Shown here: piece after piece, positions 1-64,000 of the stretch
Layout of the letters: each line of letters begins with the position of its first letter
Position numbering within the stretch: the first letter of the stretch is position 1
The notes under the pieces: model-generated
Databases searched by the model: none
The model's input: only the letters and a program-made list of their open reading frames with translations
What the model was told of the DNA's origin: nothing
Program-made: the position numbers and the translations under genes
NCBI GenBank assembly: GCA_902798825.1
Contig: CADBYI010000008.1
Location: 207 to 64,206, forward strand
Origin: an uncultured Eubacteriales bacterium
Lineage (GTDB): Bacteria > Bacillota > Clostridia > Christensenellales > CAG-138
Length of the DNA stretch: 64,000 nt
Direction: 5' to 3'

Positions 1-67
1 CTCAGATAATGAATAATGGATTAAAATGTGGTAAAGCATTCATTTATGTGGTAAGGAATAAAGTAAA

Positions 68-105
68 AGAAAACCCCCGAAAACGTTTGTTTTCAGGGGT
101 TTTCT
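68..105 (-). terminator. intrinsic terminator 3' of tRNA-Arg
   Basis: Long hairpin (aaaacccccgaaaac / gttttcaggggtttt, one mismatch, 4-nt loop) followed on the minus strand by a T-rich run. Confidence 0.7.
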
Positions 106-182
106 TGGCGTGCCTGACACGGTTCGAACGTGCGACCTACAGAGTCGGAGTCTGTCACTCTATCCAGCTGAGCTACAGGCAC
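106..182 (-). tRNA. tRNA-Arg (anticodon CCG), CCA encoded
   Basis: The reverse complement folds as a cloverleaf. Acceptor stem GTGCCTG/CAGGCAC, D-arm GCTC..GAGT, anticodon stem ACAGA/TCTGT with loop CTCCGAC (CCG), T-arm GCACG-TTCGAAC-CGTGT, discriminator G then CCA. Confidence 0.9.
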
Positions 183-216
183 ATACGCGCAAAATCTTCA
201 ATTTTCAAGGACAATA

Positions 217-265
217 GACCTACAGTGTCGGAGTCTAACGCTCTATCCAGCTGAGCTACAGGCAC
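217..265 (-). pseudogene. tRNA-Arg 5'-half fragment (non-functional copy)
   Basis: 45 of 49 nt are identical to the first 49 nt of the tRNA at 106-182. The anticodon stem no longer pairs, and no T-arm or 3' acceptor strand follows. Confidence 0.7.
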
Positions 266-305
266 AAACGCGACATGATTATTATAGCCGCGAAGGGGGC
301 GTTTG

Positions 306-1739
306 TCAATGGGAAAAAGGGGTAAGATCGAAGGTGGCCCCAGGGGCGGACAGGGTGCCGTCCCCATGCAGAAGCAGGACATAGGTGCCGGCCACCGAGA
401 ATCCCACCACGTCGGTTTCCCGCTCCAGCGCGGCCAGCAGGGCCTCGTCCGTGGGGAGCAGCGGTGCCGCCAGAAGCGTGCCGTCCTGCTTTAGGCCCAC
501 CAACAGGGTGACGCTGCTTTGAAGGGACAGGACCTCCGTCCAGTCGGATACGTCCCGGCTGGCGGAGAGGAGCGTGCCGTCTTTTTTGAGCCCCACGGGG
601 GCATAGCCGGCGGCGGCCACACCGTCCAGATCGGACCAGATTTGGGCCTGGTCCGGTCGGCTGCTGAGCAGGGTGCCGTTTCTCCGCAGGGCGAACAGGG
701 TCCCGTCCCCAACGGCGACGCCGGAAAGGCCCGTCCAGCCGGCCGCAGCGGAGAGGTCCATGAACCCGCAGTGCAGGAGGCTCCCGTCGGCGGTCAGGCC
801 GAAGCTGTCCCAGGGGCCGCAGAAGACGCTGACCACGCCGGTCCACTGGGACACGTCGCACTGGCCGCAGCTGTTGTCCCCTGCCGCCAGTACCCGACCG
901 TCCCGGGTCAGACCCAGGCTGTGGGCGAATCCGGCGGCCACGGCCACCATATCGCGCCAGCCCGCCGTGTCGCATTGGCCCTGGTCGTTGGCGCCGGCGG
1001 CGCGGACCGTCCCCTCCTCAGTGAGGAACAGGGCGTGGCCCCGGCCTGCGGCCAGGCGGTGGTTTTGCAGCGTTTCGCGGGCCTTTTGAAGCTGCTCCTG
1101 CTGAGAGAGGGTCTCCGGGGTGTACCCCTGGGCCTGCTGGACTGCCAGTGATTCGTCGTTCTCCCCCGTCAGTTCCTGGGCCAGGGCCTGGGCCCGCTGG
1201 GGGGCGTCCTGAAAGTTGCCCAGGGCGAGAAAGCTCTGGAAGGCGGCCTCCCGATCTCCGGCGGCCAGCAGCGCCTCCGCCAGGGCGTAGCGGCAGCGGT
1301 CCGCCCGATTCAGGGCATCCTCATACCCGGCCACGGCCAAAAAGGCATCCCGGGCGGCGGCATAGTCCCCGGCGACCTCCAATGCCTCCGCCTGCTTATA
1401 GTCGCAGGCCATGATCTGTCGGGGCGCCTCCCGATAGGCGCCAAGCTCCGCAAAGAGCTGCCGGGCGGCGGCATAGTCCCCGGCTTCGAACAGGGACGTG
1501 GCCCTGTCGTAGGTCAGCTTGTCCAGCACGCCGGATGCGCCCGCGGCCTCGGCTTCCCTGGCCCAGGCTTCGGCCTCGGCCCAATCCTCCTGCCAGCCGG
1601 CGGCCAGGGCCCGCTGGGTGTAGATGTCCGATCGATGCTGTATCCACCAGTGCAGGCCGAGGAGACCCCCCAGCACCAGGACGGTGGTGAGGAGCATGCC
1701 GAAGAGGGGAAGGCGTTCTCGCTTTACGTTTCGTTCCAT
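306..1739 (-). CDS. membrane-anchored TPR-like + RCC1-repeat (beta-propeller) protein
   Basis: 477-aa ORF. N-terminal hydrophobic helix (LFGMLLTTVLVLGGLLGL), repeated AGDYAAAR helical repeats, then several RCC1-type repeats (AAGxxHSLGLTxDGxVLAAGDNSCGQCDVSQW). Confidence 0.8.
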   Translation of the reverse strand: MERNVKRERLPLFGMLLTTVLVLGGLLGLHWWIQHRSDIYTQRALAAGWQEDWAEAEAWAREAEAAGASGVLDKLTYDRATSLFEAGDYAAARQLFAELGAYREAPRQIMACDYKQAEALEVAGDYAAARDAFLAVAGYEDALNRADRCRYALAEALLAAGDREAAFQSFLALGNFQDAPQRAQALAQELTGENDESLAVQQAQGYTPETLSQQEQLQKARETLQNHRLAAGRGHALFLTEEGTVRAAGANDQGQCDTAGWRDMVAVAAGFAHSLGLTRDGRVLAAGDNSCGQCDVSQWTGVVSVFCGPWDSFGLTADGSLLHCGFMDLSAAAGWTGLSGVAVGDGTLFALRRNGTLLSSRPDQAQIWSDLDGVAAAGYAPVGLKKDGTLLSASRDVSDWTEVLSLQSSVTLLVGLKQDGTLLAAPLLPTDEALLAALERETDVVGFSVAGTYVLLLHGDGTLSAPGATFDLTPFSH

Positions 1740-1748
1740 AGGCCGCCT

Positions 1749-3182
1749 CTACAGATACCGCAGCAGGTTTTCCATGAGCCCCACGGTGTTCACACCGGAG
1801 GCCGTGGACAGGATGAAGTATACGTCGTCCACGCCGTTGTCCGCCATATACTGGGAGATGGACCAGCGGGCGTGAGCGCCGTCGTAATAGTCCTTGCGCA
1901 CGTCCGTCACGTGGATGGTCTCATAGTAGGAGGCCAGGAACGGGACGAAGCAGTTGGCGAAGGAGTCGCCGATGACCAGGCAGCTGCGGCCGCTGTCCAC
2001 GCCCGTTTCGAACCGGCGCCATGGGCCCAGTGTGCCGCCCAAAAAGGCCATATAGCTGTTGTAGTTGGTGAAGATCAGCGGTGCCTCCACCTCCGACCCG
2101 TCCCAGTAAATGCGGTATCCCTTCACCGGCGTGTCGGGCACCAGCACCTCCAGGGTGTCCGGCTTGTGGATCCGCTTATACTTTGCGTTGCCGTTGCTGG
2201 CGCTGCCGTAAAAGTCCCGATAGACGGTGAAGTCGTAGCTGTCGTAGGGCCTGGGGTCGACGCCCATGGTCCGCAAAATGGCGTTCAGGGTGTAACAGGC
2301 GGCGCGGGGGGTCCAGTGGTGGTCCGTGGTGAAGTACATGATTTCCCCGTCCAACAGGGGCTGTTCCAGGGCCTTTTGGACGCTGACCATGTACACGCCG
2401 TCGTCGCTGTATTCGTTGATGGTGTCCTCCAGATCGCCGCCCCAGCTGATGCAGGAGCCGTCCATCAGGTTGCTGGCCACCCCATGGAAGGGGGGCTGGG
2501 CCAGGAACACGTGGCCGTCGGCGGGCAGGCAGGCCCGATAGGCGTTCAGGACACGGATGGCGTGAAGGACGTTTTCCCGGGGGAAGATGTAGACCGGCTG
2601 GATCTGCCCGTTCTTCTTGGTGAGGGTGAAGGTGCAGTTGCCCACGGCGGACAAGTCCTTTTCCGTGGGGACAGGCCGGGTCGTGGGGGCGGCGGTGGGC
2701 TCAGGATCAGGCGCCGCCGTCTCCTCCGGGGTCACGGTCGTGGTGGTCTCCTCGGGGACGGGGGTGTCCGCGGGCACCGGGGTGTCCGTGGGCGCCGCCG
2801 TAGGCTGCGGCGTATAGGCGGGCAGCTCCTCCGGCATTTCCCCCTCCTGCTGGGCCAAATCCGCCACCTGGGCGGCCACAGGATCGTCCTCGAAGCCGGC
2901 CCCCTGGGGGTCGGGCAGAGCCAGCCTTTCCATGATGCCGTCGGCCTGGGCCACCAGCTCGTCCCGCTCGGGCATGTTGTCGCTCAAAAAGTCCTCCAAG
3001 CCGGACATGAAGGTCCCCTGCCTCACCGACTCCCGCGTCAGCTCCGGGAACCCGGCCAGCATTCGGTTCTCCGTCAGGGAGGCCCGGGGCTCCCTGGCCC
3101 CAAACAGAAGCAGATAGGCCCCCAGCCCTCCCAGGAGGACCAGCGCGGCGTATATGAGGATGAAGGAAGCTTTGCGTTTCAT
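1749..3182 (-). CDS. DHHW-family protein (AlgX/AlgJ/DltD-like acyltransfer partner of MBOAT)
   Basis: The literal DHHW motif is present (YFTTDHHWTPRAACY), with a GDSFANCFVPF motif near the C-terminus. Start chosen at MKRKASFILIYAALVLL (signal anchor), 4 nt after the MBOAT stop; the longer ORF start at 3371 would overlap the MBOAT gene. A Pro/Thr-rich linker follows the anchor. Confidence 0.8.
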   Translation of the reverse strand: MKRKASFILIYAALVLLGGLGAYLLLFGAREPRASLTENRMLAGFPELTRESVRQGTFMSGLEDFLSDNMPERDELVAQADGIMERLALPDPQGAGFEDDPVAAQVADLAQQEGEMPEELPAYTPQPTAAPTDTPVPADTPVPEETTTTVTPEETAAPDPEPTAAPTTRPVPTEKDLSAVGNCTFTLTKKNGQIQPVYIFPRENVLHAIRVLNAYRACLPADGHVFLAQPPFHGVASNLMDGSCISWGGDLEDTINEYSDDGVYMVSVQKALEQPLLDGEIMYFTTDHHWTPRAACYTLNAILRTMGVDPRPYDSYDFTVYRDFYGSASNGNAKYKRIHKPDTLEVLVPDTPVKGYRIYWDGSEVEAPLIFTNYNSYMAFLGGTLGPWRRFETGVDSGRSCLVIGDSFANCFVPFLASYYETIHVTDVRKDYYDGAHARWSISQYMADNGVDDVYFILSTASGVNTVGLMENLLRYL

Positions 3183-3186
3183 AGGC

Positions 3187-4581
3187 TCAAAACCGGAAAT
3201 AGATGAAGGGGTTATAGCTCTGCTGCACCAGGAACAGCACCGACAACAGCCCCACGGCCACCGCAAAGGCCGTGGCCAGGAACGAAAGGATCGGCCGCCT
3301 CCGGGCTGCCAGCCGAAGCTTCGGCGCGATCGGCGCAGCGGCGATGCAGGCAAGGGGCAGGAACAGGGCATACTGCCGCAGGGCGCTTACGGTGCCCCCG
3401 TCCAGCCAGGGGAGACCGCCGCCGAACAGGGCCCGAATGTGGGTCCAAAGGGCGGTCATGTCCGTATAGTAGAAGATGGTCCACCCCACCACCGCCGCAA
3501 GGAGGGTGAACAGCCAGCGAAAGAGCTTGGGGACCTTCTCCCACAGGCTCGACAAATCTTTGTCAACCACAAGCAGCAGGAACCAGAACAATCCCCACAG
3601 CACAAAGTTCCAGGCCGCCCCATGCCAGAGGCCCGTCAACGCCCAGACGATCAGCAGATTCAGCATCCGTCGGGCTTTGCCCCTGCGGCTGCCCCCCAGG
3701 GGGATGTACACGTACTCCCGGAAGAAGCTGCCCAAGGACACGTGCCAACGGCGCCAGAAATCCGTGGGGGAGGCGGAGAAATAGGGGTAGAGGAAGTTCT
3801 CCTTATAGGTGAATCCCAGCACCCGTCCCAAGCCGATGGCCATGTCGGAATAGGCGGAAAAATCATAATAGAGCTGCAGCGAATAGAGAAAGGCGCTCAG
3901 CCACGCCCCGGCTATGGATCGGGGGGCGGCCCCCTCCGGCAGGGCAGCCAACAGGAAGCTGCCGCAGGTGTTGGCCAGCAGCACCTTCTTCCCAAGGCCC
4001 AGCAAAAACCGGCTCATGCCGTCGATGAAATCGTCGAAGGAGGTGGACCTCTCGTCCAGGGCCGCCGCCACGTCGGCGTATTGGACGATGGGCCCGGCGA
4101 TGAGCTGGGGGAAACAGCTCACATACAGCAGCAACCGCCAGAAGCTCCTCTGGACGCCCACCTTGCCCCGATACACGTCCACGGTATAGGTCAAAATCTG
4201 AAAGGTGTAGAAGGAGATGCCGATGGGGAGCCGGGGGGCATCGAACGCCAGCCGGAAATGAAACAGGGACGCCAATGTGGAGAGAAAGAATCCGGCGTAC
4301 TTAAAGTACACGAGCCCCGCCAGGGAACCGGCGACGCCCAATACAAGGAGCAGCTTTTTCGCCCCCGGCCGCGTTGCCCTGTCCATGAGGCGGGCGACGA
4401 GATAGTTGAACAGGGTGGTGCCGATCAAAAGCAGGACCATGACCGGCTCCCCCCAGGCGTAGAACACAAGGGAAAAGACCACCAGCACGCCGTTGCGCCA
4501 CTTGAGACCCCTGCTCAGAAAGTACAGGATGAGCAGGGTCGGCAGAAACAGCAGCAGGAATGTAAGGCCAGAAAACACCAT
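3187..4581 (-). CDS. MBOAT family O-acyltransferase (AlgI/DltB-like)
   Basis: 464-aa polytopic membrane protein with MBOAT-type motifs (WRRWHVSLGSFFREYVYIPLGG, WHGAAWNF), immediately upstream of the DHHW gene. Confidence 0.85.
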   Translation of the reverse strand: MVFSGLTFLLLFLPTLLILYFLSRGLKWRNGVLVVFSLVFYAWGEPVMVLLLIGTTLFNYLVARLMDRATRPGAKKLLLVLGVAGSLAGLVYFKYAGFFLSTLASLFHFRLAFDAPRLPIGISFYTFQILTYTVDVYRGKVGVQRSFWRLLLYVSCFPQLIAGPIVQYADVAAALDERSTSFDDFIDGMSRFLLGLGKKVLLANTCGSFLLAALPEGAAPRSIAGAWLSAFLYSLQLYYDFSAYSDMAIGLGRVLGFTYKENFLYPYFSASPTDFWRRWHVSLGSFFREYVYIPLGGSRRGKARRMLNLLIVWALTGLWHGAAWNFVLWGLFWFLLLVVDKDLSSLWEKVPKLFRWLFTLLAAVVGWTIFYYTDMTALWTHIRALFGGGLPWLDGGTVSALRQYALFLPLACIAAAPIAPKLRLAARRRPILSFLATAFAVAVGLLSVLFLVQQSYNPFIYFRF

Positions 4582-4665
4582 GATGAATCAGTATAGCATC
4601 GTTTGGGTGTAGCGTCAATTTGTCGCCGCTTTTCTTTCGGAAAAGGGACGGGGTTTCAATGGGAT

Positions 4666-5931
4666 TCAGTGCTTGTGCTTCGTGGCCGCCCGCTTCTTCC
4701 GGGAGAAGAAGCTGGTGGTAAACGCGGTGACCAGCACGATGCCCAGGGCGATGGCCACGGCCACCATAAGCGTGTGCATCCCATACTGGAGCGCCTCCGC
4801 CTGACGCCCGCCCACCAGATGGTGCATGGTGATGTACAGGCTTCCGCCGGGGATCAGGGCAATTTCGGAGAGGATGGTGAACACCGTGGCCGGGGCCTTG
4901 CACACCCGGGCCATGATCTCGGCGAACACCGCGCCGAAGGCAGCCGCCATAGCCACGCATACAAAGTCGGAAGCCAGATACCGGGTAAGAAGGAGATACA
5001 CCATCCAGGTGAGCCCACCGCCCACCGCCCCCAGGAACAGGCGCCGGGGCCGGCTGTTGAACAGGATGGCGAAGCCCAGGGTGCCCGCCGCCGCCGCCAG
5101 CACCTGCAGATAGGGAAGATCCCCGGTCAGGGAGGTGAAATGTTCCTCGGGGAAATAGCCCTTGAACACGAACATGGCCAGCGCGAACCCGAAGGCCACC
5201 GCCGTGGCGATGAGCAGCGCCTCCACCAGCCGCAGAATGCCCGAAATGGTGTCGGAGATGAGCATCTCCCGCATGGCGTTGGTGATGGCGATGCCGGGGA
5301 TCAGCACCATGATCACCGCCATCATCATCTGCCCCGGATGCTCCCCCAGACCCAGCAGGATCATGAGATAGCACAGGGCCCCGGCCATGAAGGACACGAA
5401 AAAGGCGTGGAACAGCCGCTGCAGGGCGGCCCGCTTCAAAACCCCGTTCAAAAACCACACCGCCAGACAGCACAGGCCCGCCCCCAGGGCGTCCAGCCAG
5501 CTGCCGCCGAAGAAGATGGCGAAGCCGGTGCCGCTCAACACGTATCCCAGCAACAAATACAGCTCCTTGAACTGCTTCTTTCGGGGCGGCAGATCGATGG
5601 CCGCCAGCCGCTCCCCGATGACGCTAAGATCGGGCCGGGCGGCGCAGACCTCCCGGGACAGGGCGTTGAGCTGCTCCAGACGGGAGAAGTCGTTGGAATA
5701 GGCCACGATGCTCACCCGGCGGTTCTCGGTCAGCACCACGTCCTCCTCGAACACCGCGGTCAGGGAGATGAAGGAGAGGATGGTGAACACCTCCACCCGC
5801 TGGGCTCCGTAACTCTTTAGGATCCGGGAGATGGTGTCCTCCACCCGGCTCACCTCGCCGCCGCAGAGAAGCATCCGTTCCCCCACGTCCAGCGCCCGGC
5901 TCACCAACAGCCGCCGCTCCCGTTCCGTCAT
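4666..5931 (-). CDS. threonine/serine exporter (ThrE) family protein, fused YjjP/YjjB-like halves
   Basis: N-terminus LVSRALDVGERMLLCGGEVSRVEDTISRIL is typical of the ThrE/DUF1212 family and is followed by about 10 TM segments. ATG at 5931 has the RBS gggaaggaa; the ORF-track start at 5955 is a TTG. Confidence 0.75.
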   Translation of the reverse strand: MTERERRLLVSRALDVGERMLLCGGEVSRVEDTISRILKSYGAQRVEVFTILSFISLTAVFEEDVVLTENRRVSIVAYSNDFSRLEQLNALSREVCAARPDLSVIGERLAAIDLPPRKKQFKELYLLLGYVLSGTGFAIFFGGSWLDALGAGLCCLAVWFLNGVLKRAALQRLFHAFFVSFMAGALCYLMILLGLGEHPGQMMMAVIMVLIPGIAITNAMREMLISDTISGILRLVEALLIATAVAFGFALAMFVFKGYFPEEHFTSLTGDLPYLQVLAAAAGTLGFAILFNSRPRRLFLGAVGGGLTWMVYLLLTRYLASDFVCVAMAAAFGAVFAEIMARVCKAPATVFTILSEIALIPGGSLYITMHHLVGGRQAEALQYGMHTLMVAVAIALGIVLVTAFTTSFFSRKKRAATKHKH

Positions 5932-5965
5932 GCTTCGTTCCTTCCCTTTCCCCAATAATCAGCCT

Positions 5966-5994
5966 ATTATAGCAAGCCTCGCCCGACGCTGCAA
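5966..5994 (-). promoter_or_regulatory. putative sigma-70 promoter of the ThrE-family gene
   Basis: On the minus strand: TTGCAG, 17-nt spacer, TATAAT, about 30 nt upstream of the start codon. Confidence 0.45.
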
Positions 5995-6051
5995 GGGGCC
6001 GAGTAAAAAGGAACTCCGCTTCGCGACGTTTCAGGCTGTCGAAAAAGGTAC

Positions 6052-6075
6052 AAAAAACGCCGCGGTGCGGCGTTT
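6052..6075 (-). terminator. intrinsic terminator after the SH3b lipoprotein gene
   Basis: Hairpin acgccgc-ggt-gcggcgt followed on the minus strand by a T6 run. Confidence 0.65.
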
Positions 6076-6097
6076 CAGGTGATAGATATACAGAGGC

Positions 6098-7654
6098 TTA
6101 CTTGCTGGGCACCTTTCCTTTGACCTTCACCAGGGAGGTGCGGATATATCCCTTGCTCTTGCCATAGGAGACATAATACCAGCTCTCCCCATCCTTGCCC
6201 TTCGTCTTGTAGTGGACGGAGACCTTGGTGCCGTCGGACAGCTCCTTGAGGCACTTGGATTCCTTGTCGGCCTCCTTGCGCAGGGCAGCGATGGACTTGG
6301 TGGTCACCGTGCCCTCCAGGCTCTTGCCGTCTCCCTCCACTGCGTCTTCCGCCACGGGGGTGGCCTTGGGCTTGCCCTGGGTGATGTAGTTGGACTTTAT
6401 GTAGCCGTAATGGCCGTTGCATTTCAGAAACCACCAGCCGTCCTGCAGCTCATAGAGGGTGGCGGTGCTGTTCTCGGCGACCTTCTTGCCCACGGTCTTA
6501 TAGGTGGTGCCGGGGCCGGCGCGCATGTTCACCTTGTCCGCGTTCACATAGCCCTTTTTGGCGTTCTTCTTCTGGGCGGTGGTGGGAGAGGTATAGACGA
6601 TGGTGGTGGGCGCCGGGGTTGCCATGTCCGCAGGGGTAGCGGCCACGATATCCCCCCCTTCCGTGTACCCGCCATCACCGTCGCCGGGATCGTCAGGATC
6701 GGCGGGGGTGCTCTCGGTCACGGCGAAGCGATAGACGCCCCGCTGCTCCATAAGGGGCGACAGCTCCGCACCGGTGCTGGAAAGGGGCGTGGCGCTGACC
6801 TTGAAGGACAGCTCGCTGGGATTCTCCGGAAAGCCGGTGAAAGGCACCGTCACATAGCGGCGCATGCCCGGGGCCACCACGGACTCCGCGGTGGTGTTCA
6901 CGGGGGCATTGTTCACCGTTACGTCGGACCAGGCAAAGCTCAAAAACCGATCGGTCTTGTTCTCCAGATAGCAATTGACGGCCAGCTCGCCCTGTTCGTT
7001 CAGACCCGCGCCCAGGACGATCAGGGTGCCGAAGCCGTTGTCAAAGAAGGTCTGCTCCGTGGTGCTCCGCTGACGGATGGGATAGACCACGTTTCCCTTG
7101 CTCTGGCCCGTGGGATAGAAGCTGAAGGCCCCGTCCACCACGTCCCCCTGGCCCATGGGCACGGAATCATCGTAGATGAGGGGATAGAGGATCAGCTCAT
7201 CCACCGAGGACACCCCGGCGGAGCGCAGCACGTCGGCGGGGATCAGTATCTCCCCCAGCATGGTCTGGCCGGCAGGCACCCTGACCTCATAGCCGCCGTC
7301 CTGCATATACCCGTTCACCGACAGATAGTTCAGCGACACCACAAAGTCCCGAACGTTGGACTTGTTGGTGGAGGTGAGCTTCAACGTGAGGCCCATGAGG
7401 GGGTCGAAGGTCTCCTCCTGCAGGATAAAGGAGAACAGGGTGCTCTCGGGAATGGTCTCCTGGCCCACCCGGCAGGTCCTGTCGCCCAGGGCCGTCAACG
7501 GGGCCATGGTCGCCTGGGATTGGCTTTCTGGCACATCCGTGGCGTCGGGCAGCTTCAAAACGGAAGGGTTGTTCTGTCCGCAGCCCACCAGGGACGTCAT
7601 CAGCAGCGCCGCCGAAAGCAGCAGCAGCCCGATCCGCGTTTTCTTTCCTTTCAT
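6098..7654 (-). CDS. lipoprotein with C-terminal tandem SH3b-like domains
   Basis: Lipobox signal peptide (LLLLSAALLMTSLVGCGQ). The C-terminal region has two SH3b-like segments (GYVNADKVNMRAGPGTTYKTVGK... and KVSVHYKTKGKDGESWYYVSYGKSKGYI). Confidence 0.7.
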   Translation of the reverse strand: MKGKKTRIGLLLLSAALLMTSLVGCGQNNPSVLKLPDATDVPESQSQATMAPLTALGDRTCRVGQETIPESTLFSFILQEETFDPLMGLTLKLTSTNKSNVRDFVVSLNYLSVNGYMQDGGYEVRVPAGQTMLGEILIPADVLRSAGVSSVDELILYPLIYDDSVPMGQGDVVDGAFSFYPTGQSKGNVVYPIRQRSTTEQTFFDNGFGTLIVLGAGLNEQGELAVNCYLENKTDRFLSFAWSDVTVNNAPVNTTAESVVAPGMRRYVTVPFTGFPENPSELSFKVSATPLSSTGAELSPLMEQRGVYRFAVTESTPADPDDPGDGDGGYTEGGDIVAATPADMATPAPTTIVYTSPTTAQKKNAKKGYVNADKVNMRAGPGTTYKTVGKKVAENSTATLYELQDGWWFLKCNGHYGYIKSNYITQGKPKATPVAEDAVEGDGKSLEGTVTTKSIAALRKEADKESKCLKELSDGTKVSVHYKTKGKDGESWYYVSYGKSKGYIRTSLVKVKGKVPSK

Positions 7655-7839
7655 ATGTATTACCTCCCAACGGCGGGGACAAAGGCCCGCGCCTGTCTAT
7701 ACTCGAAATCTCTACAGATATGATATATCACATCTGCCCCAGGATGTCAAATCTGTGCCAGTTTTTCCCTTTTTCCCATTATATCCCGGTGCAAATCCGT
7801 CTTTCCTGTAAAACCTCTGTTAACCTTTTCCCCCTTTCG

Positions 7840-7868
7840 TTGACAAGGTCTGATGCCCGGGATATAGT
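7840..7868 (+). promoter_or_regulatory. putative sigma-70 promoter for the lipoprotein/efflux cluster
   Basis: TTGACA (7840-7845), 17-nt spacer, TATAGT (7863-7868). This leaves a leader of about 100 nt before the ATG at 7973. Confidence 0.5.
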
Positions 7869-7972
7869 GAGGGCAAATTTGAGGCATATCGGTTAGGCTA
7901 TGCGCAAGGGCCGTTCCCGGCGCAGGCCTGCTTACGGCACTGCCGAAGGAAGAGGGAAAGGAGACCACGTCC

Positions 7973-8950
7973 ATGAAAAAGGCGATCGTCCGTATGGGAA
8001 GCCTGCTCCTTCTGCTGCCCCTGCTCACGGGCTGCGGCAAGGGACAGGCGAAAGCTGCGCAGACAGCCGCCCCGGCAGAAGCGCCTGTGATCACGGCGGC
8101 CCCCGCCCCCGTTCCCGTGGCCGATGCGCCAGCCCCGGCAGACTCACAGGCGGAGCCGGAAGCCGAGCGCATATTGGGCTACTGCACCAGCATCGTGGAC
8201 GTCCTCCCCTATTCTGCGGACCTGGACGGTGACGGCGCGGCGGAGGTGGTGAATCTGGTGACCTATGTGCCCGAGGACGAATACCCCCGCTGGGCGGTGA
8301 CGGTGACGAAGGACAGCGTGGAAACCCAGTTCGAAACCGACATCCCCTATGACACGGCCCACGACCTGTGGGTGGGAGATCTGGATGAGGACGGGGCCTA
8401 CGAGATCTTCTTCCACGGGGACATGGCCTCCGACGACTATCTGATCTATGGTTTTCGCAGCGATTTAGGCAGCCTGTTCTTTGCCCCCGACGAGCGGGCC
8501 GTCCGCTGGGAGGACCCCCGGGAAAGCACCGTCTTCGCGGGGCGCATCGAGGGCTTCGAGGACGGACACATCGTCATCGAAGGCGCAGTGGATATGCTGG
8601 GCACCCACTGGGGCGTCCGAAACTTCTCCCTGGGGGAGGACGGCATCATCGGCCCCGCCAGCACCGTATGGACCTTCGACGATGAGATCGAAGCGGAGCG
8701 GCCCCTGACCGTGGCGAAGGAGCTGACCGCGTATGCCGCCGCCGTCCGCAAGGACCCTGGCCAGGCCTTCACCCTGAAACCGGGAGAGAAGATCTATCCC
8801 CTGGCCAGCGACGGCTGCGAACGGATGTGGTTCGAAACGGAGCAGGGCAAGGGCGGCGTGCTGCTGCTCACCCCGGATGAGGCGGATACCTGGCGCATCG
8901 ATGGCGCGCCGGAGGCGTCGTTTTTCGAGAATTTACCCTATTCAGGTTAG
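7973..8950 (+). CDS. lipoprotein, function unknown (Asp-rich DxDxDG-type motifs)
   Basis: Lipobox signal (LLLLLPLLTGCGKG). Motifs DLDGDGAAE and GDLDEDGAYE resemble calcium-binding/FG-GAP-like loops. Confidence 0.6.
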   Translation: MKKAIVRMGSLLLLLPLLTGCGKGQAKAAQTAAPAEAPVITAAPAPVPVADAPAPADSQAEPEAERILGYCTSIVDVLPYSADLDGDGAAEVVNLVTYVPEDEYPRWAVTVTKDSVETQFETDIPYDTAHDLWVGDLDEDGAYEIFFHGDMASDDYLIYGFRSDLGSLFFAPDERAVRWEDPRESTVFAGRIEGFEDGHIVIEGAVDMLGTHWGVRNFSLGEDGIIGPASTVWTFDDEIEAERPLTVAKELTAYAAAVRKDPGQAFTLKPGEKIYPLASDGCERMWFETEQGKGGVLLLTPDEADTWRIDGAPEASFFENLPYSG

Positions 8951-8959
8951 GAGAGAGAG

Positions 8960-10357
8960 ATGAAAACCTTTTTCAAAATTCTGTTGACCCTGCTCATTTT
9001 GGGGGGCCTTGGCTACGGCGGGTGGTACGCCTATAACCGATATTTCGCGGAGGTGCCCCAGGAGGGCACGGTCTACGTTCAGTCCGTTTCCGTTATCACG
9101 GGGGTGGGGCCCGCGGGGCAGCGCACCCGGTATTCCGGCGTGGTGGAGGCCAAGAACATCATCACCGTGGACCCGGACGCGGATCTGGCCATCAAGGAAT
9201 GCTTCGTCTCCGCCGGGGACAAGGTGAAGGAGGGGGACCCTCTCTTCAGCTATGACGTGGAAAGCATGGCCATCTCCCTGGAGCAGCTGCGGCTGGACAT
9301 CCTGGGCCTGGAGAACGGCATACAGGCCGGCGAGACCAAGGTGGAGAATCTGAAAAAGCGGCTGGCCAGGATCGCGGAGTACAAGAAGTATGAGCTGCAG
9401 CTGGAGATCCAGACCGAGGAGCTGGAGATCCGCAAAAAGCAATACGAGCTCTCCGGCAAGAACCAGCAGGCGGAGACCATGGAGAAGACCCTGGAAAACA
9501 GCGAGGTTTACTCTCCCGTGACGGGCACGATCCGGTCCGTCCGATCCGGCGACAGCCCCAGTCAGGACTACTATGGCGACAGCAGCCAGGACAACGCCTA
9601 CATCACCATCGTGGCGGGCAACGATTATTGCGTAAAGGGGACGGTCTCCGAGCAGACCATCCACACCCTCCAGGAGGGCATGGACGTGCGGATCTTGAGC
9701 CGGGTGGACGACACCGTGTGGGAAGGGTCCATCTACAAGATCAACACCGAGGAGACCAAGCAGAACAACAACCGCTATTATTATTATGACGCCGGCTCCG
9801 GGGAGCAGGCCAGCAAATACGACTTCTTCGTGGAGCTGGGCACCAACGAAGGCCTGCTCATGGGCCAGCACGTGTATATCGAGCCCGGCGCCAAAGAGGA
9901 CGAGGCGGACGACGCCCTGCTCCTCCCCTTCTATTACGTGGTGGAGACAGAGGCGGAGCCCTTTGTCTACGCTGCCAACGACGAGAACCGCATCGAGAAG
10001 CGGCCCGTGGTCCTGGGCGACCGGGACGATGAGACCGGCACCGTGGCCATCTTGGAGGGCCTCGGCTATCTGGACAGGATCGCCTTCCCCGACGAAAGCG
10101 TTCAGGTGGGCATGCTGGCCTCCGAGACCTCCTATGTGCCGGAGGGGGCGGGGCTTATGGACCCGGCGGACGCGGACGAGCATGGCCCCATGACTGGGAT
10201 GCCCGCGGACGGTATGCCCATGACCGGGATGCCCGCGGACGGTATGCCCATGACCGGGATGCCCATGGACAGCTTCGAAGGCATGGACGGGATCGACGCG
10301 TATGAGGACAAGGACGCGGAGGAAATCGAGATCCCCTTGGGAGGACCCCAGGGATGA
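8960..10357 (+). CDS. HlyD/MacA-family periplasmic adaptor subunit (adaptor 1)
   Basis: N-terminal TM anchor, lipoyl-like hairpin motif (VSAGDKVKEGDPLFSYD), long coiled-coil segment and beta-barrel region. The C-terminal tail contains GMPADGMPMT repeats. The stop overlaps the next ATG (ATGA). Confidence 0.8.
   Translation: MKTFFKILLTLLILGGLGYGGWYAYNRYFAEVPQEGTVYVQSVSVITGVGPAGQRTRYSGVVEAKNIITVDPDADLAIKECFVSAGDKVKEGDPLFSYDVESMAISLEQLRLDILGLENGIQAGETKVENLKKRLARIAEYKKYELQLEIQTEELEIRKKQYELSGKNQQAETMEKTLENSEVYSPVTGTIRSVRSGDSPSQDYYGDSSQDNAYITIVAGNDYCVKGTVSEQTIHTLQEGMDVRILSRVDDTVWEGSIYKINTEETKQNNNRYYYYDAGSGEQASKYDFFVELGTNEGLLMGQHVYIEPGAKEDEADDALLLPFYYVVETEAEPFVYAANDENRIEKRPVVLGDRDDETGTVAILEGLGYLDRIAFPDESVQVGMLASETSYVPEGAGLMDPADADEHGPMTGMPADGMPMTGMPADGMPMTGMPMDSFEGMDGIDAYEDKDAEEIEIPLGGPQG
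10189..10264 (+). repeat. in-frame 30-bp tandem repeat (about 2.5 copies)
   Basis: catgac(t/c)gggatgcccgcggacggtatgcc occurs at 10189-10218 and 10219-10248, with a partial third copy. It encodes MTGMPADGMP repeats in the adaptor-1 tail. Confidence 0.9.
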
Positions 10358-11031
10358 TCATCGAGCTGGAGCACATCGAAAAGACCTATGGGACGGGCGC
10401 CAACAAGGTGCCGGTCCTGCATGACGTGAATTTGCAGGTGGAGAACGGGGAATATATCGCCATCATGGGGCCCTCCGGCTCCGGGAAGAGCACCCTCATG
10501 AACATATTGGGCTATCTGGACGTGCCCACGGCCGGCACCTACCGGTTCGACGGACAGGACAACACCAAGGCCGGGGACGCCCGCATGGCCCGCATCCGAA
10601 ACGAAAAGATCGGGTTCGTCTTTCAAAGCTTTCATCTGATGCAGCGGCGCCGGGCCTGGGAGAACGTGGCCCTGCCCCTGATGTACGGAAACGTGCGCCG
10701 GGGCGAGCGCAAGCGCCGGGCCGAGGAGGCCCTCCGGCAGGTGGGGCTGGAGGATCGGATCAGCTTCTATCCCGGCCAGCTGTCCGGCGGCCAGTGCCAG
10801 CGGGTGGCCATCGCCCGGGCCATCTGCACCCGGCCCAAGCTCCTGTTGGCCGACGAGCCCACCGGAGCCCTTGATTCCAAAGCCGGACAGCAGATCATGG
10901 ACATCTTCGACGAGCTACACGATCAGGGCATGACCATCGTCATGATCACCCACGAACATGCCGTGGCGGAGCGGGCCCGGCGGATACTCTACATCTACGA
11001 CGGGTGGTTGAGAGAGGAGGCCCAGGCATGA
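10354..11031 (+). CDS. ABC transporter ATP-binding protein (MacB/LolD/FtsE-type)
   Basis: Walker [10 protein letters not shown], signature [14 protein letters not shown], Walker [14 protein letters not shown]-loop ITHE. Confidence 0.9.
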
Positions 11032-12872
11032 AAGCCCTGTTGAGAACCCTTCTTGTCCTTCTGCTCATCGGCGGCATGGTGGCCGGCGGCATCTATGGCT
11101 ACAGCCGCTATACCCGGAGCCAGCCTGTGAAGGTCCAGCCCGTGGGGAACTGGCTGTTGGAGTACGCCCCTAACCAGACGTATCTGGGGGGCAGCGTCAC
11201 CTATGGCACCAGCATGATCCTCTACGCGGAGCGGAACAGGATGCCCCTGGAGTTCTTCGTCAGCGAGGGCCAGACGGTCCACGCCGGGGACCCCCTGCTT
11301 CGGTACGACACCACCAAGGACGCCATCGATCTGGACGAAAAGCTGCTGAGCCGCCAAAAGCTCTACGATGAGCTGGAGGGCCTCTATAAGGATTATAAGC
11401 GATATTCCTACGAGGAGTATGAGCGGGCCATCCCTTCGGCCACGCCCACCGCCACACCCATGCCCAGGGGCTATACCGGCGTCAGCGCCCGAGGGGACGG
11501 CTCTTTGGGCATCGTCCGGCTCTCGGCCCCCGTGCGGCGGGAGCTGCAGCCGTTGGATGGAGACGGGACCCAGGAGAACCCCTATCGGTATGAGGTACAG
11601 GGGCCAGATCCAGTACCAGGACGGTTGCTGACCATACTACAGAACAAGGCAACTCGGCAGCCCGTCTTTGCCTGGTTCAAAACGGACATCGGTTTGCTGT
11701 ACCTGCGGTTTTTGCCCCCCGACACCCAGTTCCCCAAGGGAAGCATGCGGCTGGCCGCCACCCTGACGGAGCACGATCCCACGGGCGTCATGGACGTGAA
11801 CGGCATGACCCCCCGGGAGGGCGACGGGACCATCCAGACCCCCTACGTCTTTTCCTACACCGAGGAAGTGGAGGTGCCCGGCGACTTCTTCGCCCGGTAC
11901 AGCCGGGAAGCCAGCGCTACGGGCAAGTATATCTATGCGGAGCTGCGGGGCCGGAAGCTGACCGTGGCCGTGGACTTCACCAGCATGGGCACCTGCATCC
12001 TGCGGCTGAAGCTCACCCCCGAGACCACGCCCACCCCCACCCCCTCCGAGGAACCCACGCCCACGCCTACCCCCACGCCTACGCCCACCCCCACGGCCAC
12101 GCCGGAGGGATGGACCGACGCGCCGGAGACCCCCTACGTCCCCCCCCGCCGGGGCGGCATGTCCAAGGCGGATCGGCTGGCCCTGGTGGAGTCCCTGACC
12201 GAGCAGATCCGGGACGCAGAGCACACCTATCTGCAGTTGGAGCACGACATAGAGGTCCTCACGAACAACGCCCAAAACGGCACCGTCACCAGCACCATCG
12301 ACGGGGTGGTGTCCAAGCTGGACCCCACGGCCAAGGCCGGGAACACCATGGTGGAGATCCGGGGCGGCAACGGCAAGAGCTTCATCAGCTGTATGCTGGG
12401 GGAGACGGATTTGAATAAGTATCCCGTCGGCACCGAGCTCACGGGCTTTTCCTACGACGTCGGTGAAAGCGTCACCGCCGTGGTGACCTATGTAAGCCCC
12501 ATGCCCGTCACCGACAGCTACTCCAACGGCGGCAACCCCAACTCCTCGGGCTATACCATGCTTCTGGAGGTCCAGGGGGACGTGGAGCTGCCCCTGTTCA
12601 GCTATGTGGAGTTCACCTCCTTCGAGCCCCTGTCCCGGAGCGGCGCCATCTATCTCTACGAGGCCTTCGTGCGGGAGATCGAGGGGCAGGACTGCATCTT
12701 CGTGGCCCGAGACGGGGTCCTGAAGAAGATCCAGGTCCACACGGGCCGCCGGACCATGGAGTATATCGAGCTGGTGGGCAGCGACCTCAAGCGAGAGGAT
12801 TACATCGCCTTCCCCTACGACAAGAACGTGCGGGACGGGGCCGCCGTCGAGATCACCGACGGCAGCTGGTAA
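11028..12872 (+). CDS. HlyD-like adaptor subunit with large insertion and (Pro-Thr)n linker (adaptor 2)
   Basis: Start at [16 protein letters not shown] (TM anchor), overlapping the ATPase stop. Lipoyl-like motif (VSEGQTVHAGDPLLRYD), a PTPTPSEEPTPTPTPTPTPTPTATPE linker, and a C-terminal barrel-sandwich-like region. Confidence 0.65.
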   Translation: MKALLRTLLVLLLIGGMVAGGIYGYSRYTRSQPVKVQPVGNWLLEYAPNQTYLGGSVTYGTSMILYAERNRMPLEFFVSEGQTVHAGDPLLRYDTTKDAIDLDEKLLSRQKLYDELEGLYKDYKRYSYEEYERAIPSATPTATPMPRGYTGVSARGDGSLGIVRLSAPVRRELQPLDGDGTQENPYRYEVQGPDPVPGRLLTILQNKATRQPVFAWFKTDIGLLYLRFLPPDTQFPKGSMRLAATLTEHDPTGVMDVNGMTPREGDGTIQTPYVFSYTEEVEVPGDFFARYSREASATGKYIYAELRGRKLTVAVDFTSMGTCILRLKLTPETTPTPTPSEEPTPTPTPTPTPTPTATPEGWTDAPETPYVPPRRGGMSKADRLALVESLTEQIRDAEHTYLQLEHDIEVLTNNAQNGTVTSTIDGVVSKLDPTAKAGNTMVEIRGGNGKSFISCMLGETDLNKYPVGTELTGFSYDVGESVTAVVTYVSPMPVTDSYSNGGNPNSSGYTMLLEVQGDVELPLFSYVEFTSFEPLSRSGAIYLYEAFVREIEGQDCIFVARDGVLKKIQVHTGRRTMEYIELVGSDLKREDYIAFPYDKNVRDGAAVEITDGSW

Positions 12873-12912
12873 CGTGATGAAAAACACCGTTTTTCAAAAG
12901 GAGTGAATCGCT

Positions 12913-14163
12913 ATGCTGGAAAACCTGCGGGAAGCCTTTGACGGCATATGGTCCCATAAGCTCAGGAGCACCCTGACCATGCTGGGCATCATCATCGGCA
13001 TCGCCTCCATCATCGCCATCTCCTCCACCATCATGGGCACCAACGAGCAGATCAAGCAGAATCTGGTGGGCGCGGGCAACAACACCGTGGAGGTGGCCCT
13101 CTATCAGGGGGATTACGTTCTGGACCCCAGCTACCAGCAGGTGCCGGAGTATGTGACGCCCCTGGACAGCTCCATCCTGCCCGAGATCACGAAGATCCCC
13201 CAGGTGGAGGACGCCTCCCTGTTCTTCCGCCGGGACGCCTACGGCATGATCTGGTATGGCACCGAGGGCTTGAACCAGGGATCGATCTACGGGGTGGACG
13301 AGCATTTCCTGTCCGTCAACGGGTATGTGATCCGCAGCGGACGCGGCTTTCTGCCCGAGGATTTCAAGGCGTTTCGGAAGGTGGCCCTGATCGATCGGAC
13401 CGTGTCCGAGACCCTGTTCATGGGCAAAAACCCCATCAACGAGACCATCGAGATCTCCTCTGAGCCCTATGTGGTGGTGGGCGAATTCACCCAGAACAGC
13501 GCCTTCACCCCCACCATCACCTCCATCGACGACTACTTCACCTACACCGACCACTCCGGCGGCAAGGTGCTGGTCCCCGCCTCCACCTGGCCCACCCTGT
13601 TCGCCTATGACCAGCCCAGCTCCGTGCTGGTTCGGGCGGGCAGCACCGACGAGATGACCGAGGCCGGGAAACAGACCGCCGCCGTCCTCAACCGGACCCT
13701 GATCGGCAGCGGGGACGTGACCTATAAGAGCAAGGATCTGCTGGAGCAGGCCAAGCAGCTTCAGGAGCTGTCCTCCGCCACCAATCGACAGCTCATCTGG
13801 ATCGCCAGCATCTCCCTGCTGGTGGGCGGCATCGGCGTCATGAACATCATGCTGGTATCCGTCACCGAGCGGACCCCGGAGATCGGCCTCAAAAAGGCCC
13901 TGGGGGCCCGCAAGCGCCGCATCTCCAGCCAGTTCTTGACCGAGGCCGGCGTGCTCACCTGCATCGGCGGCATTCTGGGCATCCTGGTGGGCATCGGCCT
14001 TGCCTATATGGTCAGCCGGGTCTCGGGCGTGCCCATCTTCATCAGCTGGTACATCGTGGCCGCCACGGTGGTCTTCTCCTTCGTGGTGGGGCTCTTCTTC
14101 GGCGCCGTGCCCGCGGTGCAGGCGGCGCGGCTGAACCCCATCGACGCGTTGAGGAGAGAATGA
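12913..14163 (+). CDS. ABC transporter permease, MacB/FtsX family
   Basis: N-terminus LRSTLTMLGIIIGIASII, a large extracytoplasmic domain, and a C-terminal FtsX-type 3-TM bundle (ISLLVGGIGVMNIMLVSVTERTPEIG). Confidence 0.9.
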   Translation: MLENLREAFDGIWSHKLRSTLTMLGIIIGIASIIAISSTIMGTNEQIKQNLVGAGNNTVEVALYQGDYVLDPSYQQVPEYVTPLDSSILPEITKIPQVEDASLFFRRDAYGMIWYGTEGLNQGSIYGVDEHFLSVNGYVIRSGRGFLPEDFKAFRKVALIDRTVSETLFMGKNPINETIEISSEPYVVVGEFTQNSAFTPTITSIDDYFTYTDHSGGKVLVPASTWPTLFAYDQPSSVLVRAGSTDEMTEAGKQTAAVLNRTLIGSGDVTYKSKDLLEQAKQLQELSSATNRQLIWIASISLLVGGIGVMNIMLVSVTERTPEIGLKKALGARKRRISSQFLTEAGVLTCIGGILGILVGIGLAYMVSRVSGVPIFISWYIVAATVVFSFVVGLFFGAVPAVQAARLNPIDALRRE

Positions 14164-14185
14164 TCCCCATTGAGTGCACAAAAAA

Positions 14186-14220
14186 ATGCCCCCTTTCCGG
14201 AAAGGAAGGGGGCATACTTT
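14186..14220. terminator. intrinsic terminator (between convergent genes)
   Basis: Hairpin atgccccctttcc-ggaa-aggaagggggcat, flanked by an A-run upstream and a T-rich run downstream. Confidence 0.75.
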
Positions 14221-14257
14221 TATCTTATCAAGGGTTTCTCCGAAAAAGAGGTTTCGT

Positions 14258-14635
14258 TTATTGAGCCTCGGCGATGGCCTCCACCTCCACCATGACGCCC
14301 TTGGGCAGGGTCTTCACCGCCACGCAGGAGCGGGCGGGGCAATCTCCGGTGAAGTATTTGGCGTATACGCCGTTGAAGGCGGCAAAATTGCCCATGTCGG
14401 ACAGGAAGCAGGTGGTCTTGACGACGGTGGACAGGGAGGCGCCGCCGGCCTCCAAAACGGCCTGCAGGTTCTTCAGCGCCTGCTCGCTCTGCTCCTCGAT
14501 GGTCTCGCCCACGATGGCGCCGGTGCCCGGGTCCAGGGGGATCTGGCCGGACGTGAACACCAGCTTGCCGCTCACCATGCCCTGGCTGTAGGGCCCGATG
14601 GCCCCGGGGGCGTTGCTCGTTTCAATCTTTTTCAT
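14258..14635 (-). CDS. ridA: RidA family reactive-intermediate deaminase
   Basis: 125 aa. SNAPGAIGPYSQG and later CFLSDMGNFAAFNGVYAKYF and PARSCVAV are typical of YjgF/RidA. Confidence 0.9.
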   Translation of the reverse strand: MKKIETSNAPGAIGPYSQGMVSGKLVFTSGQIPLDPGTGAIVGETIEEQSEQALKNLQAVLEAGGASLSTVVKTTCFLSDMGNFAAFNGVYAKYFTGDCPARSCVAVKTLPKGVMVEVEAIAEAQ

Positions 14636-14702
14636 GGAATGGATTCCTTTCTTTAGTTTTATTGAAAGTTCGCATCTGTTCTGTCAATAAAGGTGCGAAA
14701 AA

Positions 14703-15371
14703 TCAAACCACGTTCCAATCGATGGGCTTCTGCCCCGAGGCCTCCAGGATGGCGTTCGCCTTGGAGAAGTGGCGGCAGCCGAAGAAGCCGTTGTAGGCGG
14801 AGAGGGGGCTGGGGTGCACGGTCTCCAGCTTCACGTGAAGGGGGTTGGTGATCAGGGCCTTCTTGCTCCGGGCGTTGGCGCCCCAGAGAAGGAACACCAC
14901 CGGCGTCTGCTTATGGTTCAGTTCCGAGATGATCCTGTCCGTCAGGGTCTCCCAGCCCTTCCCCTTGTGGCTGTTGGGCTCATGCTCCCGGACGGTCAGC
15001 ACCGTGTTGAGAAGCAGCACCCCCTGCTTCGCCCAGCAGGTCAGCTCCCCGTGGGCGGGCCGGTCGATGCCCACGTCCTGCATGAGCTCCTTGAAGATAT
15101 TCTGCAGGGACGGCGGCGGCTCCACGCCCTTCTGCACCGAAAAGCACAGCCCGTGGGCCTGACCGGGGCCGTGGTAGGGGTCCTGGCCCAGGATCACCAC
15201 CTTGGTGTCCGAAAAGGAGGTATATTTCAGGGCGTTGAAGATGTTGTGCATATTGGGGTACACCACGTGATGGCTGTACTCCTCGATCAGGAACTTGCGA
15301 AGCTCCTGATAATAGGGCTTGTCGAACTCCCCTTTGAGCCGCTCGTCCCAATCGTTGCCGATATGCACCAT
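14703..15371 (-). CDS. ung: uracil-DNA glycosylase
   Basis: 222 aa with family-1 UDG motifs [22 protein letters not shown] and HPSPLSA. Confidence 0.95.
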
Positions 15372-15441
15372 GGCCCTGCCCCCCTGTCGTCTGTCTTGAA
15401 AACAGTATACCTCCTCTCCCCCGCCCTGGCAAGCCCCGTCC

Positions 15442-15831
15442 TTAGTAGGGCTTGAGGACGCCGATCTGCACCGCCGCCATCAGCAGGTCCGCCAGGATCA
15501 TCTCCCGCCACCTATAGAGGGTGGACGAGGTCACGTTCAGTTCCATAGCCAGCTTCATGATCTCGTTTCCCCGCCCCGGGTGCCCCGAGACCGGCGCGTC
15601 CAGATGATAGAGCCGGGCAAAGAACCGTTCCTTCTCCGGCTCCTTGGCCTTCAAATCCGCCCGCACCCGCTCCACGGCCCAGACCCAGCCGGCCTTCTCC
15701 ACATATTTCGCCGGGAGTGATCGACCCGCATTCGCCGCCGCCTCATAGCCTCTAAGATAGCTTAGATTCTCCCTGTACCGTTTCGCGTTCTGTTCCGCCG
15801 CATGTCGTAAGTCGAGCTGCATGGTGCTCAC
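15442..15831 (-). CDS. small HTH protein resembling phage late-gene activators (RinA/ArpU/sigma region-4-like)
   Basis: 129 aa. The C-terminal segment [27 protein letters not shown] looks like a sigma-70 region-4-type HTH, preceded by a FFARLY motif as in RinA-type proteins. The call rests on pattern similarity only. Confidence 0.4.
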
Positions 15832-15974
15832 CTCCCTTGCTTTGTTCTGCCGTCAGTATAGCAAAGAAGCGCCTGCCTGTCTGTCCGTTTATGGGACATA
15901 TAACCGATTCGCCAAAAACTGACCCTTTCCGTGGGCCGCTTGCATCCGGGACGAAAGAATGATATGATGCACCT

Positions 15975-16775
15975 ATGAGAGCAACGAGAGCCTATGTGGA
16001 GCAGACCCTGTCCCGAGAGGGGCTGCTGCCCAACAAGAACCTGGGACAAAACTTCTGCGTGGACGAAGGGGTCCTGCGCCGACTGGCCACCGCCCTGCCG
16101 CTGAACGGCCGGACGGTGTTGGAGATCGGCCCCGGTCTCGGCGGTCTGACGGAGCAGCTGCTGCTGTCCGGCGCCACCGTCTTCGCCGTGGAGAAGGACG
16201 GGCGGCTGTTCGACTTTTTGCAGCGGGATATGCAGAACGAAAGGCTGACCCTGATCCATGGGGACTGCCTGAAGACGGAGTACGGCTTTTTGCCCCCCGA
16301 CTTCATCGCCGCGGGAAACCTGCCCTATTGCATCACGGCGGATATCGTCACGATGCTGCTGACCCTGCAGCCGGCGGGGATGCTGCTCATGGTCCAGCGG
16401 GAGGCGGCGGACCGGTTTTTTGCAAAGCCAGCCCAGAAGAACTACGGCCCCGTGGCCATGGTCTCCCAGCTCTACTACACCCCCACCCTCCTGGCGGAGG
16501 TGCCGCCCGAGGGGTATCTCCCCCCACCCACGGTAACCAGCGCCCTGGTGAAGCTGGAAGCGCGGCCGGATGCGCCCCAGGAATCGACCGAATCCCTCCT
16601 TAAATTTGCCGCTGCCTGCTTGCGCATGCGGCGCAAGACGCTGTATAATAACCTTACGGGTATGCCGGATCTGAAGGGCGTCCTCCTGGACATGGGCCTT
16701 GCCGAGACCATACGGGGCGAGGCGCTGACGCCCGAACAGCTTCTCATGCTGTATCGGCGCCTAAACGCAAAGTAA
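15975..16775 (+). CDS. rsmA: rRNA adenine dimethyltransferase family protein (KsgA/RsmA-like)
   Basis: NKNLGQNFCVD motif, SAM-binding VLEIGPGLGGLT, GNLPYCIT motif. The N-terminal lead-in resembles KsgA rather than Erm. Confidence 0.7.
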   Translation: MRATRAYVEQTLSREGLLPNKNLGQNFCVDEGVLRRLATALPLNGRTVLEIGPGLGGLTEQLLLSGATVFAVEKDGRLFDFLQRDMQNERLTLIHGDCLKTEYGFLPPDFIAAGNLPYCITADIVTMLLTLQPAGMLLMVQREAADRFFAKPAQKNYGPVAMVSQLYYTPTLLAEVPPEGYLPPPTVTSALVKLEARPDAPQESTESLLKFAAACLRMRRKTLYNNLTGMPDLKGVLLDMGLAETIRGEALTPEQLLMLYRRLNAK

Positions 16776-16794
16776 ACAAAAGGAGATAGCAAAC

Positions 16795-17616
16795 ATGGAA
16801 AAGAGATTGAAAAAGGTACAGCGGGGCGCTTCCGTCGGCTTCGTCCTGTTGAAGATCCTGCGGATCCTGCTCATCATCGCTGCGGTGGCCATGATCGCCG
16901 GGCTGGTGTTCCTGGCCGTGGTCAACGAAAACGATCTGCCCTTGGACGCCGTGAAGGACGGCAAGCTGATCATAGATATGCAGGACCTTGACTTGAGCCA
17001 GGTGGGCCTCGACAAGGTCCCCAACATCGGTGGCCTGATCCAGGACAACGTGCTGACGCTGGACCTTCGGGACGCCAAGCTGGCCCTGCTGCTGCTGGTC
17101 GGCGCAGGCGTGCTGGTCCTGGTGGGGCTGTACATCCTGCTGCTGGTGGGTGGAAACCTGTTCAAGCACATGAAGAAGGAGGACACCCCCTTCACCAGCG
17201 GCAACATCCGCCGGCTGCGGCTGCTGGGCTCCCTGTATATCGTCTTCTGGGTCTGCGGCCTGGCCATGAGCTACTTCGTGGGCAGCGAATTCATCCGCCG
17301 TCTGGCCCTGCCCAGCGACAAGGTGAGCCTTAGTCTGAACCTGTCCTCCCTGCTGGTGGCTCTGCTGTTCTTCTTCGCGGCCCGCATCTTCAGCTTCGGC
17401 AAGGCCCAGGGCGAAGCTCTGGCCGCCCAGCCTGTGGCCGGGTTTGTGCCCGAGCCGGAGCCCGCGCCCGTCGAGCCCGCCCCCGTGGCGGTGCCGGTGC
17501 CTGCCCCCGAGCCCGTGGTGGAGCCGGCAGCGGAACCCATCGTGGAACCCCTGGAGGAGCCCGTCGTGGAGGCAGAGGCGCCGACGGAGGAGCCCCCCAT
17601 CGTGCCCCAGGACTGA
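16795..17616 (+). CDS. DUF2975-like multi-pass membrane protein with Pro/Glu/Ala-rich C-terminal tail
   Basis: Four predicted TM helices and a DTPFTSGNIRRLRLLG motif typical of DUF2975. The tail contains PEPEPAPVEPAPVAVPVPAPEPVVEP. Confidence 0.6.
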   Translation: MEKRLKKVQRGASVGFVLLKILRILLIIAAVAMIAGLVFLAVVNENDLPLDAVKDGKLIIDMQDLDLSQVGLDKVPNIGGLIQDNVLTLDLRDAKLALLLLVGAGVLVLVGLYILLLVGGNLFKHMKKEDTPFTSGNIRRLRLLGSLYIVFWVCGLAMSYFVGSEFIRRLALPSDKVSLSLNLSSLLVALLFFFAARIFSFGKAQGEALAAQPVAGFVPEPEPAPVEPAPVAVPVPAPEPVVEPAAEPIVEPLEEPVVEAEAPTEEPPIVPQD

Positions 17617-17643
17617 TCACCATATAAACCTTTCAAAGAACCG

Positions 17644-17672
17644 AAAAGGACGCCCATCGGCGTCCTTTTTTT
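17644..17672. terminator. bidirectional intrinsic terminator
   Basis: aaaaggacgcc-catc-ggcgtccttttttt, between convergent genes. Confidence 0.8.
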
Positions 17673-17685
17673 GTGCAATGCTGTT

Positions 17686-18696
17686 TTATTGGAGCCGCCG
17701 GATGGCCCGCTCCACGGCCTCCCGTCCCTCGCCGCCGACGATGCCCCACTCCTCCCGCATGAGACGCAGGACTTCCCGATAGGCTTCCACGGCGCCGGCT
17801 TTGTCGCCCTGGATCTCCCGGATGTGGGCGATGCACATGGCGCCATCGGTAAACTTGGGGGACGCTTGGAGCGCCAGACCCTTCTTGTACAGATCGACGG
17901 CCTTGTCATACTCCTGCCGCTGGGTGTAGATATCCCCCAGGACCAGGGACAGGCACCAGTCGTCCTCCAGGGCTTCCAGCTCTTTTAGCCGCTCATCCGC
18001 CTCGCCCTTACCTTCGGCCAGGGCGATTAAGTATCGATACATGGGGGTGCGGAAGGTGCTGTCGATGGCTGCCAGCTTTCCCAGCCAATTCTTGGCTTCG
18101 GTGAGGCGGCGGTCGTCGATCAGGTTGTCCAGCAGCCACATAATGGCGGCCCGGTTCTCGGGGTTCTTCTGGCAATACTCGCTGAGCCATTCGATGAGGG
18201 CGTGGTGGTTGCGCATGTTCCAGTCGGGGATGTAGCTGCCCCAGGCGTTGCACAGCTCGCTGATGGCGTCGGAATCTCCCTTCGTCTCCTCCACGGCCGT
18301 CTTGCCGTGCTCCACCGCCAGCAGCCGATACTGCTCGGCCTGGTTGTTGTATAGCTTGGCCAGCAGCAGCTCCGCCTGGCCCTTCAGCTCCGGCTTCTCC
18401 CCGAAGGCCCGCAGCTGCGCCTCCAGCTGCCGCTGCTCCGCCTCGTCGAAGAGACCCCTGTCGTAGATGCGGTTTTCGATCCGATCCATCTGCTGCTCCG
18501 GCGTCATGGCGAAGAGCTGGTCGATGCTGACGCCGAAGTATACGGCGATCTGGGGCAGCATCTGCACGTCCGGCACGCTGTTGCCGCACTCCCACTTGCT
18601 CACCGTCTGGGCGGTCACGTTCAGGGCCGCCGCCAGTCCCTCCTGGGTCAGGCCCCGATCCTGCCGCAGGCGGCGTATTTCCTTGCCCATTTCCAT
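17686..18696 (-). CDS. XRE-family HTH transcriptional regulator with TPR-like C-terminal domain
   Basis: N-terminus IRRLRQDRGLTQEGLAAALNVTAQTVSKWECG is a classic XRE HTH. About 270 aa of helical-repeat region follow. Confidence 0.85.
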   Translation of the reverse strand: MEMGKEIRRLRQDRGLTQEGLAAALNVTAQTVSKWECGNSVPDVQMLPQIAVYFGVSIDQLFAMTPEQQMDRIENRIYDRGLFDEAEQRQLEAQLRAFGEKPELKGQAELLLAKLYNNQAEQYRLLAVEHGKTAVEETKGDSDAISELCNAWGSYIPDWNMRNHHALIEWLSEYCQKNPENRAAIMWLLDNLIDDRRLTEAKNWLGKLAAIDSTFRTPMYRYLIALAEGKGEADERLKELEALEDDWCLSLVLGDIYTQRQEYDKAVDLYKKGLALQASPKFTDGAMCIAHIREIQGDKAGAVEAYREVLRLMREEWGIVGGEGREAVERAIRRLQ

Positions 18697-18746
18697 TTCC
18701 TTGTCCTCCTTGGTTTCGATGGCCTTAGCATAGCAGACCCGCAGCC

Positions 18747-18786
18747 AAAAAACCAGCGTCTCTCAAGGGAGAGGACTCTCCCGACG
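18747..18786 (-). terminator. intrinsic terminator 3' of the four-helix-bundle unit
   Basis: On the minus strand, hairpin cgtcgggagagtcctctcccttgagagacg followed by ctggTTTTTTgg. Confidence 0.6.
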
Positions 18787-18790
18787 GTTG

Positions 18791-18890
18791 AGCGAAAGCT
18801 AAATTGCCACTGCGCGGCAGCTGAATTCTGTGGCAAAGCCACAGAGCTAAATATGCCGAAGGCAAGCTAAATTCGCCCTTCGAGCGAAAT
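18791..18890. repeat. hairpin array L: 4-5 short GC hairpins spaced by AGCTAAATT-type 9-mers
   Basis: Layout: agcgaaagct aaatt | gccactgcgcggc | agctgaatt | ctgtggcaaagccacag | agctaaata | tgccgaaggca | agctaaatt | cgcccttcgagcg | aaataaagg. Confidence 0.8.
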
Positions 18891-18900
18891 AAAGGAAGAA

Positions 18901-19254
18901 TTAAAGCTTGCTCTTTGACGTGGTGACGGAGGAGATGAGCATGCGACGAAGGGTGCCGCAAGTGGAGCGAAGGGAAGCATAGCGTTCGTCGGGGAGAAAG
19001 GCTATGCGATTCAGCAGTTCCAGCCAGTACTCTGTTTCATAGCACTCTTTCAGAGCGATCTGCATCTTGGAAATGAAATCCGCCAGACTCTGGGCATACT
19101 TGGATTCGTGGATGTTAGCCCCTATAGAGGTCCCGCAGCGCATCAACTGGCCGGTCAGCACATACTCCCGCTTCTCGGCCTGAATGCCTCGGCACACGTT
19201 CACGATGTCCACCGCAAAGTCCTTAGCCCGATCCAGCATCACGCTTTCTGCCAT
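18901..19254 (-). CDS. four-helix-bundle protein (23S rRNA intervening-sequence protein / Avd family)
   Basis: 117 aa. The pattern FAVDIVNVCRGI...LTGQLMRCGTSIGANIHES...FISKMQIALKECYETEYWLELL matches the TIGR02436/PF05635-type family signature. Confidence 0.85.
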   Translation of the reverse strand: MAESVMLDRAKDFAVDIVNVCRGIQAEKREYVLTGQLMRCGTSIGANIHESKYAQSLADFISKMQIALKECYETEYWLELLNRIAFLPDERYASLRSTCGTLRRMLISSVTTSKSKL

Positions 19255-19267
19255 TTCCCATTCCTTC

Positions 19268-19369
19268 CTTTAGCTGCCGCGCAGCGGCAATTTCGCTCGG
19301 CGGCAGCCGCCGCCGAATTTAGCTCGTCGAAGACGAATTTATCTTCGCGCTTTGGCGCGAAATTTCACT
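19268..19369. repeat. hairpin array R: same unit type in inverted orientation (AATTTAGCT-type spacers)
   Basis: Layout: ctttagct | gccgcgcagcggc | aatttcgct | cggcggcagccgccg | aatttagct | cgtcgaagacg | aatttatct | tcgcgctttggcgcga | aatttcact. The first hairpin is the near-exact reverse complement of the one at 18806-18818. Confidence 0.8.
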
Positions 19370-19405
19370 CGATATAAAAAAGGCCTTGCGGCCTTTTTTA
19401 TATCG
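19370..19405. terminator. intrinsic terminator after pfkA (16-bp stem)
   Basis: cgatataaaaaaggcc-ttgc-ggccttttttatatcg; it overlaps the pfkA stop codon. Confidence 0.8.
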
Positions 19406-20373
19406 AGATGTCGTACGCCACCTTGTACATATAGGGGTCCAGGCCCTTCTTCATGGCCAGGGCCTCGTTGATGGGGATGGTGACGATGTGGGAGTCCCGG
19501 TAGCAGACCACCAGGTTGCTATGGCCGGCGGCCAGCTCCTCCACGGCGGTGTGGGCCATGCGGGCCGCCATGACCCGGTCCCGGCCCGTGGGGCTGCCGC
19601 CCCGGTTGGATATGGCCCAGGATGGACACCCGGGCGTCCACGCCGGTCTCCTCTTCGATGCGCTTGGCGATCTCGTTGCAGCGGCCCACGCCCTCGGCCA
19701 CCACGATGACGAAGTGGCGCTTGCCACGATAGCGGCCCTGGCGGACCCGCTCGATCACGTCCCGCTCAAAGTCCACCGGGAATTCGGGCACCAGGATGGC
19801 GGTGGCGCCTACGGAGAGGCCCACGTACACGGCCAGATGGCCCGCGTGCCGGCCCATGACCTCCACCACGCTGGCCCGCTCGTGGGACTGCATGGTGTCG
19901 GAGAGCTTGTCGATGCACTGGATGGCCGTGTTGGCGGCGGTATCGAAGCCGATGGTATAGTGGGAGCAGCCGATGTCGTTGTCGATGGTGGCAGGCACGC
20001 CCACGGTGTTGATGCCTGCGTTGGAGAGCTTTTGGGCCCCCCGGAAGGTGCCGTCGCCGCCGATGGCGATGACCCCGTCGATGCCTGCATAGTGGCAGGT
20101 GCGGACCGCCTGCTGGACCCCCTCGTCCGTGGTGAACTCCTTGCAGCGGGCGGTGTAGAGCATGGTGCCGCCCCGGCTGCTCAAATTGTTCACGGACCGG
20201 GCGTCCATCTCGAAGAAGTCGCCCTGGATGAGGCCGTTGTAGCCCCGGCGGATGCCTACGGGGGTGATGTTGTGCTGGAGGCAGCTGCGAACGGCGGAGC
20301 GAATGGCCGCGTTCATACCGGGGGCGTCGCCGCCGCTGGTGAGAATGCCGATACGTCTGACTTGTTTATCCAT
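19398..20373 (-). pseudogene. pfkA: ATP-dependent 6-phosphofructokinase with an apparent +1 frameshift near codon 257
   Basis: ORF 19519-20373 carries the PFK N-terminus (RIGILTSGGDAPGMNAAIR ... ILGHIQ) and then runs into non-PFK sequence. The conserved C-terminus (RGGSPTGRDRVMAARMAHTAVEEL ... YDISI) continues in another frame (ORF 19398-19727). The junction is at caa-CC-ggg (plus-strand GG at 19604-19605); removing one base restores GHIQRGGSP. Confidence 0.85.
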
Positions 20374-20412
20374 AGATATTTCTTCTTTCCTTACCGAAGG
20401 GGTGCCCTTCGT

Positions 20413-21954
20413 TTATTGTCCCATAAGCTCCTCATAGAGCTTCTTGTATACCAGCGCCGACTTGTGCCAGGAGAAGTCCGTGGCCATGGCCCGCTTCACC
20501 AGCCGATCCCACAAAGCCTCGTCATGGAAATAGCCCACCGCCCGCTCGATGGTGTAAAGCATATCGTGGGCGTTGTAGTTGGTGAAGGAGAAGCCGTTGC
20601 CCTCGTCGGTATACACGTTGAAGGGCTGGACGCTGTCCTTGAGGCCGCCGGTCTCCCGAACGATGGGGATGGACCCATAGCGCATGGCGATCATCTGGGA
20701 GAGGCCGCAGGGCTCGAACTGGCTGGGCATGAGGAACATATCCGTGCCGGCGTAGACCCTGTGGGCCAGGGCTTCATTCATCTCCACCCGGGCAGCCACC
20801 CGGCCGGGGTATCTATTTTGGGCGTTGCGGATGAAGTCCTCATAGTGCCCGTCGCCCATGCCCAGGAAGATGAGCTGCACGTCCTGGCGCATGATGTCGT
20901 CCAGCACCCGCTCGATCAGGTCCAGCCCCTTCTGGGCGGTGAGCCGGGCGATGAAGCCGATGACGGCCGCCTCGGGCCGCACCTGCAGGCCGCACTCCTG
21001 CTGCAGATCCGCCTTCAAAAGGGCTTTGCCCCGCCGGTTGTCCCCCGAGAAGGTGACGCGGAGGAACCGATCGTTCTCCGGGTCGTAGGCGTCGGTGTCG
21101 ATGCCGTTCAGGATGCCGGAGAGCACGTTCTGCCGCTTCTTCATAAGGCCGTCCAGCCGCTCGCCATAGTAGGCGGACTTGATCTCCTCCGCATAGGTGG
21201 GGCTCACGGTGGTGACCCGGTCGGAGAAGACGATGCCGCCCTTCATGCAGGAGAGAAGCCCGTAGAACTCCAGATTCTCCGTGGAGAAATACCCTTCGTT
21301 GAGGCCCAGATAGGTGTTGAGCCAGTGGAAATCGAAAAGGCCCTGGAACTTCAGGTTGTGGATGGTATAGACCGTCCGAATGGCCCGATAGCGCTCGTCG
21401 ATGCCGTACTGGGCCCGAAGGAGCACGCTCAATAGCCCGCACTGCCAGTCGTTGCCGTGGAGAATGTCGGGGAACCAGCCGATCCGGGGCAGGGCCTCCA
21501 AAATGGCCCGGCAGAAGAAGGCATAGCGATAGCCCTCATCCTGGTCGCCGGTGTAGACCCGATCGCTTCCGAAGAGGGCCTGATTGTCCACGAAATAGTA
21601 CCGCACCCCGTTCTCCACGATGGTGTCGATGCCGCAGTAGAGCCTGTCCCCGCCCATGAGCACGGTGAAATCCGTCACGTGCTCCATGGAGCAGATGTAG
21701 GTATAGGGGATCAGCCTATATTTGGGCAGGATCACCCGGGCGTCCACCCCCTCCTGGTTGAGGGAAACGGGCAGGGCACCCACCACGTCCGCCAGGCCGC
21801 CGGTTTTGATAAAGGGCATGGCCTCGCTGGCGCACAGGAGCACCTTCAACGGCCCCTTCTCCCGAACCGGCTCCGGGACGGGGATATCCTCCTTTGCCAC
21901 GATCTTCAGACCTGAGGTACGCGGCCGCTTGATGGCTTTTGCTGCAGTGCTCAT
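20413..21954 (-). CDS. glgA: glycogen synthase (ADP-glucose type)
   Basis: 513 aa with the KTGGLADVVGALP motif and a GT5 fold pattern. It has an N-terminal extension of about 35 aa before the conserved core. Confidence 0.9.
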   Translation of the reverse strand: MSTAAKAIKRPRTSGLKIVAKEDIPVPEPVREKGPLKVLLCASEAMPFIKTGGLADVVGALPVSLNQEGVDARVILPKYRLIPYTYICSMEHVTDFTVLMGGDRLYCGIDTIVENGVRYYFVDNQALFGSDRVYTGDQDEGYRYAFFCRAILEALPRIGWFPDILHGNDWQCGLLSVLLRAQYGIDERYRAIRTVYTIHNLKFQGLFDFHWLNTYLGLNEGYFSTENLEFYGLLSCMKGGIVFSDRVTTVSPTYAEEIKSAYYGERLDGLMKKRQNVLSGILNGIDTDAYDPENDRFLRVTFSGDNRRGKALLKADLQQECGLQVRPEAAVIGFIARLTAQKGLDLIERVLDDIMRQDVQLIFLGMGDGHYEDFIRNAQNRYPGRVAARVEMNEALAHRVYAGTDMFLMPSQFEPCGLSQMIAMRYGSIPIVRETGGLKDSVQPFNVYTDEGNGFSFTNYNAHDMLYTIERAVGYFHDEALWDRLVKRAMATDFSWHKSALVYKKLYEELMGQ

Positions 21955-23075
21955 ACGGTTTGATTCTTTCTGATCACGATGGGGAAGCTGTCATACCCCT
22001 GGAGGGTCCGACCCGGCAGGATCTTCACGCCCTTGTCCAGGATCACGTGCTCCAGATGGGCATTCTCGCCGATCTCACTGCCCTGCATGACGATGCTGTT
22101 GAAGATGCGGGCGCCGGGCTTCACATGGACGCCCCGGAACAGGATGCAGCTGTCCACCTGGCCCTCGATGATGCAGCCGTCGGCCACCAGGGAGTTCTTC
22201 ACCTGGGCGCTGACGGAGTAGCGGGCCGACACCTCGTCCTTCACCTTGGTGTAGATGGGGTGCTTGGGGTTGAACAGATCCGCCTGCACGTCGGGATTCA
22301 GCAGGGCCATGTTGCCGTTGAAGTAGCTTTCGATGGACTCCAGCCGGGCCAGGAAGCCCTCGTGCCGGTAGCCCATGATGTTGAGGGTCTTGTATTTCTT
22401 CAGCAGGATGTCCCGATGGAAGTCGTACTCGCCCCGGGCGTAGGCCTCCTCCACCAGATACTCCAGCAGCTCCTTCTTGAGGATCATCACGTCACAGCTC
22501 CGATTCACGCTCCGGGGCCGATAGGCGTCCAGCTCCATCTCCGTGACCCGGCCCCTCTCGTCCATAATGAGCCGCAGATCCTGGCTCTGCTCCTCGAGCT
22601 GCAGGGACCCGTCCTCGGCGTATAGGATGGTCACGTCGGCGCCGGTGGCCAGATGCTGCTCCATCATGGGCACAAGATCCACGTTCATGATCACCCGGGG
22701 CCAGGAAAGGATCACGTAATCGTCCGAGGTGCGGCGCACATAGCCCATGACGGACTTAAGGGCGTCGATGGCCCCCCGGAACACGCCGGAATTCTCCTTG
22801 GTCATGAAGGGGGGCAGGATGAACAGGCCCTCGCGCTTGCGGTGAAGGTCCCATTCCTTGCCGGAGCCCAGATGGTCCATGAGGGAGTGATAGTTCTTCT
22901 CCGTGACCAGGCCCACGCTGGTGACGCCCGCGTTGACCAGATTGGAGAGCATAAAGTCGATGGCGCGATACCGTCCGCCGAAGGGAACCGCCGCGGTGGA
23001 GCGGGACAGAGTCAGGTCCTTGAGGCGGGTGGTCCTCTCACCGGTGACGATGAGGCCGAATGCGTTGTCGATCAT
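21951..23075 (-). CDS. glgD: glucose-1-phosphate adenylyltransferase regulatory subunit GlgD
   Basis: 374 aa. AVPFGGRYRAIDFMLSNLVNAG lacks the GlgC GGxGxRL catalytic loop. It is positioned after glgC, as in Firmicutes. Confidence 0.85.
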   Translation of the reverse strand: MIDNAFGLIVTGERTTRLKDLTLSRSTAAVPFGGRYRAIDFMLSNLVNAGVTSVGLVTEKNYHSLMDHLGSGKEWDLHRKREGLFILPPFMTKENSGVFRGAIDALKSVMGYVRRTSDDYVILSWPRVIMNVDLVPMMEQHLATGADVTILYAEDGSLQLEEQSQDLRLIMDERGRVTEMELDAYRPRSVNRSCDVMILKKELLEYLVEEAYARGEYDFHRDILLKKYKTLNIMGYRHEGFLARLESIESYFNGNMALLNPDVQADLFNPKHPIYTKVKDEVSARYSVSAQVKNSLVADGCIIEGQVDSCILFRGVHVKPGARIFNSIVMQGSEIGENAHLEHVILDKGVKILPGRTLQGYDSFPIVIRKNQTV

Positions 23076-23082
23076 AGCTTAC

Positions 23083-24311
<1,229 letters not shown>

Positions 24312-24315
<4 letters not shown>

Positions 24316-26165
24316 CCTTGAGTCACATCCTTTCCGTCGTTGTTCTTGGTGAATTTATAATACATCCCGCAGAAGGGGAACAAATCCGTTTCGATGGCAT
24401 AGGGGAATCTGGCGCCGGTGACCGCCCGGGTGACGAGGGGCTTGTTCTTCTCCGGCGGCAGCTCTCCGGTGGAGAACACCGGCGAAAAGCTGCCCGCCTC
24501 CGGCACCGGCAGGCGATAGCCCAGCCTGGGCACGGGGGTGAAGTTGTACACGCACAGCAGCGTCTCCTTCCGACTCTTTCGCAGGAAGGCCACCACGGAG
24601 GTGTCCTTGTCGTCCACCACGCTCCACTCGAAGCCGTCCCAGCCGTCGTCCCGTTCGTAGAGGGCAGGGTTGTCCCTGTAGAACCGGTTCAGGCTCCGAA
24701 CGAACCGCCTGAACTCGTCGTGCTTGGGGTAGGAGAGCAGGAACCACTCCAGACTCTCGTAGAACCGCCACTCGATGAAGGTGCCCAGCTCCATGCCCAT
24801 GAAGGTGAGCTTCTTGCCCGGATGGGCCATCTGATAGGTGTACAACAGCCGCAGCTGCTGGAACTTCTCCTCGTAGGTGCCGGGCATCTTGTTGAGCATG
24901 GACTTCTTCCCGTGGACCACCTCGTCGTGGGAGAAGGCCAGCACGTAATACTCCGAGAAGGCATAGGTCAGGCTGAAGGTCAGCTTGTCGTGGTGATACT
25001 GGCGATAGATGGGGTCCATGGCCATGTAGGAGAGCATATCGTTCATCCAGCCCATGTTCCACTTGAAATCGAAGCCCAGGCCGGGTTCCTCAGCGGTGGC
25101 CTGCTTGTCGGTCACCCGGGGGAAGGCTGTGGACTCCTCGGCGATAAGGAGCTTGCGGCCGGCAAGGCCGTGGACCGCCCAGGAAAGGTGCCTGAAAAGG
25201 GCGATGGCGGAAAGGTCCTCCCGTCCGCCCTGGCTGTTGGGGAGCCAGTCGCCGTTCTCCCGGCCGAAGTCCATATAGAGCATGCAGCTGACCGCATCCA
25301 CCCGAAGGCCGTCCATGTGCATCTCCTCCAGCCAATAGACGGCGCTGGAGGTGAGGAAGCTTCTGACCTCGGGCTTGCCATAGTCGAAGAGGAGGGTGCC
25401 CCACTGGCGCATATCGCCCCGGCGGGGGTCGCCGTACTCATAGCAGGGGGTGCCGTCAAAGAGCCGCAGACCGTGATCGTCCCGGGTGAAGTGGGCGGGG
25501 ACCCAGTCCATGATGACGCCGATACCCCGCTGATGGGCCTGGTCCACGAAATACTTGAGATCGTCCGGGGAGCCATAGCGGCTGGTGGCGGCAAAGTAGC
25601 CCGTGACCTGGTAGCCCCAGCTGGGATCGTAGGGATAGGCCATGAGGGGCATGACCTCGATGTGGGTATAGCCCATGTCCTGGACGTAGGGAAGGAGCTC
25701 GTCAGCCAGCTGCCGGTAGGAGAGGCCCTCCTTCCAGCTGCCCAGATGGCATTCATAGATGTTCATGGGGCCGGTGTGCACGTCCCCGAGGCCGGACAGG
25801 TACCCTCCGTCCTGCCAGGGATAGGGGTCCGGGTCGTAGACCATGGAGGCGGTGCCGTGGGGCTCCACCATCCGGCCGTAGGGGTCCGCCTTCATGACGA
25901 CGGTGCCGTCGGACCGGGTCACCACATATTTATACTTTTGATAGGGCTGAGCGTTATCTATCACAGCTTCCCAAAGCCCGTCCTGCCGACGCCAGGCGGG
26001 GTTTTGAGTATAGCTCCAGCCGTTGAAGTCCCCGGCCACGGTAACGAACCGGGCGTTGGGCGCCCAGATCATAAAGCGGAAACCCTGCTCCGCCCGATGG
26101 CAGCCCAGTATCCGGTAGGCGCGGATGCTTTTTCCCTGATAAAACTCGGTGATTTGTTCGGTCAT
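24312..26165 (-). CDS. glgB: 1,4-alpha-glucan branching enzyme
   Basis: GH13 motifs ([38 protein letters not shown]). Start chosen at MTEQITEF (RBS ggggggaa); the ORF-track start at 26204 is less likely. Confidence 0.9.
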
Positions 26166-26344
26166 GTTTCCCCCCATGCGCAATATGCCCCTAAGTGTAT
26201 ACATATAATATCATCCTTCACGGGTTTTGCCAATACCAAACTTCCACGAACGAGGGAAAAACCCGATCCGGGCAGACCGTGCGCCCCAGCCTTGGGGCGG
26301 CAAGGGCTTGCCCCGCCCACACAAAAATGCTATACTGCTCTCAA

Positions 26345-27478
26345 ATGAAGCTGAACCGGGAAAAGTGGATACGCTACGGCGCGTTGACGATGGCGCTGGT
26401 GGTCGTGCTTCTAAGCTTGGTCCTGTGGATCCTTATGCGGGAGGAGGGCCAGCTGGAGGTTGGGTTCAGCCTGCCCCGCGTCTCGCCCACGCCCCAGTTG
26501 ACGTCCACTCCCACCCCCGCCCAACTGAAGGTGACGGCGGCGCCTACGCCCATCCTGGTCCAGGTGGATCGAAATTATCCGCCGGAAGCCTTGGACGTGG
26601 CGGTGGAGGGGAAGGTGCTCTTCACGGTGGAGGACGCCGATGCGGCCCAAGAGGCTTTGGAGCGATATCTGTACGAGGAAGCCCGATCCGCCCTCCAGCC
26701 CAACGAACGGCTGATCCGGGCCGGGTTCGACCAGGGCCTGACGCTGCAGGCGCCCTCGGGCCAGGGGGAGCTGCTGACCGTGGACGAGGCCGTGAATACC
26801 CTGAAGGCGGACGACAATCTGTTGCCCATCGTGCGTACCGTGGCCCGCTGCGTGGTGGAGCGCGGGGAGCTGGAAACCGCGATCCGGGAGAATGCCGGAT
26901 TGCCCAAAGGAAGCCGCATCTATCGGAATATGGGGGTATATCCCTACATCCTTTCCTACTATGAAACCGTGTATCGGGGCCATGCCGCCTTCTCCGAGGT
27001 GAAGACCAACGAGTTCGCGGTGGGGCCCGGCAAGGCGGATCGGATCATTGAGGACGGCAGTCAGGCCGCGGACGGTTCCGCTCCGGCGGTGAGAATAGAG
27101 GCTTTCGGGCCTGTGTGGCCGGTGGACGGGACCGTGATCGGCTCCTTCGGCATGGCGGACGGGACCATGCACTACGGGGTGGAGATCGCCGCCGGCAGCT
27201 TTGCCCGGGTCACGTCGCCCGAAGGGGGCGTGGTGGTCTACTGCGGCCGGCGGGGGAACCTGGGGCTGGTCATCGACATCCTCCACGACGAGACCGGCGC
27301 CCTGTCCCGGATCATCGGCTGCGATCGGCCGTTGGTGGAGCTGTATCAGCGGGTGAAGAAGGGCGAGCAGGTGGGCGTCATGCCCGAGCCCACCGACAGC
27401 CGCCTGGTCAGCATCCGCTATGAGCTGCTGATCAACGGTCTTCCCGTGGACCCGGAGAAGTATCTGCAGAAGAAATAA
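26345..27478 (+). CDS. membrane-anchored LytM/M23-domain protein, catalytic motifs apparently degenerate
   Basis: Start at MKLNREKWIRYGALTMALVVVLL (ATG 26345). The C-terminal domain has an M23-like layout (WPVDGTVIGSFG...HYGVEI...GLVIDILHDETG...GEQVGVM...YELLINGLPVDP), but the HxxxD and HxH positions are not conserved. Confidence 0.65.
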   Translation: MKLNREKWIRYGALTMALVVVLLSLVLWILMREEGQLEVGFSLPRVSPTPQLTSTPTPAQLKVTAAPTPILVQVDRNYPPEALDVAVEGKVLFTVEDADAAQEALERYLYEEARSALQPNERLIRAGFDQGLTLQAPSGQGELLTVDEAVNTLKADDNLLPIVRTVARCVVERGELETAIRENAGLPKGSRIYRNMGVYPYILSYYETVYRGHAAFSEVKTNEFAVGPGKADRIIEDGSQAADGSAPAVRIEAFGPVWPVDGTVIGSFGMADGTMHYGVEIAAGSFARVTSPEGGVVVYCGRRGNLGLVIDILHDETGALSRIIGCDRPLVELYQRVKKGEQVGVMPEPTDSRLVSIRYELLINGLPVDPEKYLQKK

Positions 27479-27492
27479 AAAAGCAAAAGAAA

Positions 27493-27528
27493 AGACGGGA
27501 GACGCCCGATGGCGTCTCCCGTCTTTTT
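27493..27528. terminator. bidirectional intrinsic terminator
   Basis: agacgggagacgcc-cgat-ggcgtctcccgtct with flanking A/T runs, between convergent genes. Confidence 0.8.
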
Positions 27529-27549
27529 GTAACAAATCAGTATCCGTCG

Positions 27550-28734
27550 TCAATCCAGGATCGCGTGCAATATGGCCAGATATCCGTCCACGGCGTCGTG
27601 CAGGTCCTTCAGGGCGATGTGTTCATCCACCGTGTGGGCGAGATTCTCCCGGGAGGGACCGAAGCCGAAGGTGGGTATCCCCGCCTCGCCCGCATAGTAG
27701 CTGCCGTTGGTGCAGAAGCTGTAGCCGGTGATCTGAGGCGCGAGTCCCCGCTCCTCCATGGCCGCCTTCACCCGCAGCACCCGCTCATCCGTGTCGAACC
27801 ACCAGGGGGCGAAGAACCGCTCCGCCTCCACCCTTTCTCCGGTGGCGCAGACGGCGCTGCCCATGGGATAGGACACCCGGGCCTGAAGGGTGGGATCCAG
27901 GCGCTTGCGCTCGTCGATGATGGCCTGGATGGGCGCCAGGACGCTTTCCCTTGTCTCCCCCACCAGCAGCCGCCGGTCGAAGGTGGCCCGGCAATAATGG
28001 GGCACCACGGAGGCGCCGGGATAGGGCTCGGACTTGATGTCCGTCAGCACCAGGATGCCGTCCCCCACCATGCGGGGGTCCTTGGTGACCGGCAGCTTCA
28101 AAATCTCGTTTATGAGGGCGCACATGGCCGCGGCGGCGTTGACGCCCTTCTCCGGGTTGGCGCTGTGGCAGGGCACGCCGAAGGTTTCCAGCACGATCTC
28201 CGCCCGGCCCCGCTGGCTGAGCTTCAGATTCCCCTCGGAGGCTTCGCCGATGACGACCAGATCGGGCTGCACCTGCCGGGCCACCTCCTTGGCGCAGACC
28301 CCCTCGAAGCACTCCTCCTGGACCACGCCGGCGAACCACAGCTCCCCGGAAAAGTCCTTGCCCTTCTCCCTGAGGTACTGGGCGGCGGCCACGGCGAAGG
28401 CGGCGTCGGCCCCCTTCATGTCGCTGGTGCCCCGGCCGTAGAGCTTCCCGTCCCGCAGGACCGGCTCAAAGGGGGGCGTGGTCCAATCCCCGGCGTTGTC
28501 CGCTGGGACGGTGTCGATGTGGCCGTCGAACAGGAGCCGGACGCCGGGCCTTTTTCCCTTGGTCCCCGCCACCAGATCGCCGTAGCGGTCGATCTCCACC
28601 GTGGAAAAGCCGTTCTCCTGCAGATATCCCTTGAGGATATCCGCCACCCCCTGCTCCCGGCCGGACAGGCTGGGGCAGGCGATGAGCCGCTTCAAAAGGT
28701 TCAACGTCTCCTGCTGTAACGCTTCGCTGATCAT
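27550..28734 (-). CDS. M20-family metallohydrolase (YgeY/ArgE/DapE-like)
   Basis: 394 aa. LIACPSLSGREQGV, LLFDGHIDTVP and GRGTSDMKG motifs are typical of M20 peptidases. Confidence 0.8.
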   Translation of the reverse strand: MISEALQQETLNLLKRLIACPSLSGREQGVADILKGYLQENGFSTVEIDRYGDLVAGTKGKRPGVRLLFDGHIDTVPADNAGDWTTPPFEPVLRDGKLYGRGTSDMKGADAAFAVAAAQYLREKGKDFSGELWFAGVVQEECFEGVCAKEVARQVQPDLVVIGEASEGNLKLSQRGRAEIVLETFGVPCHSANPEKGVNAAAAMCALINEILKLPVTKDPRMVGDGILVLTDIKSEPYPGASVVPHYCRATFDRRLLVGETRESVLAPIQAIIDERKRLDPTLQARVSYPMGSAVCATGERVEAERFFAPWWFDTDERVLRVKAAMEERGLAPQITGYSFCTNGSYYAGEAGIPTFGFGPSRENLAHTVDEHIALKDLHDAVDGYLAILHAILD

Positions 28735-30317
28735 TTCTTTCCTCCCAATACGTTTCCGGCCTGCACGCCGGTGAGCTTGCCCTCCCTGAGGGCGATCCGT
28801 CCGTTGACGATCACATGGTCCATGCCCTCCGCCCGCTGATCCGGCCGATCATAGGTGGCCGTCACGTGGACGCGCTTCGGGTCGAACACCAGGATATCCG
28901 CGTCCGCACCCATGGTGATGCGGCCCTTGTTTTTGAGTCCATACCGGTCTGCGGGGCGCAGGGTCATCCGGTTCACCGCCTGGGCCAAGGTCAAATCGTG
29001 CCGCCGGTTCACATAGGTCTCGATGACCTGGCTGAAGGCGCCGTAGACCCGGGGATGGAGCTTCCCGCCGGTGGGGAAGGTGGCGTCGGAGATGGAATAG
29101 GCGAAGGGGCTTTGCAGAATGAGCCCGATGTCCTCCTCCGAGGTGATGAAGTCGATCATGGTGACCTCGCAATCGTTCCGCATCAACAGATCCATTGCGA
29201 AGGTGGCCGGATCAGCGTCCCCCGCAGCCTCGGCGATGGACTTGCCCACATAGACGGCGTCCTCGGGCCGCTTGAGGGCGGAGATGAAGATGTTCTCCCA
29301 GCCCACCAGATACACATAGTTGTCGAAATCCCGGCCCTTCTCCAGCCGATCCAGCAGCCGCTTCCTGGCGCTGCTGTCCCGAAGCCGCTCCGTGATGACG
29401 GCGGGGCCGCCCTGCAGAAACTCCGGGGGCAGGATATGGATGAGCTGGGTGCTGCCCGCCGTGTAGGCGTACACGTCGCAGGCCACGTCCACCCCCTCCT
29501 CCCTGGCGCGGGCGATCCGATCCAGGGCCTGGGGCGCCAGTTTGCCCCAGTTCTCCCGGCCGCTGGCCTTGAGATGGCTGATCTGCAGGGGCACGTGAAG
29601 GGCCTTGGCCACGGTGATCATCTCATCGATGGAGGGGAGCAGCTTCATGGCCTCCTCCCGCATGTGGACGGACAGGACAGTGTCCGTGTTTTGGATGGGC
29701 CGCAGGGCCCGGATCAGCTCCGACCTGGTGTAATAGCATTCCGGCGCGTACCCGAGACCCAGGGATACGCCCCCGGCCCCGTCCGCCAGCGCCTGCTCCA
29801 GCCGCTGGTGGATGGCGGCAAAGTCCTCGTCCGCCAGCCGGAGCTTTTGGAATCCGGCGACGCTGGCCCGGATGGTGCCGCTGCCCGCCAGCATCAGGGT
29901 GTTCACCGGCAGGGCCTGTTCCTTCAGAGCGCTCATGTAGGCGCCGAAGGTGTCCACGGGGATGCCCGTAAAGTCGCCGGTCACCGGCTTGAGATACCCG
30001 CCGATGGCCTCCCTGAAGGGCCCCGCCTGGGGCGCCAGGGACAATCCGCAGTTGCCGTTGCCGATGGTGGTGATGCCCTGGAACAGGTCGCAGTCCCCAT
30101 AGCCGGGGCGGAACAGGGCCGCGTCCGCATGGCGGTGCAGGTCCAAAAAGCCGGGACAGACGGTCTTCCCGCCGGCGTCCAGGGCCTCTATAGCCTCGGC
30201 CTCCGACAGGTCTCCCAGGGCTTCGATCTTCCTGCCCCGGACGCCCACGTCCAGCCGCCGAGCCTCGGCCCCGCTGCCGTCCAACACGTTTCCGTTTCGA
30301 ATGACGATGTCAAACAT
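28731..30317 (-). CDS. amidohydrolase, N-acyl-D-amino-acid deacylase (D-aminoacylase) family
   Basis: 528 aa. N-terminus MFDIVIRNGNVLDGSGAEARRLDVGVRGRKIEALG, followed by a CPGFLDLHRHAD metal-binding motif. Confidence 0.8.
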   Translation of the reverse strand: MFDIVIRNGNVLDGSGAEARRLDVGVRGRKIEALGDLSEAEAIEALDAGGKTVCPGFLDLHRHADAALFRPGYGDCDLFQGITTIGNGNCGLSLAPQAGPFREAIGGYLKPVTGDFTGIPVDTFGAYMSALKEQALPVNTLMLAGSGTIRASVAGFQKLRLADEDFAAIHQRLEQALADGAGGVSLGLGYAPECYYTRSELIRALRPIQNTDTVLSVHMREEAMKLLPSIDEMITVAKALHVPLQISHLKASGRENWGKLAPQALDRIARAREEGVDVACDVYAYTAGSTQLIHILPPEFLQGGPAVITERLRDSSARKRLLDRLEKGRDFDNYVYLVGWENIFISALKRPEDAVYVGKSIAEAAGDADPATFAMDLLMRNDCEVTMIDFITSEEDIGLILQSPFAYSISDATFPTGGKLHPRVYGAFSQVIETYVNRRHDLTLAQAVNRMTLRPADRYGLKNKGRITMGADADILVFDPKRVHVTATYDRPDQRAEGMDHVIVNGRIALREGKLTGVQAGNVLGGKK

Positions 30318-30455
30318 ACTTGCCTCTTTTTTCTGTTTCTGCCCGCAGTATACTCCCTTTCGCTGAGAGTTTCAATACGATAGAATCGGAGAGCCCGAGG
30401 GCTCTCCGATCGTTCATTTTGGATTGGGAAATGCCCTTTGGGTCACCCCTGAGGC

Positions 30456-31079
30456 TTACATCTCCTGGGCTTCCTTGGCGAGGACAGCCTTCTCCTCTTC
30501 GGGCGTCAGGTAGGCGGAGGGGGCGGGCTTGACGCCGCGGGCCCACTCGATCCAGTTGACCACGAAGAAGGTGACCACGGACACCAGGCAGCCGAACACC
30601 ACGGGCATCAGGATGACGCTGTTGCCGAAGGCATTCCAAAGCAGGAAGCCGGCGGTACCGGTGATGATGGAGAACAGGCCGGAGTTCTTGGTGGCCCGGG
30701 GCACCACAAGGCCCAGAGCGTAGGCCGCGAAGGGACCCGCGCAGCGGATGCCGAAGGCGAAGGTGTTCAGGGCGATGATGCTGCCGGCGATGCCGAGAAG
30801 CTGGATGGCCATGGCGATGAGGGCGCCGATGACATTGCAGAACCGGGTCCAGAAGATGATCTGACGCTCAGACAGCTCCTTCTTGCCGCCAAAGCCCTTG
30901 TACAGGTCGTTCATGATCATGGTGGACATGCACAGCAGGTTGGAGTCGGCAGAGGACATGGTGGCGCAGATGATGGCCGCGGACACCAAACCGGTGATGA
31001 AGCCGGGGGCATAGGCGCCGGTGACGGTCATCATGGAGTTGGCAGCGGTGACGCCGGGCAGCTGATCCTGTTTTTCACA
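30456..31079 (-). pseudogene. sodium:solute symporter family gene, 5'-truncated (C-terminal ~200 codons only)
   Basis: The reading frame has about 5 TM helices and an SSADS-type motif (CATMSSADSNLLC) typical of the SSS family. The frame is closed by a stop at about 31080 and abuts an AT-rich stretch, so no N-terminal half is present. Confidence 0.65.
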
Positions 31080-31121
31080 TTTTTACTCAAATATTTTTAG
31101 TTTTTTGAATATATATTTTGG

Positions 31122-31152
31122 AAAACGAAAAAGCGCCCCATAAACGGGGCGC
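31122..31152 (-). terminator. intrinsic terminator after the ABC exporter pair
   Basis: On the minus strand: ggcgcccc-gtttat-ggggcgc followed by TTTTTcgTTTT. Confidence 0.8.
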
Positions 31153-31170
31153 CGTTCCTTTGCCGTGTCT

Positions 31171-33063
31171 TCAGTTTGCCGTCTGCTTCAGCCGCTCCTT
31201 TTCGAACTGGAGGGTGTAGAGCTGGTAGTATTTGCCCCGCTTTTCCAGGAGCTCCCGGTGGTTGCCCTGCTCCACGATCTCGCCCTTGCTGAGCACCAGG
31301 ATGTTGTCCGCGTGCTGGATGGTGGAGAGCCGGTGGGCCACGATCAGCATGGTGCCGATGTTCATCATCTTCTCCAAGGAGTCCTGGATCAAAACCTCGG
31401 TCTCCGTGTCGATGTTGGCGGTGGCCTCGTCCAGGATCATGACCTCGGGCTTGTGGAGGATGGTCCGGGCGAAGCTCAGCAGCTGCCGCTGGCCGGCGGA
31501 GAAGTTGTTGCCCCGCTCCCGAACCGGCTCGTCCAGGCCCTTCTCCAGCCGGTCGATGAAGTGGTCCGCGTTCACGTACCGGCAGGCGGCCATGACCTCC
31601 CCGTCGTCCACCCCTTCCAGGCCCAGCAACAGGTTGGAGCGGATGGTGCCGGAGAAGAGAAACACGTCCTGGAGCATCTGGCCGAAGTGGCGGCGCAGGG
31701 AGGCGGTCTTGATCCGGCGGATGTCGATGCCGTCGATCAGGATCTCCCCCTTCTGGAACTCGAAGTTCCGGCAGATCAGGGAAAGGATGGTGGTCTTGCC
31801 GGAGCCGGTGGCGCCCACGAAGGCCACGGTGTCCTTGGGCTTCACGTGGAAGGAGACGCCCTTCAGGACCCACTCGCCGGGGATATAGCTGAACCAAACG
31901 TCCCGAAACTCGATCTCACCCCGGACGGTGTCCATCTCCATGGCGTCGGGGGCGTCCTGGAGCTTCGGCTCGATGTCCATGATGGTGAACACCTTCTCCG
32001 CGGAAGCGAAGGCGGACTGGAGCCAGTTGAACTGCTCGGCCAGGTTCTGGATGGGGGTGAAGAACTTGTTGATGTACATATAGAAACTGACGATGGTGCT
32101 GGCCTTCAGGGTCTGGCCCAGGAAGGAGGCCCCGTCCAGATATCCCTTGCCCCCCAGGTAGAAGAGGCAGAGCACGGAGCTGATATAGAGCATGTACACC
32201 AAGGGCCGGAAGATGCCGAAGACCAATATCTGGTCCCGCTTGGCCTTGCCCAGGCCCAGGCTCTTTTCGGTGAAGTCCCGAAGCTTTTCGTCCTCCCGGT
32301 TGAAAATCTGGGTGATCTTGATGCCGGACAGGTTCTCGGAAAGGTAGGTGTTGATGTCCGTGGTCCGATCCTTCACCCGGCGGTAGGCCCGGCGGGCGAA
32401 CTTGCGGAAGATCATGGTGAACAGGACGATGAAGGGCACGAAGCACAGGACCATGAGGGTCAGCTCATAGTTGAGGGCGATCATGGCCGCCAGCACGCCC
32501 ACGATGACGAACAGGTTCTTCACCAGGTTCACAAGCAGGCTCGTGAACATCAGCGAGATGGCGTTGGTGTCGTTGGTGACCCGGGTCACCAGCTTTCCCA
32601 CGGGGGTGGCGTTCATCTGCTCGTGGGACAGGCTCTCGATGTGGGTGAACAGATCCTCCCGCATGCCGGAGATGATCTTTTGCCCCACCCGCTGCAGCAC
32701 GATGGCCTGAACGTAGACGCAGACCATGGACACGATGAGGATGCCCGCATAGACGGCCACCAGGCGGTACAGCTCCGAAAGCTCAAAATCGTCCTTGATG
32801 AGGTCCGTCACCTTGCCCACGATGGTGGGGGAAAGGATGTCGTAGGCGATGCCCACCAGCATGATGCAGCCCACGAAAAGGAACTGGCCCCGGTAGGGCC
32901 TGGCGTAGACCAGGAGCCGGCGGACGATCTCCCCGTCCTTCATGTGCCGGTCGAAGCCCATGCTCTGCTTCTTGTCCTTGATGGAGGCGTAGGCCACGAT
33001 CAGAACGAGGGAGAAGAAGCCGATGATGCCGCCCGTCAGCAGCAGGGGATAGTATGCATGCAT
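31171..33063 (-). CDS. ABC exporter, fused permease/ATPase (type IV exporter half-transporter, subunit B)
   Basis: Six-TM exporter domain plus NBD (GATGSGKTT, FSAGQRQLLSFAR, ILDEATANID). ATG at 33063 has the strong RBS gaggaggtgagga, 14 nt after the upstream stop. Confidence 0.9.
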   Translation of the reverse strand: MHAYYPLLLTGGIIGFFSLVLIVAYASIKDKKQSMGFDRHMKDGEIVRRLLVYARPYRGQFLFVGCIMLVGIAYDILSPTIVGKVTDLIKDDFELSELYRLVAVYAGILIVSMVCVYVQAIVLQRVGQKIISGMREDLFTHIESLSHEQMNATPVGKLVTRVTNDTNAISLMFTSLLVNLVKNLFVIVGVLAAMIALNYELTLMVLCFVPFIVLFTMIFRKFARRAYRRVKDRTTDINTYLSENLSGIKITQIFNREDEKLRDFTEKSLGLGKAKRDQILVFGIFRPLVYMLYISSVLCLFYLGGKGYLDGASFLGQTLKASTIVSFYMYINKFFTPIQNLAEQFNWLQSAFASAEKVFTIMDIEPKLQDAPDAMEMDTVRGEIEFRDVWFSYIPGEWVLKGVSFHVKPKDTVAFVGATGSGKTTILSLICRNFEFQKGEILIDGIDIRRIKTASLRRHFGQMLQDVFLFSGTIRSNLLLGLEGVDDGEVMAACRYVNADHFIDRLEKGLDEPVRERGNNFSAGQRQLLSFARTILHKPEVMILDEATANIDTETEVLIQDSLEKMMNIGTMLIVAHRLSTIQHADNILVLSKGEIVEQGNHRELLEKRGKYYQLYTLQFEKERLKQTAN

Positions 33064-33076
33064 GGTCCTCACCTCC

Positions 33077-34849
33077 TCATTCCTTCGCTTCGTCTTCGAG
33101 CCGCTGAAGCTCCACCATCCGCCCATAGGCCGGGCAGGCGGCGAGCAGCTGCTCATGGCTGCCCACGGCGATGACCCGGCCGTCCTCCACGAAGACGATC
33201 TTGTCCAGGCTCTCGATGGTGCTGATCCGATGGGCGATCAATATGGTGGTCTTCCCCTGCCGGCTTTGCCGCAGGTTCTCCAAGATGACCTTCTCCGTGT
33301 CCGTGTCCACGGCGGAGACAGAGTCGTCCAGTATCAAAATGGGCGCGTTCTTCATGAGGGCCCGGGCGATGGAGATGCGCTGCTTCTGGCCGCCGGAGAC
33401 AGTGACGCCCCGCTCCCCCAGGATGGTCCCGTAGCCGTCCTTGAATTCGGCGATGTTGTCGTGGACGTCGGCCAGCCGGGCGGCATTCTCCACGTCCCCG
33501 TCGTTCAGTTCATCGAAGGCAAAGTTGATATTGTTGGCGATGGTGTCGGAAAACAGGAAGTTGTCCTGGGGCACATAGGCGCAGCCCGCCCGCAGGGAGC
33601 GGATGGTGACGGTGTTCACGTCCCGATCGTCCACGAACAATGTCCCGTCGGGCACGTTGTAGGTCCTGAGGATCAAATCCACGATGGTGGTCTTGCCGGA
33701 GCCGGTCTTGCCCACGATGCCCACGCTCTCCCCCGCCTCGATGGTGAAGGACACGTGCTCCAGGGCGTCGAACTCCCCGTCGGGATAGCGGAAGGTCAAA
33801 TCCCGAAACTCGATCCTGCCCTTCACGGTTTCCATGTCCACGGCGCCGGGCTTGTCCTGCACGTCGATCTTCGCCTCCAAAAGCTCCGATACCCGGTTCA
33901 TGGAGGCCTTGCCGCGGGCGGACTTTTCGATCAGCATGGCCACGGCCATGACCGGCCAGACCACGGAGGAGAAGTAGGCGATGTATTCCACCAGCTGCCC
34001 GGCGTCGAACCGGCCCCGATAGACCAGATACCCGCCGTAGCCCAGGATGACGCAGATGACCGTCTCCACCAGCAGCGTGATGAACACGTGGAGCATGGTG
34101 GAGGTCTTCACGTAGCTGATGTTGGTGTTCTCGTTGTCGATGTTCAGCTTTTGGAAGTCCTTGAGCTGCACCAGCTCCTTCACGAAGGCCTTCACCACCG
34201 CATAGCCCGAAAAGCTCTCCTGGGCGAAGTCGGAAAGGTTCGAAAAGGCCTGCTGCCGGACCTCCCACTTCTTCATCATGGTCTTGCCCATGAACACGCC
34301 GAGGAGCAGCAGCATGGTCAAGGGGATCAGCGTCAGCGAGGTCAGCACCAGATCCATCCGCACCATCTTCGAAAAGGCCAGGATGCCCAGGAACAGGGCG
34401 TCGAAGAACATGAGCAGCCCGTCCCCGAAGCACTCCTGGATGGTGTCCAGGTCGTTGGTGAAAAGGCTCATAAGGTTGCCCACCTTGTTCACCTGGTAGT
34501 ATTCCCGGCTCAGGTCCTTGCAGTGGTCGAACATCCGGATGCGGATGTCCGTCTCCACCCGGATGGCGGAGCCGAAGAAACACACCCGCCACAGGAACCG
34601 GCCGATGACCATGACGATGATGATGTACACGATGGGCAGACACAGATGGTCCAGCAGAAAGTCCATGTCAAAGGGCACCGTGACCCCCCGATACAGGACC
34701 TCCCCCGTGTTCAGCCCGTTGACCAGCATCCGGTAGAGCTCGGGCAAAATGAGCTGCACATAGTCCACCAGAATGAGGGCCACCGCCCCCAGCAGCAGCT
34801 GAGGCGCATATTTCAAATAGTACCGGTTGATGTGCTTGCCGAATATCAA
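33077..34849 (-). CDS. ABC exporter, fused permease/ATPase (half-transporter, subunit A)
   Basis: NBD motifs GKTGSGKTT, VSGGQKQRISIARA, ILDDSVSAVD. Start proposed at TTG 34849 (MIFGKHINRYYLKY, RBS ggaaagag), because a strong promoter lies inside the longer ORF. The alternative ATG is at 34933. Confidence 0.8.
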   Translation of the reverse strand: MIFGKHINRYYLKYAPQLLLGAVALILVDYVQLILPELYRMLVNGLNTGEVLYRGVTVPFDMDFLLDHLCLPIVYIIIVMVIGRFLWRVCFFGSAIRVETDIRIRMFDHCKDLSREYYQVNKVGNLMSLFTNDLDTIQECFGDGLLMFFDALFLGILAFSKMVRMDLVLTSLTLIPLTMLLLLGVFMGKTMMKKWEVRQQAFSNLSDFAQESFSGYAVVKAFVKELVQLKDFQKLNIDNENTNISYVKTSTMLHVFITLLVETVICVILGYGGYLVYRGRFDAGQLVEYIAYFSSVVWPVMAVAMLIEKSARGKASMNRVSELLEAKIDVQDKPGAVDMETVKGRIEFRDLTFRYPDGEFDALEHVSFTIEAGESVGIVGKTGSGKTTIVDLILRTYNVPDGTLFVDDRDVNTVTIRSLRAGCAYVPQDNFLFSDTIANNINFAFDELNDGDVENAARLADVHDNIAEFKDGYGTILGERGVTVSGGQKQRISIARALMKNAPILILDDSVSAVDTDTEKVILENLRQSRQGKTTILIAHRISTIESLDKIVFVEDGRVIAVGSHEQLLAACPAYGRMVELQRLEDEAKE

Positions 34850-34900
34850 GACTTGTCTCTTTCCGCCGGACCCCGCCCGGCCCTGGGTATGGTATTGCCT

Positions 34901-34928
34901 ATTATATAGGATGGCCTGCAAAATGCAA
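34901..34928 (-). promoter_or_regulatory. putative sigma-70 promoter of the ABC exporter operon
   Basis: On the minus strand: TTGCAT, 16-nt spacer, TATAAT. Confidence 0.55.
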
Positions 34929-34970
34929 GCCATCTTTGAAGAATACTGGGTTTTTCGGCAGATTTTGGCC

Positions 34971-35150
34971 CTATTTGTTGCCCTTGGCCCGATTGTGGGT
35001 TTTGCAGAGCATCTGGCAGTTGGCGGCGTCCGTGGCCCCGCCATGGCTCCATGCCGTCACATGGTCGGCGTCCATCTCGTTCATGCGGTAGATGCGCTTG
35101 GCGTTGTTGTCGTGGCCGATGGCGCAGAAGGGGCAGTTGGAAACGCCCTT
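34971..35150 (-). pseudogene. HNH endonuclease domain remnant (C-terminal ~58 codons)
   Basis: Minus-strand frame reads KGVSNCPFCAIGHDNNAKRIYRMNEMDADHVTAWSHGGATDAANCQMLCKTHNRAKGNK-stop. This is a classic CxxC...DH...N...C..HN HNH motif, cut off upstream by an in-frame stop at 35151-35153. It is too short to appear in the ORF track. Confidence 0.75.
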
Positions 35151-35200
35151 CTACATGCTCCTGGCCCATACTATTTACTAAGGGTAGCTGTACGCCCGAT

Positions 35201-36244
35201 TCAAGCAAACGGTTCTCTTTCAGGGGCGATATATATGATATCGCTGATGCCGCGCCCACCCGGACTGGACGGCACATTATACACTTCACCCTGCCAAACC
35301 ATGACGGCGGAATTCCCGCCGTCCAGGTTGAAAGCCGCGGCAAAGCCCATGTTCTCCGCAAATTTGGCCAGATCGCTGATGTCTAGCCCTCGTGAGTTGT
35401 GAATCTGCCGGCCATCGATAAGGCAGAGAGCATAGTGGCCTGGCTCATAGTATCCCAAGATACAGCGTGGATTGTTCTGATTGGCGCTTACTCCCAGATA
35501 CAGCCCTTTCTTTGCCTTCCCCGATTCGTCTAGCAGGCCTGGTCCGAAGTTGAACACCTGCCAAATGTCCTGAGAAAGAAGCGCTTCCACTGTATACTCA
35601 TCCTCCGTGAAGGTTCTCATAGATCCATCCCGATACAGAACGCAGATATTTCGTTTGGGCTTTTGCTGAAAGTAGGTAATACCATTTCGTATCACTATGC
35701 CATTGTTCACAGCGCAGTAATCGCCGGAGACCGCCAAAATGGCGCCATACTTTTGTGCCATATCTCCCACCTTAGCAGTTAAGGGAGAGGTAAAGTCCGG
35801 GCCAGCTGAACCTGTTTTGAGCAGCGTCACGTCCTGCAAATAGATATCCGCCACATGATAATCAATACTGCCCTTGTAGCTGGTTTTATCGGAAGCATGA
35901 TATACCCGAATGCACACATGTTCGCTGCTGTATTCATTATCCGTGATTCTTTCTCCCGTATACGAGAAGCCATCGAAGCGACCGCCCAGTAATCCCTCTG
36001 GCGTTGGTTCTATCGTAGGTTCCGGCGTGGGCGTGGGCTGATATGTACACGTTGGTCCTGGCGTAAGGGCCGAAATATATATGGTTTGCAGTGGTGCTGT
36101 GATGGCAGAGGGGGTGGTAGGCTGCAAAATCAGAGTAGCTGTCGCTTGTGCCTCTCGCGAAGCGGGAGAATATCGATCAAAGCAAGCCCAAAGCCATAGC
36201 AGAGAGCACAGGAGAAAGCCAAGCAACCATATATTTTTGCGCAT
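35201..36244 (-). CDS. phosphodiester glycosidase family lipoprotein (DUF2233/NAGPA-like)
   Basis: Start at MRKNIWLLGFLLCSLLWLWAC (lipobox). The C-terminal AAFNLDGGNSAVMVWQGEVYN motif is typical of the family. G+C is visibly lower than in the flanks. Confidence 0.75.
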   Translation of the reverse strand: MRKNIWLLGFLLCSLLWLWACFDRYSPASREAQATATLILQPTTPSAITAPLQTIYISALTPGPTCTYQPTPTPEPTIEPTPEGLLGGRFDGFSYTGERITDNEYSSEHVCIRVYHASDKTSYKGSIDYHVADIYLQDVTLLKTGSAGPDFTSPLTAKVGDMAQKYGAILAVSGDYCAVNNGIVIRNGITYFQQKPKRNICVLYRDGSMRTFTEDEYTVEALLSQDIWQVFNFGPGLLDESGKAKKGLYLGVSANQNNPRCILGYYEPGHYALCLIDGRQIHNSRGLDISDLAKFAENMGFAAAFNLDGGNSAVMVWQGEVYNVPSSPGGRGISDIIYIAPEREPFA

Positions 36245-36330
36245 GTATCGACTGCCTCCTCTGGTTTGTTTGGTATCCAGCCGCCGATTCATTCTTCCCA
36301 CCTCTTCTTTTGCTTTTCAGTCGACCACTG

Positions 36331-36355
36331 TCAATAAGCACACCTTTGATAACCG
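36331..36355. repeat. left arm of imperfect inverted repeat (IR-L)
   Basis: tcaataagcacacctttgataaccg versus the reverse complement of 36461-36486, tcataaggtacaccttttgataaacg. About 22 matched positions, 2-3 single-base indels, and a shared core ACACCTTT(T)GATAA. Confidence 0.6.
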
Positions 36356-36368
36356 TATCTGATTATTT

Positions 36369-36397
36369 ATTATACAAAGAAAAAGCATTTTAATCAA
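36369..36397 (-). promoter_or_regulatory. near-consensus sigma-70 promoter facing the glycosidase gene, located between IR-L and IR-R
   Basis: On the minus strand: TTGATT, 17-nt spacer (aaaatgctttttctttg), TATAAT. Confidence 0.6.
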
Positions 36398-36460
36398 CGC
36401 CAAAATGCCTTGATAAGCAAGCTAACAGGACTTCTGTTATCCTTAATGCCCAGAAAACGA

Positions 36461-36486
36461 CGTTTATCAAAAGGTGTACCTTATGA
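36461..36486. repeat. right arm of imperfect inverted repeat (IR-R)
   Basis: See IR-L. It lies 7 nt beyond the recombinase stop codon. Confidence 0.6.
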
Positions 36487-36492
36487 CAGCCG

Positions 36493-37125
<633 letters not shown>

Positions 37126-37134
37126 TTATACAAC

Positions 37135-37162
37135 GGGCGGCCGAAACGCCTTTCGACCGCCC
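37135..37162. other. 28-nt imperfect palindrome between the recombinase start and the iteron region
   Basis: gggcggccgaaa-cgcc-tttcgaccgccc (12-nt arms, one G:T position). Confidence 0.6.
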
Positions 37163-37214
37163 AACTGTCTTTTTGCATATTCATTCCGGCCATGGCGGGG
37201 TGAATACTCGCATA

Positions 37215-37287
37215 TCTATCCACACCGTCCACAAAGTTATCCACAGTCTCGGTGTTGAAATTGTTGCGATTTTGTGACTTATCCACC
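37215..37287 (-). repeat. cluster of same-orientation TGTGGATA(A/G) repeats (DnaA-box-like / iteron-like)
   Basis: Plus strand: tctatccaca (37215-37224), ttatccaca (37237-37245, a perfect DnaA-box consensus TTATCCACA), ttatccacc (37279-37287), plus cgtccaca between the first two. The first three are spaced about 10-11 bp apart. Confidence 0.6.
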
Positions 37288-37407
37288 GTATGAAGAGCCT
37301 GCATACCCAGGATCAAGCCCTTGCATACCCGCTCGCCGAGGCTGAATATCCCCCGTGTTTTTCCGCGGCATCCATACATCCTTCAATAATTAAAGGCGTA
37401 TCTGTCG

Positions 37408-37439
37408 AAAAAACGGCGCGTATATCCCCTTCATACGCC
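37408..37439 (-). terminator. intrinsic terminator ending the phage structural operon
   Basis: On the minus strand: gcgtat-gaaggggat-atacgc, then gccgTTTTTTcg, 15 nt after the stop of the 253-aa gene. Confidence 0.65.
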
Positions 37440-37453
37440 CTGTTTGGGGCCGG

Positions 37454-38215
37454 TCATTTCGCGGTCCGCTTCCGGAAGCTGTCCAGCTGGCTGGATGTAT
37501 ACGAGCCGTTCATCTGTCCCCGCAGCTTCACGTACTTGGGCAGATCGCTGGTGGTCACCCGCTTCACGGTCTCCCTGTCCCCGCCGGCGTAGAAAGCCGG
37601 GCCGTTGGGGTTCGCCTGAAGCTGGCCCCGGGCCGCGGCCACCGCCTGGGCCAGGGACGTCTTGGTGCTGGCTCCGTCGGTTTTCTCCTGCTTGGCCCCG
37701 CCGCCGCCCCTCGACCGCTTGGCCTCCTCGGCCGCCTTGGCTTCCAAATATGCGTCATACAGGGTCTTGGCGGCCGAAAACGCCTGCTCCAGCGACTCGC
37801 TTCGCTGCTGGGCGTTGAACTTTTCCGCCTCGAACTGTCGGCTCCGCTCCCCCTCCATGGCCTTGTACAGTTGATCGGCCAGCTCGGCGCCGTATTCGCT
37901 TTCCAGCTCCCGGGCGTCGTCCGCCGCGGCGTTGTCCTGCCGCCGCTTGACGTCGGTCACAAAGGTGCTGCTGCCCATGCCCCGGGAGATGGCGTCCGCG
38001 TCCAGCTCCGCGTCCTGCCGCCGATTGCCCCGGAAGATGGCGGAAATGGCCCTCTCGTATACGGGCCGCAGCACCGCGCTGATCCGCTCCGCCAACGTCT
38101 TTTCGTCCAGGGGCGTGTAGTTCACAAGCTGGGGGGCGTGCTCCCGCTTCGTCTTCTCGAAGATGGTCTCGAAGGCCTCGTTGCCATAGTAGTTCTGCTT
38201 TTCCTGCTCGGTCAT
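37454..38215 (-). CDS. phage structural-operon protein, function unknown (central coiled-coil-like, Gly-rich segment)
   Basis: 253 aa, last gene of the operon, with a helical acidic/Ala-rich middle region. In position and size it resembles a podoviral tail needle/plug, but no sequence motif was recognised. Confidence 0.6.
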   Translation of the reverse strand: MTEQEKQNYYGNEAFETIFEKTKREHAPQLVNYTPLDEKTLAERISAVLRPVYERAISAIFRGNRRQDAELDADAISRGMGSSTFVTDVKRRQDNAAADDARELESEYGAELADQLYKAMEGERSRQFEAEKFNAQQRSESLEQAFSAAKTLYDAYLEAKAAEEAKRSRGGGGAKQEKTDGASTKTSLAQAVAAARGQLQANPNGPAFYAGGDRETVKRVTTSDLPKYVKLRGQMNGSYTSSQLDSFRKRTAK

Positions 38216-38224
38216 GTTTCTCTC

Positions 38225-38413
38225 CTATTCTCCTCTCGCCGCCAGGGCCGCTTCCAGCTCCAGCAGCTTGTTGTACAGGATCGACAGATCCTGATTCAGG
38301 TTGTTCTCGTTCTGGGCGATGCGGCTGTTGACCGCCTCCAGATCCGCCTCGTGGTCTGCCCGCTCCAGATACACCGGGAAAAGGGCCATGAGCCCCGTCG
38401 CCTCATACTGCAT
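38225..38413 (-). CDS. small phage protein, coiled-coil-like
   Basis: 62 aa with RBS aaaggagaa. Its stop is 9 nt before the next start. Confidence 0.55.
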   Translation of the reverse strand: MQYEATGLMALFPVYLERADHEADLEAVNSRIAQNENNLNQDLSILYNKLLELEAALAARGE

Positions 38414-38543
38414 TTCGTTCTCCTTTCCGGGGATGTCAAGAAAGCGTAGCAGGAGTCGCGTTCTTCGCCTTTAAGCTGTGCAGTAGAATACAACTGCCAT
38501 CTGCTGCATATGTCCTGCTGCCTGTATCGACATCCCCATGTCC

Positions 38544-39977
38544 TTACAGCACCCGCCGCTGCTCGTCGAACAGCAACTCCACCCCGCCGGACACGTCGAA
38601 GTCGCTGCCCGACACGTTCTCGATCCGAAGCTTCAGCCGCCGGCCCATGCTGCGCAGGGGGAACTCCGTGGGCCGATCCGCCCCGGTGAGCAGGGCCACG
38701 CTGTCCCCCTCCCGGGTTTCCCCCAGGACGTAGATTTTCAGCGGGCCGCCGGTGCCGGTGAGCACCGCCTCCACGGTCTGCTTCACGGTCAAGGCCGATG
38801 CCCCGTCCAACCAAGGGGTCTCCCAGAAGGCCTCGATGGGCTCGCCGCCATAGGTGGTTCCCTGGTTCAGGACGGCCACCTCTCCCCCGCCCGTCAGAAT
38901 ATAGAGGGTGCCGTAGCAGCTGGCGATGTCCACGGTCTCGAACCCCCGCCTGAGCAGGAAGCAGTCCCGCACCACGTCGTACTCGATGAGCAGGTCGTTG
39001 TGGACGCTGCTCCCGTTCTCCTTCACCGCAAAGTACAGGGTGTCCCCGCAGGCGGCGGAGGCCGCCGCCGAAAAGTCCACCTGGGAGAGCAGGGGCAGCA
39101 GGTCCGCCCCGTGGGCCGTCCGGCGAACGGTCTGGCCGTCATAGAAGTACAGGCCCCGATCCGTCAGGAAGAACAGCCTGTCCCCATAGAGCACGCAGGC
39201 CGTGTGGATGGGCTGGGCCAGGGCCGCCTCCACGGGCACGATCCGATAGTTCCCCGGCCGATCGCCCAGGAGCCGATAGAGCTTGTCCCGCTTGAAGATC
39301 AGCAGCTGGTTCGACATGGCGAAGAGCCCGGTGATGGGGTCCGAATCCGTCCCCACCTCCACGTGGCCGCCGGACACGTTCTCGCTGCTCTCGTCGGCGG
39401 ACCAGTCCTCGATGGTCCGCCCGTCGCCGGGGGCCTGGCTCCAATAGAGCCGGGCAGGGTGCTCAGGGTCCCCGGCGGCAAAGAGGCGGCCGAAGTACAG
39501 CTCCAGGAAGTTCACCGCCTTGTCGGACAGCCCCTGGCTGGAGCCGAAGGCGGCGACGGAGGCGGTGCCCCCCTCCCACTTGAGGATGGATTCCAATCCG
39601 CTGCCCACCAGCAGCGTCTCCGTGCTGCCGATCTTCGTCTTGAGAAAGTCGAAGATATCCGCGTCCATATCGTCGGTGTAGTGGTAGATGTCCAGCCACG
39701 CGTCCGTGCCCCTGTCGTAGCGGAAGAGGGAGTCCTCCCGGGCCACCAGGCAGTCCATGGACCCGTTCTCCCGGGGCCAGATGAACAGCCGGCGAAGCTT
39801 CCGGGCCAATCCCGGCACCGCAGGATAGAGGGGCTGATAGCCCTTGACCCGGCCCAGCTTTCCGCCCACGGTGGTCACGTTTTGGGCGTTCTCCGCCCAG
39901 TTGAGGGGGACCGCGCCCGCGCAGGCCCCCTGCTTCACCCCGGCGAAGCTGCCGAGGCGGATCGTTTCCAATGCCAT
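38544..39977 (-). CDS. phage structural protein with repeated beta-strand motifs (possible tail hub/nozzle)
   Basis: 477 aa with RBS gaggagg. Recurrent LFxxxDxGLYFYDG-type motifs (SLFRYDRG, RLFAAGD, LLIFKRDKLYRL, RLFFLTDRGLYFYDG, TLYFAVKENG, TLYILTGGG) suggest a beta-propeller. Confidence 0.6.
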   Translation of the reverse strand: MALETIRLGSFAGVKQGACAGAVPLNWAENAQNVTTVGGKLGRVKGYQPLYPAVPGLARKLRRLFIWPRENGSMDCLVAREDSLFRYDRGTDAWLDIYHYTDDMDADIFDFLKTKIGSTETLLVGSGLESILKWEGGTASVAAFGSSQGLSDKAVNFLELYFGRLFAAGDPEHPARLYWSQAPGDGRTIEDWSADESSENVSGGHVEVGTDSDPITGLFAMSNQLLIFKRDKLYRLLGDRPGNYRIVPVEAALAQPIHTACVLYGDRLFFLTDRGLYFYDGQTVRRTAHGADLLPLLSQVDFSAAASAACGDTLYFAVKENGSSVHNDLLIEYDVVRDCFLLRRGFETVDIASCYGTLYILTGGGEVAVLNQGTTYGGEPIEAFWETPWLDGASALTVKQTVEAVLTGTGGPLKIYVLGETREGDSVALLTGADRPTEFPLRSMGRRLKLRIENVSGSDFDVSGGVELLFDEQRRVL

Positions 39978-39987
39978 AGCGTCCTCC

Positions 39988-40533
39988 TCAATACAGGTTA
40001 TAGAACCGGGCCAGCGACGGGGCCGAATATCCCCGCTTCAGCCGCTGCTTCATCTCCCGATAGAGGGTCAAATCCAGCGAGGCCGCGCTCTGGGAGGCGG
40101 CGTCGAACCGGCTCCGTTCCCGGGCGGCGGCGTATTCCACCAGCAGCCCCTGCCAGAGCTCGGGCAGCTGGGGCTCGTCGCCCAGCTCCGTCAGCAGGGC
40201 GGGCTGATACCGATAGGTGATCTCCACCGTCCCCGTCTCCATACCAGGGAACCGAAGGATCTTCCGGCTGGAGCCGTAGTAGAACAGTCGGCGCTGGCCC
40301 TCGACGCTGGCGCCCAGGACCTTGAGGCAGGCACAGGGAAGGCCGCTTAGGTCCGCCTGTCCGTCAGCCACGGTCAGGCTGTCCCGCCGCCAGGGCCTGA
40401 ACTCCGCCGTAAGATCCAGCATGGCCTCGTTGAGATACCCCAAAAGCCGCTCCCTGTACAGGGCCACGGTGCCGTTGTCCATGGGCCGATCCAGCTTCCG
40501 CAGGGTCATTTCCATCAGTCTCTGCGTCGTCAT
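39988..40533 (-). CDS. phage protein, possible head-to-tail adaptor
   Basis: 181 aa, in the position after the capsid gene. The assignment rests on synteny and size only. Confidence 0.5.
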   Translation of the reverse strand: MTTQRLMEMTLRKLDRPMDNGTVALYRERLLGYLNEAMLDLTAEFRPWRRDSLTVADGQADLSGLPCACLKVLGASVEGQRRLFYYGSSRKILRFPGMETGTVEITYRYQPALLTELGDEPQLPELWQGLLVEYAAARERSRFDAASQSAASLDLTLYREMKQRLKRGYSAPSLARFYNLY

Positions 40534-40540
40534 AGGCCCC

Positions 40541-40765
40541 TCAGCTCAGCTTCTGCCCGCCGGCGGCGGTGAAGCCGTTCCTCCACTGCTCCGAGGCGGC
40601 GTCCTCCCGGCGGCTCTCCTCCAGCACCCGGTAGATGCGCAGCGGCACCTCCACCAGCACCCCCGTGGGGATGCGGAAGTTCAAGCCGTTCAGGGCGCCC
40701 TCCACGAAGGGTCCGTTCCCTGCCTCCGGCAGGATCATACGAATGGTCTCTTCCCTGTGTTCCAT
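40541..40765 (-). CDS. small phage protein
   Basis: 74 aa with RBS ggaaaggaagg, immediately after the capsid gene. Confidence 0.5.
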   Translation of the reverse strand: MEHREETIRMILPEAGNGPFVEGALNGLNFRIPTGVLVEVPLRIYRVLEESRREDAASEQWRNGFTAAGGQKLS

Positions 40766-40786
40766 AGGGTCCCTTCCTTTCCGTCC

Positions 40787-41998
40787 TTATGCGGACACGC
40801 AGTGCTCGATCTTCACGAGCCAGAGGGGGTTCAGGACCTTGGCGGTGTAGGCTGCCACCTTGGCGCCCACGGTGGACCGCTGATCCAGGGGGTCGGTGGT
40901 GCCGGCGGAGCCCAGAGGCTTGATGATGGTCTCCATGGCGCCGGACCCGGCCACGTCCACCACGCCGTAGGCGTCCGCGCCGAAGATCAGCGTGGCGTGC
41001 ACGTCGGGGGCCGTCTTGGTCACCTCGTCGATGGCGCCGCCGTCCTTGGAGTACACCACGGTGTCGGCGGTGAGGCTCACGGAGCTGGTCAGCTTCACGG
41101 TGCGGGTGGCCGCGGTGTAGGAGTTGGAGGCGGCCAGGGTATACTCGTTGCTGCCGATCATGATCTTGTTCCCGCCGGTGGACAGGTACGCCGCCTCCTT
41201 GGCGGAGGGGGACGTCTTCAGCACGAAGCTGGTGGAGGAGGTGGTGTTGGCGTTGACCGCGTTGTGGACGCTCTGGGAATAGACCTTGGCCTCCGTGGCC
41301 TCCACGAAGACCACCCCGAACAGGCGGCCGATCTCGCCGGAGTAGATCTGCTCCGCGTTGCTGTACTTGGACACGTCCTGCCAGAGGGGATCGTTCTGCA
41401 GATCGTAGGTGGCGTCGGGGGAGCAGATGCAGATGAAGTGGGGCTTGCGGCCGGAGCCGTCCATGGCGGACACGAAGGGCCGGGCCTTGTTCTTCTTCAG
41501 CGTCCGGACCGCCTTGCGGACCTCGTTCACGGTCAGCTTGTCGCTGGCGGTGAGGGCGCCCCGGCCCGCCGCGCTGTTGGCGTACTGGACGTTGGTGGTC
41601 TGGCACATGGCGTCCCGGGTGACCCACTCGATGACAGTGCCCAGCTGCTCACCCAGCAGCTCCGCGGAGTCGGCGATGACGGGATCGTAGCTGGTCATCT
41701 CCAACAGGTCGGAGATCTCCACGAAGGCACCGTACTGCTTCACCTCGGCCTCCACCTTGGACTGGGTCAGGTTCTGGCCCGTGGGGGTCACGCCCTCCAC
41801 CAGGGTCAGGGCGTTGGTGTCGGGGGTGAACAGGTTGTACTTGCGGAACTCCACCCGCTTGCCGTTGTTCTTGGGGATGGAGCGCTTCTGGCCGAAGTTG
41901 GCATGGACGAACCGGGTCTTGGCGGTGTCCAGGAGCTTGCGGTCATAGAAGGTCTTGTTGAAATAGGTGCTGGCTGCGGTAGAAACGGTGGTATTCAT
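40787..41998 (-). CDS. major capsid protein, N4-gp56 family (HK97 fold)
   Basis: 403 aa. N-terminus YFNKTFYDRKLLDTAKTRFVHANFGQKRSIPKNNGKRVEFRKYNLF ... VEGVTPTGQNL ... QYGAFVEISDLL matches the family pattern. RBS aaggagg. Confidence 0.8.
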   Translation of the reverse strand: MNTTVSTAASTYFNKTFYDRKLLDTAKTRFVHANFGQKRSIPKNNGKRVEFRKYNLFTPDTNALTLVEGVTPTGQNLTQSKVEAEVKQYGAFVEISDLLEMTSYDPVIADSAELLGEQLGTVIEWVTRDAMCQTTNVQYANSAAGRGALTASDKLTVNEVRKAVRTLKKNKARPFVSAMDGSGRKPHFICICSPDATYDLQNDPLWQDVSKYSNAEQIYSGEIGRLFGVVFVEATEAKVYSQSVHNAVNANTTSSTSFVLKTSPSAKEAAYLSTGGNKIMIGSNEYTLAASNSYTAATRTVKLTSSVSLTADTVVYSKDGGAIDEVTKTAPDVHATLIFGADAYGVVDVAGSGAMETIIKPLGSAGTTDPLDQRSTVGAKVAAYTAKVLNPLWLVKIEHCVSA

Positions 41999-42019
41999 TT
42001 CATATCCTCCTTAAAGCGT

Positions 42020-42403
42020 TTATGCGTGGTTTCTCAAACGGTTCTCCAGGGCGCGAAAGGCCTCCGGGCTCATGGCGGCGTAGTCCTCCTCGGCGCTGAG
42101 CAGTCGGTTGCTGCGGGTGGGCTGGGGGAGCTTGCGCCGGTCCATGGCCTCCCGCCGGACCTCCTCCCGGGCCGCTTCCCGGGCGGTTTCGGCCGCCCGC
42201 TCCGCGGCGTAGACCCGAATGGCCCCATAGGGCTCCAGCTCCTGCAACAGCTCGACGAACCGATCGTCGTCACAGGCTGCCTCCAGGTCAAAGCCCTCGG
42301 GCAGCTTCCCCTCCGCCTCCAGCTGGGCGATCTGCTCGCCCATGGCGCGATAGGGATTCTCTTCCATCATGGTCTCTTTCATGGTTTCCTCCCATTCATT
42401 CAT
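42020..42403 (-). CDS. scaffolding-like protein (acidic, helical)
   Basis: 127 aa, Glu/Ala-rich, between the portal and capsid genes. It overlaps the portal stop by 8 nt. Confidence 0.5.
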   Translation of the reverse strand: MNEWEETMKETMMEENPYRAMGEQIAQLEAEGKLPEGFDLEAACDDDRFVELLQELEPYGAIRVYAAERAAETAREAAREEVRREAMDRRKLPQPTRSNRLLSAEEDYAAMSPEAFRALENRLRNHA

Positions 42404-43958
42404 TGTCGTTTTTCATGCTTTTGATCACCTGGTCCTTCCCCTCGAAGTGCATGAGCTCCACGGCCCGCTTCGCATCGATGGCCCCCGCTTGCACCAGCTG
42501 TAAGATCAGCTCATTTTGGGCGGATGCGGAAAACGGGTCCTGTTTGGCCGCCTTGACCGAGATGAAGAACTCCATGGGCAGGCCCTCTGCCCCCTTGTCC
42601 CGGCGCGTGAGCAAGTCGCTGTCAAAGAGCTCCTGCCGCTCCTCCCCGTCCACCACGACGGTGACGGGCCGAAGGAAGAAGGTGAACTCCCGTTCCACCT
42701 CGATCTCCATGCGCACCGCCTGCCGAAAGGCCTCGTAGAGCCGGGCGGTGGCCATGCGGGCCCGCTTGGTGCTGGCGATCTGCAGGGCCTGGATGGCGCT
42801 GGCCGCCGTGACGCCCTGTCGGAAGTTCCCCCGGGAGGAGTCGTTGGCGCCGCTCTCCTCCTTGATGTCCTCGCGGATGCGCTGGATATAGGTCATGAGG
42901 TAGGCCGGCAGCGGCGGCGTGGAGAACCAGGTGACGCCGTTCAGACTCTCGCCCCGGTGGACCTCCTTGGACCAGTCCTTCAGGTCCTCCTCGTCGAAGC
43001 CGGAGGCCTCGGTGACCAGGAGCTTGTTGTGGCTGGCCATGAAGGCGTTCTTCAGCACGATCTGGTCCAGCTTGTCCGCATACCGCTGCTGTTTCTCGAA
43101 CAGATCCACGATGCCGAAACCCAGGGCGCTGCCCTTGCGCATGTACAGTGGGGTCAGGATAAAGGGGTACATGCCGTGGGCATAGTAGCCCTGTGGCTTC
43201 AGTTCGCGGCTGTCCGCCAGCACCACGCCCCCGGCGATGAGAGCCATGTGGACCGCGAACACGCCCTCCCGCTCCGTCGGCGTCTTCCACCAGTATTCCA
43301 GGAGCAGCACGCTGTTGCGCCTGTCCCCCCTCAGGATGTCGTCCGCCGGGGCGTCGGCGGCGGCGTAGGGGTCCTCCCCCATCTGGGCGTACTTCTCCGG
43401 GTACCGGTCCTTGAACCACTCCCGGGTCCGAAGGGACAGCTTGAACACCGCCCGGCCCTCCTGCATATCGTCGCACAGGGGGTCGAAGAGGATGCTTCGA
43501 TCGTCCACGTGCCGGATGAACGCGCCGCCCAAGCCGTCGTTCAGCGACGGGTCGTAGCCCACCTCCTGAACGCAATAGCCGCCCACCAGCAGATCGTGGA
43601 TCAGCTTCTGATACTCCACCGTGTACGCCGACACGTCGTGGTTCCGGCGGATCAGGGCCTCCACCACCTTCGCCACATACCCGTCCGCCCCGGCTTCGGG
43701 CCGGATGTGGGCCTCCGGGGCCTGGTCCATGAGATCGGCGCTCACGTTCTCCACGGTGGACTGGATGATGGGTGTCACGGGCCGGGGCTCGTTTTCGTCC
43801 GTCACCGGCACGTCGTACCAGTGGTCTCCCCGGTAGATCCGCTCGTTGTTCTCGAGGCGCAGCCACTCCTGTCGATAGGCGCTGCGGAACTCGTCGAACA
43901 GCCGATAGGCCCTTTCGCACAGCTGCCGGGACGCTTCCTTTTCGTTGGTTCGCTCCAT
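42396..43958 (-). CDS. phage portal protein
   Basis: 520 aa, in the position after terL. N-terminal RLENNERIYRGDHW-type motif, plus size typical of portals. Confidence 0.75.
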   Translation of the reverse strand: MERTNEKEASRQLCERAYRLFDEFRSAYRQEWLRLENNERIYRGDHWYDVPVTDENEPRPVTPIIQSTVENVSADLMDQAPEAHIRPEAGADGYVAKVVEALIRRNHDVSAYTVEYQKLIHDLLVGGYCVQEVGYDPSLNDGLGGAFIRHVDDRSILFDPLCDDMQEGRAVFKLSLRTREWFKDRYPEKYAQMGEDPYAAADAPADDILRGDRRNSVLLLEYWWKTPTEREGVFAVHMALIAGGVVLADSRELKPQGYYAHGMYPFILTPLYMRKGSALGFGIVDLFEKQQRYADKLDQIVLKNAFMASHNKLLVTEASGFDEEDLKDWSKEVHRGESLNGVTWFSTPPLPAYLMTYIQRIREDIKEESGANDSSRGNFRQGVTAASAIQALQIASTKRARMATARLYEAFRQAVRMEIEVEREFTFFLRPVTVVVDGEERQELFDSDLLTRRDKGAEGLPMEFFISVKAAKQDPFSASAQNELILQLVQAGAIDAKRAVELMHFEGKDQVIKSMKNDNE

Positions 43959-43978
43959 ATTTCCTTCCTTTCCATTCC

Positions 43979-45313
43979 TTATAGGCTTCTGAACCCCTCG
44001 CCCATCGCCCTTGGCGCGGCAAAGGGATCGTAGGCGGGCGGACCCTTGCGCACCGGCTCCAGGGGCTTGGGATGGCGGCTCATGACGGCGTATCGCAGGG
44101 CCTCCGGGGCATGATCCTCACAGGTGTCGCTCACGTCCTCGTGGTCGTGCTCGTCATAGGTGAGCAGGGGCAACGTCCGGATGAGCTCGGTGCACTGGGG
44201 GAAGATCACGAGGCCGGGCCGCCCGTCCGCCTGGGGGGCCAGGGCCTCCCGCAGCCGCTGCCAGCCGTGGATGCGCCGGTTGTCCGCCGGCAGCAGGGGC
44301 ACCCCGTTTCGGGCGAACACGTCGGCGATGCAGTCCCCCTCCGCCCCGGGAAGACCCCGCTGCTGCCAGGCGTCGGGGCTGGCCACGGTGTAGGCGATCT
44401 TCTCGCCCACCGACAGCTCCCGCACCTTCTGGGCCACCCGGCTGGACAGGGTCTCGGTGACGTACAGCTCCCGATAGACGATGAGCTGCCCCTCGGGGCT
44501 CACCGCCGCCCACAGCACGCAGCAGGGGTCCTTGTAGCCCCAGTCCATGGCCCGAAACCGCCGCCACCAGCCGGGAAGGGGAAAGGGCTCCGGCACATGG
44601 ACCTGCCGGGAGAACTCCGGGAAGTACCGGCCGGACAGCACGTCCCAGTCCCCGTCCAGATACGCCCGCCGCAGGTGCTCCGGCAGGCGCTGCAGCGTCC
44701 GAAGGTACCCTGGGTCCCGTTCCATGAGCACCGCGTTGTCCGTCAGCCGGGCGGGGATGAAGGCATAGTCCTCCGGCCGCTCCCCCTCGCCATAGCGCCG
44801 GTCGATGAACAGCCGCTTGACCCATTCGTGGCCCGGGCCGCCGGGGTTGCAGGTGTAGTACATCCGGGGGGAGAAGTCCGTGCGCACGGACCGGTTGCAG
44901 GTGGTGAGAAAGGTCATCTGGCTCTCGGTGAAGTGAGTTGCCTCCTCCATGCCGATCACGTCGTATTCCTGCCCCTGGTACTGATACACGTCCTTCTCCT
45001 GGTCGCAGTAGCCCAGCTTGATCCGGGACCCGTTGGGAAACAGGAAGCACCGCTGGGTCTGGTTGTACTTCACCGTCCCGGAAAGCTCCGCCAGCAGCGG
45101 CCGCACGTGGTTCTCCTGGAGCTCCGGCAGCGTCCGGCGCAGGAGCAGCTCCTGCAGCCCCGGATACCGGAGGGCCAACAGCACCAGCTTCCGCCGCATG
45201 GCCCAGCTCTTGCCGCCGCCCCGGGCGCCGCCATAGGCGGTGTGGGGGGCCGTGGAGAGGAAGAAGGCCCTCTGCTTGGGGTTGGGACGGCCCGTGAGGT
45301 GCAGGGTCTTCAT
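43979..45313 (-). CDS. terminase large subunit
   Basis: Start at MKTLHLTGRPNPKQRAFF (ATG 45313). Walker A YGGARGGGKSW, and a nuclease-domain DWG motif (AMDWGYKDP). The 144-codon Gly/Pro-rich extension in the ORF track overlaps terS and is rejected. Confidence 0.85.
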   Translation of the reverse strand: MKTLHLTGRPNPKQRAFFLSTAPHTAYGGARGGGKSWAMRRKLVLLALRYPGLQELLLRRTLPELQENHVRPLLAELSGTVKYNQTQRCFLFPNGSRIKLGYCDQEKDVYQYQGQEYDVIGMEEATHFTESQMTFLTTCNRSVRTDFSPRMYYTCNPGGPGHEWVKRLFIDRRYGEGERPEDYAFIPARLTDNAVLMERDPGYLRTLQRLPEHLRRAYLDGDWDVLSGRYFPEFSRQVHVPEPFPLPGWWRRFRAMDWGYKDPCCVLWAAVSPEGQLIVYRELYVTETLSSRVAQKVRELSVGEKIAYTVASPDAWQQRGLPGAEGDCIADVFARNGVPLLPADNRRIHGWQRLREALAPQADGRPGLVIFPQCTELIRTLPLLTYDEHDHEDVSDTCEDHAPEALRYAVMSRHPKPLEPVRKGPPAYDPFAAPRAMGEGFRSL

Positions 45314-45708
45314 TGGCTGTACGCCTCCGCTTCCCCGTCCAGGACGACCCGAAGAGGCTCCATGGCTTCCTCCTCCGCGCCATCCGTCAGCCCCAGCTCC
45401 TTCAGGGCCGCCTGGGCCATGGTGGCGTTCAACTCCCCCAGCAGGGCCCGCTCCTGCAGATACCCCGCCACCCGGACCAGGCCCCGCATCAGGATCGGCC
45501 CCTCCCCCTGGCCCCGGCCGTGGGCCGCCAGAAGGACCTCCTGGGGGGACAGGGATACCGCCGCGCTCAGGCCATAGAGGGTGTAGGGGATCTGTCTCTC
45601 CGCGAATCCGCCTCCCTTTTGCGGGACCCGTTCCCTGGTCCCGTCGCATTGGGCAAAATACGCCCTCACGGCTGCCTCCATCCGCTTTGCGCTCATCCGC
45701 CTGCCCAT
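45310..45708 (-). CDS. terminase small subunit (putative)
   Basis: Start at MGRRMSAKRMEAAVRAYF, with strong RBS ggaaaggagg 8 nt upstream. It overlaps the terL start (ATGA). The assignment rests on position and N-terminal HTH-like features. Confidence 0.6.
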   Translation of the reverse strand: MGRRMSAKRMEAAVRAYFAQCDGTRERVPQKGGGFAERQIPYTLYGLSAAVSLSPQEVLLAAHGRGQGEGPILMRGLVRVAGYLQERALLGELNATMAQAALKELGLTDGAEEEAMEPLRVVLDGEAEAYSQ

Positions 45709-45800
45709 GGTCCTTGCCTCCTTTCCCTTTCGGCGAGAAAAGCATACAACCAAACGGGCAGCCGTGCGTCCGATAATTTGTTCATATTTGTTCACAAAGA

Positions 45801-45826
45801 AAGCCGGGCCCTTCGTTGCCCGGCTT
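45801..45826 (-). terminator. terminator-like hairpin immediately 5' of the terS leader
   Basis: aagccgggc-ccttcgtt-gcccggctt; on the minus strand it is followed by tttctttgtg. Confidence 0.5.
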
Positions 45827-45854
45827 CGCGTCCTATGATATGATATAAAATGTT

Positions 45855-47042
45855 ATGAAACGTGCCTTTTCCCTGATCCTCATCCTGGTGCTGGCCCTCT
45901 CGCCCCTAAGCGTTCAGGGGGAGATCGAATCTTCGCCGGACCCGGCCATCCGCTTCATGCCGGAGGACAGCCTGCCGCTGCCCTCGGAAACCTATGCCCT
46001 CACCGAAAAGCGGCCCTTCGCCTTCGGCGGCACGGTGGTCTCCCTGGCGCCTTTGGTTCGGGTGTCCGTCGCCGTCACCGACGAGCAGGCCCAGATCCTG
46101 CTGCAGGAGGAGGCGACCTTTGACCCATCGGAGGACCCCGTCACCAGCTTCCCCCTGTGGGACAGGACCTACCCCTTCGCGGATGAAAGCCTGTCCGGCC
46201 GCATGGACTTTGCCTCCCTGGCACCGGGTCGATACACCTTCACCCTCCGGGCCGCCAGCGACGGCCAGGAGGTGACCCTCTATTCTTCCCCCTTCACCGT
46301 GGCCAAGGTCACGGACCTGCACACCCTGATGCCCAACGACCTGCGGGGCACCTATCTGTCGGCGGCGGCATACCTGGGGGAGGGCAATCTGCCCTTCACC
46401 TATCGGACCGGCACCTATAACCAGATACGGATCGACAACGCCTGGGTGGGCCGCAACATCGTGGAGATCAACACCCCCTTCGACGCCCCCTGGCGGGTGA
46501 ACCGGGCCGCTGTGGAGCCCTTTGAGCGGGCCATCTCCTATCTGCGCCACACCTACGTCCATGTGGGCGGCAAATGGGATTCCAACATCCTGCGCCTAAG
46601 CTTCCTGGTGGCCGCCTACAACGGCCCCTACTATGCCCGGCAGGAGGAGAACACCCCCTTCCTGAGCCCCCACGTGCTGGGCCTGGCGGTGGACTTGAAC
46701 CACAGCATAGGCCCCAACGAGCCGGCGCCGGACAATTGGGACATCTTCTGCAAGGAGATCAGCGAAAATCTGATCTACAACGGCATCAAAACCAAGGACG
46801 GCCGCCAGTATTACGATTTTACCTACATCGGCAACTGGGGCACGGAGTATCAGCGGGTGCCCACCGTCATCCAAAACTATCTGCTCTACGAGCTGGCCTT
46901 CTTCCGGGCCGGGTTCTTCTGGGGGGTCTACTACGACCACACCTGCGACGCCAGCCATTTCGGTCTGGGGGAATACGACCCCGCCGTCCACACCGACTCC
47001 CCCCTGGCCCTAAGAAAGGTCTTCGAATACATCGACGACTGA
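45855..47042 (+). CDS. secreted protein with C-terminal LAS/M15-type (VanY-like) metallopeptidase domain
   Basis: Signal peptide MKRAFSLILILVLALSPLSVQG. SPHVLGLAVDLN (H-x6-D) and a later DASHFGLGE are consistent with a zinc D,D- or L,D-peptidase. Confidence 0.65.
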   Translation: MKRAFSLILILVLALSPLSVQGEIESSPDPAIRFMPEDSLPLPSETYALTEKRPFAFGGTVVSLAPLVRVSVAVTDEQAQILLQEEATFDPSEDPVTSFPLWDRTYPFADESLSGRMDFASLAPGRYTFTLRAASDGQEVTLYSSPFTVAKVTDLHTLMPNDLRGTYLSAAAYLGEGNLPFTYRTGTYNQIRIDNAWVGRNIVEINTPFDAPWRVNRAAVEPFERAISYLRHTYVHVGGKWDSNILRLSFLVAAYNGPYYARQEENTPFLSPHVLGLAVDLNHSIGPNEPAPDNWDIFCKEISENLIYNGIKTKDGRQYYDFTYIGNWGTEYQRVPTVIQNYLLYELAFFRAGFFWGVYYDHTCDASHFGLGEYDPAVHTDSPLALRKVFEYIDD

Positions 47043-47063
47043 CGATCCTTGGCCGGGCCGCCC

Positions 47064-47678
47064 TTACCGGCGGCCCCGCAGCCGCGTCAGCAGCCCCTCC
47101 GTCTCGGAAAACCAATCGCTTTCGGGCTTCTTTTCCGTCTCCTTCTCCTCCTCCGGCGCCTCCGGCAGGGGCGGATGAAGGATGCTCTCGTATGCCTCCC
47201 CCGCGTGCCGGACCAGCAGCCCAAAGTCAGCCGCCCGCCAGGCGGTGTCGGCGGGCTCGGATGCTTCCTCCGGCTCCGTGGTCGGTTCCGGCTCGGGTGC
47301 GGGCGTCGGGCTCGGCTCGGATACGGGCGCTCTATCCGGCTCCACGGGCGGCTCCGGTTCCGGCTCCTCTGCCGGCGCAGGCGCCGAGGCGGGTTCCGGG
47401 TCCGGCGCGGGCTTCCCCCGCTTCAGCCGGTACAGCAGCTCCCCTTCCGTGAGCTTCGCCCCGGGGACCGCGCCCCAGGCCGCCAGCGTTTCCCCGTTCA
47501 GCACCGCCGCCCCCAGGGCCCGGGCGGGCAGGGGCGTTTCGTCGTCGCTGAGAACAAGGGCGGTATCGTCCTCCAGCAGGAGCGTGCAGGGGCAGGTGCT
47601 TCTGACCTTGCCGTTCTCCAGCCGCACGCAGCCCGCCGCCTTGCCCCCTTCGTCCTTCAACACAAAATAGGTGATCAT
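47064..47678 (-). CDS. hypothetical protein with Pro/Glu-rich central linker
   Basis: Start at MITYFVLKDEGG (RBS ggagggcaaagga); the longer ORF-track start overlaps the divergent S4 gene. No recognised domain. Confidence 0.55.
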   Translation of the reverse strand: MITYFVLKDEGGKAAGCVRLENGKVRSTCPCTLLLEDDTALVLSDDETPLPARALGAAVLNGETLAAWGAVPGAKLTEGELLYRLKRGKPAPDPEPASAPAPAEEPEPEPPVEPDRAPVSEPSPTPAPEPEPTTEPEEASEPADTAWRAADFGLLVRHAGEAYESILHPPLPEAPEEEKETEKKPESDWFSETEGLLTRLRGRR

Positions 47679-47772
47679 TCCTTTGCCTCCCTCACGCAGT
47701 TTATTCCTATTGTATCCGGACCGATTTCGTAGTATGATAAATCGATCAAAGAACACAGAAAAGGAAAGAGCT

Positions 47773-48021
47773 ATGCGTCTTGACAAATTCCTGAAGGTCT
47801 CCCGCATCATCAAGCGGCGGACCGTGGCCAACGAGGCGGCCGGTGCGGGCCGCATCAGCATCAACGGCAAGGTGGCCAAGCCCGCCAGCGAGGTCAAGCC
47901 CGGGGACACCCTGGACATCCTGCTGGGGGGCCGGCACATGCTGGTGAAGGTGAATGCCACCCCCGAGGTGGTCCGCAAGGAGGAGGCGGACGGGCTCTAC
48001 ACCGTCCTGCCCGAAGCATGA
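47773..48021 (+). CDS. RNA-binding S4-domain protein (YabO/Hsp15-like)
   Basis: MRLDKFLKVSRIIKRRTVANEAAGAGRISINGKVAKPASEVKPGD is a canonical S4 motif. The stop overlaps the ispDF start. Confidence 0.85.
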   Translation: MRLDKFLKVSRIIKRRTVANEAAGAGRISINGKVAKPASEVKPGDTLDILLGGRHMLVKVNATPEVVRKEEADGLYTVLPEA

Positions 48022-49127
48022 GCTGCATCGGCATCCTGCTCTGCGGCGGCAGCAGCCAGCGCATGGGCTTCAACAAGCTCACCGCCCCCCTGGGGGGCGA
48101 GAGCGCCCTGCAGCGCAGCGCCGCCCTGTTGGCGCAAAGCGGCTGTCACCGGCTGGTGATCGCCGTCACCGAGGACACCCGCCCCGGGGCGGAAGCCCTG
48201 AACGTGGCCGTGCCCGTGACCATCTGCGCCGGGGGGGAGACCCGGGGGCAGTCGGTGCTGAACGCCCTTCGCGCCGCCGACAGCCAGCCGGGGGACATCG
48301 CCGTCATCCACGACGCCGCCCGATGTTTCCAGACCCAGGCCGCTGTCCGCGCCGCCATAGACAGCGCCCAACGGACCGGCAGCGGCGTGGCGGCCTTACC
48401 CATGGCGGACTCCGTGTTTGAACGGGAGACCCAGCGGCCCCTGGACCGGTCCAAAATGGTCCGCACCCAGACCCCCCAGGCGTTTCGATTCGATCGTATC
48501 CTGTCCGCCTATGAGCAGACCGGGGACCAGGCCGCCACGGACGACGCCGCCCTTTACGCCAAATACGTCGGCCCCGTGACCTTCACCCCCGGCAGCGAGC
48601 TGGGTCGAAAGCTGACCACCCCGGAGGACTGGGCCTGGGCCAAGGCCATGGTGTCCGTTCCCCGGACCGGCATGGGTTTCGACACCCACGTTTTGGGCGA
48701 GGGCCGCAAATTGATCCTGGGCGGGGTGGAGATCCCCTTTGAAAAGGGGCTCGTCGCCCACTCCGACGGGGACGTGCTCCTGCACGCCCTGATGGACGCC
48801 CTTCTCGGCGCAACCTCCCTGGGGGACATCGGCCATCTGTTCCCCGACAGGGACCCCCAGTATGCGGGCATCTCCAGCCGTGTCCTGCTGCGCCAGGTGG
48901 CAGACTGTCTCCGGGAGGGGGGATTCACCGTGATCCATGTGGACGTGACGGTGATCTGTCAACGGCCCAAGCTGGCCCCCTACTTTCCCCAAGCCCGGCA
49001 GAACATAGCCGCCGATTTGGGCATTTCCGAAGACGGGGTCTCCCTCAAGGCCACCACCACCGAGGGCATGAACGACGAGGGCCGGGGCCTGTGTATCAGC
49101 GCCCAGGCCGTCGCCACCGTCCTGTAG
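48018..49127 (+). CDS. ispDF: bifunctional MEP cytidylyltransferase / MEcPP synthase (IspD-IspF fusion)
   Basis: N-terminal IspD motif LLCGGSSQRMG. The C-terminal IspF region is GMGFDTHVLGEGRKLILGGVEIPFEKGLVAHSDGDVLLHAL. Confidence 0.9.
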   Translation: MSCIGILLCGGSSQRMGFNKLTAPLGGESALQRSAALLAQSGCHRLVIAVTEDTRPGAEALNVAVPVTICAGGETRGQSVLNALRAADSQPGDIAVIHDAARCFQTQAAVRAAIDSAQRTGSGVAALPMADSVFERETQRPLDRSKMVRTQTPQAFRFDRILSAYEQTGDQAATDDAALYAKYVGPVTFTPGSELGRKLTTPEDWAWAKAMVSVPRTGMGFDTHVLGEGRKLILGGVEIPFEKGLVAHSDGDVLLHALMDALLGATSLGDIGHLFPDRDPQYAGISSRVLLRQVADCLREGGFTVIHVDVTVICQRPKLAPYFPQARQNIAADLGISEDGVSLKATTTEGMNDEGRGLCISAQAVATVL

Positions 49128-49148
49128 CTCTCCGTTTTTCAAACACGC

Positions 49149-49184
49149 AAAAAGCCTGCCGGAATCCGTTCCGACAGGCTTTTC
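49149..49184. terminator. intrinsic terminator between convergent genes
   Basis: aaaagcctgccgg-aatccgtt-ccgacaggctttt. Confidence 0.75.
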
Positions 49185-49208
49185 TTTGCATATGAGATTT
49201 GGTTTGCT

Positions 49209-50966
49209 TCAGCTTGCGTGGCCTTCAGTGGCTGCTTTCTCAGCGGCCTGGACCTTTTTAAGCTCCTCTTCCTCCAGCACCCGGTAGGCCACCTTCCCCA
49301 CCAGGGTCTTGGGCATGTCGTCCTTGAACTCGATGTCGTAGGGCATGGCGTACTTGGCGATGTGCTTGCGACAGTAGTCCAGCAGCTCCTGCTTCGTCTC
49401 CTCCGTGGCGGGCACGTCCGCCGCCAGCTTCACGAAGGCCTCCACCTTCTGCATCCGGTAGGGATCGGGCACGCCGATGACGCAGCTCATCTGCACCTTC
49501 TCGTGGGCGTCCAGGATGTTCTCCAGCTGGCCGGGGTAGACGTTGTAGCCGGAGGAGATGATCATGCGCTTGGCACGGCCTCGGAAGTAGATGAAGCCCT
49601 CGTCGTCCATGGTGCCCAAGTCCCCGGTATAGACCCAGATGAGGCCGTCGGGGTGGCGGCGCAGGGTCTGCGCCGTCTCCTCGGGATGCTTCATGTATTC
49701 CTTCATGACCGTGGGCCCAGCCAGCAGGATCTCCCCCTCCTGGCCATAGGGCAACTCCTCCTCGGTGCCGGGGGTCACGATCTTGATGTAGGTGTCCGGG
49801 AAGGGGATGCCGATGCTCCCCTCCTTGAACATGGTGGGCGGCGTCAGACAGCAGGCAGTGACGGTCTCGGTGGTGCCGTAGCCCTCCCGGACCTGGATGG
49901 TGGCGTGGTGGTCGTAAAGGAACTTGTCCAGCTTCTTCTTGAGCTCGATGGAAAGGGAATCGCCCCCGGAGAACACGCCCTTGAGGCAGCTTAAGTCCGC
50001 CCCGTCCATGGAGGGGAGCCGCAGCAGCGCCTCATAGAGGGTGGGTACGCCGGCGATGAAGTTGCAGCGATATTTGGTGATGAGCTTGGCGTAGCTCTGG
50101 GCCGTGAACCGGGGCACCAGGATGCACCGGCCTCCCTGAGCCAGCATGGAGTGGATGCACACGCCCAGCCCGAATCCGTGGAACAGGGGCATGGCGGAGA
50201 GCATCTTGTCCCCGGGCCGGAACATGGGGTTGGTGGCCACGATCTGCTGGGACAGGGCGTTGAAGTTTTTGTTGGTCAGCACGATGCCCTTGGTGGTGCC
50301 GGTGGTGCCGCCGGAGTAGAGGATGACGGCGGGATCGTCGGATAGGCGCTCTACCTTGTAGCGATAGAAGCAGGCCCGGCTCAGCCGCAGAAACTCGTGC
50401 CAGCGGATGACGGGGGCCTCCTTGGGGATCTTCTTGATCTTCCGGCCCTCGGTGAGCATATAGCCCGCCTTGATGGGCTGGGACAGGGCATCCTTCACAG
50501 AGGCGATGATGATGTTCACCACCTTGGTGTTCTCCCGGACGGCCTCGAACTTGTGGTAGAACTGGTCCAGGGTGATGGCGGTGACGGACTCGGATTCGTT
50601 CAGATAGAACTCGATCTCCTTCTCCGCCGACAGGGGATGGATCATGTTGGCCACGGCCCCCACCAGGTTCACCGCATAGAACATATAGATGGCCTGGGGG
50701 CAGTTGGGCATGGCGATGGTGACCCGATCGTTCTCCCGAACGCCGATGGTCTTGAGGGCCCTGGCGCAGCGCTCGATCTCGCCGATGAGCTCCTTGTAGG
50801 TGGTGGACCTGCCCATAAAGTCGAAGGCCACGTAGTTGGGGTACCGGGCGGCGATGTCCGCCACCTTGTCGAACATAGACCCCTCAAAGTAGTCAAGGTG
50901 CAGGGGGATATCCCGCATGAAGGGCGCCCAGGGCGTCCTGGCCGTGATGGTGTTTGTTGTTTCCAT
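49209..50966 (-). CDS. AMP-dependent synthetase/ligase (long-chain fatty-acid--CoA ligase-like)
   Basis: 585 aa. AMP-binding motif ILYSGGTTGTTKGIV, plus GYGTTE and YTGDLG motifs. Confidence 0.85.
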   Translation of the reverse strand: METTNTITARTPWAPFMRDIPLHLDYFEGSMFDKVADIAARYPNYVAFDFMGRSTTYKELIGEIERCARALKTIGVRENDRVTIAMPNCPQAIYMFYAVNLVGAVANMIHPLSAEKEIEFYLNESESVTAITLDQFYHKFEAVRENTKVVNIIIASVKDALSQPIKAGYMLTEGRKIKKIPKEAPVIRWHEFLRLSRACFYRYKVERLSDDPAVILYSGGTTGTTKGIVLTNKNFNALSQQIVATNPMFRPGDKMLSAMPLFHGFGLGVCIHSMLAQGGRCILVPRFTAQSYAKLITKYRCNFIAGVPTLYEALLRLPSMDGADLSCLKGVFSGGDSLSIELKKKLDKFLYDHHATIQVREGYGTTETVTACCLTPPTMFKEGSIGIPFPDTYIKIVTPGTEEELPYGQEGEILLAGPTVMKEYMKHPEETAQTLRRHPDGLIWVYTGDLGTMDDEGFIYFRGRAKRMIISSGYNVYPGQLENILDAHEKVQMSCVIGVPDPYRMQKVEAFVKLAADVPATEETKQELLDYCRKHIAKYAMPYDIEFKDDMPKTLVGKVAYRVLEEEELKKVQAAEKAATEGHAS

Positions 50967-51171
50967 AGCTTTCTTTCCTTACATTCGATCTGCGGATCCA
51001 TGAAGCTTCAAAAATTCGCAGTTTTCACCATATTACCCTGTCCGTTTTCTTTCGTCAATGGGGTAAAACATATCCGTTGCCCATTGTCCCTTCGTTTTTT
51101 TTCTGCTATACTGCTCTACATATTGAACTCTCTGCAAAGAAAGATAAACTCACGCGACAAAAGGTAGGACC

Positions 51172-54021
<2,850 letters not shown>

Positions 54022-54072
54022 AAGAAAGGTGCAGCCAAAGAACATTCAGGAAGGGAATAGGCTACGTTTGCT

Positions 54073-54822
54073 TTGAAATTTATGCGTGCAATGTGCATCA
54101 TCATCGGCAGCTTCCTGGTGCTGGACACGATCATCGTATGCTTCCTGTCCAACTATAACCTGGGCGTGATCCTGCCCGCCGTGCTGGGGCTGCCCCTGCT
54201 GCTGTTGGGCCTGTTCTGGGGCAGCATGGACGCCGGGCTTCTCCTGTTTCTGCGCCGGACGATCCTGGTCTGCTACGGCCTCGGGTGTTTGTTTTTGCTG
54301 TTCCTGGGCTCATTGATGCTCCGGGCCATCGACCGGGGCGAGCACGGGGACTACGACGCCCTGATCGTTCTCGGTGCCGCGGTCCATGGGGACCGGGTCA
54401 CCTGGGTCCTGAGCAACCGGCTGGACACGGCCTATGACTACGCCGTCGCCCATCCCGACACCGTTCTGGTGGTGTCCGGCGGCCAGGGGGACGGGGAATC
54501 CGTCACCGAGGCCTCCGCCATGGCCGGCTACCTCACCCGCCGGGGCATCGATCCCGCCCGCGTCCTGCTGGAGGACCGGGCCGAAAGCACCGCGGAGAAC
54601 TTCGCCTACAGCAAGGCCCTCATCGACGAGAAGCTGGGGCCCGATGCCTCCATCGGCTTCGTCACCACCCGATTCCACGTCTTTCGGGCCTCCCGGGTGG
54701 CTCAGAAGGGCGGCATCGACGCCCGGGGCCTGGGCGCGCCGGACGTATGGTACATCGCCATAAACAACTTCCTCCGGGAGTGTGTGGGCATCTGCTGGTA
54801 CACCCTGAAAGGGTGGATATAA
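54073..54822 (+). CDS. YdcF/DUF218 (ElyC/SanA-like) family membrane protein
   Basis: N-terminal TM helices, then ALIVLGAAVHGDRV ... VVSGGQGDGESVTEA ... EDRAESTAENF. The track start is a TTG; ATG alternatives are at 54082 and 54091. Confidence 0.75.
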   Translation: MKFMRAMCIIIGSFLVLDTIIVCFLSNYNLGVILPAVLGLPLLLLGLFWGSMDAGLLLFLRRTILVCYGLGCLFLLFLGSLMLRAIDRGEHGDYDALIVLGAAVHGDRVTWVLSNRLDTAYDYAVAHPDTVLVVSGGQGDGESVTEASAMAGYLTRRGIDPARVLLEDRAESTAENFAYSKALIDEKLGPDASIGFVTTRFHVFRASRVAQKGGIDARGLGAPDVWYIAINNFLRECVGICWYTLKGWI

Positions 54823-54826
54823 AGCC

Positions 54827-54855
54827 TTGACAATCCCGCCCAAAGATGGTACTTT
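54827..54855 (+). promoter_or_regulatory. putative sigma-70 promoter of the glycine-cleavage operon
   Basis: TTGACA (54827-54832), 17-nt spacer, TACTTT. Confidence 0.45.
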
Positions 54856-54879
54856 TGAGAGTGGAAAAACCGAATATGC

Positions 54880-55062
54880 TTCGGAAGATCGGCCCGGGAG
54901 AGACCGCCGGCAGGCGGCGCCGAAGGGGACACGCAAAAACTCTCAGGCAAAAGGATCGGGCCGGGACGAAGCTCCGGAAAGTGGGGGAAACCGCCCTCAC
55001 GCCGAAGGTGCAACCGGGCGAAGGGGGCCTTCGCCTCGGGAATCTCTCAGGCACAGAACGGA
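54880..55062 (+). promoter_or_regulatory. tandem glycine riboswitch (two aptamers)
   Basis: Aptamer 1: cgGGAGAGaccgcc...gCGCCGAAGGGGaCA...CTCTCAGGCAAAAGGAtc. Aptamer 2: cGGAAAGtggggg...CGCCGAAGGTGCAA...CTCTCAGGCAcAgaACGGAG. It lies directly upstream of gcvT. Confidence 0.85.
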
Positions 55063-55063
55063 G

Positions 55064-55098
55064 GCGCATATGCTCTTTGTGGCAGTATGCGCTTTTTT
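55064..55098 (+). terminator. riboswitch expression-platform terminator
   Basis: gcgcata-(15-nt loop)-tatgcgc followed by TTTTTTgTTT, 60 nt before the gcvT start. Confidence 0.7.
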
Positions 55099-55157
55099 GT
55101 TTCCCCGCGCAGGACGCGCATCCAATATACCCAATATAGTATAGCAGGAGGATTTTC

Positions 55158-57815
55158 ATGAGCGAGCTCAAACGGACCCAACTCTACGACGCCCACCTTG
55201 CGGCGGGCGCCACCATGGTGGATTTCGGCGGCTGGGAGATGCCCATCCAGTACCCCGAGGGCATCGTCGCCGAGCACCTGTTCACCCGGCACAGCTGCAG
55301 CCTCTTCGATGTGAGCCACATGGGGCGGCTCCGGGTGGAAGGCCCCGACACAGTGGCCTTTTTGCAGCACGTGCTGACCAGCAACGTCCAGGGATTGGAC
55401 CCGGACAAGGCCCAGTACTGCATCATCCCCGCGGCGGACGGCAGCGCCGTGGACGATGCGTACCTGTATCGGTTCTTCGAGGACTGGTACCTGCTGGTGG
55501 TCAACGCCGCCAACACGGACAAGGACCTGGCCCACCTGCTCCCCATCGCCAAGAACTTCGACGTGAAGATCACCAACATCTCCGCCGACTACGCCTCCAT
55601 CGCCGTCCAGGGCCCCAAGAGCCGGGATCTGCTCATGACCCTCTCCGGCGGCGTGGCCGTCACCGAGCCCATGAAGAACGCCCTGGGGGTGCTGCCTCTG
55701 GAGGGCCACGAGGCCTGGGTGGCCAAGACCGGCTACACCGGCGAGCCTCTGGGCTACGAGGTGTTCGTGAAGACCGCCGACGCCCGCTGGCTGTGGGATC
55801 GGCTGCTGGCGCTGGGCGCCAAGCCCGCTGGCCTGGGCGCCCGGGATACGCTGCGCCTGGAGGCCGGCATGCCCCTCTACGGCCATGAGATGGGCGTGGA
55901 CGCCGAGGGCAAGAACATGCCCATCTTCGCCGTGTCCCTGGCCCGGTTCGCCGTGTCCTTCTCCGAGCAGAAGGGCGACTTCATCGGCCGCAAGCCCCTG
56001 GAAGCCCAGGCGGCCGCCAACAAGCGCATTTTGAACCGGGACTTCGCCCCCGATGCCCTTCGTGCCCTGCCCCGCCGGATCCGGCCCATCACGCTGCTGG
56101 ATAGGGGCGTCATCCGCGCCGGCATGCCCGTCTACAAGGGCGAAAAACTGGTTGGCTTCGTCACCTCCGGCACCATGGTCCCCTACTACCAGGCCGAGGG
56201 CGAGGGCCTCTTCACCGCCATCCTGGACACCACCGCCAAGCGGTCCATCGGCATGGCCTTCATCGACAGCGACATCCTGGACTTCGAGGAGGTCACCGTG
56301 GACGTTCGCGGCAAGCGCCTTCGGGCCGGCATCCCCCCCTACCATATGCGGGTGGACGCGCCTCCCTTCGCCCGGCCCATCCTCTATGACAAGCTCCTCA
56401 TCGAGGAGAACAGCAAGTCCACCGGCGACAACACCCAGAAGGCCATCGACCTGCTGTACGCGGCCATCACCAATCACGAGTGGCGGCAGAACGCCTGCAT
56501 CAACCTGATCCCCTCGGAGAACACCCCCAGCAAGGCGGTCCAGCTCCTTTCGGCCAGCGACCCCTCCTTCCGGTACGCCGAGCACAAGAAGATCAAGTCC
56601 TTCTACGATGCGGACGTGTTCTACTATCAGGGCACCAAGTTCATCGACCGGGTGGAGCAGCTCCTGGTTCAGGAGATGCGCCGCTACTTCGGCTGCACCG
56701 AGGTGGAGACCCGGGTCATCTCCGGCCAGATGTCCAACATGGCGGTGTTCTCCGCCCTCATGGACTGGAAGAACCGGCTGGATCGGAAGCACACCCCCCA
56801 GCGTCTGGGCTACGTCCTCAACAACCACATCATCAAGGGCGGCCATCTGTCCGCCCAGCCCATGGGGGCGCTCCACGATTACATCGCCGTGGACCCCGTC
56901 ACCGAGCGCAGCGCCGTGGTGAACTTCCCCGTCTGCAAGGACAACATCTTCAAGATCGACGTGGAGAAGACCAAGGAGGTCATCGCGGAGTATAGGCCCG
57001 AGCTCATCATCTTCGGCAAGAGCATGGTGCTGCATAAGGAGCCCGTGGCCGCCATCCGCCAGTTCGTGGACGAGCAGGGCATCCCCACCACCATCATGTA
57101 CGACATGGCTCACGTGCTGGGCCTCATCGGCGACCACTTCCAGAAGCCCTTCGAAGAAGGCGCGGAGATCGTCACCGGCTCCACCCACAAGACCTTCTTC
57201 GGGCCCCAGCGTGGCGTCATCGGCACCAACTGGACCAAGGAGGACCTGAAGTACGGCCTCTGGAACACCATTGAGACCCGGGCCTTCCCCGGCAGCGTCT
57301 CCAACCACCACCTGGGCACCCAGCTGGGCTTCCTCATGGCGGCCTATGAGATGAACCAGTTCAAGGACGCCTACCAGGCGGCCATCATCGACAACGCCAA
57401 GTTCTTTGCCAAGGCCCTCAAGGCCCAGGGGCTGGACGTGAAGGGCGATCCCGCCATCGACTACACCGAGACTCACCAAGTCATCGTGGGCGTGGGTTAC
57501 GGCGAGGGCCCCGAGATCGCGGAGCGCCTGGAAAGGAACAACATCATCGTCAACTACCAGGCCACCCCCGACGAGGAGGGCTTCACCGCCTCCGGCGCCC
57601 TGCGCATGGGCATGAGCGAAATGACCCGCTTCGGCTTTGGCCATGCGGAATTCGAAAAGCTGGCGGAGCTCATGGCGGACTGCATCCTACGGAACAAGGA
57701 CATCCGGGATGAGGTCGTCGCTCTCCGCAGCGAGCATCTCGACATGCAGTACTGCTTCACCGACGCCGAGTTCGAGAAGGCCCTCGGGAAGCTCTCCACC
57801 CTCATTCAGAAATAA
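55158..57815 (+). CDS. gcvT: fusion protein: glycine-cleavage aminomethyltransferase (GcvT) + serine hydroxymethyltransferase-like PLP domain
   Basis: Residues 1 to about 395 are GcvT-like (LYDAHLAAGATMVDFGGWEMPIQY, FDVSHMGRL, TGYTGE). Residues from about 430 to 885 are SHMT-fold (NLIPSENTPSKAV, GSTHKTFFGPQRG with Lys codon at 57189-57191). One uninterrupted 885-codon ORF. Confidence 0.85.
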   Translation: MSELKRTQLYDAHLAAGATMVDFGGWEMPIQYPEGIVAEHLFTRHSCSLFDVSHMGRLRVEGPDTVAFLQHVLTSNVQGLDPDKAQYCIIPAADGSAVDDAYLYRFFEDWYLLVVNAANTDKDLAHLLPIAKNFDVKITNISADYASIAVQGPKSRDLLMTLSGGVAVTEPMKNALGVLPLEGHEAWVAKTGYTGEPLGYEVFVKTADARWLWDRLLALGAKPAGLGARDTLRLEAGMPLYGHEMGVDAEGKNMPIFAVSLARFAVSFSEQKGDFIGRKPLEAQAAANKRILNRDFAPDALRALPRRIRPITLLDRGVIRAGMPVYKGEKLVGFVTSGTMVPYYQAEGEGLFTAILDTTAKRSIGMAFIDSDILDFEEVTVDVRGKRLRAGIPPYHMRVDAPPFARPILYDKLLIEENSKSTGDNTQKAIDLLYAAITNHEWRQNACINLIPSENTPSKAVQLLSASDPSFRYAEHKKIKSFYDADVFYYQGTKFIDRVEQLLVQEMRRYFGCTEVETRVISGQMSNMAVFSALMDWKNRLDRKHTPQRLGYVLNNHIIKGGHLSAQPMGALHDYIAVDPVTERSAVVNFPVCKDNIFKIDVEKTKEVIAEYRPELIIFGKSMVLHKEPVAAIRQFVDEQGIPTTIMYDMAHVLGLIGDHFQKPFEEGAEIVTGSTHKTFFGPQRGVIGTNWTKEDLKYGLWNTIETRAFPGSVSNHHLGTQLGFLMAAYEMNQFKDAYQAAIIDNAKFFAKALKAQGLDVKGDPAIDYTETHQVIVGVGYGEGPEIAERLERNNIIVNYQATPDEEGFTASGALRMGMSEMTRFGFGHAEFEKLAELMADCILRNKDIRDEVVALRSEHLDMQYCFTDAEFEKALGKLSTLIQK

Positions 57816-57839
57816 AAATCATTTTAGGAGGATTTTATC

Positions 57840-58220
57840 ATGGCTACTATCAATCCCGATCTCAAGTACTCCAAGTCCCATGAGTGGGTCCGCATGGACG
57901 GCGACGTGGCCGTCATCGGCATCTCCGACTTTGCCCAGGACGCTTTGGGCGATCTGGTGTTCGTGAATCTGCCCCAGGTGGGGGACGACGTGACCGCCGG
58001 CGAAGCCTTCGGCGACGTGGAGTCCGTCAAGGCCGTGTCCGATTTGATGAGCCCCGTGACCGGCACCGTCTGCGAAATCAACGAGGAGCTGCTGGACGCC
58101 CCCGAAGCCCTCAACAACGACCCCTACGGCGCCTGGATCATCAAGGTGGAGAACATCACCGGCACCGAGGAGCTGCTGGACGCCGCCGCTTACGAAGCCC
58201 ACTGCGCCGCGGAGGCATAA
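57840..58220 (+). CDS. gcvH: glycine cleavage system H protein
   Basis: 126 aa. YSKSHEWV, with lipoyl-lysine motif ESVKAVSD. Confidence 0.95.
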
Positions 58221-58221
58221 G

Positions 58222-59535
58222 ATGGGCAGCTACGTTCCTTCCACCCGGGAACAGCGGCAGGAGATGCTCAGCGCCATCGGGCTCAAGGAGTTCAGGGACC
58301 TCTACCGGGACGTGCCCGAGAGCATGTACCTGGACCGTCCCCTGGACTTGCCCGAGGGCCTGAGCGAGCTGGAGGTGAGCCGGGCCCTCAACGCCATGGC
58401 GAAAAAGAACCGGGTCTACGACGCCATCCTTCGGGGCGCCGGCGCCTATGACCACTACATCCCCAGCATCGTCAAGTACATCCCCGCCAAGGAGGAGTTC
58501 CTCACCGCCTACACGCCCTACCAGGCCGAGATGAGCCAGGGCGTGCTCCAATCCATCTTCGAATACCAGACCGAGATCTGCGAGCTCACCGGCATGGACG
58601 TAAGTAACGCCTCCGTCTACGACGGGGCCACCGCCGCCGCCGAGGCCTGCGCCATGGTCCGGGATCGCAAGCGCCGCGTCACCCTGATCTCCGGCGCCGC
58701 CCATCCCGACGTCATCAACACCGTCCGCACCTACTGCTACGGCACCAACGATGAGGTGCGGGTCATCCCCGCCAAGGACGGCAAGACGGACATGGACGCC
58801 CTCAAGGCCATGCTGACAGCTGAGGTCTCCGCGGTCTATGTGCAGCAGCCCAACTTCTTCGGTCTCTTTGAGGACGCCGAGGCCATGGCCGCTTCCGTCC
58901 ACGAGGCGGGTGCCCTGTACATCCTGGGCGTGAACCCCATCGCCCTCGGCATCATGAAGACCCCCCGGGATATGGGCGCGGACGTGGCCGTGGGCGAAGG
59001 CCAGCCCCTGGGGCTTCCCCTGGGCTACGGCGGCCCGTACCTGGGCTTCATGGCCACCACCACGAAGCATATGCGCAAGCTCCCCGGCCGCATCGTGGGC
59101 GAGACCACGGACGATCAGGGGAACCGCGCCTACGTTCTGTCCCTCCAGGCCCGGGAGCAGCACATCCGCCGGGAGAAGGCCGGCAGCAACATCTGCTCCA
59201 ACGAGGCTCTCTGCGCCTTGACCGCCGGGGTCTACCTGGCGGCCATGGGCCCTGCGGGGCTCAAGGAGGTGGCCGAAGCCTCCATGGCCAAGGCCCATTA
59301 CCTGTGCGGCGAGCTGTGCAAGCTTCCCGGCGTGAAGCTCCGCTATGAGGGGCCCTTCTTCCACGAGTTCCTGCTGGATATGCCCAAGGCGGACGAAATC
59401 CTGGCGGCTCTCGACGAAAAGAACGTTCTGGGCGGCCTGCCCTATGAAGGCGGCGTCCTCTGGTGCGCCACGGAGAAGGTATCCAAACAAACGCTGGACG
59501 ACGTGGTCGCCGTCGTAAAGGGGGTGCTGGCATGA
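58222..59535 (+). CDS. gcvPA: glycine dehydrogenase (decarboxylating) subunit 1
   Basis: 437 aa. AYDHYIPS, TPYQAEMSQGVLQ. Confidence 0.95.
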   Translation: MGSYVPSTREQRQEMLSAIGLKEFRDLYRDVPESMYLDRPLDLPEGLSELEVSRALNAMAKKNRVYDAILRGAGAYDHYIPSIVKYIPAKEEFLTAYTPYQAEMSQGVLQSIFEYQTEICELTGMDVSNASVYDGATAAAEACAMVRDRKRRVTLISGAAHPDVINTVRTYCYGTNDEVRVIPAKDGKTDMDALKAMLTAEVSAVYVQQPNFFGLFEDAEAMAASVHEAGALYILGVNPIALGIMKTPRDMGADVAVGEGQPLGLPLGYGGPYLGFMATTTKHMRKLPGRIVGETTDDQGNRAYVLSLQAREQHIRREKAGSNICSNEALCALTAGVYLAAMGPAGLKEVAEASMAKAHYLCGELCKLPGVKLRYEGPFFHEFLLDMPKADEILAALDEKNVLGGLPYEGGVLWCATEKVSKQTLDDVVAVVKGVLA

Positions 59536-60935
59536 AGCTGATCTTTGAAAAGAGCGTGGCCGGTCGCCGGTGCGCCATCCTGCCCGCCTGTGACGTTCCC
59601 AAGGTGGAGCTGCCCGAGGAGCTGAAGCGGGAGGTCGCCCCCCTGCTGCCCGAGATGAGCGAGGTGGACGTGTCCCGTCACTACACCGAGCTCAACAAGC
59701 ACGTCCACGGAGTCAACTGCGGCTTCTATCCCCTGGGCTCCTGCACCATGAAGTACAATCCCCGCATCGACGAGGAGATGGCGTCCCTGCCCGGCTTCGC
59801 CGCTGTCCACCCCCTGGCCCCCCAGGCCGCGGTGGCTGGCTGCGAGGAGGTCATCGACACTGCGAAAAAGTATCTCTGCGAGATCACGGCCATGGACGAC
59901 ATGACCTTCCAGCCCGCGGCCGGCGCCCACGGCGAGTTCACCGGGGTCCTTCTCATCAAGCAGTATCACGATTCCCGCAACGACAAGGCCCGGACCAAGA
60001 TCATCGTTCCCGACTCCGCCCACGGCACCAACCCGGCCACGGCGGCCATGTGCGGCTACCAGGTGGTGAACATCCCCTCGGCTCCCGACGGCTGCGTGGA
60101 TCTGGAGGCTTTGAAAGCGGTTCTCGGCCCCGACACGGCCGGTCTCATGCTCACCAACCCCAACACCGTGGGCATCTTTGACGAGAACATCCTGGAGATC
60201 ACCCGCCTGGTGCACGAGGCCGGCGGCCTCTGCTACTACGACGGGGCCAACCTGAACGCCGTCATGGGCGTGGTCCGGCCCGGGGACATGGGCTTCGACT
60301 GCGTGCATCTGAACCTGCACAAGACCTTCGCCACCCCCCACGGCGGCGGCGGCCCCGGGGCCGGCGCGGTGGGCTGCAAGGCGTTCCTTGCCTCCTTCCT
60401 GCCCCACTCGGCCCTCATGGAGGAGCCGGGTCATATCCAGGTTCGGGGCTTTAGGGGCAACTTCCTGGTGGTGGTCCGGGCCCTTGCCTACCTCTTGACC
60501 CTGGGTCGGGAGGGCATCCCCGAGGCGGCCCAGAACGCCGTCCTCAACGCCAACTACCTGATGGCCAAGATCAAGGGCACCTTCACCCCCGCCTTCGATC
60601 GGATATGCATGCACGAGTTCGTGCTGGATCTAAGTGAGTTCAAGAAGGCCACGGGCGTATCGGCCCTGGACGTGGCCAAGTCCCTCATCGACTACGGCAT
60701 GCATCCCCCCACGATGTACTTCCCCCTCATCGTCCATGAGGCCCTCATGCTGGAGCCCACGGAGACGGAGAGCAAGGAGACGCTGGATTGGGCGGCCCAG
60801 GTGTTCCGCGCCCTGTATGAGCTGGGCTACAAGGACCCCGAATTCATGCACGCCGCGCCTCACAACGCCCAGATCGGTCGACCCGACGAGGTGAAAGCGG
60901 CCCGGAACCCCGTGGTCCGCTACATTCGGCCGTGA
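59532..60935 (+). CDS. gcvPB: glycine dehydrogenase (decarboxylating) subunit 2
   Basis: Start at MKLIFEKS (ATG 59532, overlapping the gcvPA stop). PLP site NLHKTFATPHGGGGPG. Confidence 0.95.
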   Translation: MKLIFEKSVAGRRCAILPACDVPKVELPEELKREVAPLLPEMSEVDVSRHYTELNKHVHGVNCGFYPLGSCTMKYNPRIDEEMASLPGFAAVHPLAPQAAVAGCEEVIDTAKKYLCEITAMDDMTFQPAAGAHGEFTGVLLIKQYHDSRNDKARTKIIVPDSAHGTNPATAAMCGYQVVNIPSAPDGCVDLEALKAVLGPDTAGLMLTNPNTVGIFDENILEITRLVHEAGGLCYYDGANLNAVMGVVRPGDMGFDCVHLNLHKTFATPHGGGGPGAGAVGCKAFLASFLPHSALMEEPGHIQVRGFRGNFLVVVRALAYLLTLGREGIPEAAQNAVLNANYLMAKIKGTFTPAFDRICMHEFVLDLSEFKKATGVSALDVAKSLIDYGMHPPTMYFPLIVHEALMLEPTETESKETLDWAAQVFRALYELGYKDPEFMHAAPHNAQIGRPDEVKAARNPVVRYIRP

Positions 60936-61906
60936 TCGATCGGCTCTTTACCTATGAAAGCGGGTCCCTTGACCCCTTTCTCAACCTGGCTATGGAGCAG
61001 CACCTGCTGGAGACCGTCGACGGCGGGTGCTGCCTTTTGTACCTGTGGCAGAACGAGAACACCGTGGTCATCGGCCGGAACCAGAACCCCTGGGCCGAAT
61101 GCCGGGTATCCCTTTTGGAAGAGGAGGGCGGGCACCTGGCCCGAAGGCTCTCCGGGGGCGGAGCGGTGTTCCACGACGTGGGGAATCTGAATTTCACCTT
61201 CCTCATGCCCACCGAGGACTATGACCTCGAAAAGCAGCAGCGGGTGCTGCTCACCGGCTGCCGGTCTTTGGGTATCCCGGCGGAGCTGTCCGGGCGAAAC
61301 GATTTGACCGCAGACGGCCGCAAGTTCTCCGGCAACGCCTTCTACCACAACGGGCCCCGGTCCTACCACCACGGCACGCTGCTGGTGGACACGGACGGGG
61401 AGAGGCTCTCCCGCTACCTCACCCCCGCCAAGGCCAAGCTGGAGGCCAAGGGGGTCCCCTCGGTCCGAGCCCGGGTGGTGAACCTGGTAGAGCTTTGCCC
61501 CTCCCTGACCGTCGACGAGCTCAAGGGGGCCCTGACGGCTGCCTTTGAGGCAGTGTATGGGCGCAAAAGCACCCCCCGGGTCCTCACGGGCGAGGATCAG
61601 GCGCGGGTGTCGGCGCTGCGGGCCCAGTACGCCGGCTGGCCATGGCGCTTCGGCCAGAAGCTGCCCTTCACCTTCCGCTGCGAGGGACGGTTCCCCTGGG
61701 GCGGCGTGGAGATTCAGCTTCGGATCGACGAGGGCGTCGTGAAACAGGCCGCCGTCTATTCCGACGATATGGACTTTGCCTTCCCCCCGGCCCTTGAAAC
61801 CGCCCTCACCGGCTGCCGGTTCGCGCTGCCGGCGTTGCACACGGCCCTGCAGCCCGTTCCCCACGGCACGGATGTGTTTTCCCTATTACAACAACAGGAG
61901 ATTTAG
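60932..61906 (+). CDS. lplA: lipoate--protein ligase
   Basis: 324 aa. LYLWQNENTVVIGRNQNPW, RRLSGGGAVFHDVGNLNFTF, GRKFSGNAF. Confidence 0.9.
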   Translation: MIDRLFTYESGSLDPFLNLAMEQHLLETVDGGCCLLYLWQNENTVVIGRNQNPWAECRVSLLEEEGGHLARRLSGGGAVFHDVGNLNFTFLMPTEDYDLEKQQRVLLTGCRSLGIPAELSGRNDLTADGRKFSGNAFYHNGPRSYHHGTLLVDTDGERLSRYLTPAKAKLEAKGVPSVRARVVNLVELCPSLTVDELKGALTAAFEAVYGRKSTPRVLTGEDQARVSALRAQYAGWPWRFGQKLPFTFRCEGRFPWGGVEIQLRIDEGVVKQAAVYSDDMDFAFPPALETALTGCRFALPALHTALQPVPHGTDVFSLLQQQEI

Positions 61907-61910
61907 CTTT

Positions 61911-63293
61911 ATGTTCGATTTTGATCTCATCGTCGTCGGCGCAGGCCCCGGGGGCTACGAGGCCGCCCTCCATGCCGCCAAGCTGGGCCTCAAGACCGCC
62001 GTGGTGGAGCGCCGGGAAGTGGGCGGCACCTGCCTCAACCGGGGCTGCATCCCCACCAAGGCCCTCCTCCACGCCTCCGGCGTCTACCAGGAGGCCAAGG
62101 ACGGCGCCGGCCTGGGCGTGATCGCCCAGGACCTTTCCTATGACCTTTCCGCCATGTTCGCCTACAAACAGCAGGTGGTGGAAAAGCTCCGCGCGGGAGT
62201 GGAAGGTCTCTTTAAATCCGCCAAGATCACCCTCCTCCGGGGCACCGGCACCCTGACCGCCCCCCATACGATCTGTGTGGCCGGCGAGAACGAGGGGACC
62301 TACACCGCCCAGAACATCCTGCTGGCCACGGGCTCCGTGCCCGCCCGGCCCCCCATCCCGGGGCTGGACCTTCCGGGGGTCATGACCTCCGACGAGCTGC
62401 TGAACGGCGAGGGCGAGGATTTTTCCTCCCTGGTCATCATCGGCGGCGGCGTCATCGGCATGGAGTTCGCCACCTTCTACAACGACCTGGGGGTCCAGGT
62501 GACGGTGGTGGAGGGCCTGGATCGGCTGCTGCCCAACATGGATCGGGAGCTGGGCCAGAACCTGGGCATGATCATGAAGAAGCGGGGCGTCCAAATCTTC
62601 ACCGGCGCCATGGTGAAGAATCTGGAGGCCACAGACGTCGGTCTGCAGGTGAACTTCGAAGCCCGGGGCCAGCTCCAGTCCGTCACCGGCGAAAAGGTCC
62701 TCTGCGCCATCGGCCGCAGCCCCTACACGGTGGGCCTCTTCGGCGAAGGCGTCCAGGTGGAGATGGACCGCCGCCGCATCCGGGCCAACGAGAAGTTCGA
62801 AACCAGCCTCCCCGGGGTCTATGCCATCGGCGACGTGAGCTCCCCCGTCCAGCTGGCCCACGTGGCCACGGCCCAGGGCATCTGCGCGGTGAACGAGATG
62901 GCGGGCAAAGCCAACGGGATGGACCTGTCCCTGGTCCCCGGCTGCGTCTACGTTCGGCCGGAGATCGCCGCCGTGGGCCTCACGGAGGCGGAGGCGAAGG
63001 ACCGGAACATCCCCGTGAAGACCGCCAAGGCCCTCATGTCGTCGAACGGCCGCACCGTGATCCTCAACGGGGACCGGGGCTTCATGAAGCTGGTGGCCCA
63101 CGCCGAAACCCGAAAGCTCCTGGGCGCCCAGCTCATGTGCACCAACGCTTCGGACATGATCTCCCAGCTTTCCGAAGCCATCGCGGGCGGCCTCACCCCC
63201 GCCGAGCTGCTGCGCGCCATGCGCCCCCACCCCACCTTCGAGGAGGCCCTGACGGGCGCCCTGGAGGAGCTGGCCGCCAAGCTGGACAAATGA
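61911..63293 (+). CDS. lpdA: dihydrolipoyl dehydrogenase (L protein)
   Basis: Start at MFDFDLIVVGAGPGGY. Redox-active GGTCLNRGCIPTK, and C-terminal HPTFEE. Confidence 0.95.
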   Translation: MFDFDLIVVGAGPGGYEAALHAAKLGLKTAVVERREVGGTCLNRGCIPTKALLHASGVYQEAKDGAGLGVIAQDLSYDLSAMFAYKQQVVEKLRAGVEGLFKSAKITLLRGTGTLTAPHTICVAGENEGTYTAQNILLATGSVPARPPIPGLDLPGVMTSDELLNGEGEDFSSLVIIGGGVIGMEFATFYNDLGVQVTVVEGLDRLLPNMDRELGQNLGMIMKKRGVQIFTGAMVKNLEATDVGLQVNFEARGQLQSVTGEKVLCAIGRSPYTVGLFGEGVQVEMDRRRIRANEKFETSLPGVYAIGDVSSPVQLAHVATAQGICAVNEMAGKANGMDLSLVPGCVYVRPEIAAVGLTEAEAKDRNIPVKTAKALMSSNGRTVILNGDRGFMKLVAHAETRKLLGAQLMCTNASDMISQLSEAIAGGLTPAELLRAMRPHPTFEEALTGALEELAAKLDK

Positions 63294-63778
63294 CCGACAG
63301 CCGCGGATCGATGCCCATACGGGTCCTATTCGTCTGCCACGGCAACATCTGCCGCAGCCCCATGGCGGAATTCGTGATGAAGGACATGGTCCGAAAGAGG
63401 GGACTGGCCGATGGGTACCGCATCGCCTCCGCCGCCACCAGCCGGGAGGAGATCGGGAACCCCGTGTATCCCCCTGCCCGGCGGAAGCTGGCGGAGCACG
63501 GCATCGGCTGTGCCGGTCACCAGGCCCGCCAGATGACCCGGGCGGATTACGATCGATACGATCGGATCGTCTGCATGGACAAAAACAACCTTCTGAACGT
63601 CCTTCGCATCACCGGCGGCGACCCGGAGGGCAAGGTCGCCCTTCTCCTGGACTTCACCCCTCGATCCGGCCAGGAGGTGGCCGACCCCTGGTATACCGGC
63701 GACTTCTCCGCCACCTGGCGGGATGTGCTCGAAGGCTGCGAGGGGTTGATTGACCGCACCCAGCCCCGCCGAAGCTGA
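63290..63778 (+). CDS. low-molecular-weight protein-tyrosine phosphatase
   Basis: VLFVCHGNICRSPMAE P-loop and DPWY motif. ATG 63290 overlaps the lpd stop; the alternative ATG is at 63311. Confidence 0.85.
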   Translation: MTDSRGSMPIRVLFVCHGNICRSPMAEFVMKDMVRKRGLADGYRIASAATSREEIGNPVYPPARRKLAEHGIGCAGHQARQMTRADYDRYDRIVCMDKNNLLNVLRITGGDPEGKVALLLDFTPRSGQEVADPWYTGDFSATWRDVLEGCEGLIDRTQPRRS

Positions 63779-63842
63779 CGCCAACGGCGATGCGCCAACG
63801 AACTTCGGCAAACATCACAACCAAAGGCAAGAATCGGCAGAG

Positions 63843-63871
63843 CAAGGCCTTTGCAAAAGGCCTTGTTTTTC
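63843..63871 (+). terminator. intrinsic terminator ending the gcv operon
   Basis: caaggccttt-gcaa-aaggccttg followed by TTTTTcTT. Confidence 0.8.
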
Positions 63872-63916
63872 TTATACTGTCAGTGAGAGAAACAGGCGAA
63901 AAGGAAGGATCGGAAT

Positions 63917-64000
63917 ATGCAATACGGTCATTTCGACAATGCGCACCGGGAGTATGTGATCGATAGGGTGGACGTGCCCGTGTCCTGGACCAACTATATC
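63917..64000 (+). CDS. GH94-type glycoside phosphorylase (cellobiose/chitobiose phosphorylase-like), 5' end only
   Basis: MQYGHFDNAHREYVIDRVDVPVSWTNYI resembles the conserved GH94 N-terminus. RBS aaggaagg. The ORF runs off the window. Confidence 0.55.
   Translation, partial: MQYGHFDNAHREYVIDRVDVPVSWTNYI

Follow-up and report, generated by a model that had tools for sequence, protein, structure and literature searches.

A PF05635 four-helix-bundle gene set between inverted word and hairpin arrays related to the orphan motif Gut-1

Proteins of the PF05635/TIGR02436 family form a very large group with solved structures, for which we know of no function outside diversity-generating retroelements (DGRs). 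To our knowledge, the carriage of an ORF by some 23S rRNA intervening sequences (IVSs) has never been explained, and we know of no published function or partner for Gut-1, an orphan RNA motif since 2010. ORF-bearing 23S rRNA IVSs, with an S23p ORF, are described from Coxiella burnetii and Leptospira (PMC4990558). They encode a PF05635 protein within a short element whose termini pair in a long stem enclosing the ORF, lie in or just behind strongly transcribed stable-RNA or housekeeping units, and have a patchy, selfish-looking distribution. The description of Gut-1 (RF01706) presents an orphan sRNA candidate with a single arm, seen in metagenomes only and with no gene association (Weinberg et al. 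2010, PMC2864571). The family members BT_0352 (2RLD) and Xcc0516 (2GSC) are structural-genomics entries without an assigned function or ligand. In REP/REPIN-RAYT systems, inverted copies of a short palindromic repeat flank a gene for an IS200/IS605-type Y1 transposase and are also dispersed extragenically, after stop codons or terminators, and a genome can hold several repeat classes, each with its cognate gene.

In the 64,000-nucleotide stretch from an uncultured Eubacteriales bacterium analysed here (the window), an intact ORF of 117 aa is found on the minus strand (18901-19254). Its assignment in a preliminary description to the four-helix-bundle family was right, as the product matches PF05635 (E 9e-27, 93.8 bits against a Pfam cut-off of 33.8) and TIGR02436 (E 9e-31, 106.3 bits against an NCBIfam cut-off of 24). 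The AF2 model has four helices (pLDDT 96), and model and alignment together show an up-down bundle with the conserved R-x3-S-x3-N-x2-E motif of the family, as quoted in PMC3936711. R39, S43, N47 and E50 of this motif are invariant in the family alignment, as are Q36, G45, A46, D59, K63, E70, E73 and W77. With Foldseek, the nearest structures to the model are 2RLD (TM 0.93), Avd 4DWL (TM 0.80) and 2GSC (TM 0.74-0.77). BT_0352 is particularly close (47% identity, TM 0.93-0.97, sequence E 8e-30). Chains A-E are listed in each of the nearest crystal entries, 2RLD and 2GSC, and by analogy with these crystallised relatives the 117-aa protein is probably a pentamer.

Avd has the same four-helix-bundle fold, is deposited in entries with five Avd chains (A-E), and its chains in the DGR RNA-protein complex 8UB7, also among the Foldseek neighbours, are a precedent for this fold recognising nucleic acid. 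In type III toxin-antitoxin loci, tandem RNA repeats precede a small protein gene, an arrangement that the present locus recalls. Nevertheless, it is highly improbable that the locus is a DGR remnant or satellite whose protein is an Avd, or that it is a toxin-antitoxin or defence module of repeat RNA and protein. The protein shares 13% identity with Avd and is close to neutral (pI ~8) whereas phage Avd is strongly basic, and no reverse transcriptase was found among the neighbouring ORFs, which encode an rRNA dimethylase (RrnaAD), a membrane protein, an HTH-TPR regulator, PFK, glycogen synthase (GlgA) and a nucleotidyltransferase. The 117-aa protein has no match among PADLOC or PHROG models, and the housekeeping contexts and dispersed gene-less arrays described below are unlike a defence island.

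The ORF is flanked by two inward-pointing arrays, each with four or five modules of a AGCTAAATT-type word followed by a GC hairpin. This mirror-image layout of constant words and variable hairpins had been proposed for the locus and is present as described; the pattern of the left array returns in the right one in reverse complement. However, the constant 9-mer said to precede each hairpin is heterogeneous (AGCT, AGAT, AGCG or GAGTG followed by AAATT). The left arm (18793-18900), downstream (3') of the gene, comprises four modules and a AAATAAAGGAAG box, with words on the plus strand, making it the antiword arm of the mRNA. Its words are AGCTAAATT (18797), AGCTGAATT (18819), AGCTAAATA (18845) and AGCTAAATT (18865), and its hairpins occupy 18806-18818, 18828-18844, 18854-18864 and 18874-18886. 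Two of these hairpins carry one mismatch each, and this arm is more decayed than the upstream arm. It starts exactly where homology to cassette-free congeners stops (18790-18792).

The right, upstream (5') arm (19276-19370) has four word and hairpin modules on the minus strand, which is the gene strand, with perfect stems of 4-7 bp. From the outside inwards these are W1 (word 19361-19370, hairpin 19345-19360), W2 (word 19336-19344, hairpin 19325-19335), W3 (word 19316-19324, hairpin 19298-19312) and W4 (word 19289-19297, hairpin 19276-19288), and the words read AATTTCACT (19361), AATTTATCT (19336), AATTTAGCT (19316) and AATTTCGCT (19289), respectively. The leader adjoining the start codon (19255-19275, minus) holds a fifth, degenerate word fused to the ribosome-binding site; in the mRNA it reads AGCUAAAGGAAGGAAUGGGAA-AUG, and it pairs with 18883-18897. 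The same fusion of word and ribosome-binding site is seen at the second locus of the genome (GTGAAAGGGGAAG) and in the congener G015 (AGTTGAGGAAGG). Allowing at most one mismatch, the word occurs 8 times in the window, where ~3 occurrences are expected, and 7 of the 8 lie within 550 bp at the cassette.

The left unit farthest from the ORF and the right unit nearest to it had been called near-exact reverse complements, and this is borne out: they constitute a 29-nt inverted repeat around the ORF (18797-18825 and 19269-19297) with 90% complementarity, the halves of which make a long-range helix in the minimum-free-energy fold. The boxes adjoining the ORF on either side, AAAGGAAG and CTTCCTTT, pair as claimed. 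The fold of the whole transcript has a z-score of -6.7, and no long direct repeat, such as the template/variable pair of a DGR, was found in 18700-19420. A PF05635 ORF inside such an inverted repeat supports the analogy, drawn earlier, to ORF-bearing 23S rRNA IVSs. However, the cassette does not lie in a 23S helix (25 or 45) but between pfkA and the regulator gene, and in agreement with the preliminary description there is no rRNA match in 18000-20000. Furthermore, unlike in the IVSs, the flanks are modular arrays of words and variable hairpins rather than a simple inverted repeat, and gene-less copies are dispersed in the genome.

On the pfkA side, a bidirectional terminator-like hairpin (19368-19407) with a perfect 18-bp stem, an A-run and a T-run abuts the first word. 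The pfkA terminator that had been proposed as one border of the unit thus exists as a hairpin, with the correction that its stem takes in the last codons of pfkA. Among the pfkA 3' ends of 15 congeners, a hairpin of this type is found only in G000 and G015. On the other side, a hairpin with T6 (18745-18792, minus) precedes the HTH-TPR regulator gene (17686-18696). It acts as the terminator for the four-helix-bundle gene here, but lies outside the cassette and is not the cassette's own, as had been supposed, since nine cassette-free congeners have kept it, with compensating changes in the stem.

These features could be read as those of a purely structural, IVS-like or terminator element, resistant to RNase III or 3'-exonuclease or serving as a bidirectional terminator, with the gene as a passenger and no recognition of the words. 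The 29-bp stem around the ORF is as expected for an rRNA IVS, arrays are placed where two genes converge or behind terminators and tRNA genes and replace an ancestral bidirectional terminator, and in some genomes arrays persist without a gene. Such an element is nevertheless improbable, as it leaves unexplained why words are uniform within an array and across the arrays of a genome while hairpins vary, why words track protein clades, and why arrays are present at essentially every family member examined.

The arrays had been held to fit no described element class, which does not stand: they are related to Gut-1. The upstream arm is matched by RF01706 at 19285-19370 (minus strand; 32.4 bits, E 2e-4), below the cut-off of 50 bits, and the plus strand of the downstream arm gives no Gut-1 match even at E <= 10. 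The score of the window copy is this low because its words have drifted to AGCUAAAU. The best Gut-1 score in the same genome is 48.2 bits, the orthologous arms in G015 score 56.8 and 73.5 bits, and orthologous and paralogous arms in relatives score 57-88 bits, above the cut-off. All four stems of the upstream arm differ from those of the G015 arm yet remain paired. Each arm has four modules, with at least three hairpins, variable but compensating stems and a conserved heptamer between them. The arrays read as diverged copies of this catalogued orphan motif. They share with it GUGAAAU-type words between three or more covarying hairpins and a gut or rumen habitat, and differ from its description in that the motif here makes up half of a dyad that is coupled to a protein gene.

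This locus is not alone in having the pattern, which recurs at the same site in one congener and at about 100 other loci. A simple genome scan for AAAT plus a hairpin missed the other arrays, whose words are GCGATAT, and so gave this locus alone; it was replaced by an Rfam search and an unbiased scan for chains of hairpins. The latter found only two word classes, GCGATAT and GTGAAAT/AGCTAAAT, in the genome, with one cognate gene for each. Both PF05635 genes of the genome sit between inverted arrays, the second with the word GCGATAT, and arrays of both classes also occur without a gene at scattered places, giving eight array loci in total. These copies are of old date and have diverged, with compensating changes in their stems and no sign of a recent burst. 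Elsewhere, dispersed arrays number up to 61-67 in a genome with a single gene, the maximum of 67 being that of a congener, and many of them stand at contig ends.

Among 61 relatives, 14 have both PF05635 and Gut-1, 4 have PF05635 only, 6 have Gut-1 only and 37 have neither (Fisher 3e-6, uncorrected for phylogeny). Word arrays are found at almost all of 26 four-helix-bundle loci examined among relatives, and of 80 further loci, chosen independently, nearly all show three or more words together with three or more antiwords. The repeats do form a dispersed family, but one tightly linked to PF05635 genes rather than a generic repeat without such a link. There are exceptions: in G001, which is 82% complete, 28 array hits were obtained and a PF05635 gene was not found, and G093, G106 and G107 have 1-2 AGCTAAAT arrays each without the protein of that clade. 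No published link between PF05635 genes and such arrays was found in the literature searched. Array length varies from 3 to more than 15 units, which rules out a rule of five words per arm for a pentamer and a fixed 1:5 stoichiometry.

The class of the word follows the clade of the protein. Mapped on a protein tree of 100 loci, word class changes 15 times, compared to a mean of ~55 and a minimum of 48 after shuffling. The 16 closest homologues of the 117-aa protein (63-74% identity) all have AGCTAAAT words, and the window copy belongs to this AGCTAAAT clade. A pattern of three GCTAAAT words is found, often at many loci, in 15 of 16 genomes with a AGCTAAAT-class gene and in 6 of 33 other genomes, with 0 hits for the reversed-pattern control. 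The only two of these other genomes with many GCTAAAT hits have a further gene, 69-71% identical to that of the window, between or beside those arrays, and across the 19 genomes checked that have no arrays identity to the 117-aa protein reaches at most 59%. Genomes rich in AGCTAAAT arrays contain a AGCTAAAT-clade protein, and where the matching protein is present, arrays of its word without a gene are dispersed in the genome. The PF05635 protein and the Gut-1 motif are thus probably partners, although a match of clade and word is also expected from joint inheritance and mobilisation of gene and arrays, without binding.

The hairpins are kept as hairpins even as their sequences change. In 363 distinct inter-word segments, stems of at least 4 bp are present in 59%, compared with 8% of shuffled segments. 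Triloops of the word arm, read on the gene strand, are C(UNC)G in 73 cases and C(GNA)G in 3, and those of the antiword arm are mirrored, 39 to 8. Loops that are strongly strand-biased and mirrored between arms suggest a single-stranded functional form, most likely RNA. UNCG tetraloops were considered as an RNA signature and rejected, as the register of the stems leaves triloops, C(UNC)G. On the sense strand G.U exceeds A.C by 10 to 4, which is a trend only (p 0.18), and compensatory covariation of word and antiword gives no signal in 9 informative nested dyads, a comparison of low power (Z 0.1).

At AGCTAAAT-clade loci, the gap between array and start codon is too short for a promoter, and strong promoter-like sites lie upstream of the array at 2/3 loci scanned, although no sigma-70-like promoter was seen in the window copy. 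A co-oriented tRNA gene precedes 20 of 67 loci. In other clades, the whole dyad stands upstream of the promoter, with the -35 box abutting the last antiword, and such dyads suit control at the DNA level equally well. The words could be operators, and the four-helix-bundle protein an iteron-binding regulator of double-stranded DNA, with hairpins as spacers or terminators, an autoregulated gene and the remaining arrays as decoy sites. At many loci of this layout B in other clades (L039, L047, L051, L053 and L056), the gene is driven from a good promoter whose -35 box adjoins the last antiword or is overlapped by it, and words are conserved without covariation of their pairing. We consider such a regulator distinctly unlikely. 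Strand-specific loops and strictly kept hairpin potential have no role in duplex DNA, AGCTAAAT-clade arrays fall within the predicted transcript, past the promoter and ahead of the start codon, the arms of layout A are on either side of the ORF, and the protein is near neutral and has a fold in which no DNA-binding motif is known.

Taking these data together, we put at about even odds (roughly 0.5) that the locus is a copy of a widespread composite element, IVS-like and semi-mobile, in which a PF05635 gene lies within a two-armed Gut-1 array of words and hairpins and its protein reads its own word. In such an element, the array would be co-transcribed with the gene, in the direction of a strongly expressed gene that precedes it, which is pfkA at this locus and a tRNA gene at others, and the RNA would fold as a ladder of word:antiword helices from which hairpins protrude. 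The RNA of the window copy would add a 29-bp stem around the ORF, like that of ORF-bearing 23S rRNA IVSs. The protein, as a probable pentamer, would recognise the repeated word displayed between hairpins; as the last word overlaps the ribosome-binding site in the window copy, binding could feed back on translation of the protein itself. Dispersed gene-less arrays would be additional binding sites, and the unit would spread and decay like a selfish cassette. Of the three functions put forward in the preliminary description (a selfish cassette, an RNA-processing scaffold or protein-binding sites), the data favour protein-binding sites combined with a selfish cassette, with the binding as something we infer.

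More broadly, and more tentatively, PF05635 proteins may be sequence-specific readers of hairpin-separated words that co-evolve, clade by clade, with those words. This wider proposal, which falls somewhat short of even odds, would unite Gut-1, ORF-bearing 23S IVSs and the dispersed hairpin or heptamer arrays known from many bacteria in a new class of self-propagating protein and repeat, a non-enzymatic counterpart of the REP/RAYT relationship. Pairing of gene and array recurs across gut and rumen Clostridia, and the correspondence of protein clade and word gives the PF05635 family, Gut-1 and IVS ORFs a concrete, testable partner each. If binding of words is specific, a compact, programmable word-recognition module would join the known RNA- or ssDNA-binding folds, and a class of repeat at which MAG assemblies of gut and rumen Clostridia break up would also be explained.

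The modules may instead be selfish repeats at the DNA level like those of REP/RAYT, acting as ssDNA in the lagging-strand template or in cruciforms, with the protein, alone or with host enzymes, promoting their copying; the copy with the gene would be the master and gene-less dyads REPIN-like derivatives. Such repeats would account for inverted copies flanking the gene and far more numerous dispersed ones, and for each word class having its own protein clade, as in multiple REP/RAYT pairs. The loops of the antiword strand, C(GNA)G and C(GNNA)G, are hyperstable mini-hairpin loops of DNA, and the cassette is polymorphic in presence among congeners. We regard a DNA-level origin as rather unlikely, however. 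PF05635 is the only profile matched by the array-flanked gene, and no nuclease, recombinase or Y1-transposase domain was found in the 117-aa protein, a small helical bundle for which no mobilisation chemistry can be proposed. The unit is a tandem of constant word and variable hairpin whose arms share words and not hairpins, unlike REPIN arms, and the age and divergence of the copies in the genome also argue against active copying of this kind.

Comparison of orthologous sites bears on gain and loss. The cassette stands behind pfkA in only 2 of 15 congeners. For the second cassette, the orthologous site is cassette-free in 7 congeners (85-189 nt), and one gene-less dyad also has a cassette-free orthologous site. 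At these sites the ancestral terminator has been replaced, not split, and no target-site duplication was seen, both of which speak against a REP/RAYT-like origin. For the window cassette there is no clean empty site, as the HTH-TPR flank has different neighbours in most congeners, and the only syntenic genome, G006, has an unrelated spacer of 250 bp, so that no target duplication is definable. In G015, the left arm is duplicated and encloses the gene. This arrangement is consistent with REP/RAYT-like behaviour as well, and would allow gain or loss of the gene through recombination.

The anatomy of the window locus is established. The four-helix-bundle (4HB) ORF of 117 codons (18901-19254, minus strand) has profile matches to PF05635 (E 9e-27) and to TIGR02436, "four helix bundle protein" (E 9e-31), confirming the family named in the preliminary description. 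From the sequence, it is flanked by a left array of four modules, each a AGCTAAATT-type word followed by a GC-rich hairpin (18797-18886, plus strand), and, right of the ORF, by four reverse-complement modules (19276-19370). On the gene's strand the cassette reads 5'-(word-hairpin)x4 - RBS - ORF - (hairpin-antiword)x4-3', the antiword being the reverse complement of the word. At one mismatch or fewer, the 64 kb contain eight occurrences of the word, seven of them inside these 550 bp. A repeat search recovered the 29-nt inverted repeat described earlier around the ORF (90% complementary, 18797-18825/19269-19297), and the ORF-adjoining boxes that had been said to pair were also found, as AAAGGAAG/CTTCCTTT. 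The fold of the cassette transcript is far more stable than that of shuffled sequences (z -6.7). Stems are perfect in the upstream arm (4-7 bp), and the downstream arm is partially decayed. In the window copy, in the second copy of the same genome and in G015, a congener with an orthologous cassette, the RBS is fused with a fifth word.

The window arrays are related to Gut-1 (RF01706), an orphan RNA motif with the consensus (GUGAAAU + hairpin) x3. In Rfam, the upstream arm scores 32.4 bits (E 2e-4), which is under the gathering cut-off of 50 bits, yet the match spans the full length of the model; the G015 arms score 56.8 and 73.5 bits. Gut-1 was described from human-gut metagenomes only, as an sRNA candidate without gene association, and an unannotated inverted right arm is already visible in its seed rows (Weinberg et al. 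2010, PMC2864571). Among the papers that could be searched, none makes a link between PF05635 and Gut-1 or hairpin arrays.

Ten Gut-1-like matches and two PF05635 genes are present in the 2.28-Mb source assembly of the window (G000). The second gene (contig C6:6211-6552) shares the architecture of the window cassette but has another word: its upstream arm is made of five GCGATAT+hairpin modules and its downstream arm of four ATATCGC modules. GCGATAT words also make up gene-less convergent dyads, in which a word arm faces an antiword arm (C11:141.8k, C11:178.3k, C12:56.5k and C4:22.4k), and a small array that is not a dyad (C6:29.7k). A one-armed GTGAAATT array (C12:172) lies at a contig end (C12:1-250), where a promoter-like site and a tRNA gene follow just downstream. 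An unbiased scan for hairpin chains with shared linkers found no further word class in this genome, so that its two word classes are matched by two cognate genes. Between its different copies, homologous hairpins show compensatory differences (e.g. GATCC/GGATC, CATCC/GGATG and AAATCC/GGATTT).

Recurrence of the gene-plus-array pairing is likewise established. Of 61 genomes from the order, 18 have PF05635, 20 have Gut-1, 14 have both and 37 have neither (Fisher 3e-6, kinship ignored). Word arrays occur in the flanks of nearly all of 26 4HB loci, and nearly all of 80 further loci from a scan of species-representative genomes have at least three words and at least three antiwords. The gene lies either between the arms, as in the window (layout A), or downstream of the whole dyad (layout B), and in some clades the inverted heptamer arrays are plain and lack hairpins. 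In a single genome the arrays can number 61-67, versus one gene; as they frequently lie at contig ends, they break assemblies. At one locus (L109, G054), the array has grown to >15 word+hairpin units in tandem, with a super-period of two units, or ~41 nt (GTGATATT/GTTATATT); such arrays could be mistaken for short-repeat arrays by CRISPR finders. In two congeners (G005 and G001; L097, L105, L112, L113, L120 and L122), the amplified Gut-1 arrays have one arm, beyond which lie first a terminator-like hairpin and next a further repeat (GCTTATCCCCTCAG ... GCTCCCCTT..AAGGGGAGC); their apparent mode of spread is therefore within a larger composite repeat.

The word is matched to the protein clade. 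All 16 of the closest homologues of the window protein (63-74% identity), whose sources include Oscillospiraceae, Faecousia, Congzhengia and Ructibacterium MAGs, use AGCTAAAT; the window word is therefore a proper class and not a product of decay. A tree of 100 proteins requires 15 changes of word class, versus 55 when shuffled (minimum 48; 300 shuffles), establishing co-diversification of word and protein clade. Layout changes 9 times versus 12.3 when shuffled, and is thus labile. The match also holds at the level of whole genomes. A GCTAAAT x3 pattern is found in 15/16 genomes with a AGCTAAAT-class gene, at up to ~28 places on many contigs, and in 6/33 genomes picked for other words; the reversed-pattern control gave 0 everywhere. 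The prediction that these exceptions should hide a clade member was checked. G096 (19 matches) has a 69%-identical gene between two GCTAAAT arrays and G097 (5 matches) a 71%-identical gene beside such arrays; no clade member was found in G093, G106 or G107 (1-2 matches each). The G087 matches were rejected as an unrelated tandem repeat. In the 19 array-free genomes checked, the best protein identity was 59%.

Cassettes have clearly been gained and lost between congeners, because cassette-free orthologous sites exist. Only 2/15 congeners, G000 and G015, have a cassette directly after pfkA; their 4HB proteins are 74-75% identical and sisters on the tree (SH-aLRT 96). All four stems of the G015 upstream arm differ from those of the window, and all are still paired. 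Homology with the region upstream of the HTH-TPR regulator gene in nine congeners ends at 18790-18792, the exact left-arm edge. The hairpin+T6 at ~18745-18792, previously taken as the cassette's own terminator, is also kept in these nine cassette-free congeners, with compensatory stem changes and whatever the upstream neighbour; it lies 5' of the HTH-TPR gene, for which it may act as leader or attenuator. The site of the second cassette in seven congeners is 85-189 nt long with one bidirectional terminator and no array, and that of a gene-less dyad in G016 contains a single terminator. At the cassette-free sites compared, no sign of a target duplication was seen, and the former terminator has been replaced. 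In G015 (L099/L045, contig C33), the left arm and its RBS box are present a second time, as a direct duplicate without a gene, ~510-770 nt past the pfkA stop; the 4HB gene lies on one side of this duplicate and the right arm on the other. This arm-gene-arm-right arm order would allow, and suggests, gene gain or loss through recombination between arms. In some Clostridia MAGs (G099 and others), PF05635 paralogues number up to 9-11 in a genome of ~2 Mb, and in-frame stops interrupt several of them, suggesting ongoing birth and death of cassettes.

The modules are of strand-specific design. Of 363 distinct inter-word segments, 59% have a perfect stem with 4 bp or more, versus 8% of shuffles. On the gene's strand, word-arm loops are C(UNC)G in 73 cases versus C(GNA)G in 3, and C(UNNC)G in 26 versus C(GNNA)G in 1; antiword-arm loops are mirrored (39 to 8 and 25 to 2), and an earlier locus set gave 52 to 1. 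Such asymmetry would serve nothing in duplex DNA; the modules therefore act as RNA or single-stranded DNA, and are inverted between arms as whole units. For the dyads, RNAfold predicts word:antiword helices arranged as a ladder, from which the hairpins protrude. Two further tests lent no additional support: word deviations are not compensated in their antiword partners, and G.U exceeds A.C by 10 to 4, as a trend only.

In loci of the AGCTAAAT clade the start codon lies ~30 nt past the last antiword, and promoter-like sites (11/12 match) precede the arrays in two of three loci scanned. A tRNA gene ends within 120 nt before the first word in 20/67 loci; the 24 tRNA genes observed all point the same way as the 4HB gene. 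No promoter-like site was seen for the window cassette, which directly follows pfkA, and read-through is therefore its likeliest source of transcription.

The window protein (pI ~8) is modelled as a confident four-helix bundle (pLDDT 96). Its nearest structure is 2RLD (47% identity, TM 0.93), then 2GSC, with crystal entries listing chains A-E. Next come Avd, the accessory protein of DGRs (4DWL), and the DGR RNP 8UB7. Avd has a similar fold (TM 0.80), but is only 13% identical, and no reverse transcriptase lies near the window gene. PADLOC and PHROG gave no match. We infer that the 4HB protein binds its own word, with the transcript as ligand; such binding would control its own RBS, and the long stem would be processed as in an IVS.

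Two further features were seen. In the window, pfkA (19398-20373) has one T more near 19607 than in three congeners (CCCCGGTTGGAT versus CCCCGCTGGAT) and is thereby broken into two overlapping ORFs; the cause is either an error of MAG assembly or a frameshift that this core glycolytic gene acquired recently. A second small repeat family of the genus, an ~88-nt element containing a long hairpin rich in A/T (GCCGCTTTTTCTCTTC...GAAGAGGAAAAAGCGGC...AAAAAGAGAAGC), is found at L220/L223 (G004, G010) and downstream of pfkA in L067, L069, L070, L071 and L075. The corresponding site in G007 (L218) is without the element, and insertion is accompanied by an apparent 7-bp duplication, TTTGCCG.

Follow-up and report, generated by a model that had tools for sequence, protein, structure and literature searches.

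A compact invertible promoter, bounded by two recombination sites and adjoining the gene of a small serine recombinase, very probably lies in the 64,000-nucleotide stretch of DNA analyzed here (the window), which comes from an uncultured Eubacteriales bacterium. In the window it stands in the orientation that would drive a surface lipoprotein gene, which we call ON. A preliminary description of the locus had proposed such a promoter, with ON/OFF control of the lipoprotein gene, and this proposal is supported by an assembled relative of the locus in which the interior of the segment matches the reverse complement of ours at 132 of 134 positions. The locus looks functional and belongs to a large family of such compact promoter invertons with serine recombinases, found in gut Clostridia and apparently not described before.

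The locus and its two crossover sites

A phage-head-like operon borders the locus on one side and two ABC-transporter genes on the other. Its recombinase gene and the gene for a NAGPA-type lipoprotein are co-directional, and the 248-bp spacer between them contains both of the inverted repeats that had been noticed beside the recombinase. The core common to the repeats is present as ACACCTTTGATAA at 36340-36352 and as TTATCAAAAGGTGT at 36464-36477. The repeats are best read as candidate Hin-like recombination sites, each with two 12-bp half-sites around a 2-bp center (12-2-12). Read in this way, the sites themselves stand, and they reach further out (36328-36352 and 36464-36489) than the extents first given for them (36331-36355 and 36461-36486). 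The features of the locus are collected in Table 1.

Table 1. Features of the recombinase-lipoprotein locus, with positions in the window
Feature	Position	Strand	Details or basis
HNH remnant, last ~59 codons of a GmrSD-type gene	34971-35155	minus	Translation identical to the C-terminus of the GmrSD protein of contig L147
Strain-variable block (segment, site 2 and NAGPA gene), 1311 bp, 49% G+C	35156-36466		blastn against L147
NAGPA phosphodiester glycosidase lipoprotein gene (P0002), 347 aa	35201-36244	minus	Pfam NAGPA PF09992, 1e-21
Putative site 2 (IR-L), gene-proximal, 25 bp	36328-36352		CTGTCAATAAGC-AC-ACCTTTGATAA; central AC at 36340-36341
Invertible segment with both inner half-sites, 134 bp, ON	36342-36475		Matches the reverse complement of the L144 interval
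Predicted sigma-70-type promoter	36369-36397	minus	-35 TTGATT at 36397-36392, 17-nt spacer, -10 TATAAT at 36374-36369
Putative site 1 (IR-R of the preliminary description), 26 bp	36464-36489		TTATCAAAAGGT-GT-ACCTTATGACAG; central GT at 36476-36477
Small serine recombinase gene (P0001), 201 aa	36493-37098	minus	Pfam Resolvase PF00239, 4.4e-29

Several measurements in the preliminary description change with this reading. The gap between the sites is 111 bp and not about 105 bp (134 bp separate the central dinucleotides), and site 1 begins 3 nt past the recombinase stop codon instead of 7 nt. The two to three indels counted between the repeats reduce to a single one, a run of three T residues in the inner half-site of site 2 (T3) where site 1 has four (T4), which leaves site 2 shorter by 1 nt. 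The outer half of site 2 has two mismatches to the family consensus described below. The arms had also been judged to lack dyad symmetry; site 1 is in fact symmetric at 9 of 12 positions.

The site centers, GT and AC, are reverse complements of each other and lie 136 bp apart, and sites 1 and 2 are therefore in inverted orientation. Cleavage would presumably fall exactly at these central dinucleotides. Against the family consensus YTRTCAAAARGT-NN-ACYTTTTGAYAR, site 1 scores 23 of 24. In a Hamming-distance scan of the 2.28-Mb genome (61% G+C) no other site reached 21, and in shuffled genomes 0-1 matches reached even 19. No further copy of the crossover site was found elsewhere in the 2.28 Mb.

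The recombinase

In an alignment with gamma-delta resolvase, the catalytic residues R8 and S10 and the DRLGR motif of P0001 fall in register. The best match among proteins in the PDB is Sin (2r0q, 1.7e-27), followed by the gamma-delta and Tn3 resolvases (about 1e-19) and by Gin (8e-16, or roughly 1e-15), and the protein falls below the NCBIfam model of the Mpi family, NF009949 (43.5 bits against a cut-off of 272). The exact protein occurs on at least 12 contigs from other samples with the open reading frame intact and identical. Among related organisms the gene is patchily distributed: 12 of the 41 genomes from the order have it, as do 3 of 16 other genomes from the genus. P0001 is most likely the invertase of the adjacent segment, and we presume it to be the catalyst of the inversions described below. 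Its gene lies outside the invertible segment.

The same genome encodes a second serine recombinase, 52% identical to P0001, outside the window (contig C12, 87128-87700). A pair of dyad sites lies 60 nt downstream of it (L002, 2133-2421; about 87760-88050 of contig C12), reading TCAAAAAAAAGT-AG-ACTTTGCTGACC and GGTAAAAAAAGT-CT-GCTTTTTTTACC, with reverse-complementary centers 265 bp apart and an extended -10 element, TGCTATAAT, just within the first site. We regard this pair as a probable second inverton whose site has diverged.

Promoter, segment and leader

The promoter-like sequence TTGATT-17-TATAAT reported earlier as facing the lipoprotein gene is found on the minus strand, at 36397..36369. 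It is one of five promoter-like matches in 3.5 kb, where 1.9 are expected, and it is a prediction from sequence. The predicted transcription start lies near 36362. As the -10 element ends about 16 nt before site 2, transcripts would exit through site 2 into the lipoprotein gene, giving a NAGPA 5' untranslated region of about 118 nt in the ON state, with site 2 transcribed within the leader. A search of the spacer and 5' untranslated region gave no Rfam match at E ≤ 1, and the 118-nt leader is predicted to fold no better than its shuffled versions (z = +0.96).

A TTGATAA motif inside the segment (36410-36416) was considered as a third binding site for the recombinase and was rejected, as it is not conserved in an oriented alignment of the relatives.

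A promoter-like sequence pointing inward, TTGATA-16-TATTAT (10 of 12 matches), is present on the plus strand at 36346-36373. It overlaps the main -10 element on the opposite strand, and its -35 element is supplied by the inner half-site of site 2. In many of the relatives the half-site likewise contains TTGACA or TTGATA, 16-17 nt from a -10 element. Because the half-site doubles as the -35 element of this promoter-like sequence, binding of the recombinase could interfere with transcription.

The presumed target gene

The P0002 protein has a signal peptide, an LWAC lipobox-like motif, a Pro/Thr-rich linker and the NAGPA domain, and a ribosome-binding site, AGAGGAGG, precedes its ATG. An alternative in-frame ATG is located at 36292, 16 codons upstream, and is preceded by AGAGGTGGG. 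A start there would extend the N-terminus of the lipoprotein by 16 residues, MNRRLDTKQTRGGSRY; the gene callers took the ATG at 36244.

Evidence for inversion

The same segment is flipped in contig L144/L148 (ENA ERZ27280676), whose recombinase is 98% identical, whose cargo is again the NAGPA gene and whose flanks are 98-99% identical (1319 of 1329 positions in the right flank). Its interior agrees with the reverse complement of ours at 132 of 134 positions, against 39 of 134 in the same orientation, and blastn of our locus against this contig reported a reversed block. The junctions are exactly those expected from exchange at the site centers; for our own cassette the flipped junctions would read CATAAGGTACACCTTTGATAACCGTATC and its partner. 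In L144 it is site 1 that has the short T3 inner half-site and site 2 that has the long one. At least one inversion must therefore postdate the deletion of the T. The segment between the inverted repeats thus occurs in both orientations relative to fixed flanks, and its predicted promoter faces the adjacent gene in only one of them, which is the arrangement that defines an inverton.

Both orientations also occur in each of three further sets of contigs from different samples, the members of a set encoding one and the same related recombinase and differing only in how the segment is oriented. L108 of the P0060 set is flipped against nine others; the P0038 set has L122 and 16 similar places ON and six others OFF; and the P0028 set has six ON and two OFF. 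In all three sets the inner half-sites trade places, and neither the outer half-sites nor the central dinucleotides change. An assembly error is an implausible source of the flipped forms, because the 26-bp repeats are far shorter than reads or k-mers and the inversions are replicated across samples.

In the species of the window itself the picture is more uniform. All 13 assemblies with the exact window recombinase are ON, and the OFF form of this cassette was seen once, in the strain with the 98% identical recombinase. A search for the exact ON and OFF junctions in JGI metagenome contigs gave no match to either, in a collection from which the species is absent. Contig look-ups with two other recombinases of the family, from L012 and L004, each matched their own MAG only.

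Some assemblies break in this region. The conspecific or near-conspecific contigs L141 and L146/L149 extend precisely to the last base that the ON and OFF forms share, scaffold L086 has a 10-N gap inside site 1, and contig L092 stops at the start of site 1. These breaks (L141, L146, L086, L092) hint at mixtures of orientations within samples, or else at mixed strains, because branches in the assembly graph are expected where both forms or two strains are present.

A family of related loci in Clostridia

The recombinase has 7,997 or more relatives at E ≤ 1e-40. When each species was represented by a single genome, more than 580 were found, and we examined the best 80 (65-79% identity), almost all of which are from gut or rumen Clostridia. 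The preliminary description had held that a lack of conservation of the repeats in homologous cassettes would count against inversion. Of these 80 loci, 41 have a pair of 26-bp sites downstream of the recombinase gene, a count of the loci with a recognizable site pair under the thresholds used, which left the central bases free and allowed a spacing of 90-260 bp. In most of the relatives the first site lies 0-27 nt past the recombinase stop codon. The half-sites have the consensus YTRTCAAAARGT given above, with a mean dyad symmetry of 10.1 of 12 positions.

The site centers are reverse-complementary in all 41 pairs (GT/AC in 30, AC/GT in eight, and GC/GC, AA/TT and TT/AA in one each). A 2-bp staggered cut followed by rejoining at the center would require just such co-variation. 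The spacing of the sites falls into classes of 117, 127, 137, 147, 157, 167 and 188 bp, with a best period of 10.15 bp and a resultant length R of 0.80, from a Rayleigh statistic that ignores the relatedness of the loci. Since the loci are interrelated, the nominal p-value for the spacing overstates the evidence. Steps of about 10 bp imply that the sites must occupy a fixed face of the helix, as would be needed for synapsis across a very small loop.

The promoter, with its 17-nt spacer, is positionally fixed in most of the related segments, its -10 element ending 16-17 nt before the exit site, and a co-directional gene starts soon after site 2 in nearly all loci. In the reference genomes it points toward the cargo gene in five (the window included) and toward the recombinase in 29, as called across species by a position-restricted promoter criterion, alignment of whole interiors being ambiguous at their degree of divergence.

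The cargo genes are diverse and include BspA-type LRR, VWA/pilin and RCC1-repeat proteins, GtrII, LicD, MBOAT and AMP-binding enzymes, as well as BrxA, helicase/ResIII, HEPN, endonuclease and NAGPA proteins. Cargo of this kind, concerned with the surface, the cell wall and phage defence, is typical of phase-variable loci.

In other species, the loci L103-L112 and L113-L120 have the module of recombinase and switch beside a MobA/MobL relaxase or a tyrosine integrase gene, which suggests that the module often travels on mobilizable or integrative elements. A recombinase 70% identical to P0001 also occurs under an "Escherichia coli ... cleanbin" label (L042, CAVGWF010000046.1), and this contig is probably mis-binned.

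We found no description of this recombinase family or of its site sequence in the searchable literature, and the crossover-site motif is absent from those portions of the supplements to PMC11892184 that were available. Members of the family may nevertheless be present as unnamed entries in large inverton catalogues.

Comparison with known inversion systems

The closest parallel in the geometry of the sites is with Hin, which works the flagellar phase switch of Salmonella, and the other members of the Din family (Gin, Cin and Pin), in which a small serine recombinase likewise acts on two inverted 26-bp 12-2-12 sites. The sites of the Hin family have 12-bp half-sites around a 2-bp asymmetric core, with exchange at the central bases (PMC3241671, Table 3; PMC3798978). 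Our half-site ACCTTTTGATAA matches the hixL half GGTTTTTGATAA at 9 of 12 bases, with TTTTGATAA in common (Table 3 of PMC3241671). As at hix, an internal promoter drives a gene just outside the segment. The differences are that the Hin and Din segments are about 1 kb or more in length, against about 110-135 bp here; that the recombinase gene here is outside the segment; that their cores are AA or GA, in contrast to AC/GT; and that the spacing here follows steps of about 10 bp. Thus the locus shares with the Din family the inverted 26-bp sites with an asymmetric 2-bp core, but its protein does not group with Hin and Gin apart from the resolvases, being closer to Sin (1.7e-27) than to Gin (8e-16).

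Fis is a proteobacterial protein and is not known from the Firmicutes. A Fis-bound enhancer is unlikely here, and the segment has no apparent room for one.

Mpi of Bacteroides fragilis, another gut anaerobe, is likewise a serine recombinase that flips short promoter segments ahead of genes for surface structures; its capsular-polysaccharide promoter segments are roughly 200 bp. Mpi acts globally on many distant promoters, whereas here one recombinase adjoins a single switch with a different repeat sequence. We considered and rejected an Mpi-like global regulon: the site is unique in the genome, with no dispersed promoter invertons sharing a common repeat in the 2.28 Mb, and the protein scores 43.5 bits against the Mpi cut-off of 272.

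Clostridia themselves are also known to invert short promoter or regulatory segments that precede surface and signalling genes. The RecV switches of Clostridioides difficile (flagellar, cwpV, cmr and pdcB) depend on tyrosine recombinases and have unrelated repeats (PMC7446863), and the "group 139" invertons of Clostridia have been linked to tyrosine recombinases as well (PMC11892184). Both have repeats unrelated to ours and differ in their enzyme from the serine recombinase, with its 12-2-12 sites, described here.

Of the proteins with a solved structure, Sin is the closest relative of P0001 (2r0q). Sin and beta, small serine recombinases of Firmicutes found on plasmids of Gram-positive bacteria, work through a bent-DNA architecture and not through Fis. 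Sin resolves directly repeated res sites that include an accessory site; here, in contrast, there are two equivalent sites in inverted orientation, and inversion is observed.

Proposed mechanism

Dimers of the 201-aa recombinase would bind the two inverted 26-bp sites just downstream of their own gene and would synapse into a tetramer across the loop of about 136 bp. Both sites would then be cut with a 2-nt stagger at the central AC/GT, half of the complex would rotate by 180 degrees, and the DNA would be rejoined with the 134-bp interior flipped. With a loop so small and helically phased, a bending protein such as HU may be required. In the ON orientation the outward promoter would transcribe through site 2 into the NAGPA lipoprotein gene. 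In the OFF orientation the lipoprotein gene would be left without its promoter, which would instead direct antisense transcription of the 3' end of the recombinase gene. Some expression in the OFF state could occur by read-through, because the recombinase gene is co-directional with the cargo gene. We infer both the effect of flipping on NAGPA transcription and the rate of switching in the species. The inner half-site that is 1 nt short could slow or bias the reaction.

Alternative explanations

The uniformity of the 13 conspecific assemblies could mean that the switch is decaying or locked, having inverted in the past but now doing so rarely enough, as a result of the 1-nt deletion, that the promoter is effectively fixed ON and constitutive. 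The state of site 2, 25 bp in length with T3 in place of T4 and an outer half that departs twice from the consensus, would fit such a history. We nevertheless consider it improbable. The flipped L144 carries the same T3 half-site at its site 1 and so records at least one inversion after the deletion, the recombinase is intact and identical on at least 12 contigs, and assemblies display only the majority orientation in a sample. The N-gap of L086 and the end of L092 at site 1 fit mixed orientations as well, as weak evidence. The main residual doubt about the inverton is a quantitative one, that it may switch rarely in its own species.

Two readings without inversion fare much worse. The affinity of the protein for Sin and the gamma-delta and Tn3 resolvases, together with the relaxase and integrase genes that adjoin related copies, might point to sub-sites of a res type or to an operator of the recombinase, serving to resolve cointegrates or multimers, or in the autoregulation of a mobile element. 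Such a role is very hard to reconcile with inversion of the interval, directly observed in four cassettes. The two sites have equal 12-2-12 geometry, their centers co-vary in 41 of 41 loci, for which accessory sub-sites would give no reason, and they lie downstream and not upstream of the recombinase gene. The preliminary description had also kept open an operator or an RNA structure. Site 2 lies within the 5' untranslated region when the promoter is ON, and its counterparts in relatives are near-perfect palindromes with the potential to fold into a 5' hairpin, so that the repeat might be a riboswitch-like RNA element or a transcription-factor operator that never recombines. We rejected the RNA element on the Rfam search (no match at E ≤ 1) and on the leader, which is not unusually structured (z = +0.96), and the internal TTGATAA is not conserved; the flipped contigs would also go unexplained, which makes this reading about as implausible as the preceding one. 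A compact serine-recombinase inverton accounts for the locus far better.

Strain-variable cargo and possible cassette exchange

The strain-variable block of Table 1 is poorer in G+C than its flanks (60-64%). Contig L147 has flanks that are 98.5% identical to ours and, at 6635-8947, carries a different invertible segment with an EcoRI-like methylase gene and a GmrSD/HNH gene in place of the NAGPA gene. Homology between the two loci is lost within site 1, following ...ACCTTTTGA, and returns for the final 185 nt of the GmrSD gene, the remnant of which is annotated as a 61-aa HNH open reading frame in conspecific contigs. In a more distant relative that shares the upstream genes, the cargo is an AMP-binding enzyme.

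The presence at one locus of either NAGPA or methylase and GmrSD, the breakpoint within site 1 and the diversity of cargo in the family lead us to raise, as a speculative and on balance unlikely idea, that the recombinase and site 1 form a fixed "docking" module at which whole cassettes, each made up of the invertible segment, site 2 and a cargo gene, are swapped by site-specific recombination. The support for exchange at site 1 is one clean breakpoint. If the idea is correct, the docking module would be an integron-like route by which acquired surface and defence genes are placed under phase-variable control in gut Clostridia.

Significance

Relatives of this recombinase are now annotated merely as "recombinase family protein", and the results presented here give them a probable role and a site consensus. 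With this consensus, phase-variable genes of gut Clostridia can be predicted straight from sequence. The family also represents a natural inversion system, presumably without a Fis enhancer, whose loops span about 117-188 bp in increments of 10 bp. It is tractable for studying the selectivity of inversion in a minimal loop and could become a very small switch for engineering. For the organisms themselves, the nature of the cargo (adhesins, cell-wall decoration, and BREX, restriction and HEPN defence) suggests bet-hedging of both the cell surface and phage defence in uncultured gut Firmicutes.

Follow-up and report, generated by a model that had tools for sequence, protein, structure and literature searches.

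Within the 64-kb window (the whole stretch of DNA that was analyzed), ten intact and tightly packed ORFs on the minus strand span positions 37454-45708 and form a module of 8.3 kb (Table 1). Intergenic gaps range from -4 to 21 nt, with the exception of 130 nt ahead of the 62-aa gene. Each of the ten starts is preceded by a purine-rich SD-like sequence. The GC content of the module is 65.7% (62.8% in the remainder of the window), and its GC3 is host-like. This bears out the first-pass annotation, which had listed terS, terL, portal, scaffold-like, N4-gp56 capsid and ORFs of 74, 181, 477, 62 and 253 aa, all with strong RBSs and host-like GC. It had also placed a terminator at the operon end. A hairpin followed by a T-run is indeed present (37438-37418), and terminator-like matches in the module region are no commoner than in shuffled sequence. 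Family or fold assignments were obtained for seven of the ten genes (Pfam, PHROG, NCBIfam and fold search).

Table 1. Features of the ten-gene module, listed in the direction of transcription.
Feature	Position	Strand	Size and basis
Putative upstream control region	45769-45826	-	T-run hairpin, conserved 18-mer, -10-like box, 5' UTR, RBS
Gene 1, small terminase (TerS)	45310-45708	-	132 aa; PF16677 GP3_package, P22 gp3-like
Gene 2, large terminase (TerL)	43979-45313	-	444 aa; Terminase_6N/Terminase_3, phrog_979
Gene 3, portal	42396-43958	-	520 aa; P22_portal, SU10_portal, phrog_156
Gene 4, acidic helical, scaffold-like	42020-42382	-	120 aa; position and composition only
Gene 5, major capsid protein (MCP), N4-gp56 family, HK97 fold class	40787-41998	-	403 aa; TIGR04387
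Gene 6, possibly head completion or decoration	40541-40765	-	74 aa; phrog_15239 (weak)
Gene 7, head-to-tail adaptor	39988-40533	-	181 aa; PF24175 SU10_adaptor
Gene 8, tail nozzle/hub with beta-propeller	38544-39977	-	477 aa; AF2 model and Foldseek
Gene 9, small protein, predicted coiled-coil tail	38225-38413	-	62 aa; conserved position and size
Gene 10, helical protein, likely virion component	37454-38215	-	253 aa; alignment and AF2 model
Terminator-like hairpin, 7-bp stem, then GCCGTTTTTT	37418-37438	-	16 nt past the gene 10 stop

Packaging, head and neck genes

The terS gene starts at an ATG behind GGAAAGGAGG; a GTG-start form of 161 aa was rejected as an over-extension. In metagenome contigs, a gene of 130-133 aa is called 5' of terL. 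The match of TerS to GP3_package is borderline (3.8e-7, 30.7 bits, cut-off 29.4 bits), and a domain scan detected no HTH domain in the 132-aa protein. TerL matches Terminase_6N (8e-13) and Terminase_3 (1e-10) in Pfam and phrog_979 (1e-51) in PHROG; its identity is 61-93% among Christensenellales loci with a complete or largely complete terL. The portal is assigned by P22_portal (PF16510; 2e-23, 83 bits), SU10_portal (7e-12) and phrog_156 (7e-48).

Scans of Pfam, PHROG and NCBIfam gave no family match for gene 4, which is termed scaffold-like as judged by its position and composition. The MCP matches the NCBIfam family of N4-gp56 capsid proteins (TIGR04387) at 3.1e-74, with 250 bits against a cut-off of 60, and also Phage_capsid_3 (Pfam) and phrog_1357 (2e-70). 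Gene 6 is present at the same position in nearly all loci and was missed by tblastn in four otherwise complete clusters. Its sole family match is weak (phrog_15239, 1.7e-4), and it may function in head completion or decoration.

The 181- and 477-aa proteins had been proposed as an adaptor and as a tail hub with a propeller, and both proposals are supported. Gene 7 matches SU10_adaptor in Pfam (2e-9, 38.6 bits, cut-off 27 bits), and the length of the adaptor is 179-183 aa in 28 diverse loci. For gene 8, the AF2 model (pLDDT 87.8, pTM 0.89) was used in a fold search, and the top Foldseek PDB matches are podophage nozzle or hub proteins without exception. The best match is Pa223 (9nwi_Y; E 6e-23, TM 0.81). 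The others include P22 gp10 (8eap_D; E 2e-15, TM 0.65/0.66), Sf6 gp8 (7sg7_S; E 4e-13), VP1 (8zkk_O), SU10 and T7 gp12. Homologues of the nozzle have 473-480 aa.

No family match was found for gene 9, which keeps its place from locus to locus and is of conserved size (59-70 aa). In the product of gene 10, a Gly-rich linker joins a conserved N-terminal core to a C-terminus that varies; the motif LRPxY...DADAxxRGMGxS is invariant in the alignment. It had been likened in size to the gp26 needle of P22, which is trimeric, but it does not look needle-like. Residues 38-168 fold into a long helical hairpin in the AF2 model (pLDDT >83). The protein has no significant PDB match by sequence profile and no fold match at E <0.1. 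Chains of gp26 are absent from the fold matches, although a monomer model may under-represent a trimeric fibre. Gene 10 likely encodes a virion component. Its positional counterpart in FpGTA I, the gene transfer agent (GTA) operon of Faecalibacterium prausnitzii, is RCH50844, annotated 'TolA', which ranks third in abundance among the proteins of purified particles (PMC12946183, Suppl. Data 2). Family and fold searches recognized no DNA-delivery (ejection) proteins among the ten genes.

Upstream of terS, a hairpin with a T-run (45826-45803) is followed by a conserved 18-mer, TATGAACAAATTATCGGA, at 45786-45769, which lies about 60 nt before the terS ATG. A TATGCT -10-like box is found about 24 nt downstream of this 18-mer. 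Every window-clade locus that reaches that far has the 18-mer at a constant distance, 468-475 nt upstream of the point where the terL match begins. When up to three mismatches are allowed, only two other matches occur among the related loci (3.8 Mb, both strands), one in L117 and one at a downstream position shared by L010 and L017. The core AATTATCG(G/T)A recurs together with a TAnGnT box in a distant Christensenellaceae clade. We infer that the region of the 18-mer may act as a promoter or operator.

Genomic context, distribution and phage-like relatives

According to Pfam and PHROG scans, the other large ORFs of the window are housekeeping genes, save for a resolvase and three wall-hydrolase-type proteins (an M15 peptidase, an M23 peptidase and an SH3 protein). 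The window contains no locus for fibres, a receptor-binding protein, a baseplate or holin/endolysin. The earlier statement that the remainder of a phage is absent nearby holds. The secreted M15 peptidase (45855-47042) adjoins the module and is conserved solely within the window clade. The resolvase had been named as a phage-type neighbour. It is present, but it sits in a separate and unrelated 2.2-kb low-GC insertion, which is missing from the closest relative (L011).

Integrase, replication, repressor and lysis genes were not found in the flanks examined (the window and about 80 loci), nor were excisionase and primase in those of the about 80 loci; no att-like repeats were found. All ten structural and packaging genes are intact and conserved together as a single unit, which has no autonomy genes. 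GTAs are characterized by chromosomal structural and packaging genes without replication, integration and lysogeny modules, and this is what was seen in the window and in the contexts of its relatives that were examined.

At least 146 GTDB species-representative genomes, mostly Christensenellales, have this module with its ten genes collinear and 42-93% identity of the module genes. In three cluster look-ups, the named members were all from uncultured Clostridia, Christensenellales, Bacillota or Eubacteriales. We fetched 79 loci, mostly from Christensenellales, including seven from records titled 'chromosome: 1' (2.9-3.9 Mb). Among these, there is one locus per genome. The gene order is identical wherever the contig is long enough, the exceptions being one deleted locus and the four tblastn misses of gene 6. 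In locus L068, the portal, scaffold and MCP are gone.

The chromosomal site is clade-specific and fixed within each clade. One deep clade always has its DAGK-side neighbours downstream, and holB-PSP1-ferredoxin upstream in most members. The module is near uvrA-ispDF in some members of a second clade as well as in the window clade. For all ten genes, dN/dS is 0-0.65. The dS values of the module (0.26-0.65) resemble those of ispDF in its flank (0.47-0.59); strong codon bias depresses dS. Between terL, portal, MCP and nozzle, pairwise distances are correlated (r = 0.88-0.96), which indicates that the module evolves as one unit. As judged by synteny and dS comparisons, the module is inherited vertically; by its substitution pattern, it is under purifying selection. 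Vertical descent across a host clade under such selection is a further hallmark of GTAs. A comparison of dN/dS and synteny had been suggested as the way to tell domestication from prophage decay, and it came out on the side of domestication.

Related phage-like contigs of 35-37 kb (IMG/VR podophages) are successive sister groups of the stand-alone modules, which are themselves monophyletic (both in NJ trees without support values). They share all or nearly all module genes in the same order (8-9 of the 10 detected by tblastn), with a nozzle identity of 36-44%. They differ in several proteins. TerS has HTH/Terminase_2 domains and 156-289 aa in the phage-like relatives, but 132 aa and no HTH here. 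The position-4 protein has 266-298 aa versus 120 aa here, and gene 4 matches only its C-terminal ~100 aa. The nozzle often has 570-1019 aa in the IMG/VR contigs, versus 477 aa here. These contigs also carry giant ORFs of 1952-2934 aa, a fibre-like gene and recombination genes such as RusA. Among named phages, the closest capsid is that of the Bacillus podophages Page and Pascal (Pagevirus), with 38% identity to the MCP. Page and Pascal, like the IMG/VR contigs, are full phage genomes; that of Page includes regulators and genes for tail fibres, replication and lysis. The module lineage clearly descends from podophages. A complete prophage at this site, which would have spoken for truncation, was not encountered; complete phage-like relatives are only distant sister lineages and are found elsewhere.

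Possible origin and function

The first-pass annotation had left open three origins: a domesticated particle or GTA-like locus, a capsid-forming satellite and a truncated prophage. The first is strongly favoured. The collinear module in at least 146 species, the clade-fixed site, dN/dS below 1 and the absence of int, rep and att features from the flanks examined argue against simple decay and against a classical satellite.

GTA particles contain random pieces of host DNA that are too small for all particle genes, and deliver them to recipient cells. The locus is probably one part, the head-neck 'operon I', of a domesticated GTA-like element of podovirus origin that resides in the chromosome of an uncultured Christensenellales bacterium from the rumen. 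Most likely, by analogy, the module would build small GTA-like particles like those of Faecalibacterium. We infer that it may serve both particle production and DNA transfer.

In the proposed mechanism, a host-controlled signal would switch on the operon in a subpopulation of cells, probably through a regulator whose binding site would be the conserved AATTATCG(G/T)A ahead of terS. Portal, short scaffold and the N4-gp56-type capsid protein would form small procapsids. The short, HTH-less TerS and TerL would then carry out headful packaging of more or less random host DNA, in pieces too short for the whole element. P22 gp3 is a sequence-specific TerS, and since the module TerS is gp3-like, non-specific packaging is not implied by its sequence. 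The SU10-type adaptor and the gp10-like nozzle would close the portal and give a stubby tail, with the products of genes 6, 9 and 10 in accessory roles in the virion. One or more other loci would be expected to supply lysis functions and fibres or receptor-binding proteins, as with FpGTA II. Released particles would take host DNA to related cells.

GTA-like packaging of 4.1 and 6.3 kb has been reported for Christensenellaceae MAGs in human gut viromes, with no gene cluster named (PMC12946183). We give even chances to the reading that a single ancient domestication of a temperate podophage led to a ten-gene GTA head-neck operon, widespread in Christensenellales and with its own conserved AATTATCG(G/T)A regulatory site, and that this operon is the source of the 4-6-kb host-DNA particles of Christensenellaceae.

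A domesticated particle might have a function other than transfer, as a PBSX-like killer or lysis particle, as a DNA-release vehicle or as a decoy against infecting podophages. Conservation and purifying selection show usefulness only and leave the purpose aside, no ejection proteins were recognized in the module, and the FpGTA authors leave a PBSX-like role open (PMC12946183). However, the portal and the two terminase subunits have all been retained intact, and this points to a central role for DNA packaging. We know of no killing activity of podovirus heads without fibres. Packaged host DNA of GTA-like size has, moreover, been seen in Christensenellaceae (PMC12946183), and we consider a non-transfer function rather unlikely.

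A capsid-forming satellite or hijacker would encode the small capsids and the neck itself and propagate either its own DNA or that of the host, with fibres, ejection and lysis supplied by a co-resident helper podophage (e.g., one of the related 35-37-kb phages). The module lacks the fibres, giant internal/ejection proteins and lysis genes that the related phage-like contigs have. Its scaffold is shorter than theirs, as small-capsid production would predict, and one Christensenellales bacterium reportedly has an inducible prophage of 36.8 kb (PMC12946183). A satellite is nevertheless improbable: integrase, excisionase, primase/replication genes and att repeats are absent from the flanks examined (about 80 loci), the site is fixed across deep clades with dS near that of the host gene, and the loci fetched are one per genome.

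A truncated prophage remnant, retained by chance alone, is very improbable: podophage descent is clear and the losses in L068 indicate that decay can occur, but a decaying prophage is effectively refuted by the presence of ten intact genes in collinear order, at 42-93% identity, across no fewer than 146 species, by invariant adaptor and nozzle lengths, by dN/dS far below 1 and by the conserved motif in the promoter region.

For a long time, GTAs were known almost solely from Alphaproteobacteria. Christensenellaceae, abundant in the rumen, rank among the gut taxa that are most heritable and health-associated. Should the locus be a domesticated GTA-like element, it would be a concrete, order-wide candidate for the Christensenellaceae packaging genes, with defined gene boundaries and a putative control site, and the phage sister lineages would show what was lost at domestication. 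Built-in gene exchange would affect how Christensenellaceae genomes and virome 'bacterial contamination' data are read. Searches for such elements among other Clostridia can use the ten-gene set as a compact model. The podovirus-like GTA of Faecalibacterium was described only in 2026 (PMC12946183). Taken together with FpGTA, podovirus-derived GTAs would be an old and general trait of gut and rumen Clostridia and no peculiarity of Faecalibacterium.

Comparison with known systems

The operon had originally been called P22-like. This applies to its layout, the gp3-type TerS (borderline), the P22-family portal and the gp10-type hub, but not to capsid, adaptor and needle. As the capsid is of the N4-gp56 family and not that of P22 gp5, and the adaptor of the SU10 family and not that of P22 gp4, 'P22-like' describes the layout only. 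The gene order is that of podophage late operons (terS-terL-portal-scaffold-capsid-adaptor-hub). Likeness to P22, Sf6, SU10 and T7 extends to the gp3-like TerS, the P22/SU10-family portal, the SU10-family adaptor and the nozzle fold of P22 gp10, Sf6 gp8 and T7 gp12 (TM 0.65-0.81). In Pfam and NCBIfam, no module protein matches the P22 coat or gp4 adaptor families, and, unlike in P22, neither a needle of the gp26 type nor a tailspike or ejection proteins were found.

Capsid-forming PICIs (cf-PICIs) resemble the module in having their own terminase, portal, capsid and connectors but no tails. They carry integrase, regulators, replication genes and att sites and occupy variable sites, none of which was found in the module and the flanks examined.

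The RcGTA of Alphaproteobacteria is likewise a chromosomal, vertically inherited head and packaging operon under purifying selection, with a shortened TerS and without replication or integration genes. Its accessory genes are at other loci, and it is regulated by the host. RcGTA is, however, siphovirus-like (tail tube, tape measure, HK97-type protease-capsid), whereas the module is podovirus-like (portal, adaptor, nozzle, no tail tube). Protein families and host phylum are unrelated.

FpGTA I is a ten-ORF operon of 10.5 kb (RCH50844-RCH50853) with the order TerS, TerL, portal, unknown, N4-gp56 MCP, unknown, adaptor, nozzle (PDB 8eap), one ORF that was not detected and the abundant 'TolA'-annotated protein (PMC12946183, Nat Commun 2026, Suppl. 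Data 2). It gives rise to particles of about 40 nm with 8.4-8.9 kb of random host DNA; a second locus, FpGTA II, codes for baseplate, fibre or receptor-binding protein, holin and endolysin, and the cluster is near-ubiquitous within the genus Faecalibacterium (PMC12946183). The module is smaller (8.3 kb), belongs to Christensenellales and not Oscillospirales, and is spread order-wide rather than within one genus. Its position-4 protein has no Prp-family match, unlike that of FpGTA I. Both systems lack autonomy genes, both end with a charged, helical protein, and both have Gram-positive gut or rumen anaerobes of the class Clostridia as hosts. The ten ORFs match position for position, a likeness of gene order and family labels only; the best reading is that the module belongs to the recently described FpGTA I type.

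The head-neck operon and its products

All ten open reading frames of the first-pass annotation were found, forming a minus-strand operon (37454-45708). The genes of this module are spaced by -4 to 21 nt, the only exception being a gap ahead of the 62-aa gene. This gap (130 nt) is non-coding, and most relatives have 15-70 nt there. An SD-like sequence is present 5' of all ten starts. The terS gene starts at the ATG behind GGAAAGGAGG; a longer version of 161 aa with a GTG start was rejected as an over-extension. The host-like base composition that had been noted also holds, with a GC content of 65.7% (compared to 62.8% in the remaining window) and a GC3 equal to the high level of the adjoining host genes.

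Features of the module and its surroundings (window coordinates)
Feature	Coordinates	Strand	Detail
terS, gene 1	45310-45708	-	132 aa
terL, gene 2	43979-45313	-	444 aa
portal, gene 3	42396-43958	-	520 aa
scaffold-like, gene 4	42020-42382	-	120 aa
capsid (MCP), gene 5	40787-41998	-	403 aa
gene 6	40541-40765	-	74 aa
adaptor, gene 7	39988-40533	-	181 aa
nozzle, gene 8	38544-39977	-	477 aa
non-coding gap	38414-38543		between nozzle and 62-aa gene
gene 9	38225-38413	-	62 aa
gene 10	37454-38215	-	253 aa
hairpin + T-run, after gene 10	37438-37418	-	sequence
AATTATCG(G/T)A motif region	45769-45826	-	equivalents in loci L012-L023 and L035-L089
M15 peptidase	45855-47042	+	395 aa
resolvase/NAGPA insertion	34930-37170		2.2 kb, 53% GC
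SSF-like ORF	30456-31034	-	192 aa
HTH_3 + TPR protein	17686-18696	-	336 aa

Proteins were assigned to families using Pfam, PHROGs and NCBIfam. TerS has a borderline match to GP3_package, TerL matches Terminase_6N/Terminase_3, and the portal protein matches P22_portal and SU10_portal. The capsid protein belongs to the N4-gp56 family (TIGR04387, 3e-74), and the 181-aa protein matches SU10_adaptor. Genes 4, 6 and 9 received no assignment; for gene 4, "scaffold" is a label taken only from position and composition.

The 477-aa protein belongs to no Pfam or NCBIfam family, and its PHROG matches are weak. Its AlphaFold2 model, computed with 31 homologues as input, is confident (pLDDT 87.8, pTM 0.89). 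In a Foldseek search, the best PDB neighbours are podophage tail nozzle/hub proteins only: Pa223 (TM 0.81), VP1, P22 gp10 (8eap_D, TM 0.65), Sf6 gp8, SU10 and T7 gp12. Generic beta-propellers rank lower. Therefore, the proposal that this protein is a gp10-like hub with propeller repeats was right. In the 253-aa protein, a Gly-rich linker joins a conserved N-terminal core to a variable C-terminus, and the structure modelled for it is a long helical hairpin. Its proposed role as a gp26 needle is not upheld, as neither a sequence profile search of the PDB nor Foldseek gave a significant match, gp26 included. Chains of the T7 ejected complex matched weakly (E about 1), which is not evidence of a relationship.

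Putative upstream control region

In the clade of module loci that includes the window copy (window clade), TATGAACAAATTATCGGA is kept 5' of terS at a fixed distance and is followed by a TATGCT box ca. 24 nt downstream. In a distant Christensenellaceae clade, GAATTATCG(G/T)AA is conserved 5' of terS in one or two copies; the spacing to a TTACGAT box is as in the window clade, and there is a stem in the 5'-UTR. Reduced to what deeply diverged clades have in common, the arrangement is AATTATCG(G/T)A with a TAnGnT box ca. 24 nt downstream. Its conservation suggests a dedicated, old control site, and on sequence grounds the motif may serve as an operator or in antitermination. The window copy has a hairpin and T-run 5' of it, although the upstream gene is divergent. 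Rfam gave no match (E <= 1) to a riboswitch or other known RNA 5' of the operon, and no convincing sigma-70 promoter was found on the minus strand 5' of terS.

The gene divergent from terS codes for a secreted Peptidase_M15_4 protein (D-Ala-D-Ala carboxypeptidase/VanY-like). It adjoins the module in the window clade only (65-73% identity). The peptidase may act with the module in lysis or wall remodelling, or be a mere neighbour.

Conservation and genomic setting

For the nozzle, 398 relatives were found in the database. Among those listed, the best 120 share 45-99% sequence identity with it, full-length ones having 473-480 aa; many are encoded on chromosomal contigs, which reach 1.3 Mb in length. 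When one genome per GTDB species was scanned, relatives were found in 146 genomes. We fetched 79 loci, almost all labelled as Christensenellales, Christensenellaceae or Clostridia; seven are from records titled "chromosome: 1" (2.9-3.9 Mb). Complete Christensenellaceae chromosomes with the module include OY762278, OY762290, OY771363 and OW818651. With the ten window proteins as tblastn queries, the same gene order was found in essentially all sufficiently long loci, the exceptions being four loci where the search missed the small gene 6 and one (L068, JBDKRF010000239.1) where portal, scaffold and MCP are missing, terS and terL being directly followed by genes 6-10. Either L068 is a decayed copy with a real deletion, or its MAG was misassembled.

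The module is flanked by ordinary host genes in the relatives. Its insertion site differs between clades and is conserved within each. In one deep clade, ca. 25 species have common downstream neighbours (DAGK, a 384-aa protein and CvpA), and holB, PSP1 and ferredoxin are common upstream neighbours in many of them. The module adjoins uvrA-ispDF-S4 in the window clade and in some members of a second one. All ten genes are under purifying selection, with dN/dS values of 0-0.65 (Nei-Gojobori, against six relatives). Conservation at the same site had been named in the first-pass annotation as a sign of domestication. The dS of the module (0.26-0.65, against loci L015 and L020) is similar to that of the flanking ispDF (0.47-0.59). 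For terL, portal, capsid and nozzle, pairwise distances correlate strongly (r = 0.88-0.96), and the module therefore evolves as one block.

A split arrangement occurs in a more distant genome (L121, an 801-kb contig with 50% GC; positions 3373-14318). Capsid, 189-aa and 62-aa genes on one strand are followed by spoIIE-cdaA-ybbR, then by a 90-aa gene, adaptor, nozzle, a 679-aa gene and a 289-aa gene (DUF7934); uvrA follows after another 4.5 kb. Domestication seems to have taken a second, dispersed form here.

The other large ORFs of the window, scanned with Pfam and PHROGs, are housekeeping genes (among them glycogen genes, ABC transporters, IspDF, UvrA and the glycine cleavage system), and no second phage-like operon was detected among them. 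The module is not flanked by att-like repeats. A low-GC insertion codes for a 201-aa serine resolvase as well as for a secreted phosphodiester glycosidase of the NAGPA family. The closest GTDB relative (L011) lacks this segment and has an ABC transporter pair directly after gene 10; therefore, the recombinase is not part of the module. In locus L023, an 82%-identical NAGPA gene lies at the opposite end of the module, where it separates terS from the M15 peptidase gene, and the cassette thus seems to move around the locus. An ORF beside the ABC transporter pair covers no more of the 406-position sodium:solute symporter (SSF) profile than positions 289-406 and is apparently a pseudogene or the 3' fragment of a gene. 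An HTH_3 and TPR protein encoded ca. 20 kb from the module has the architecture of RRNPP/PlcR-like quorum-sensing regulators.

Probable phage origin and comparison with FpGTA

Based on conservation, synteny, purifying selection and the absence of autonomy genes, the best explanation for the module is a domesticated GTA-like element of podovirus descent, with the module as its head-neck operon; such a locus was among the initially listed candidates. A satellite had been listed as well; int, rep and att features were looked for at the module loci examined, and none were found. Simple decay, leaving a truncated prophage as remnant, was rejected in view of conservation across relatives, dN/dS and synteny.

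The module has phage relatives. In IMG/VR, the nozzle family is represented by 24 loci, mostly short fragments of the stand-alone module. Four contigs of 20-37 kb (L110, L112, L115 and L117) have the gene order of the module (36-44% nozzle identity) and also genuine phage features. These are RusA and DUF6291, TerS proteins that have HTH/Terminase_2 domains, 266-298-aa proteins at the scaffold position (gene 4 matches only the C-terminal ca. 100 aa), nozzles reaching 1019 aa, giant ORFs (1952-2934 aa) and a fibre-like protein. In a neighbour-joining tree of TerL and portal (computed without support values), the stand-alone modules are monophyletic and the phage-like contigs are successive sister groups. 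Tree and gene content fit one domestication event. In this event, the fibres and the giant protein would have been lost, as would lysis or early genes; the scaffold would have been shortened, and TerS exchanged or shortened. Human-faecal "Bacteriophage sp." contigs (MT83xxxx) are not copies of the module, as they have only terL, portal and MCP in common with it (26-44% identity) and in other arrangements. One of them (L093) has additional weak matches to nozzle and gene 6.

The literature searched yielded one paper linking GTAs with this gene set (PMC12946183, Nat Commun 2026), which describes FpGTA I of Faecalibacterium as a ten-ORF operon. Its particle proteomics lists large terminase (RCH50852), portal (RCH50851), an unknown protein (RCH50850), N4-gp56 capsid (RCH50849), another unknown (RCH50848), adaptor (RCH50847), tail nozzle (RCH50846, PDB 8eap) and an abundant, "TolA"-annotated protein (RCH50844) (PMC12946183). 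A representative search and three cluster look-ups did not reach the Faecalibacterium proteins, the names returned being from uncultured Clostridia only. FpGTA particles are ca. 40 nm in size and hold 8.4-8.9 kb of random host DNA, and a second FpGTA operon codes for fibres and lysis genes (PMC12946183). For Christensenellaceae MAGs, GTA-like packaging of 4.1 and 6.3 kb was reported, with no cluster being named (PMC12946183). We infer that the module products would form particles with a small capsid, that packaging would be by random headful, that there would be a second locus and that the particles would transfer DNA. Compared through protein labels, the gene order of FpGTA I is the same as that of the module, which is probably a new FpGTA-like element in another bacterial order.
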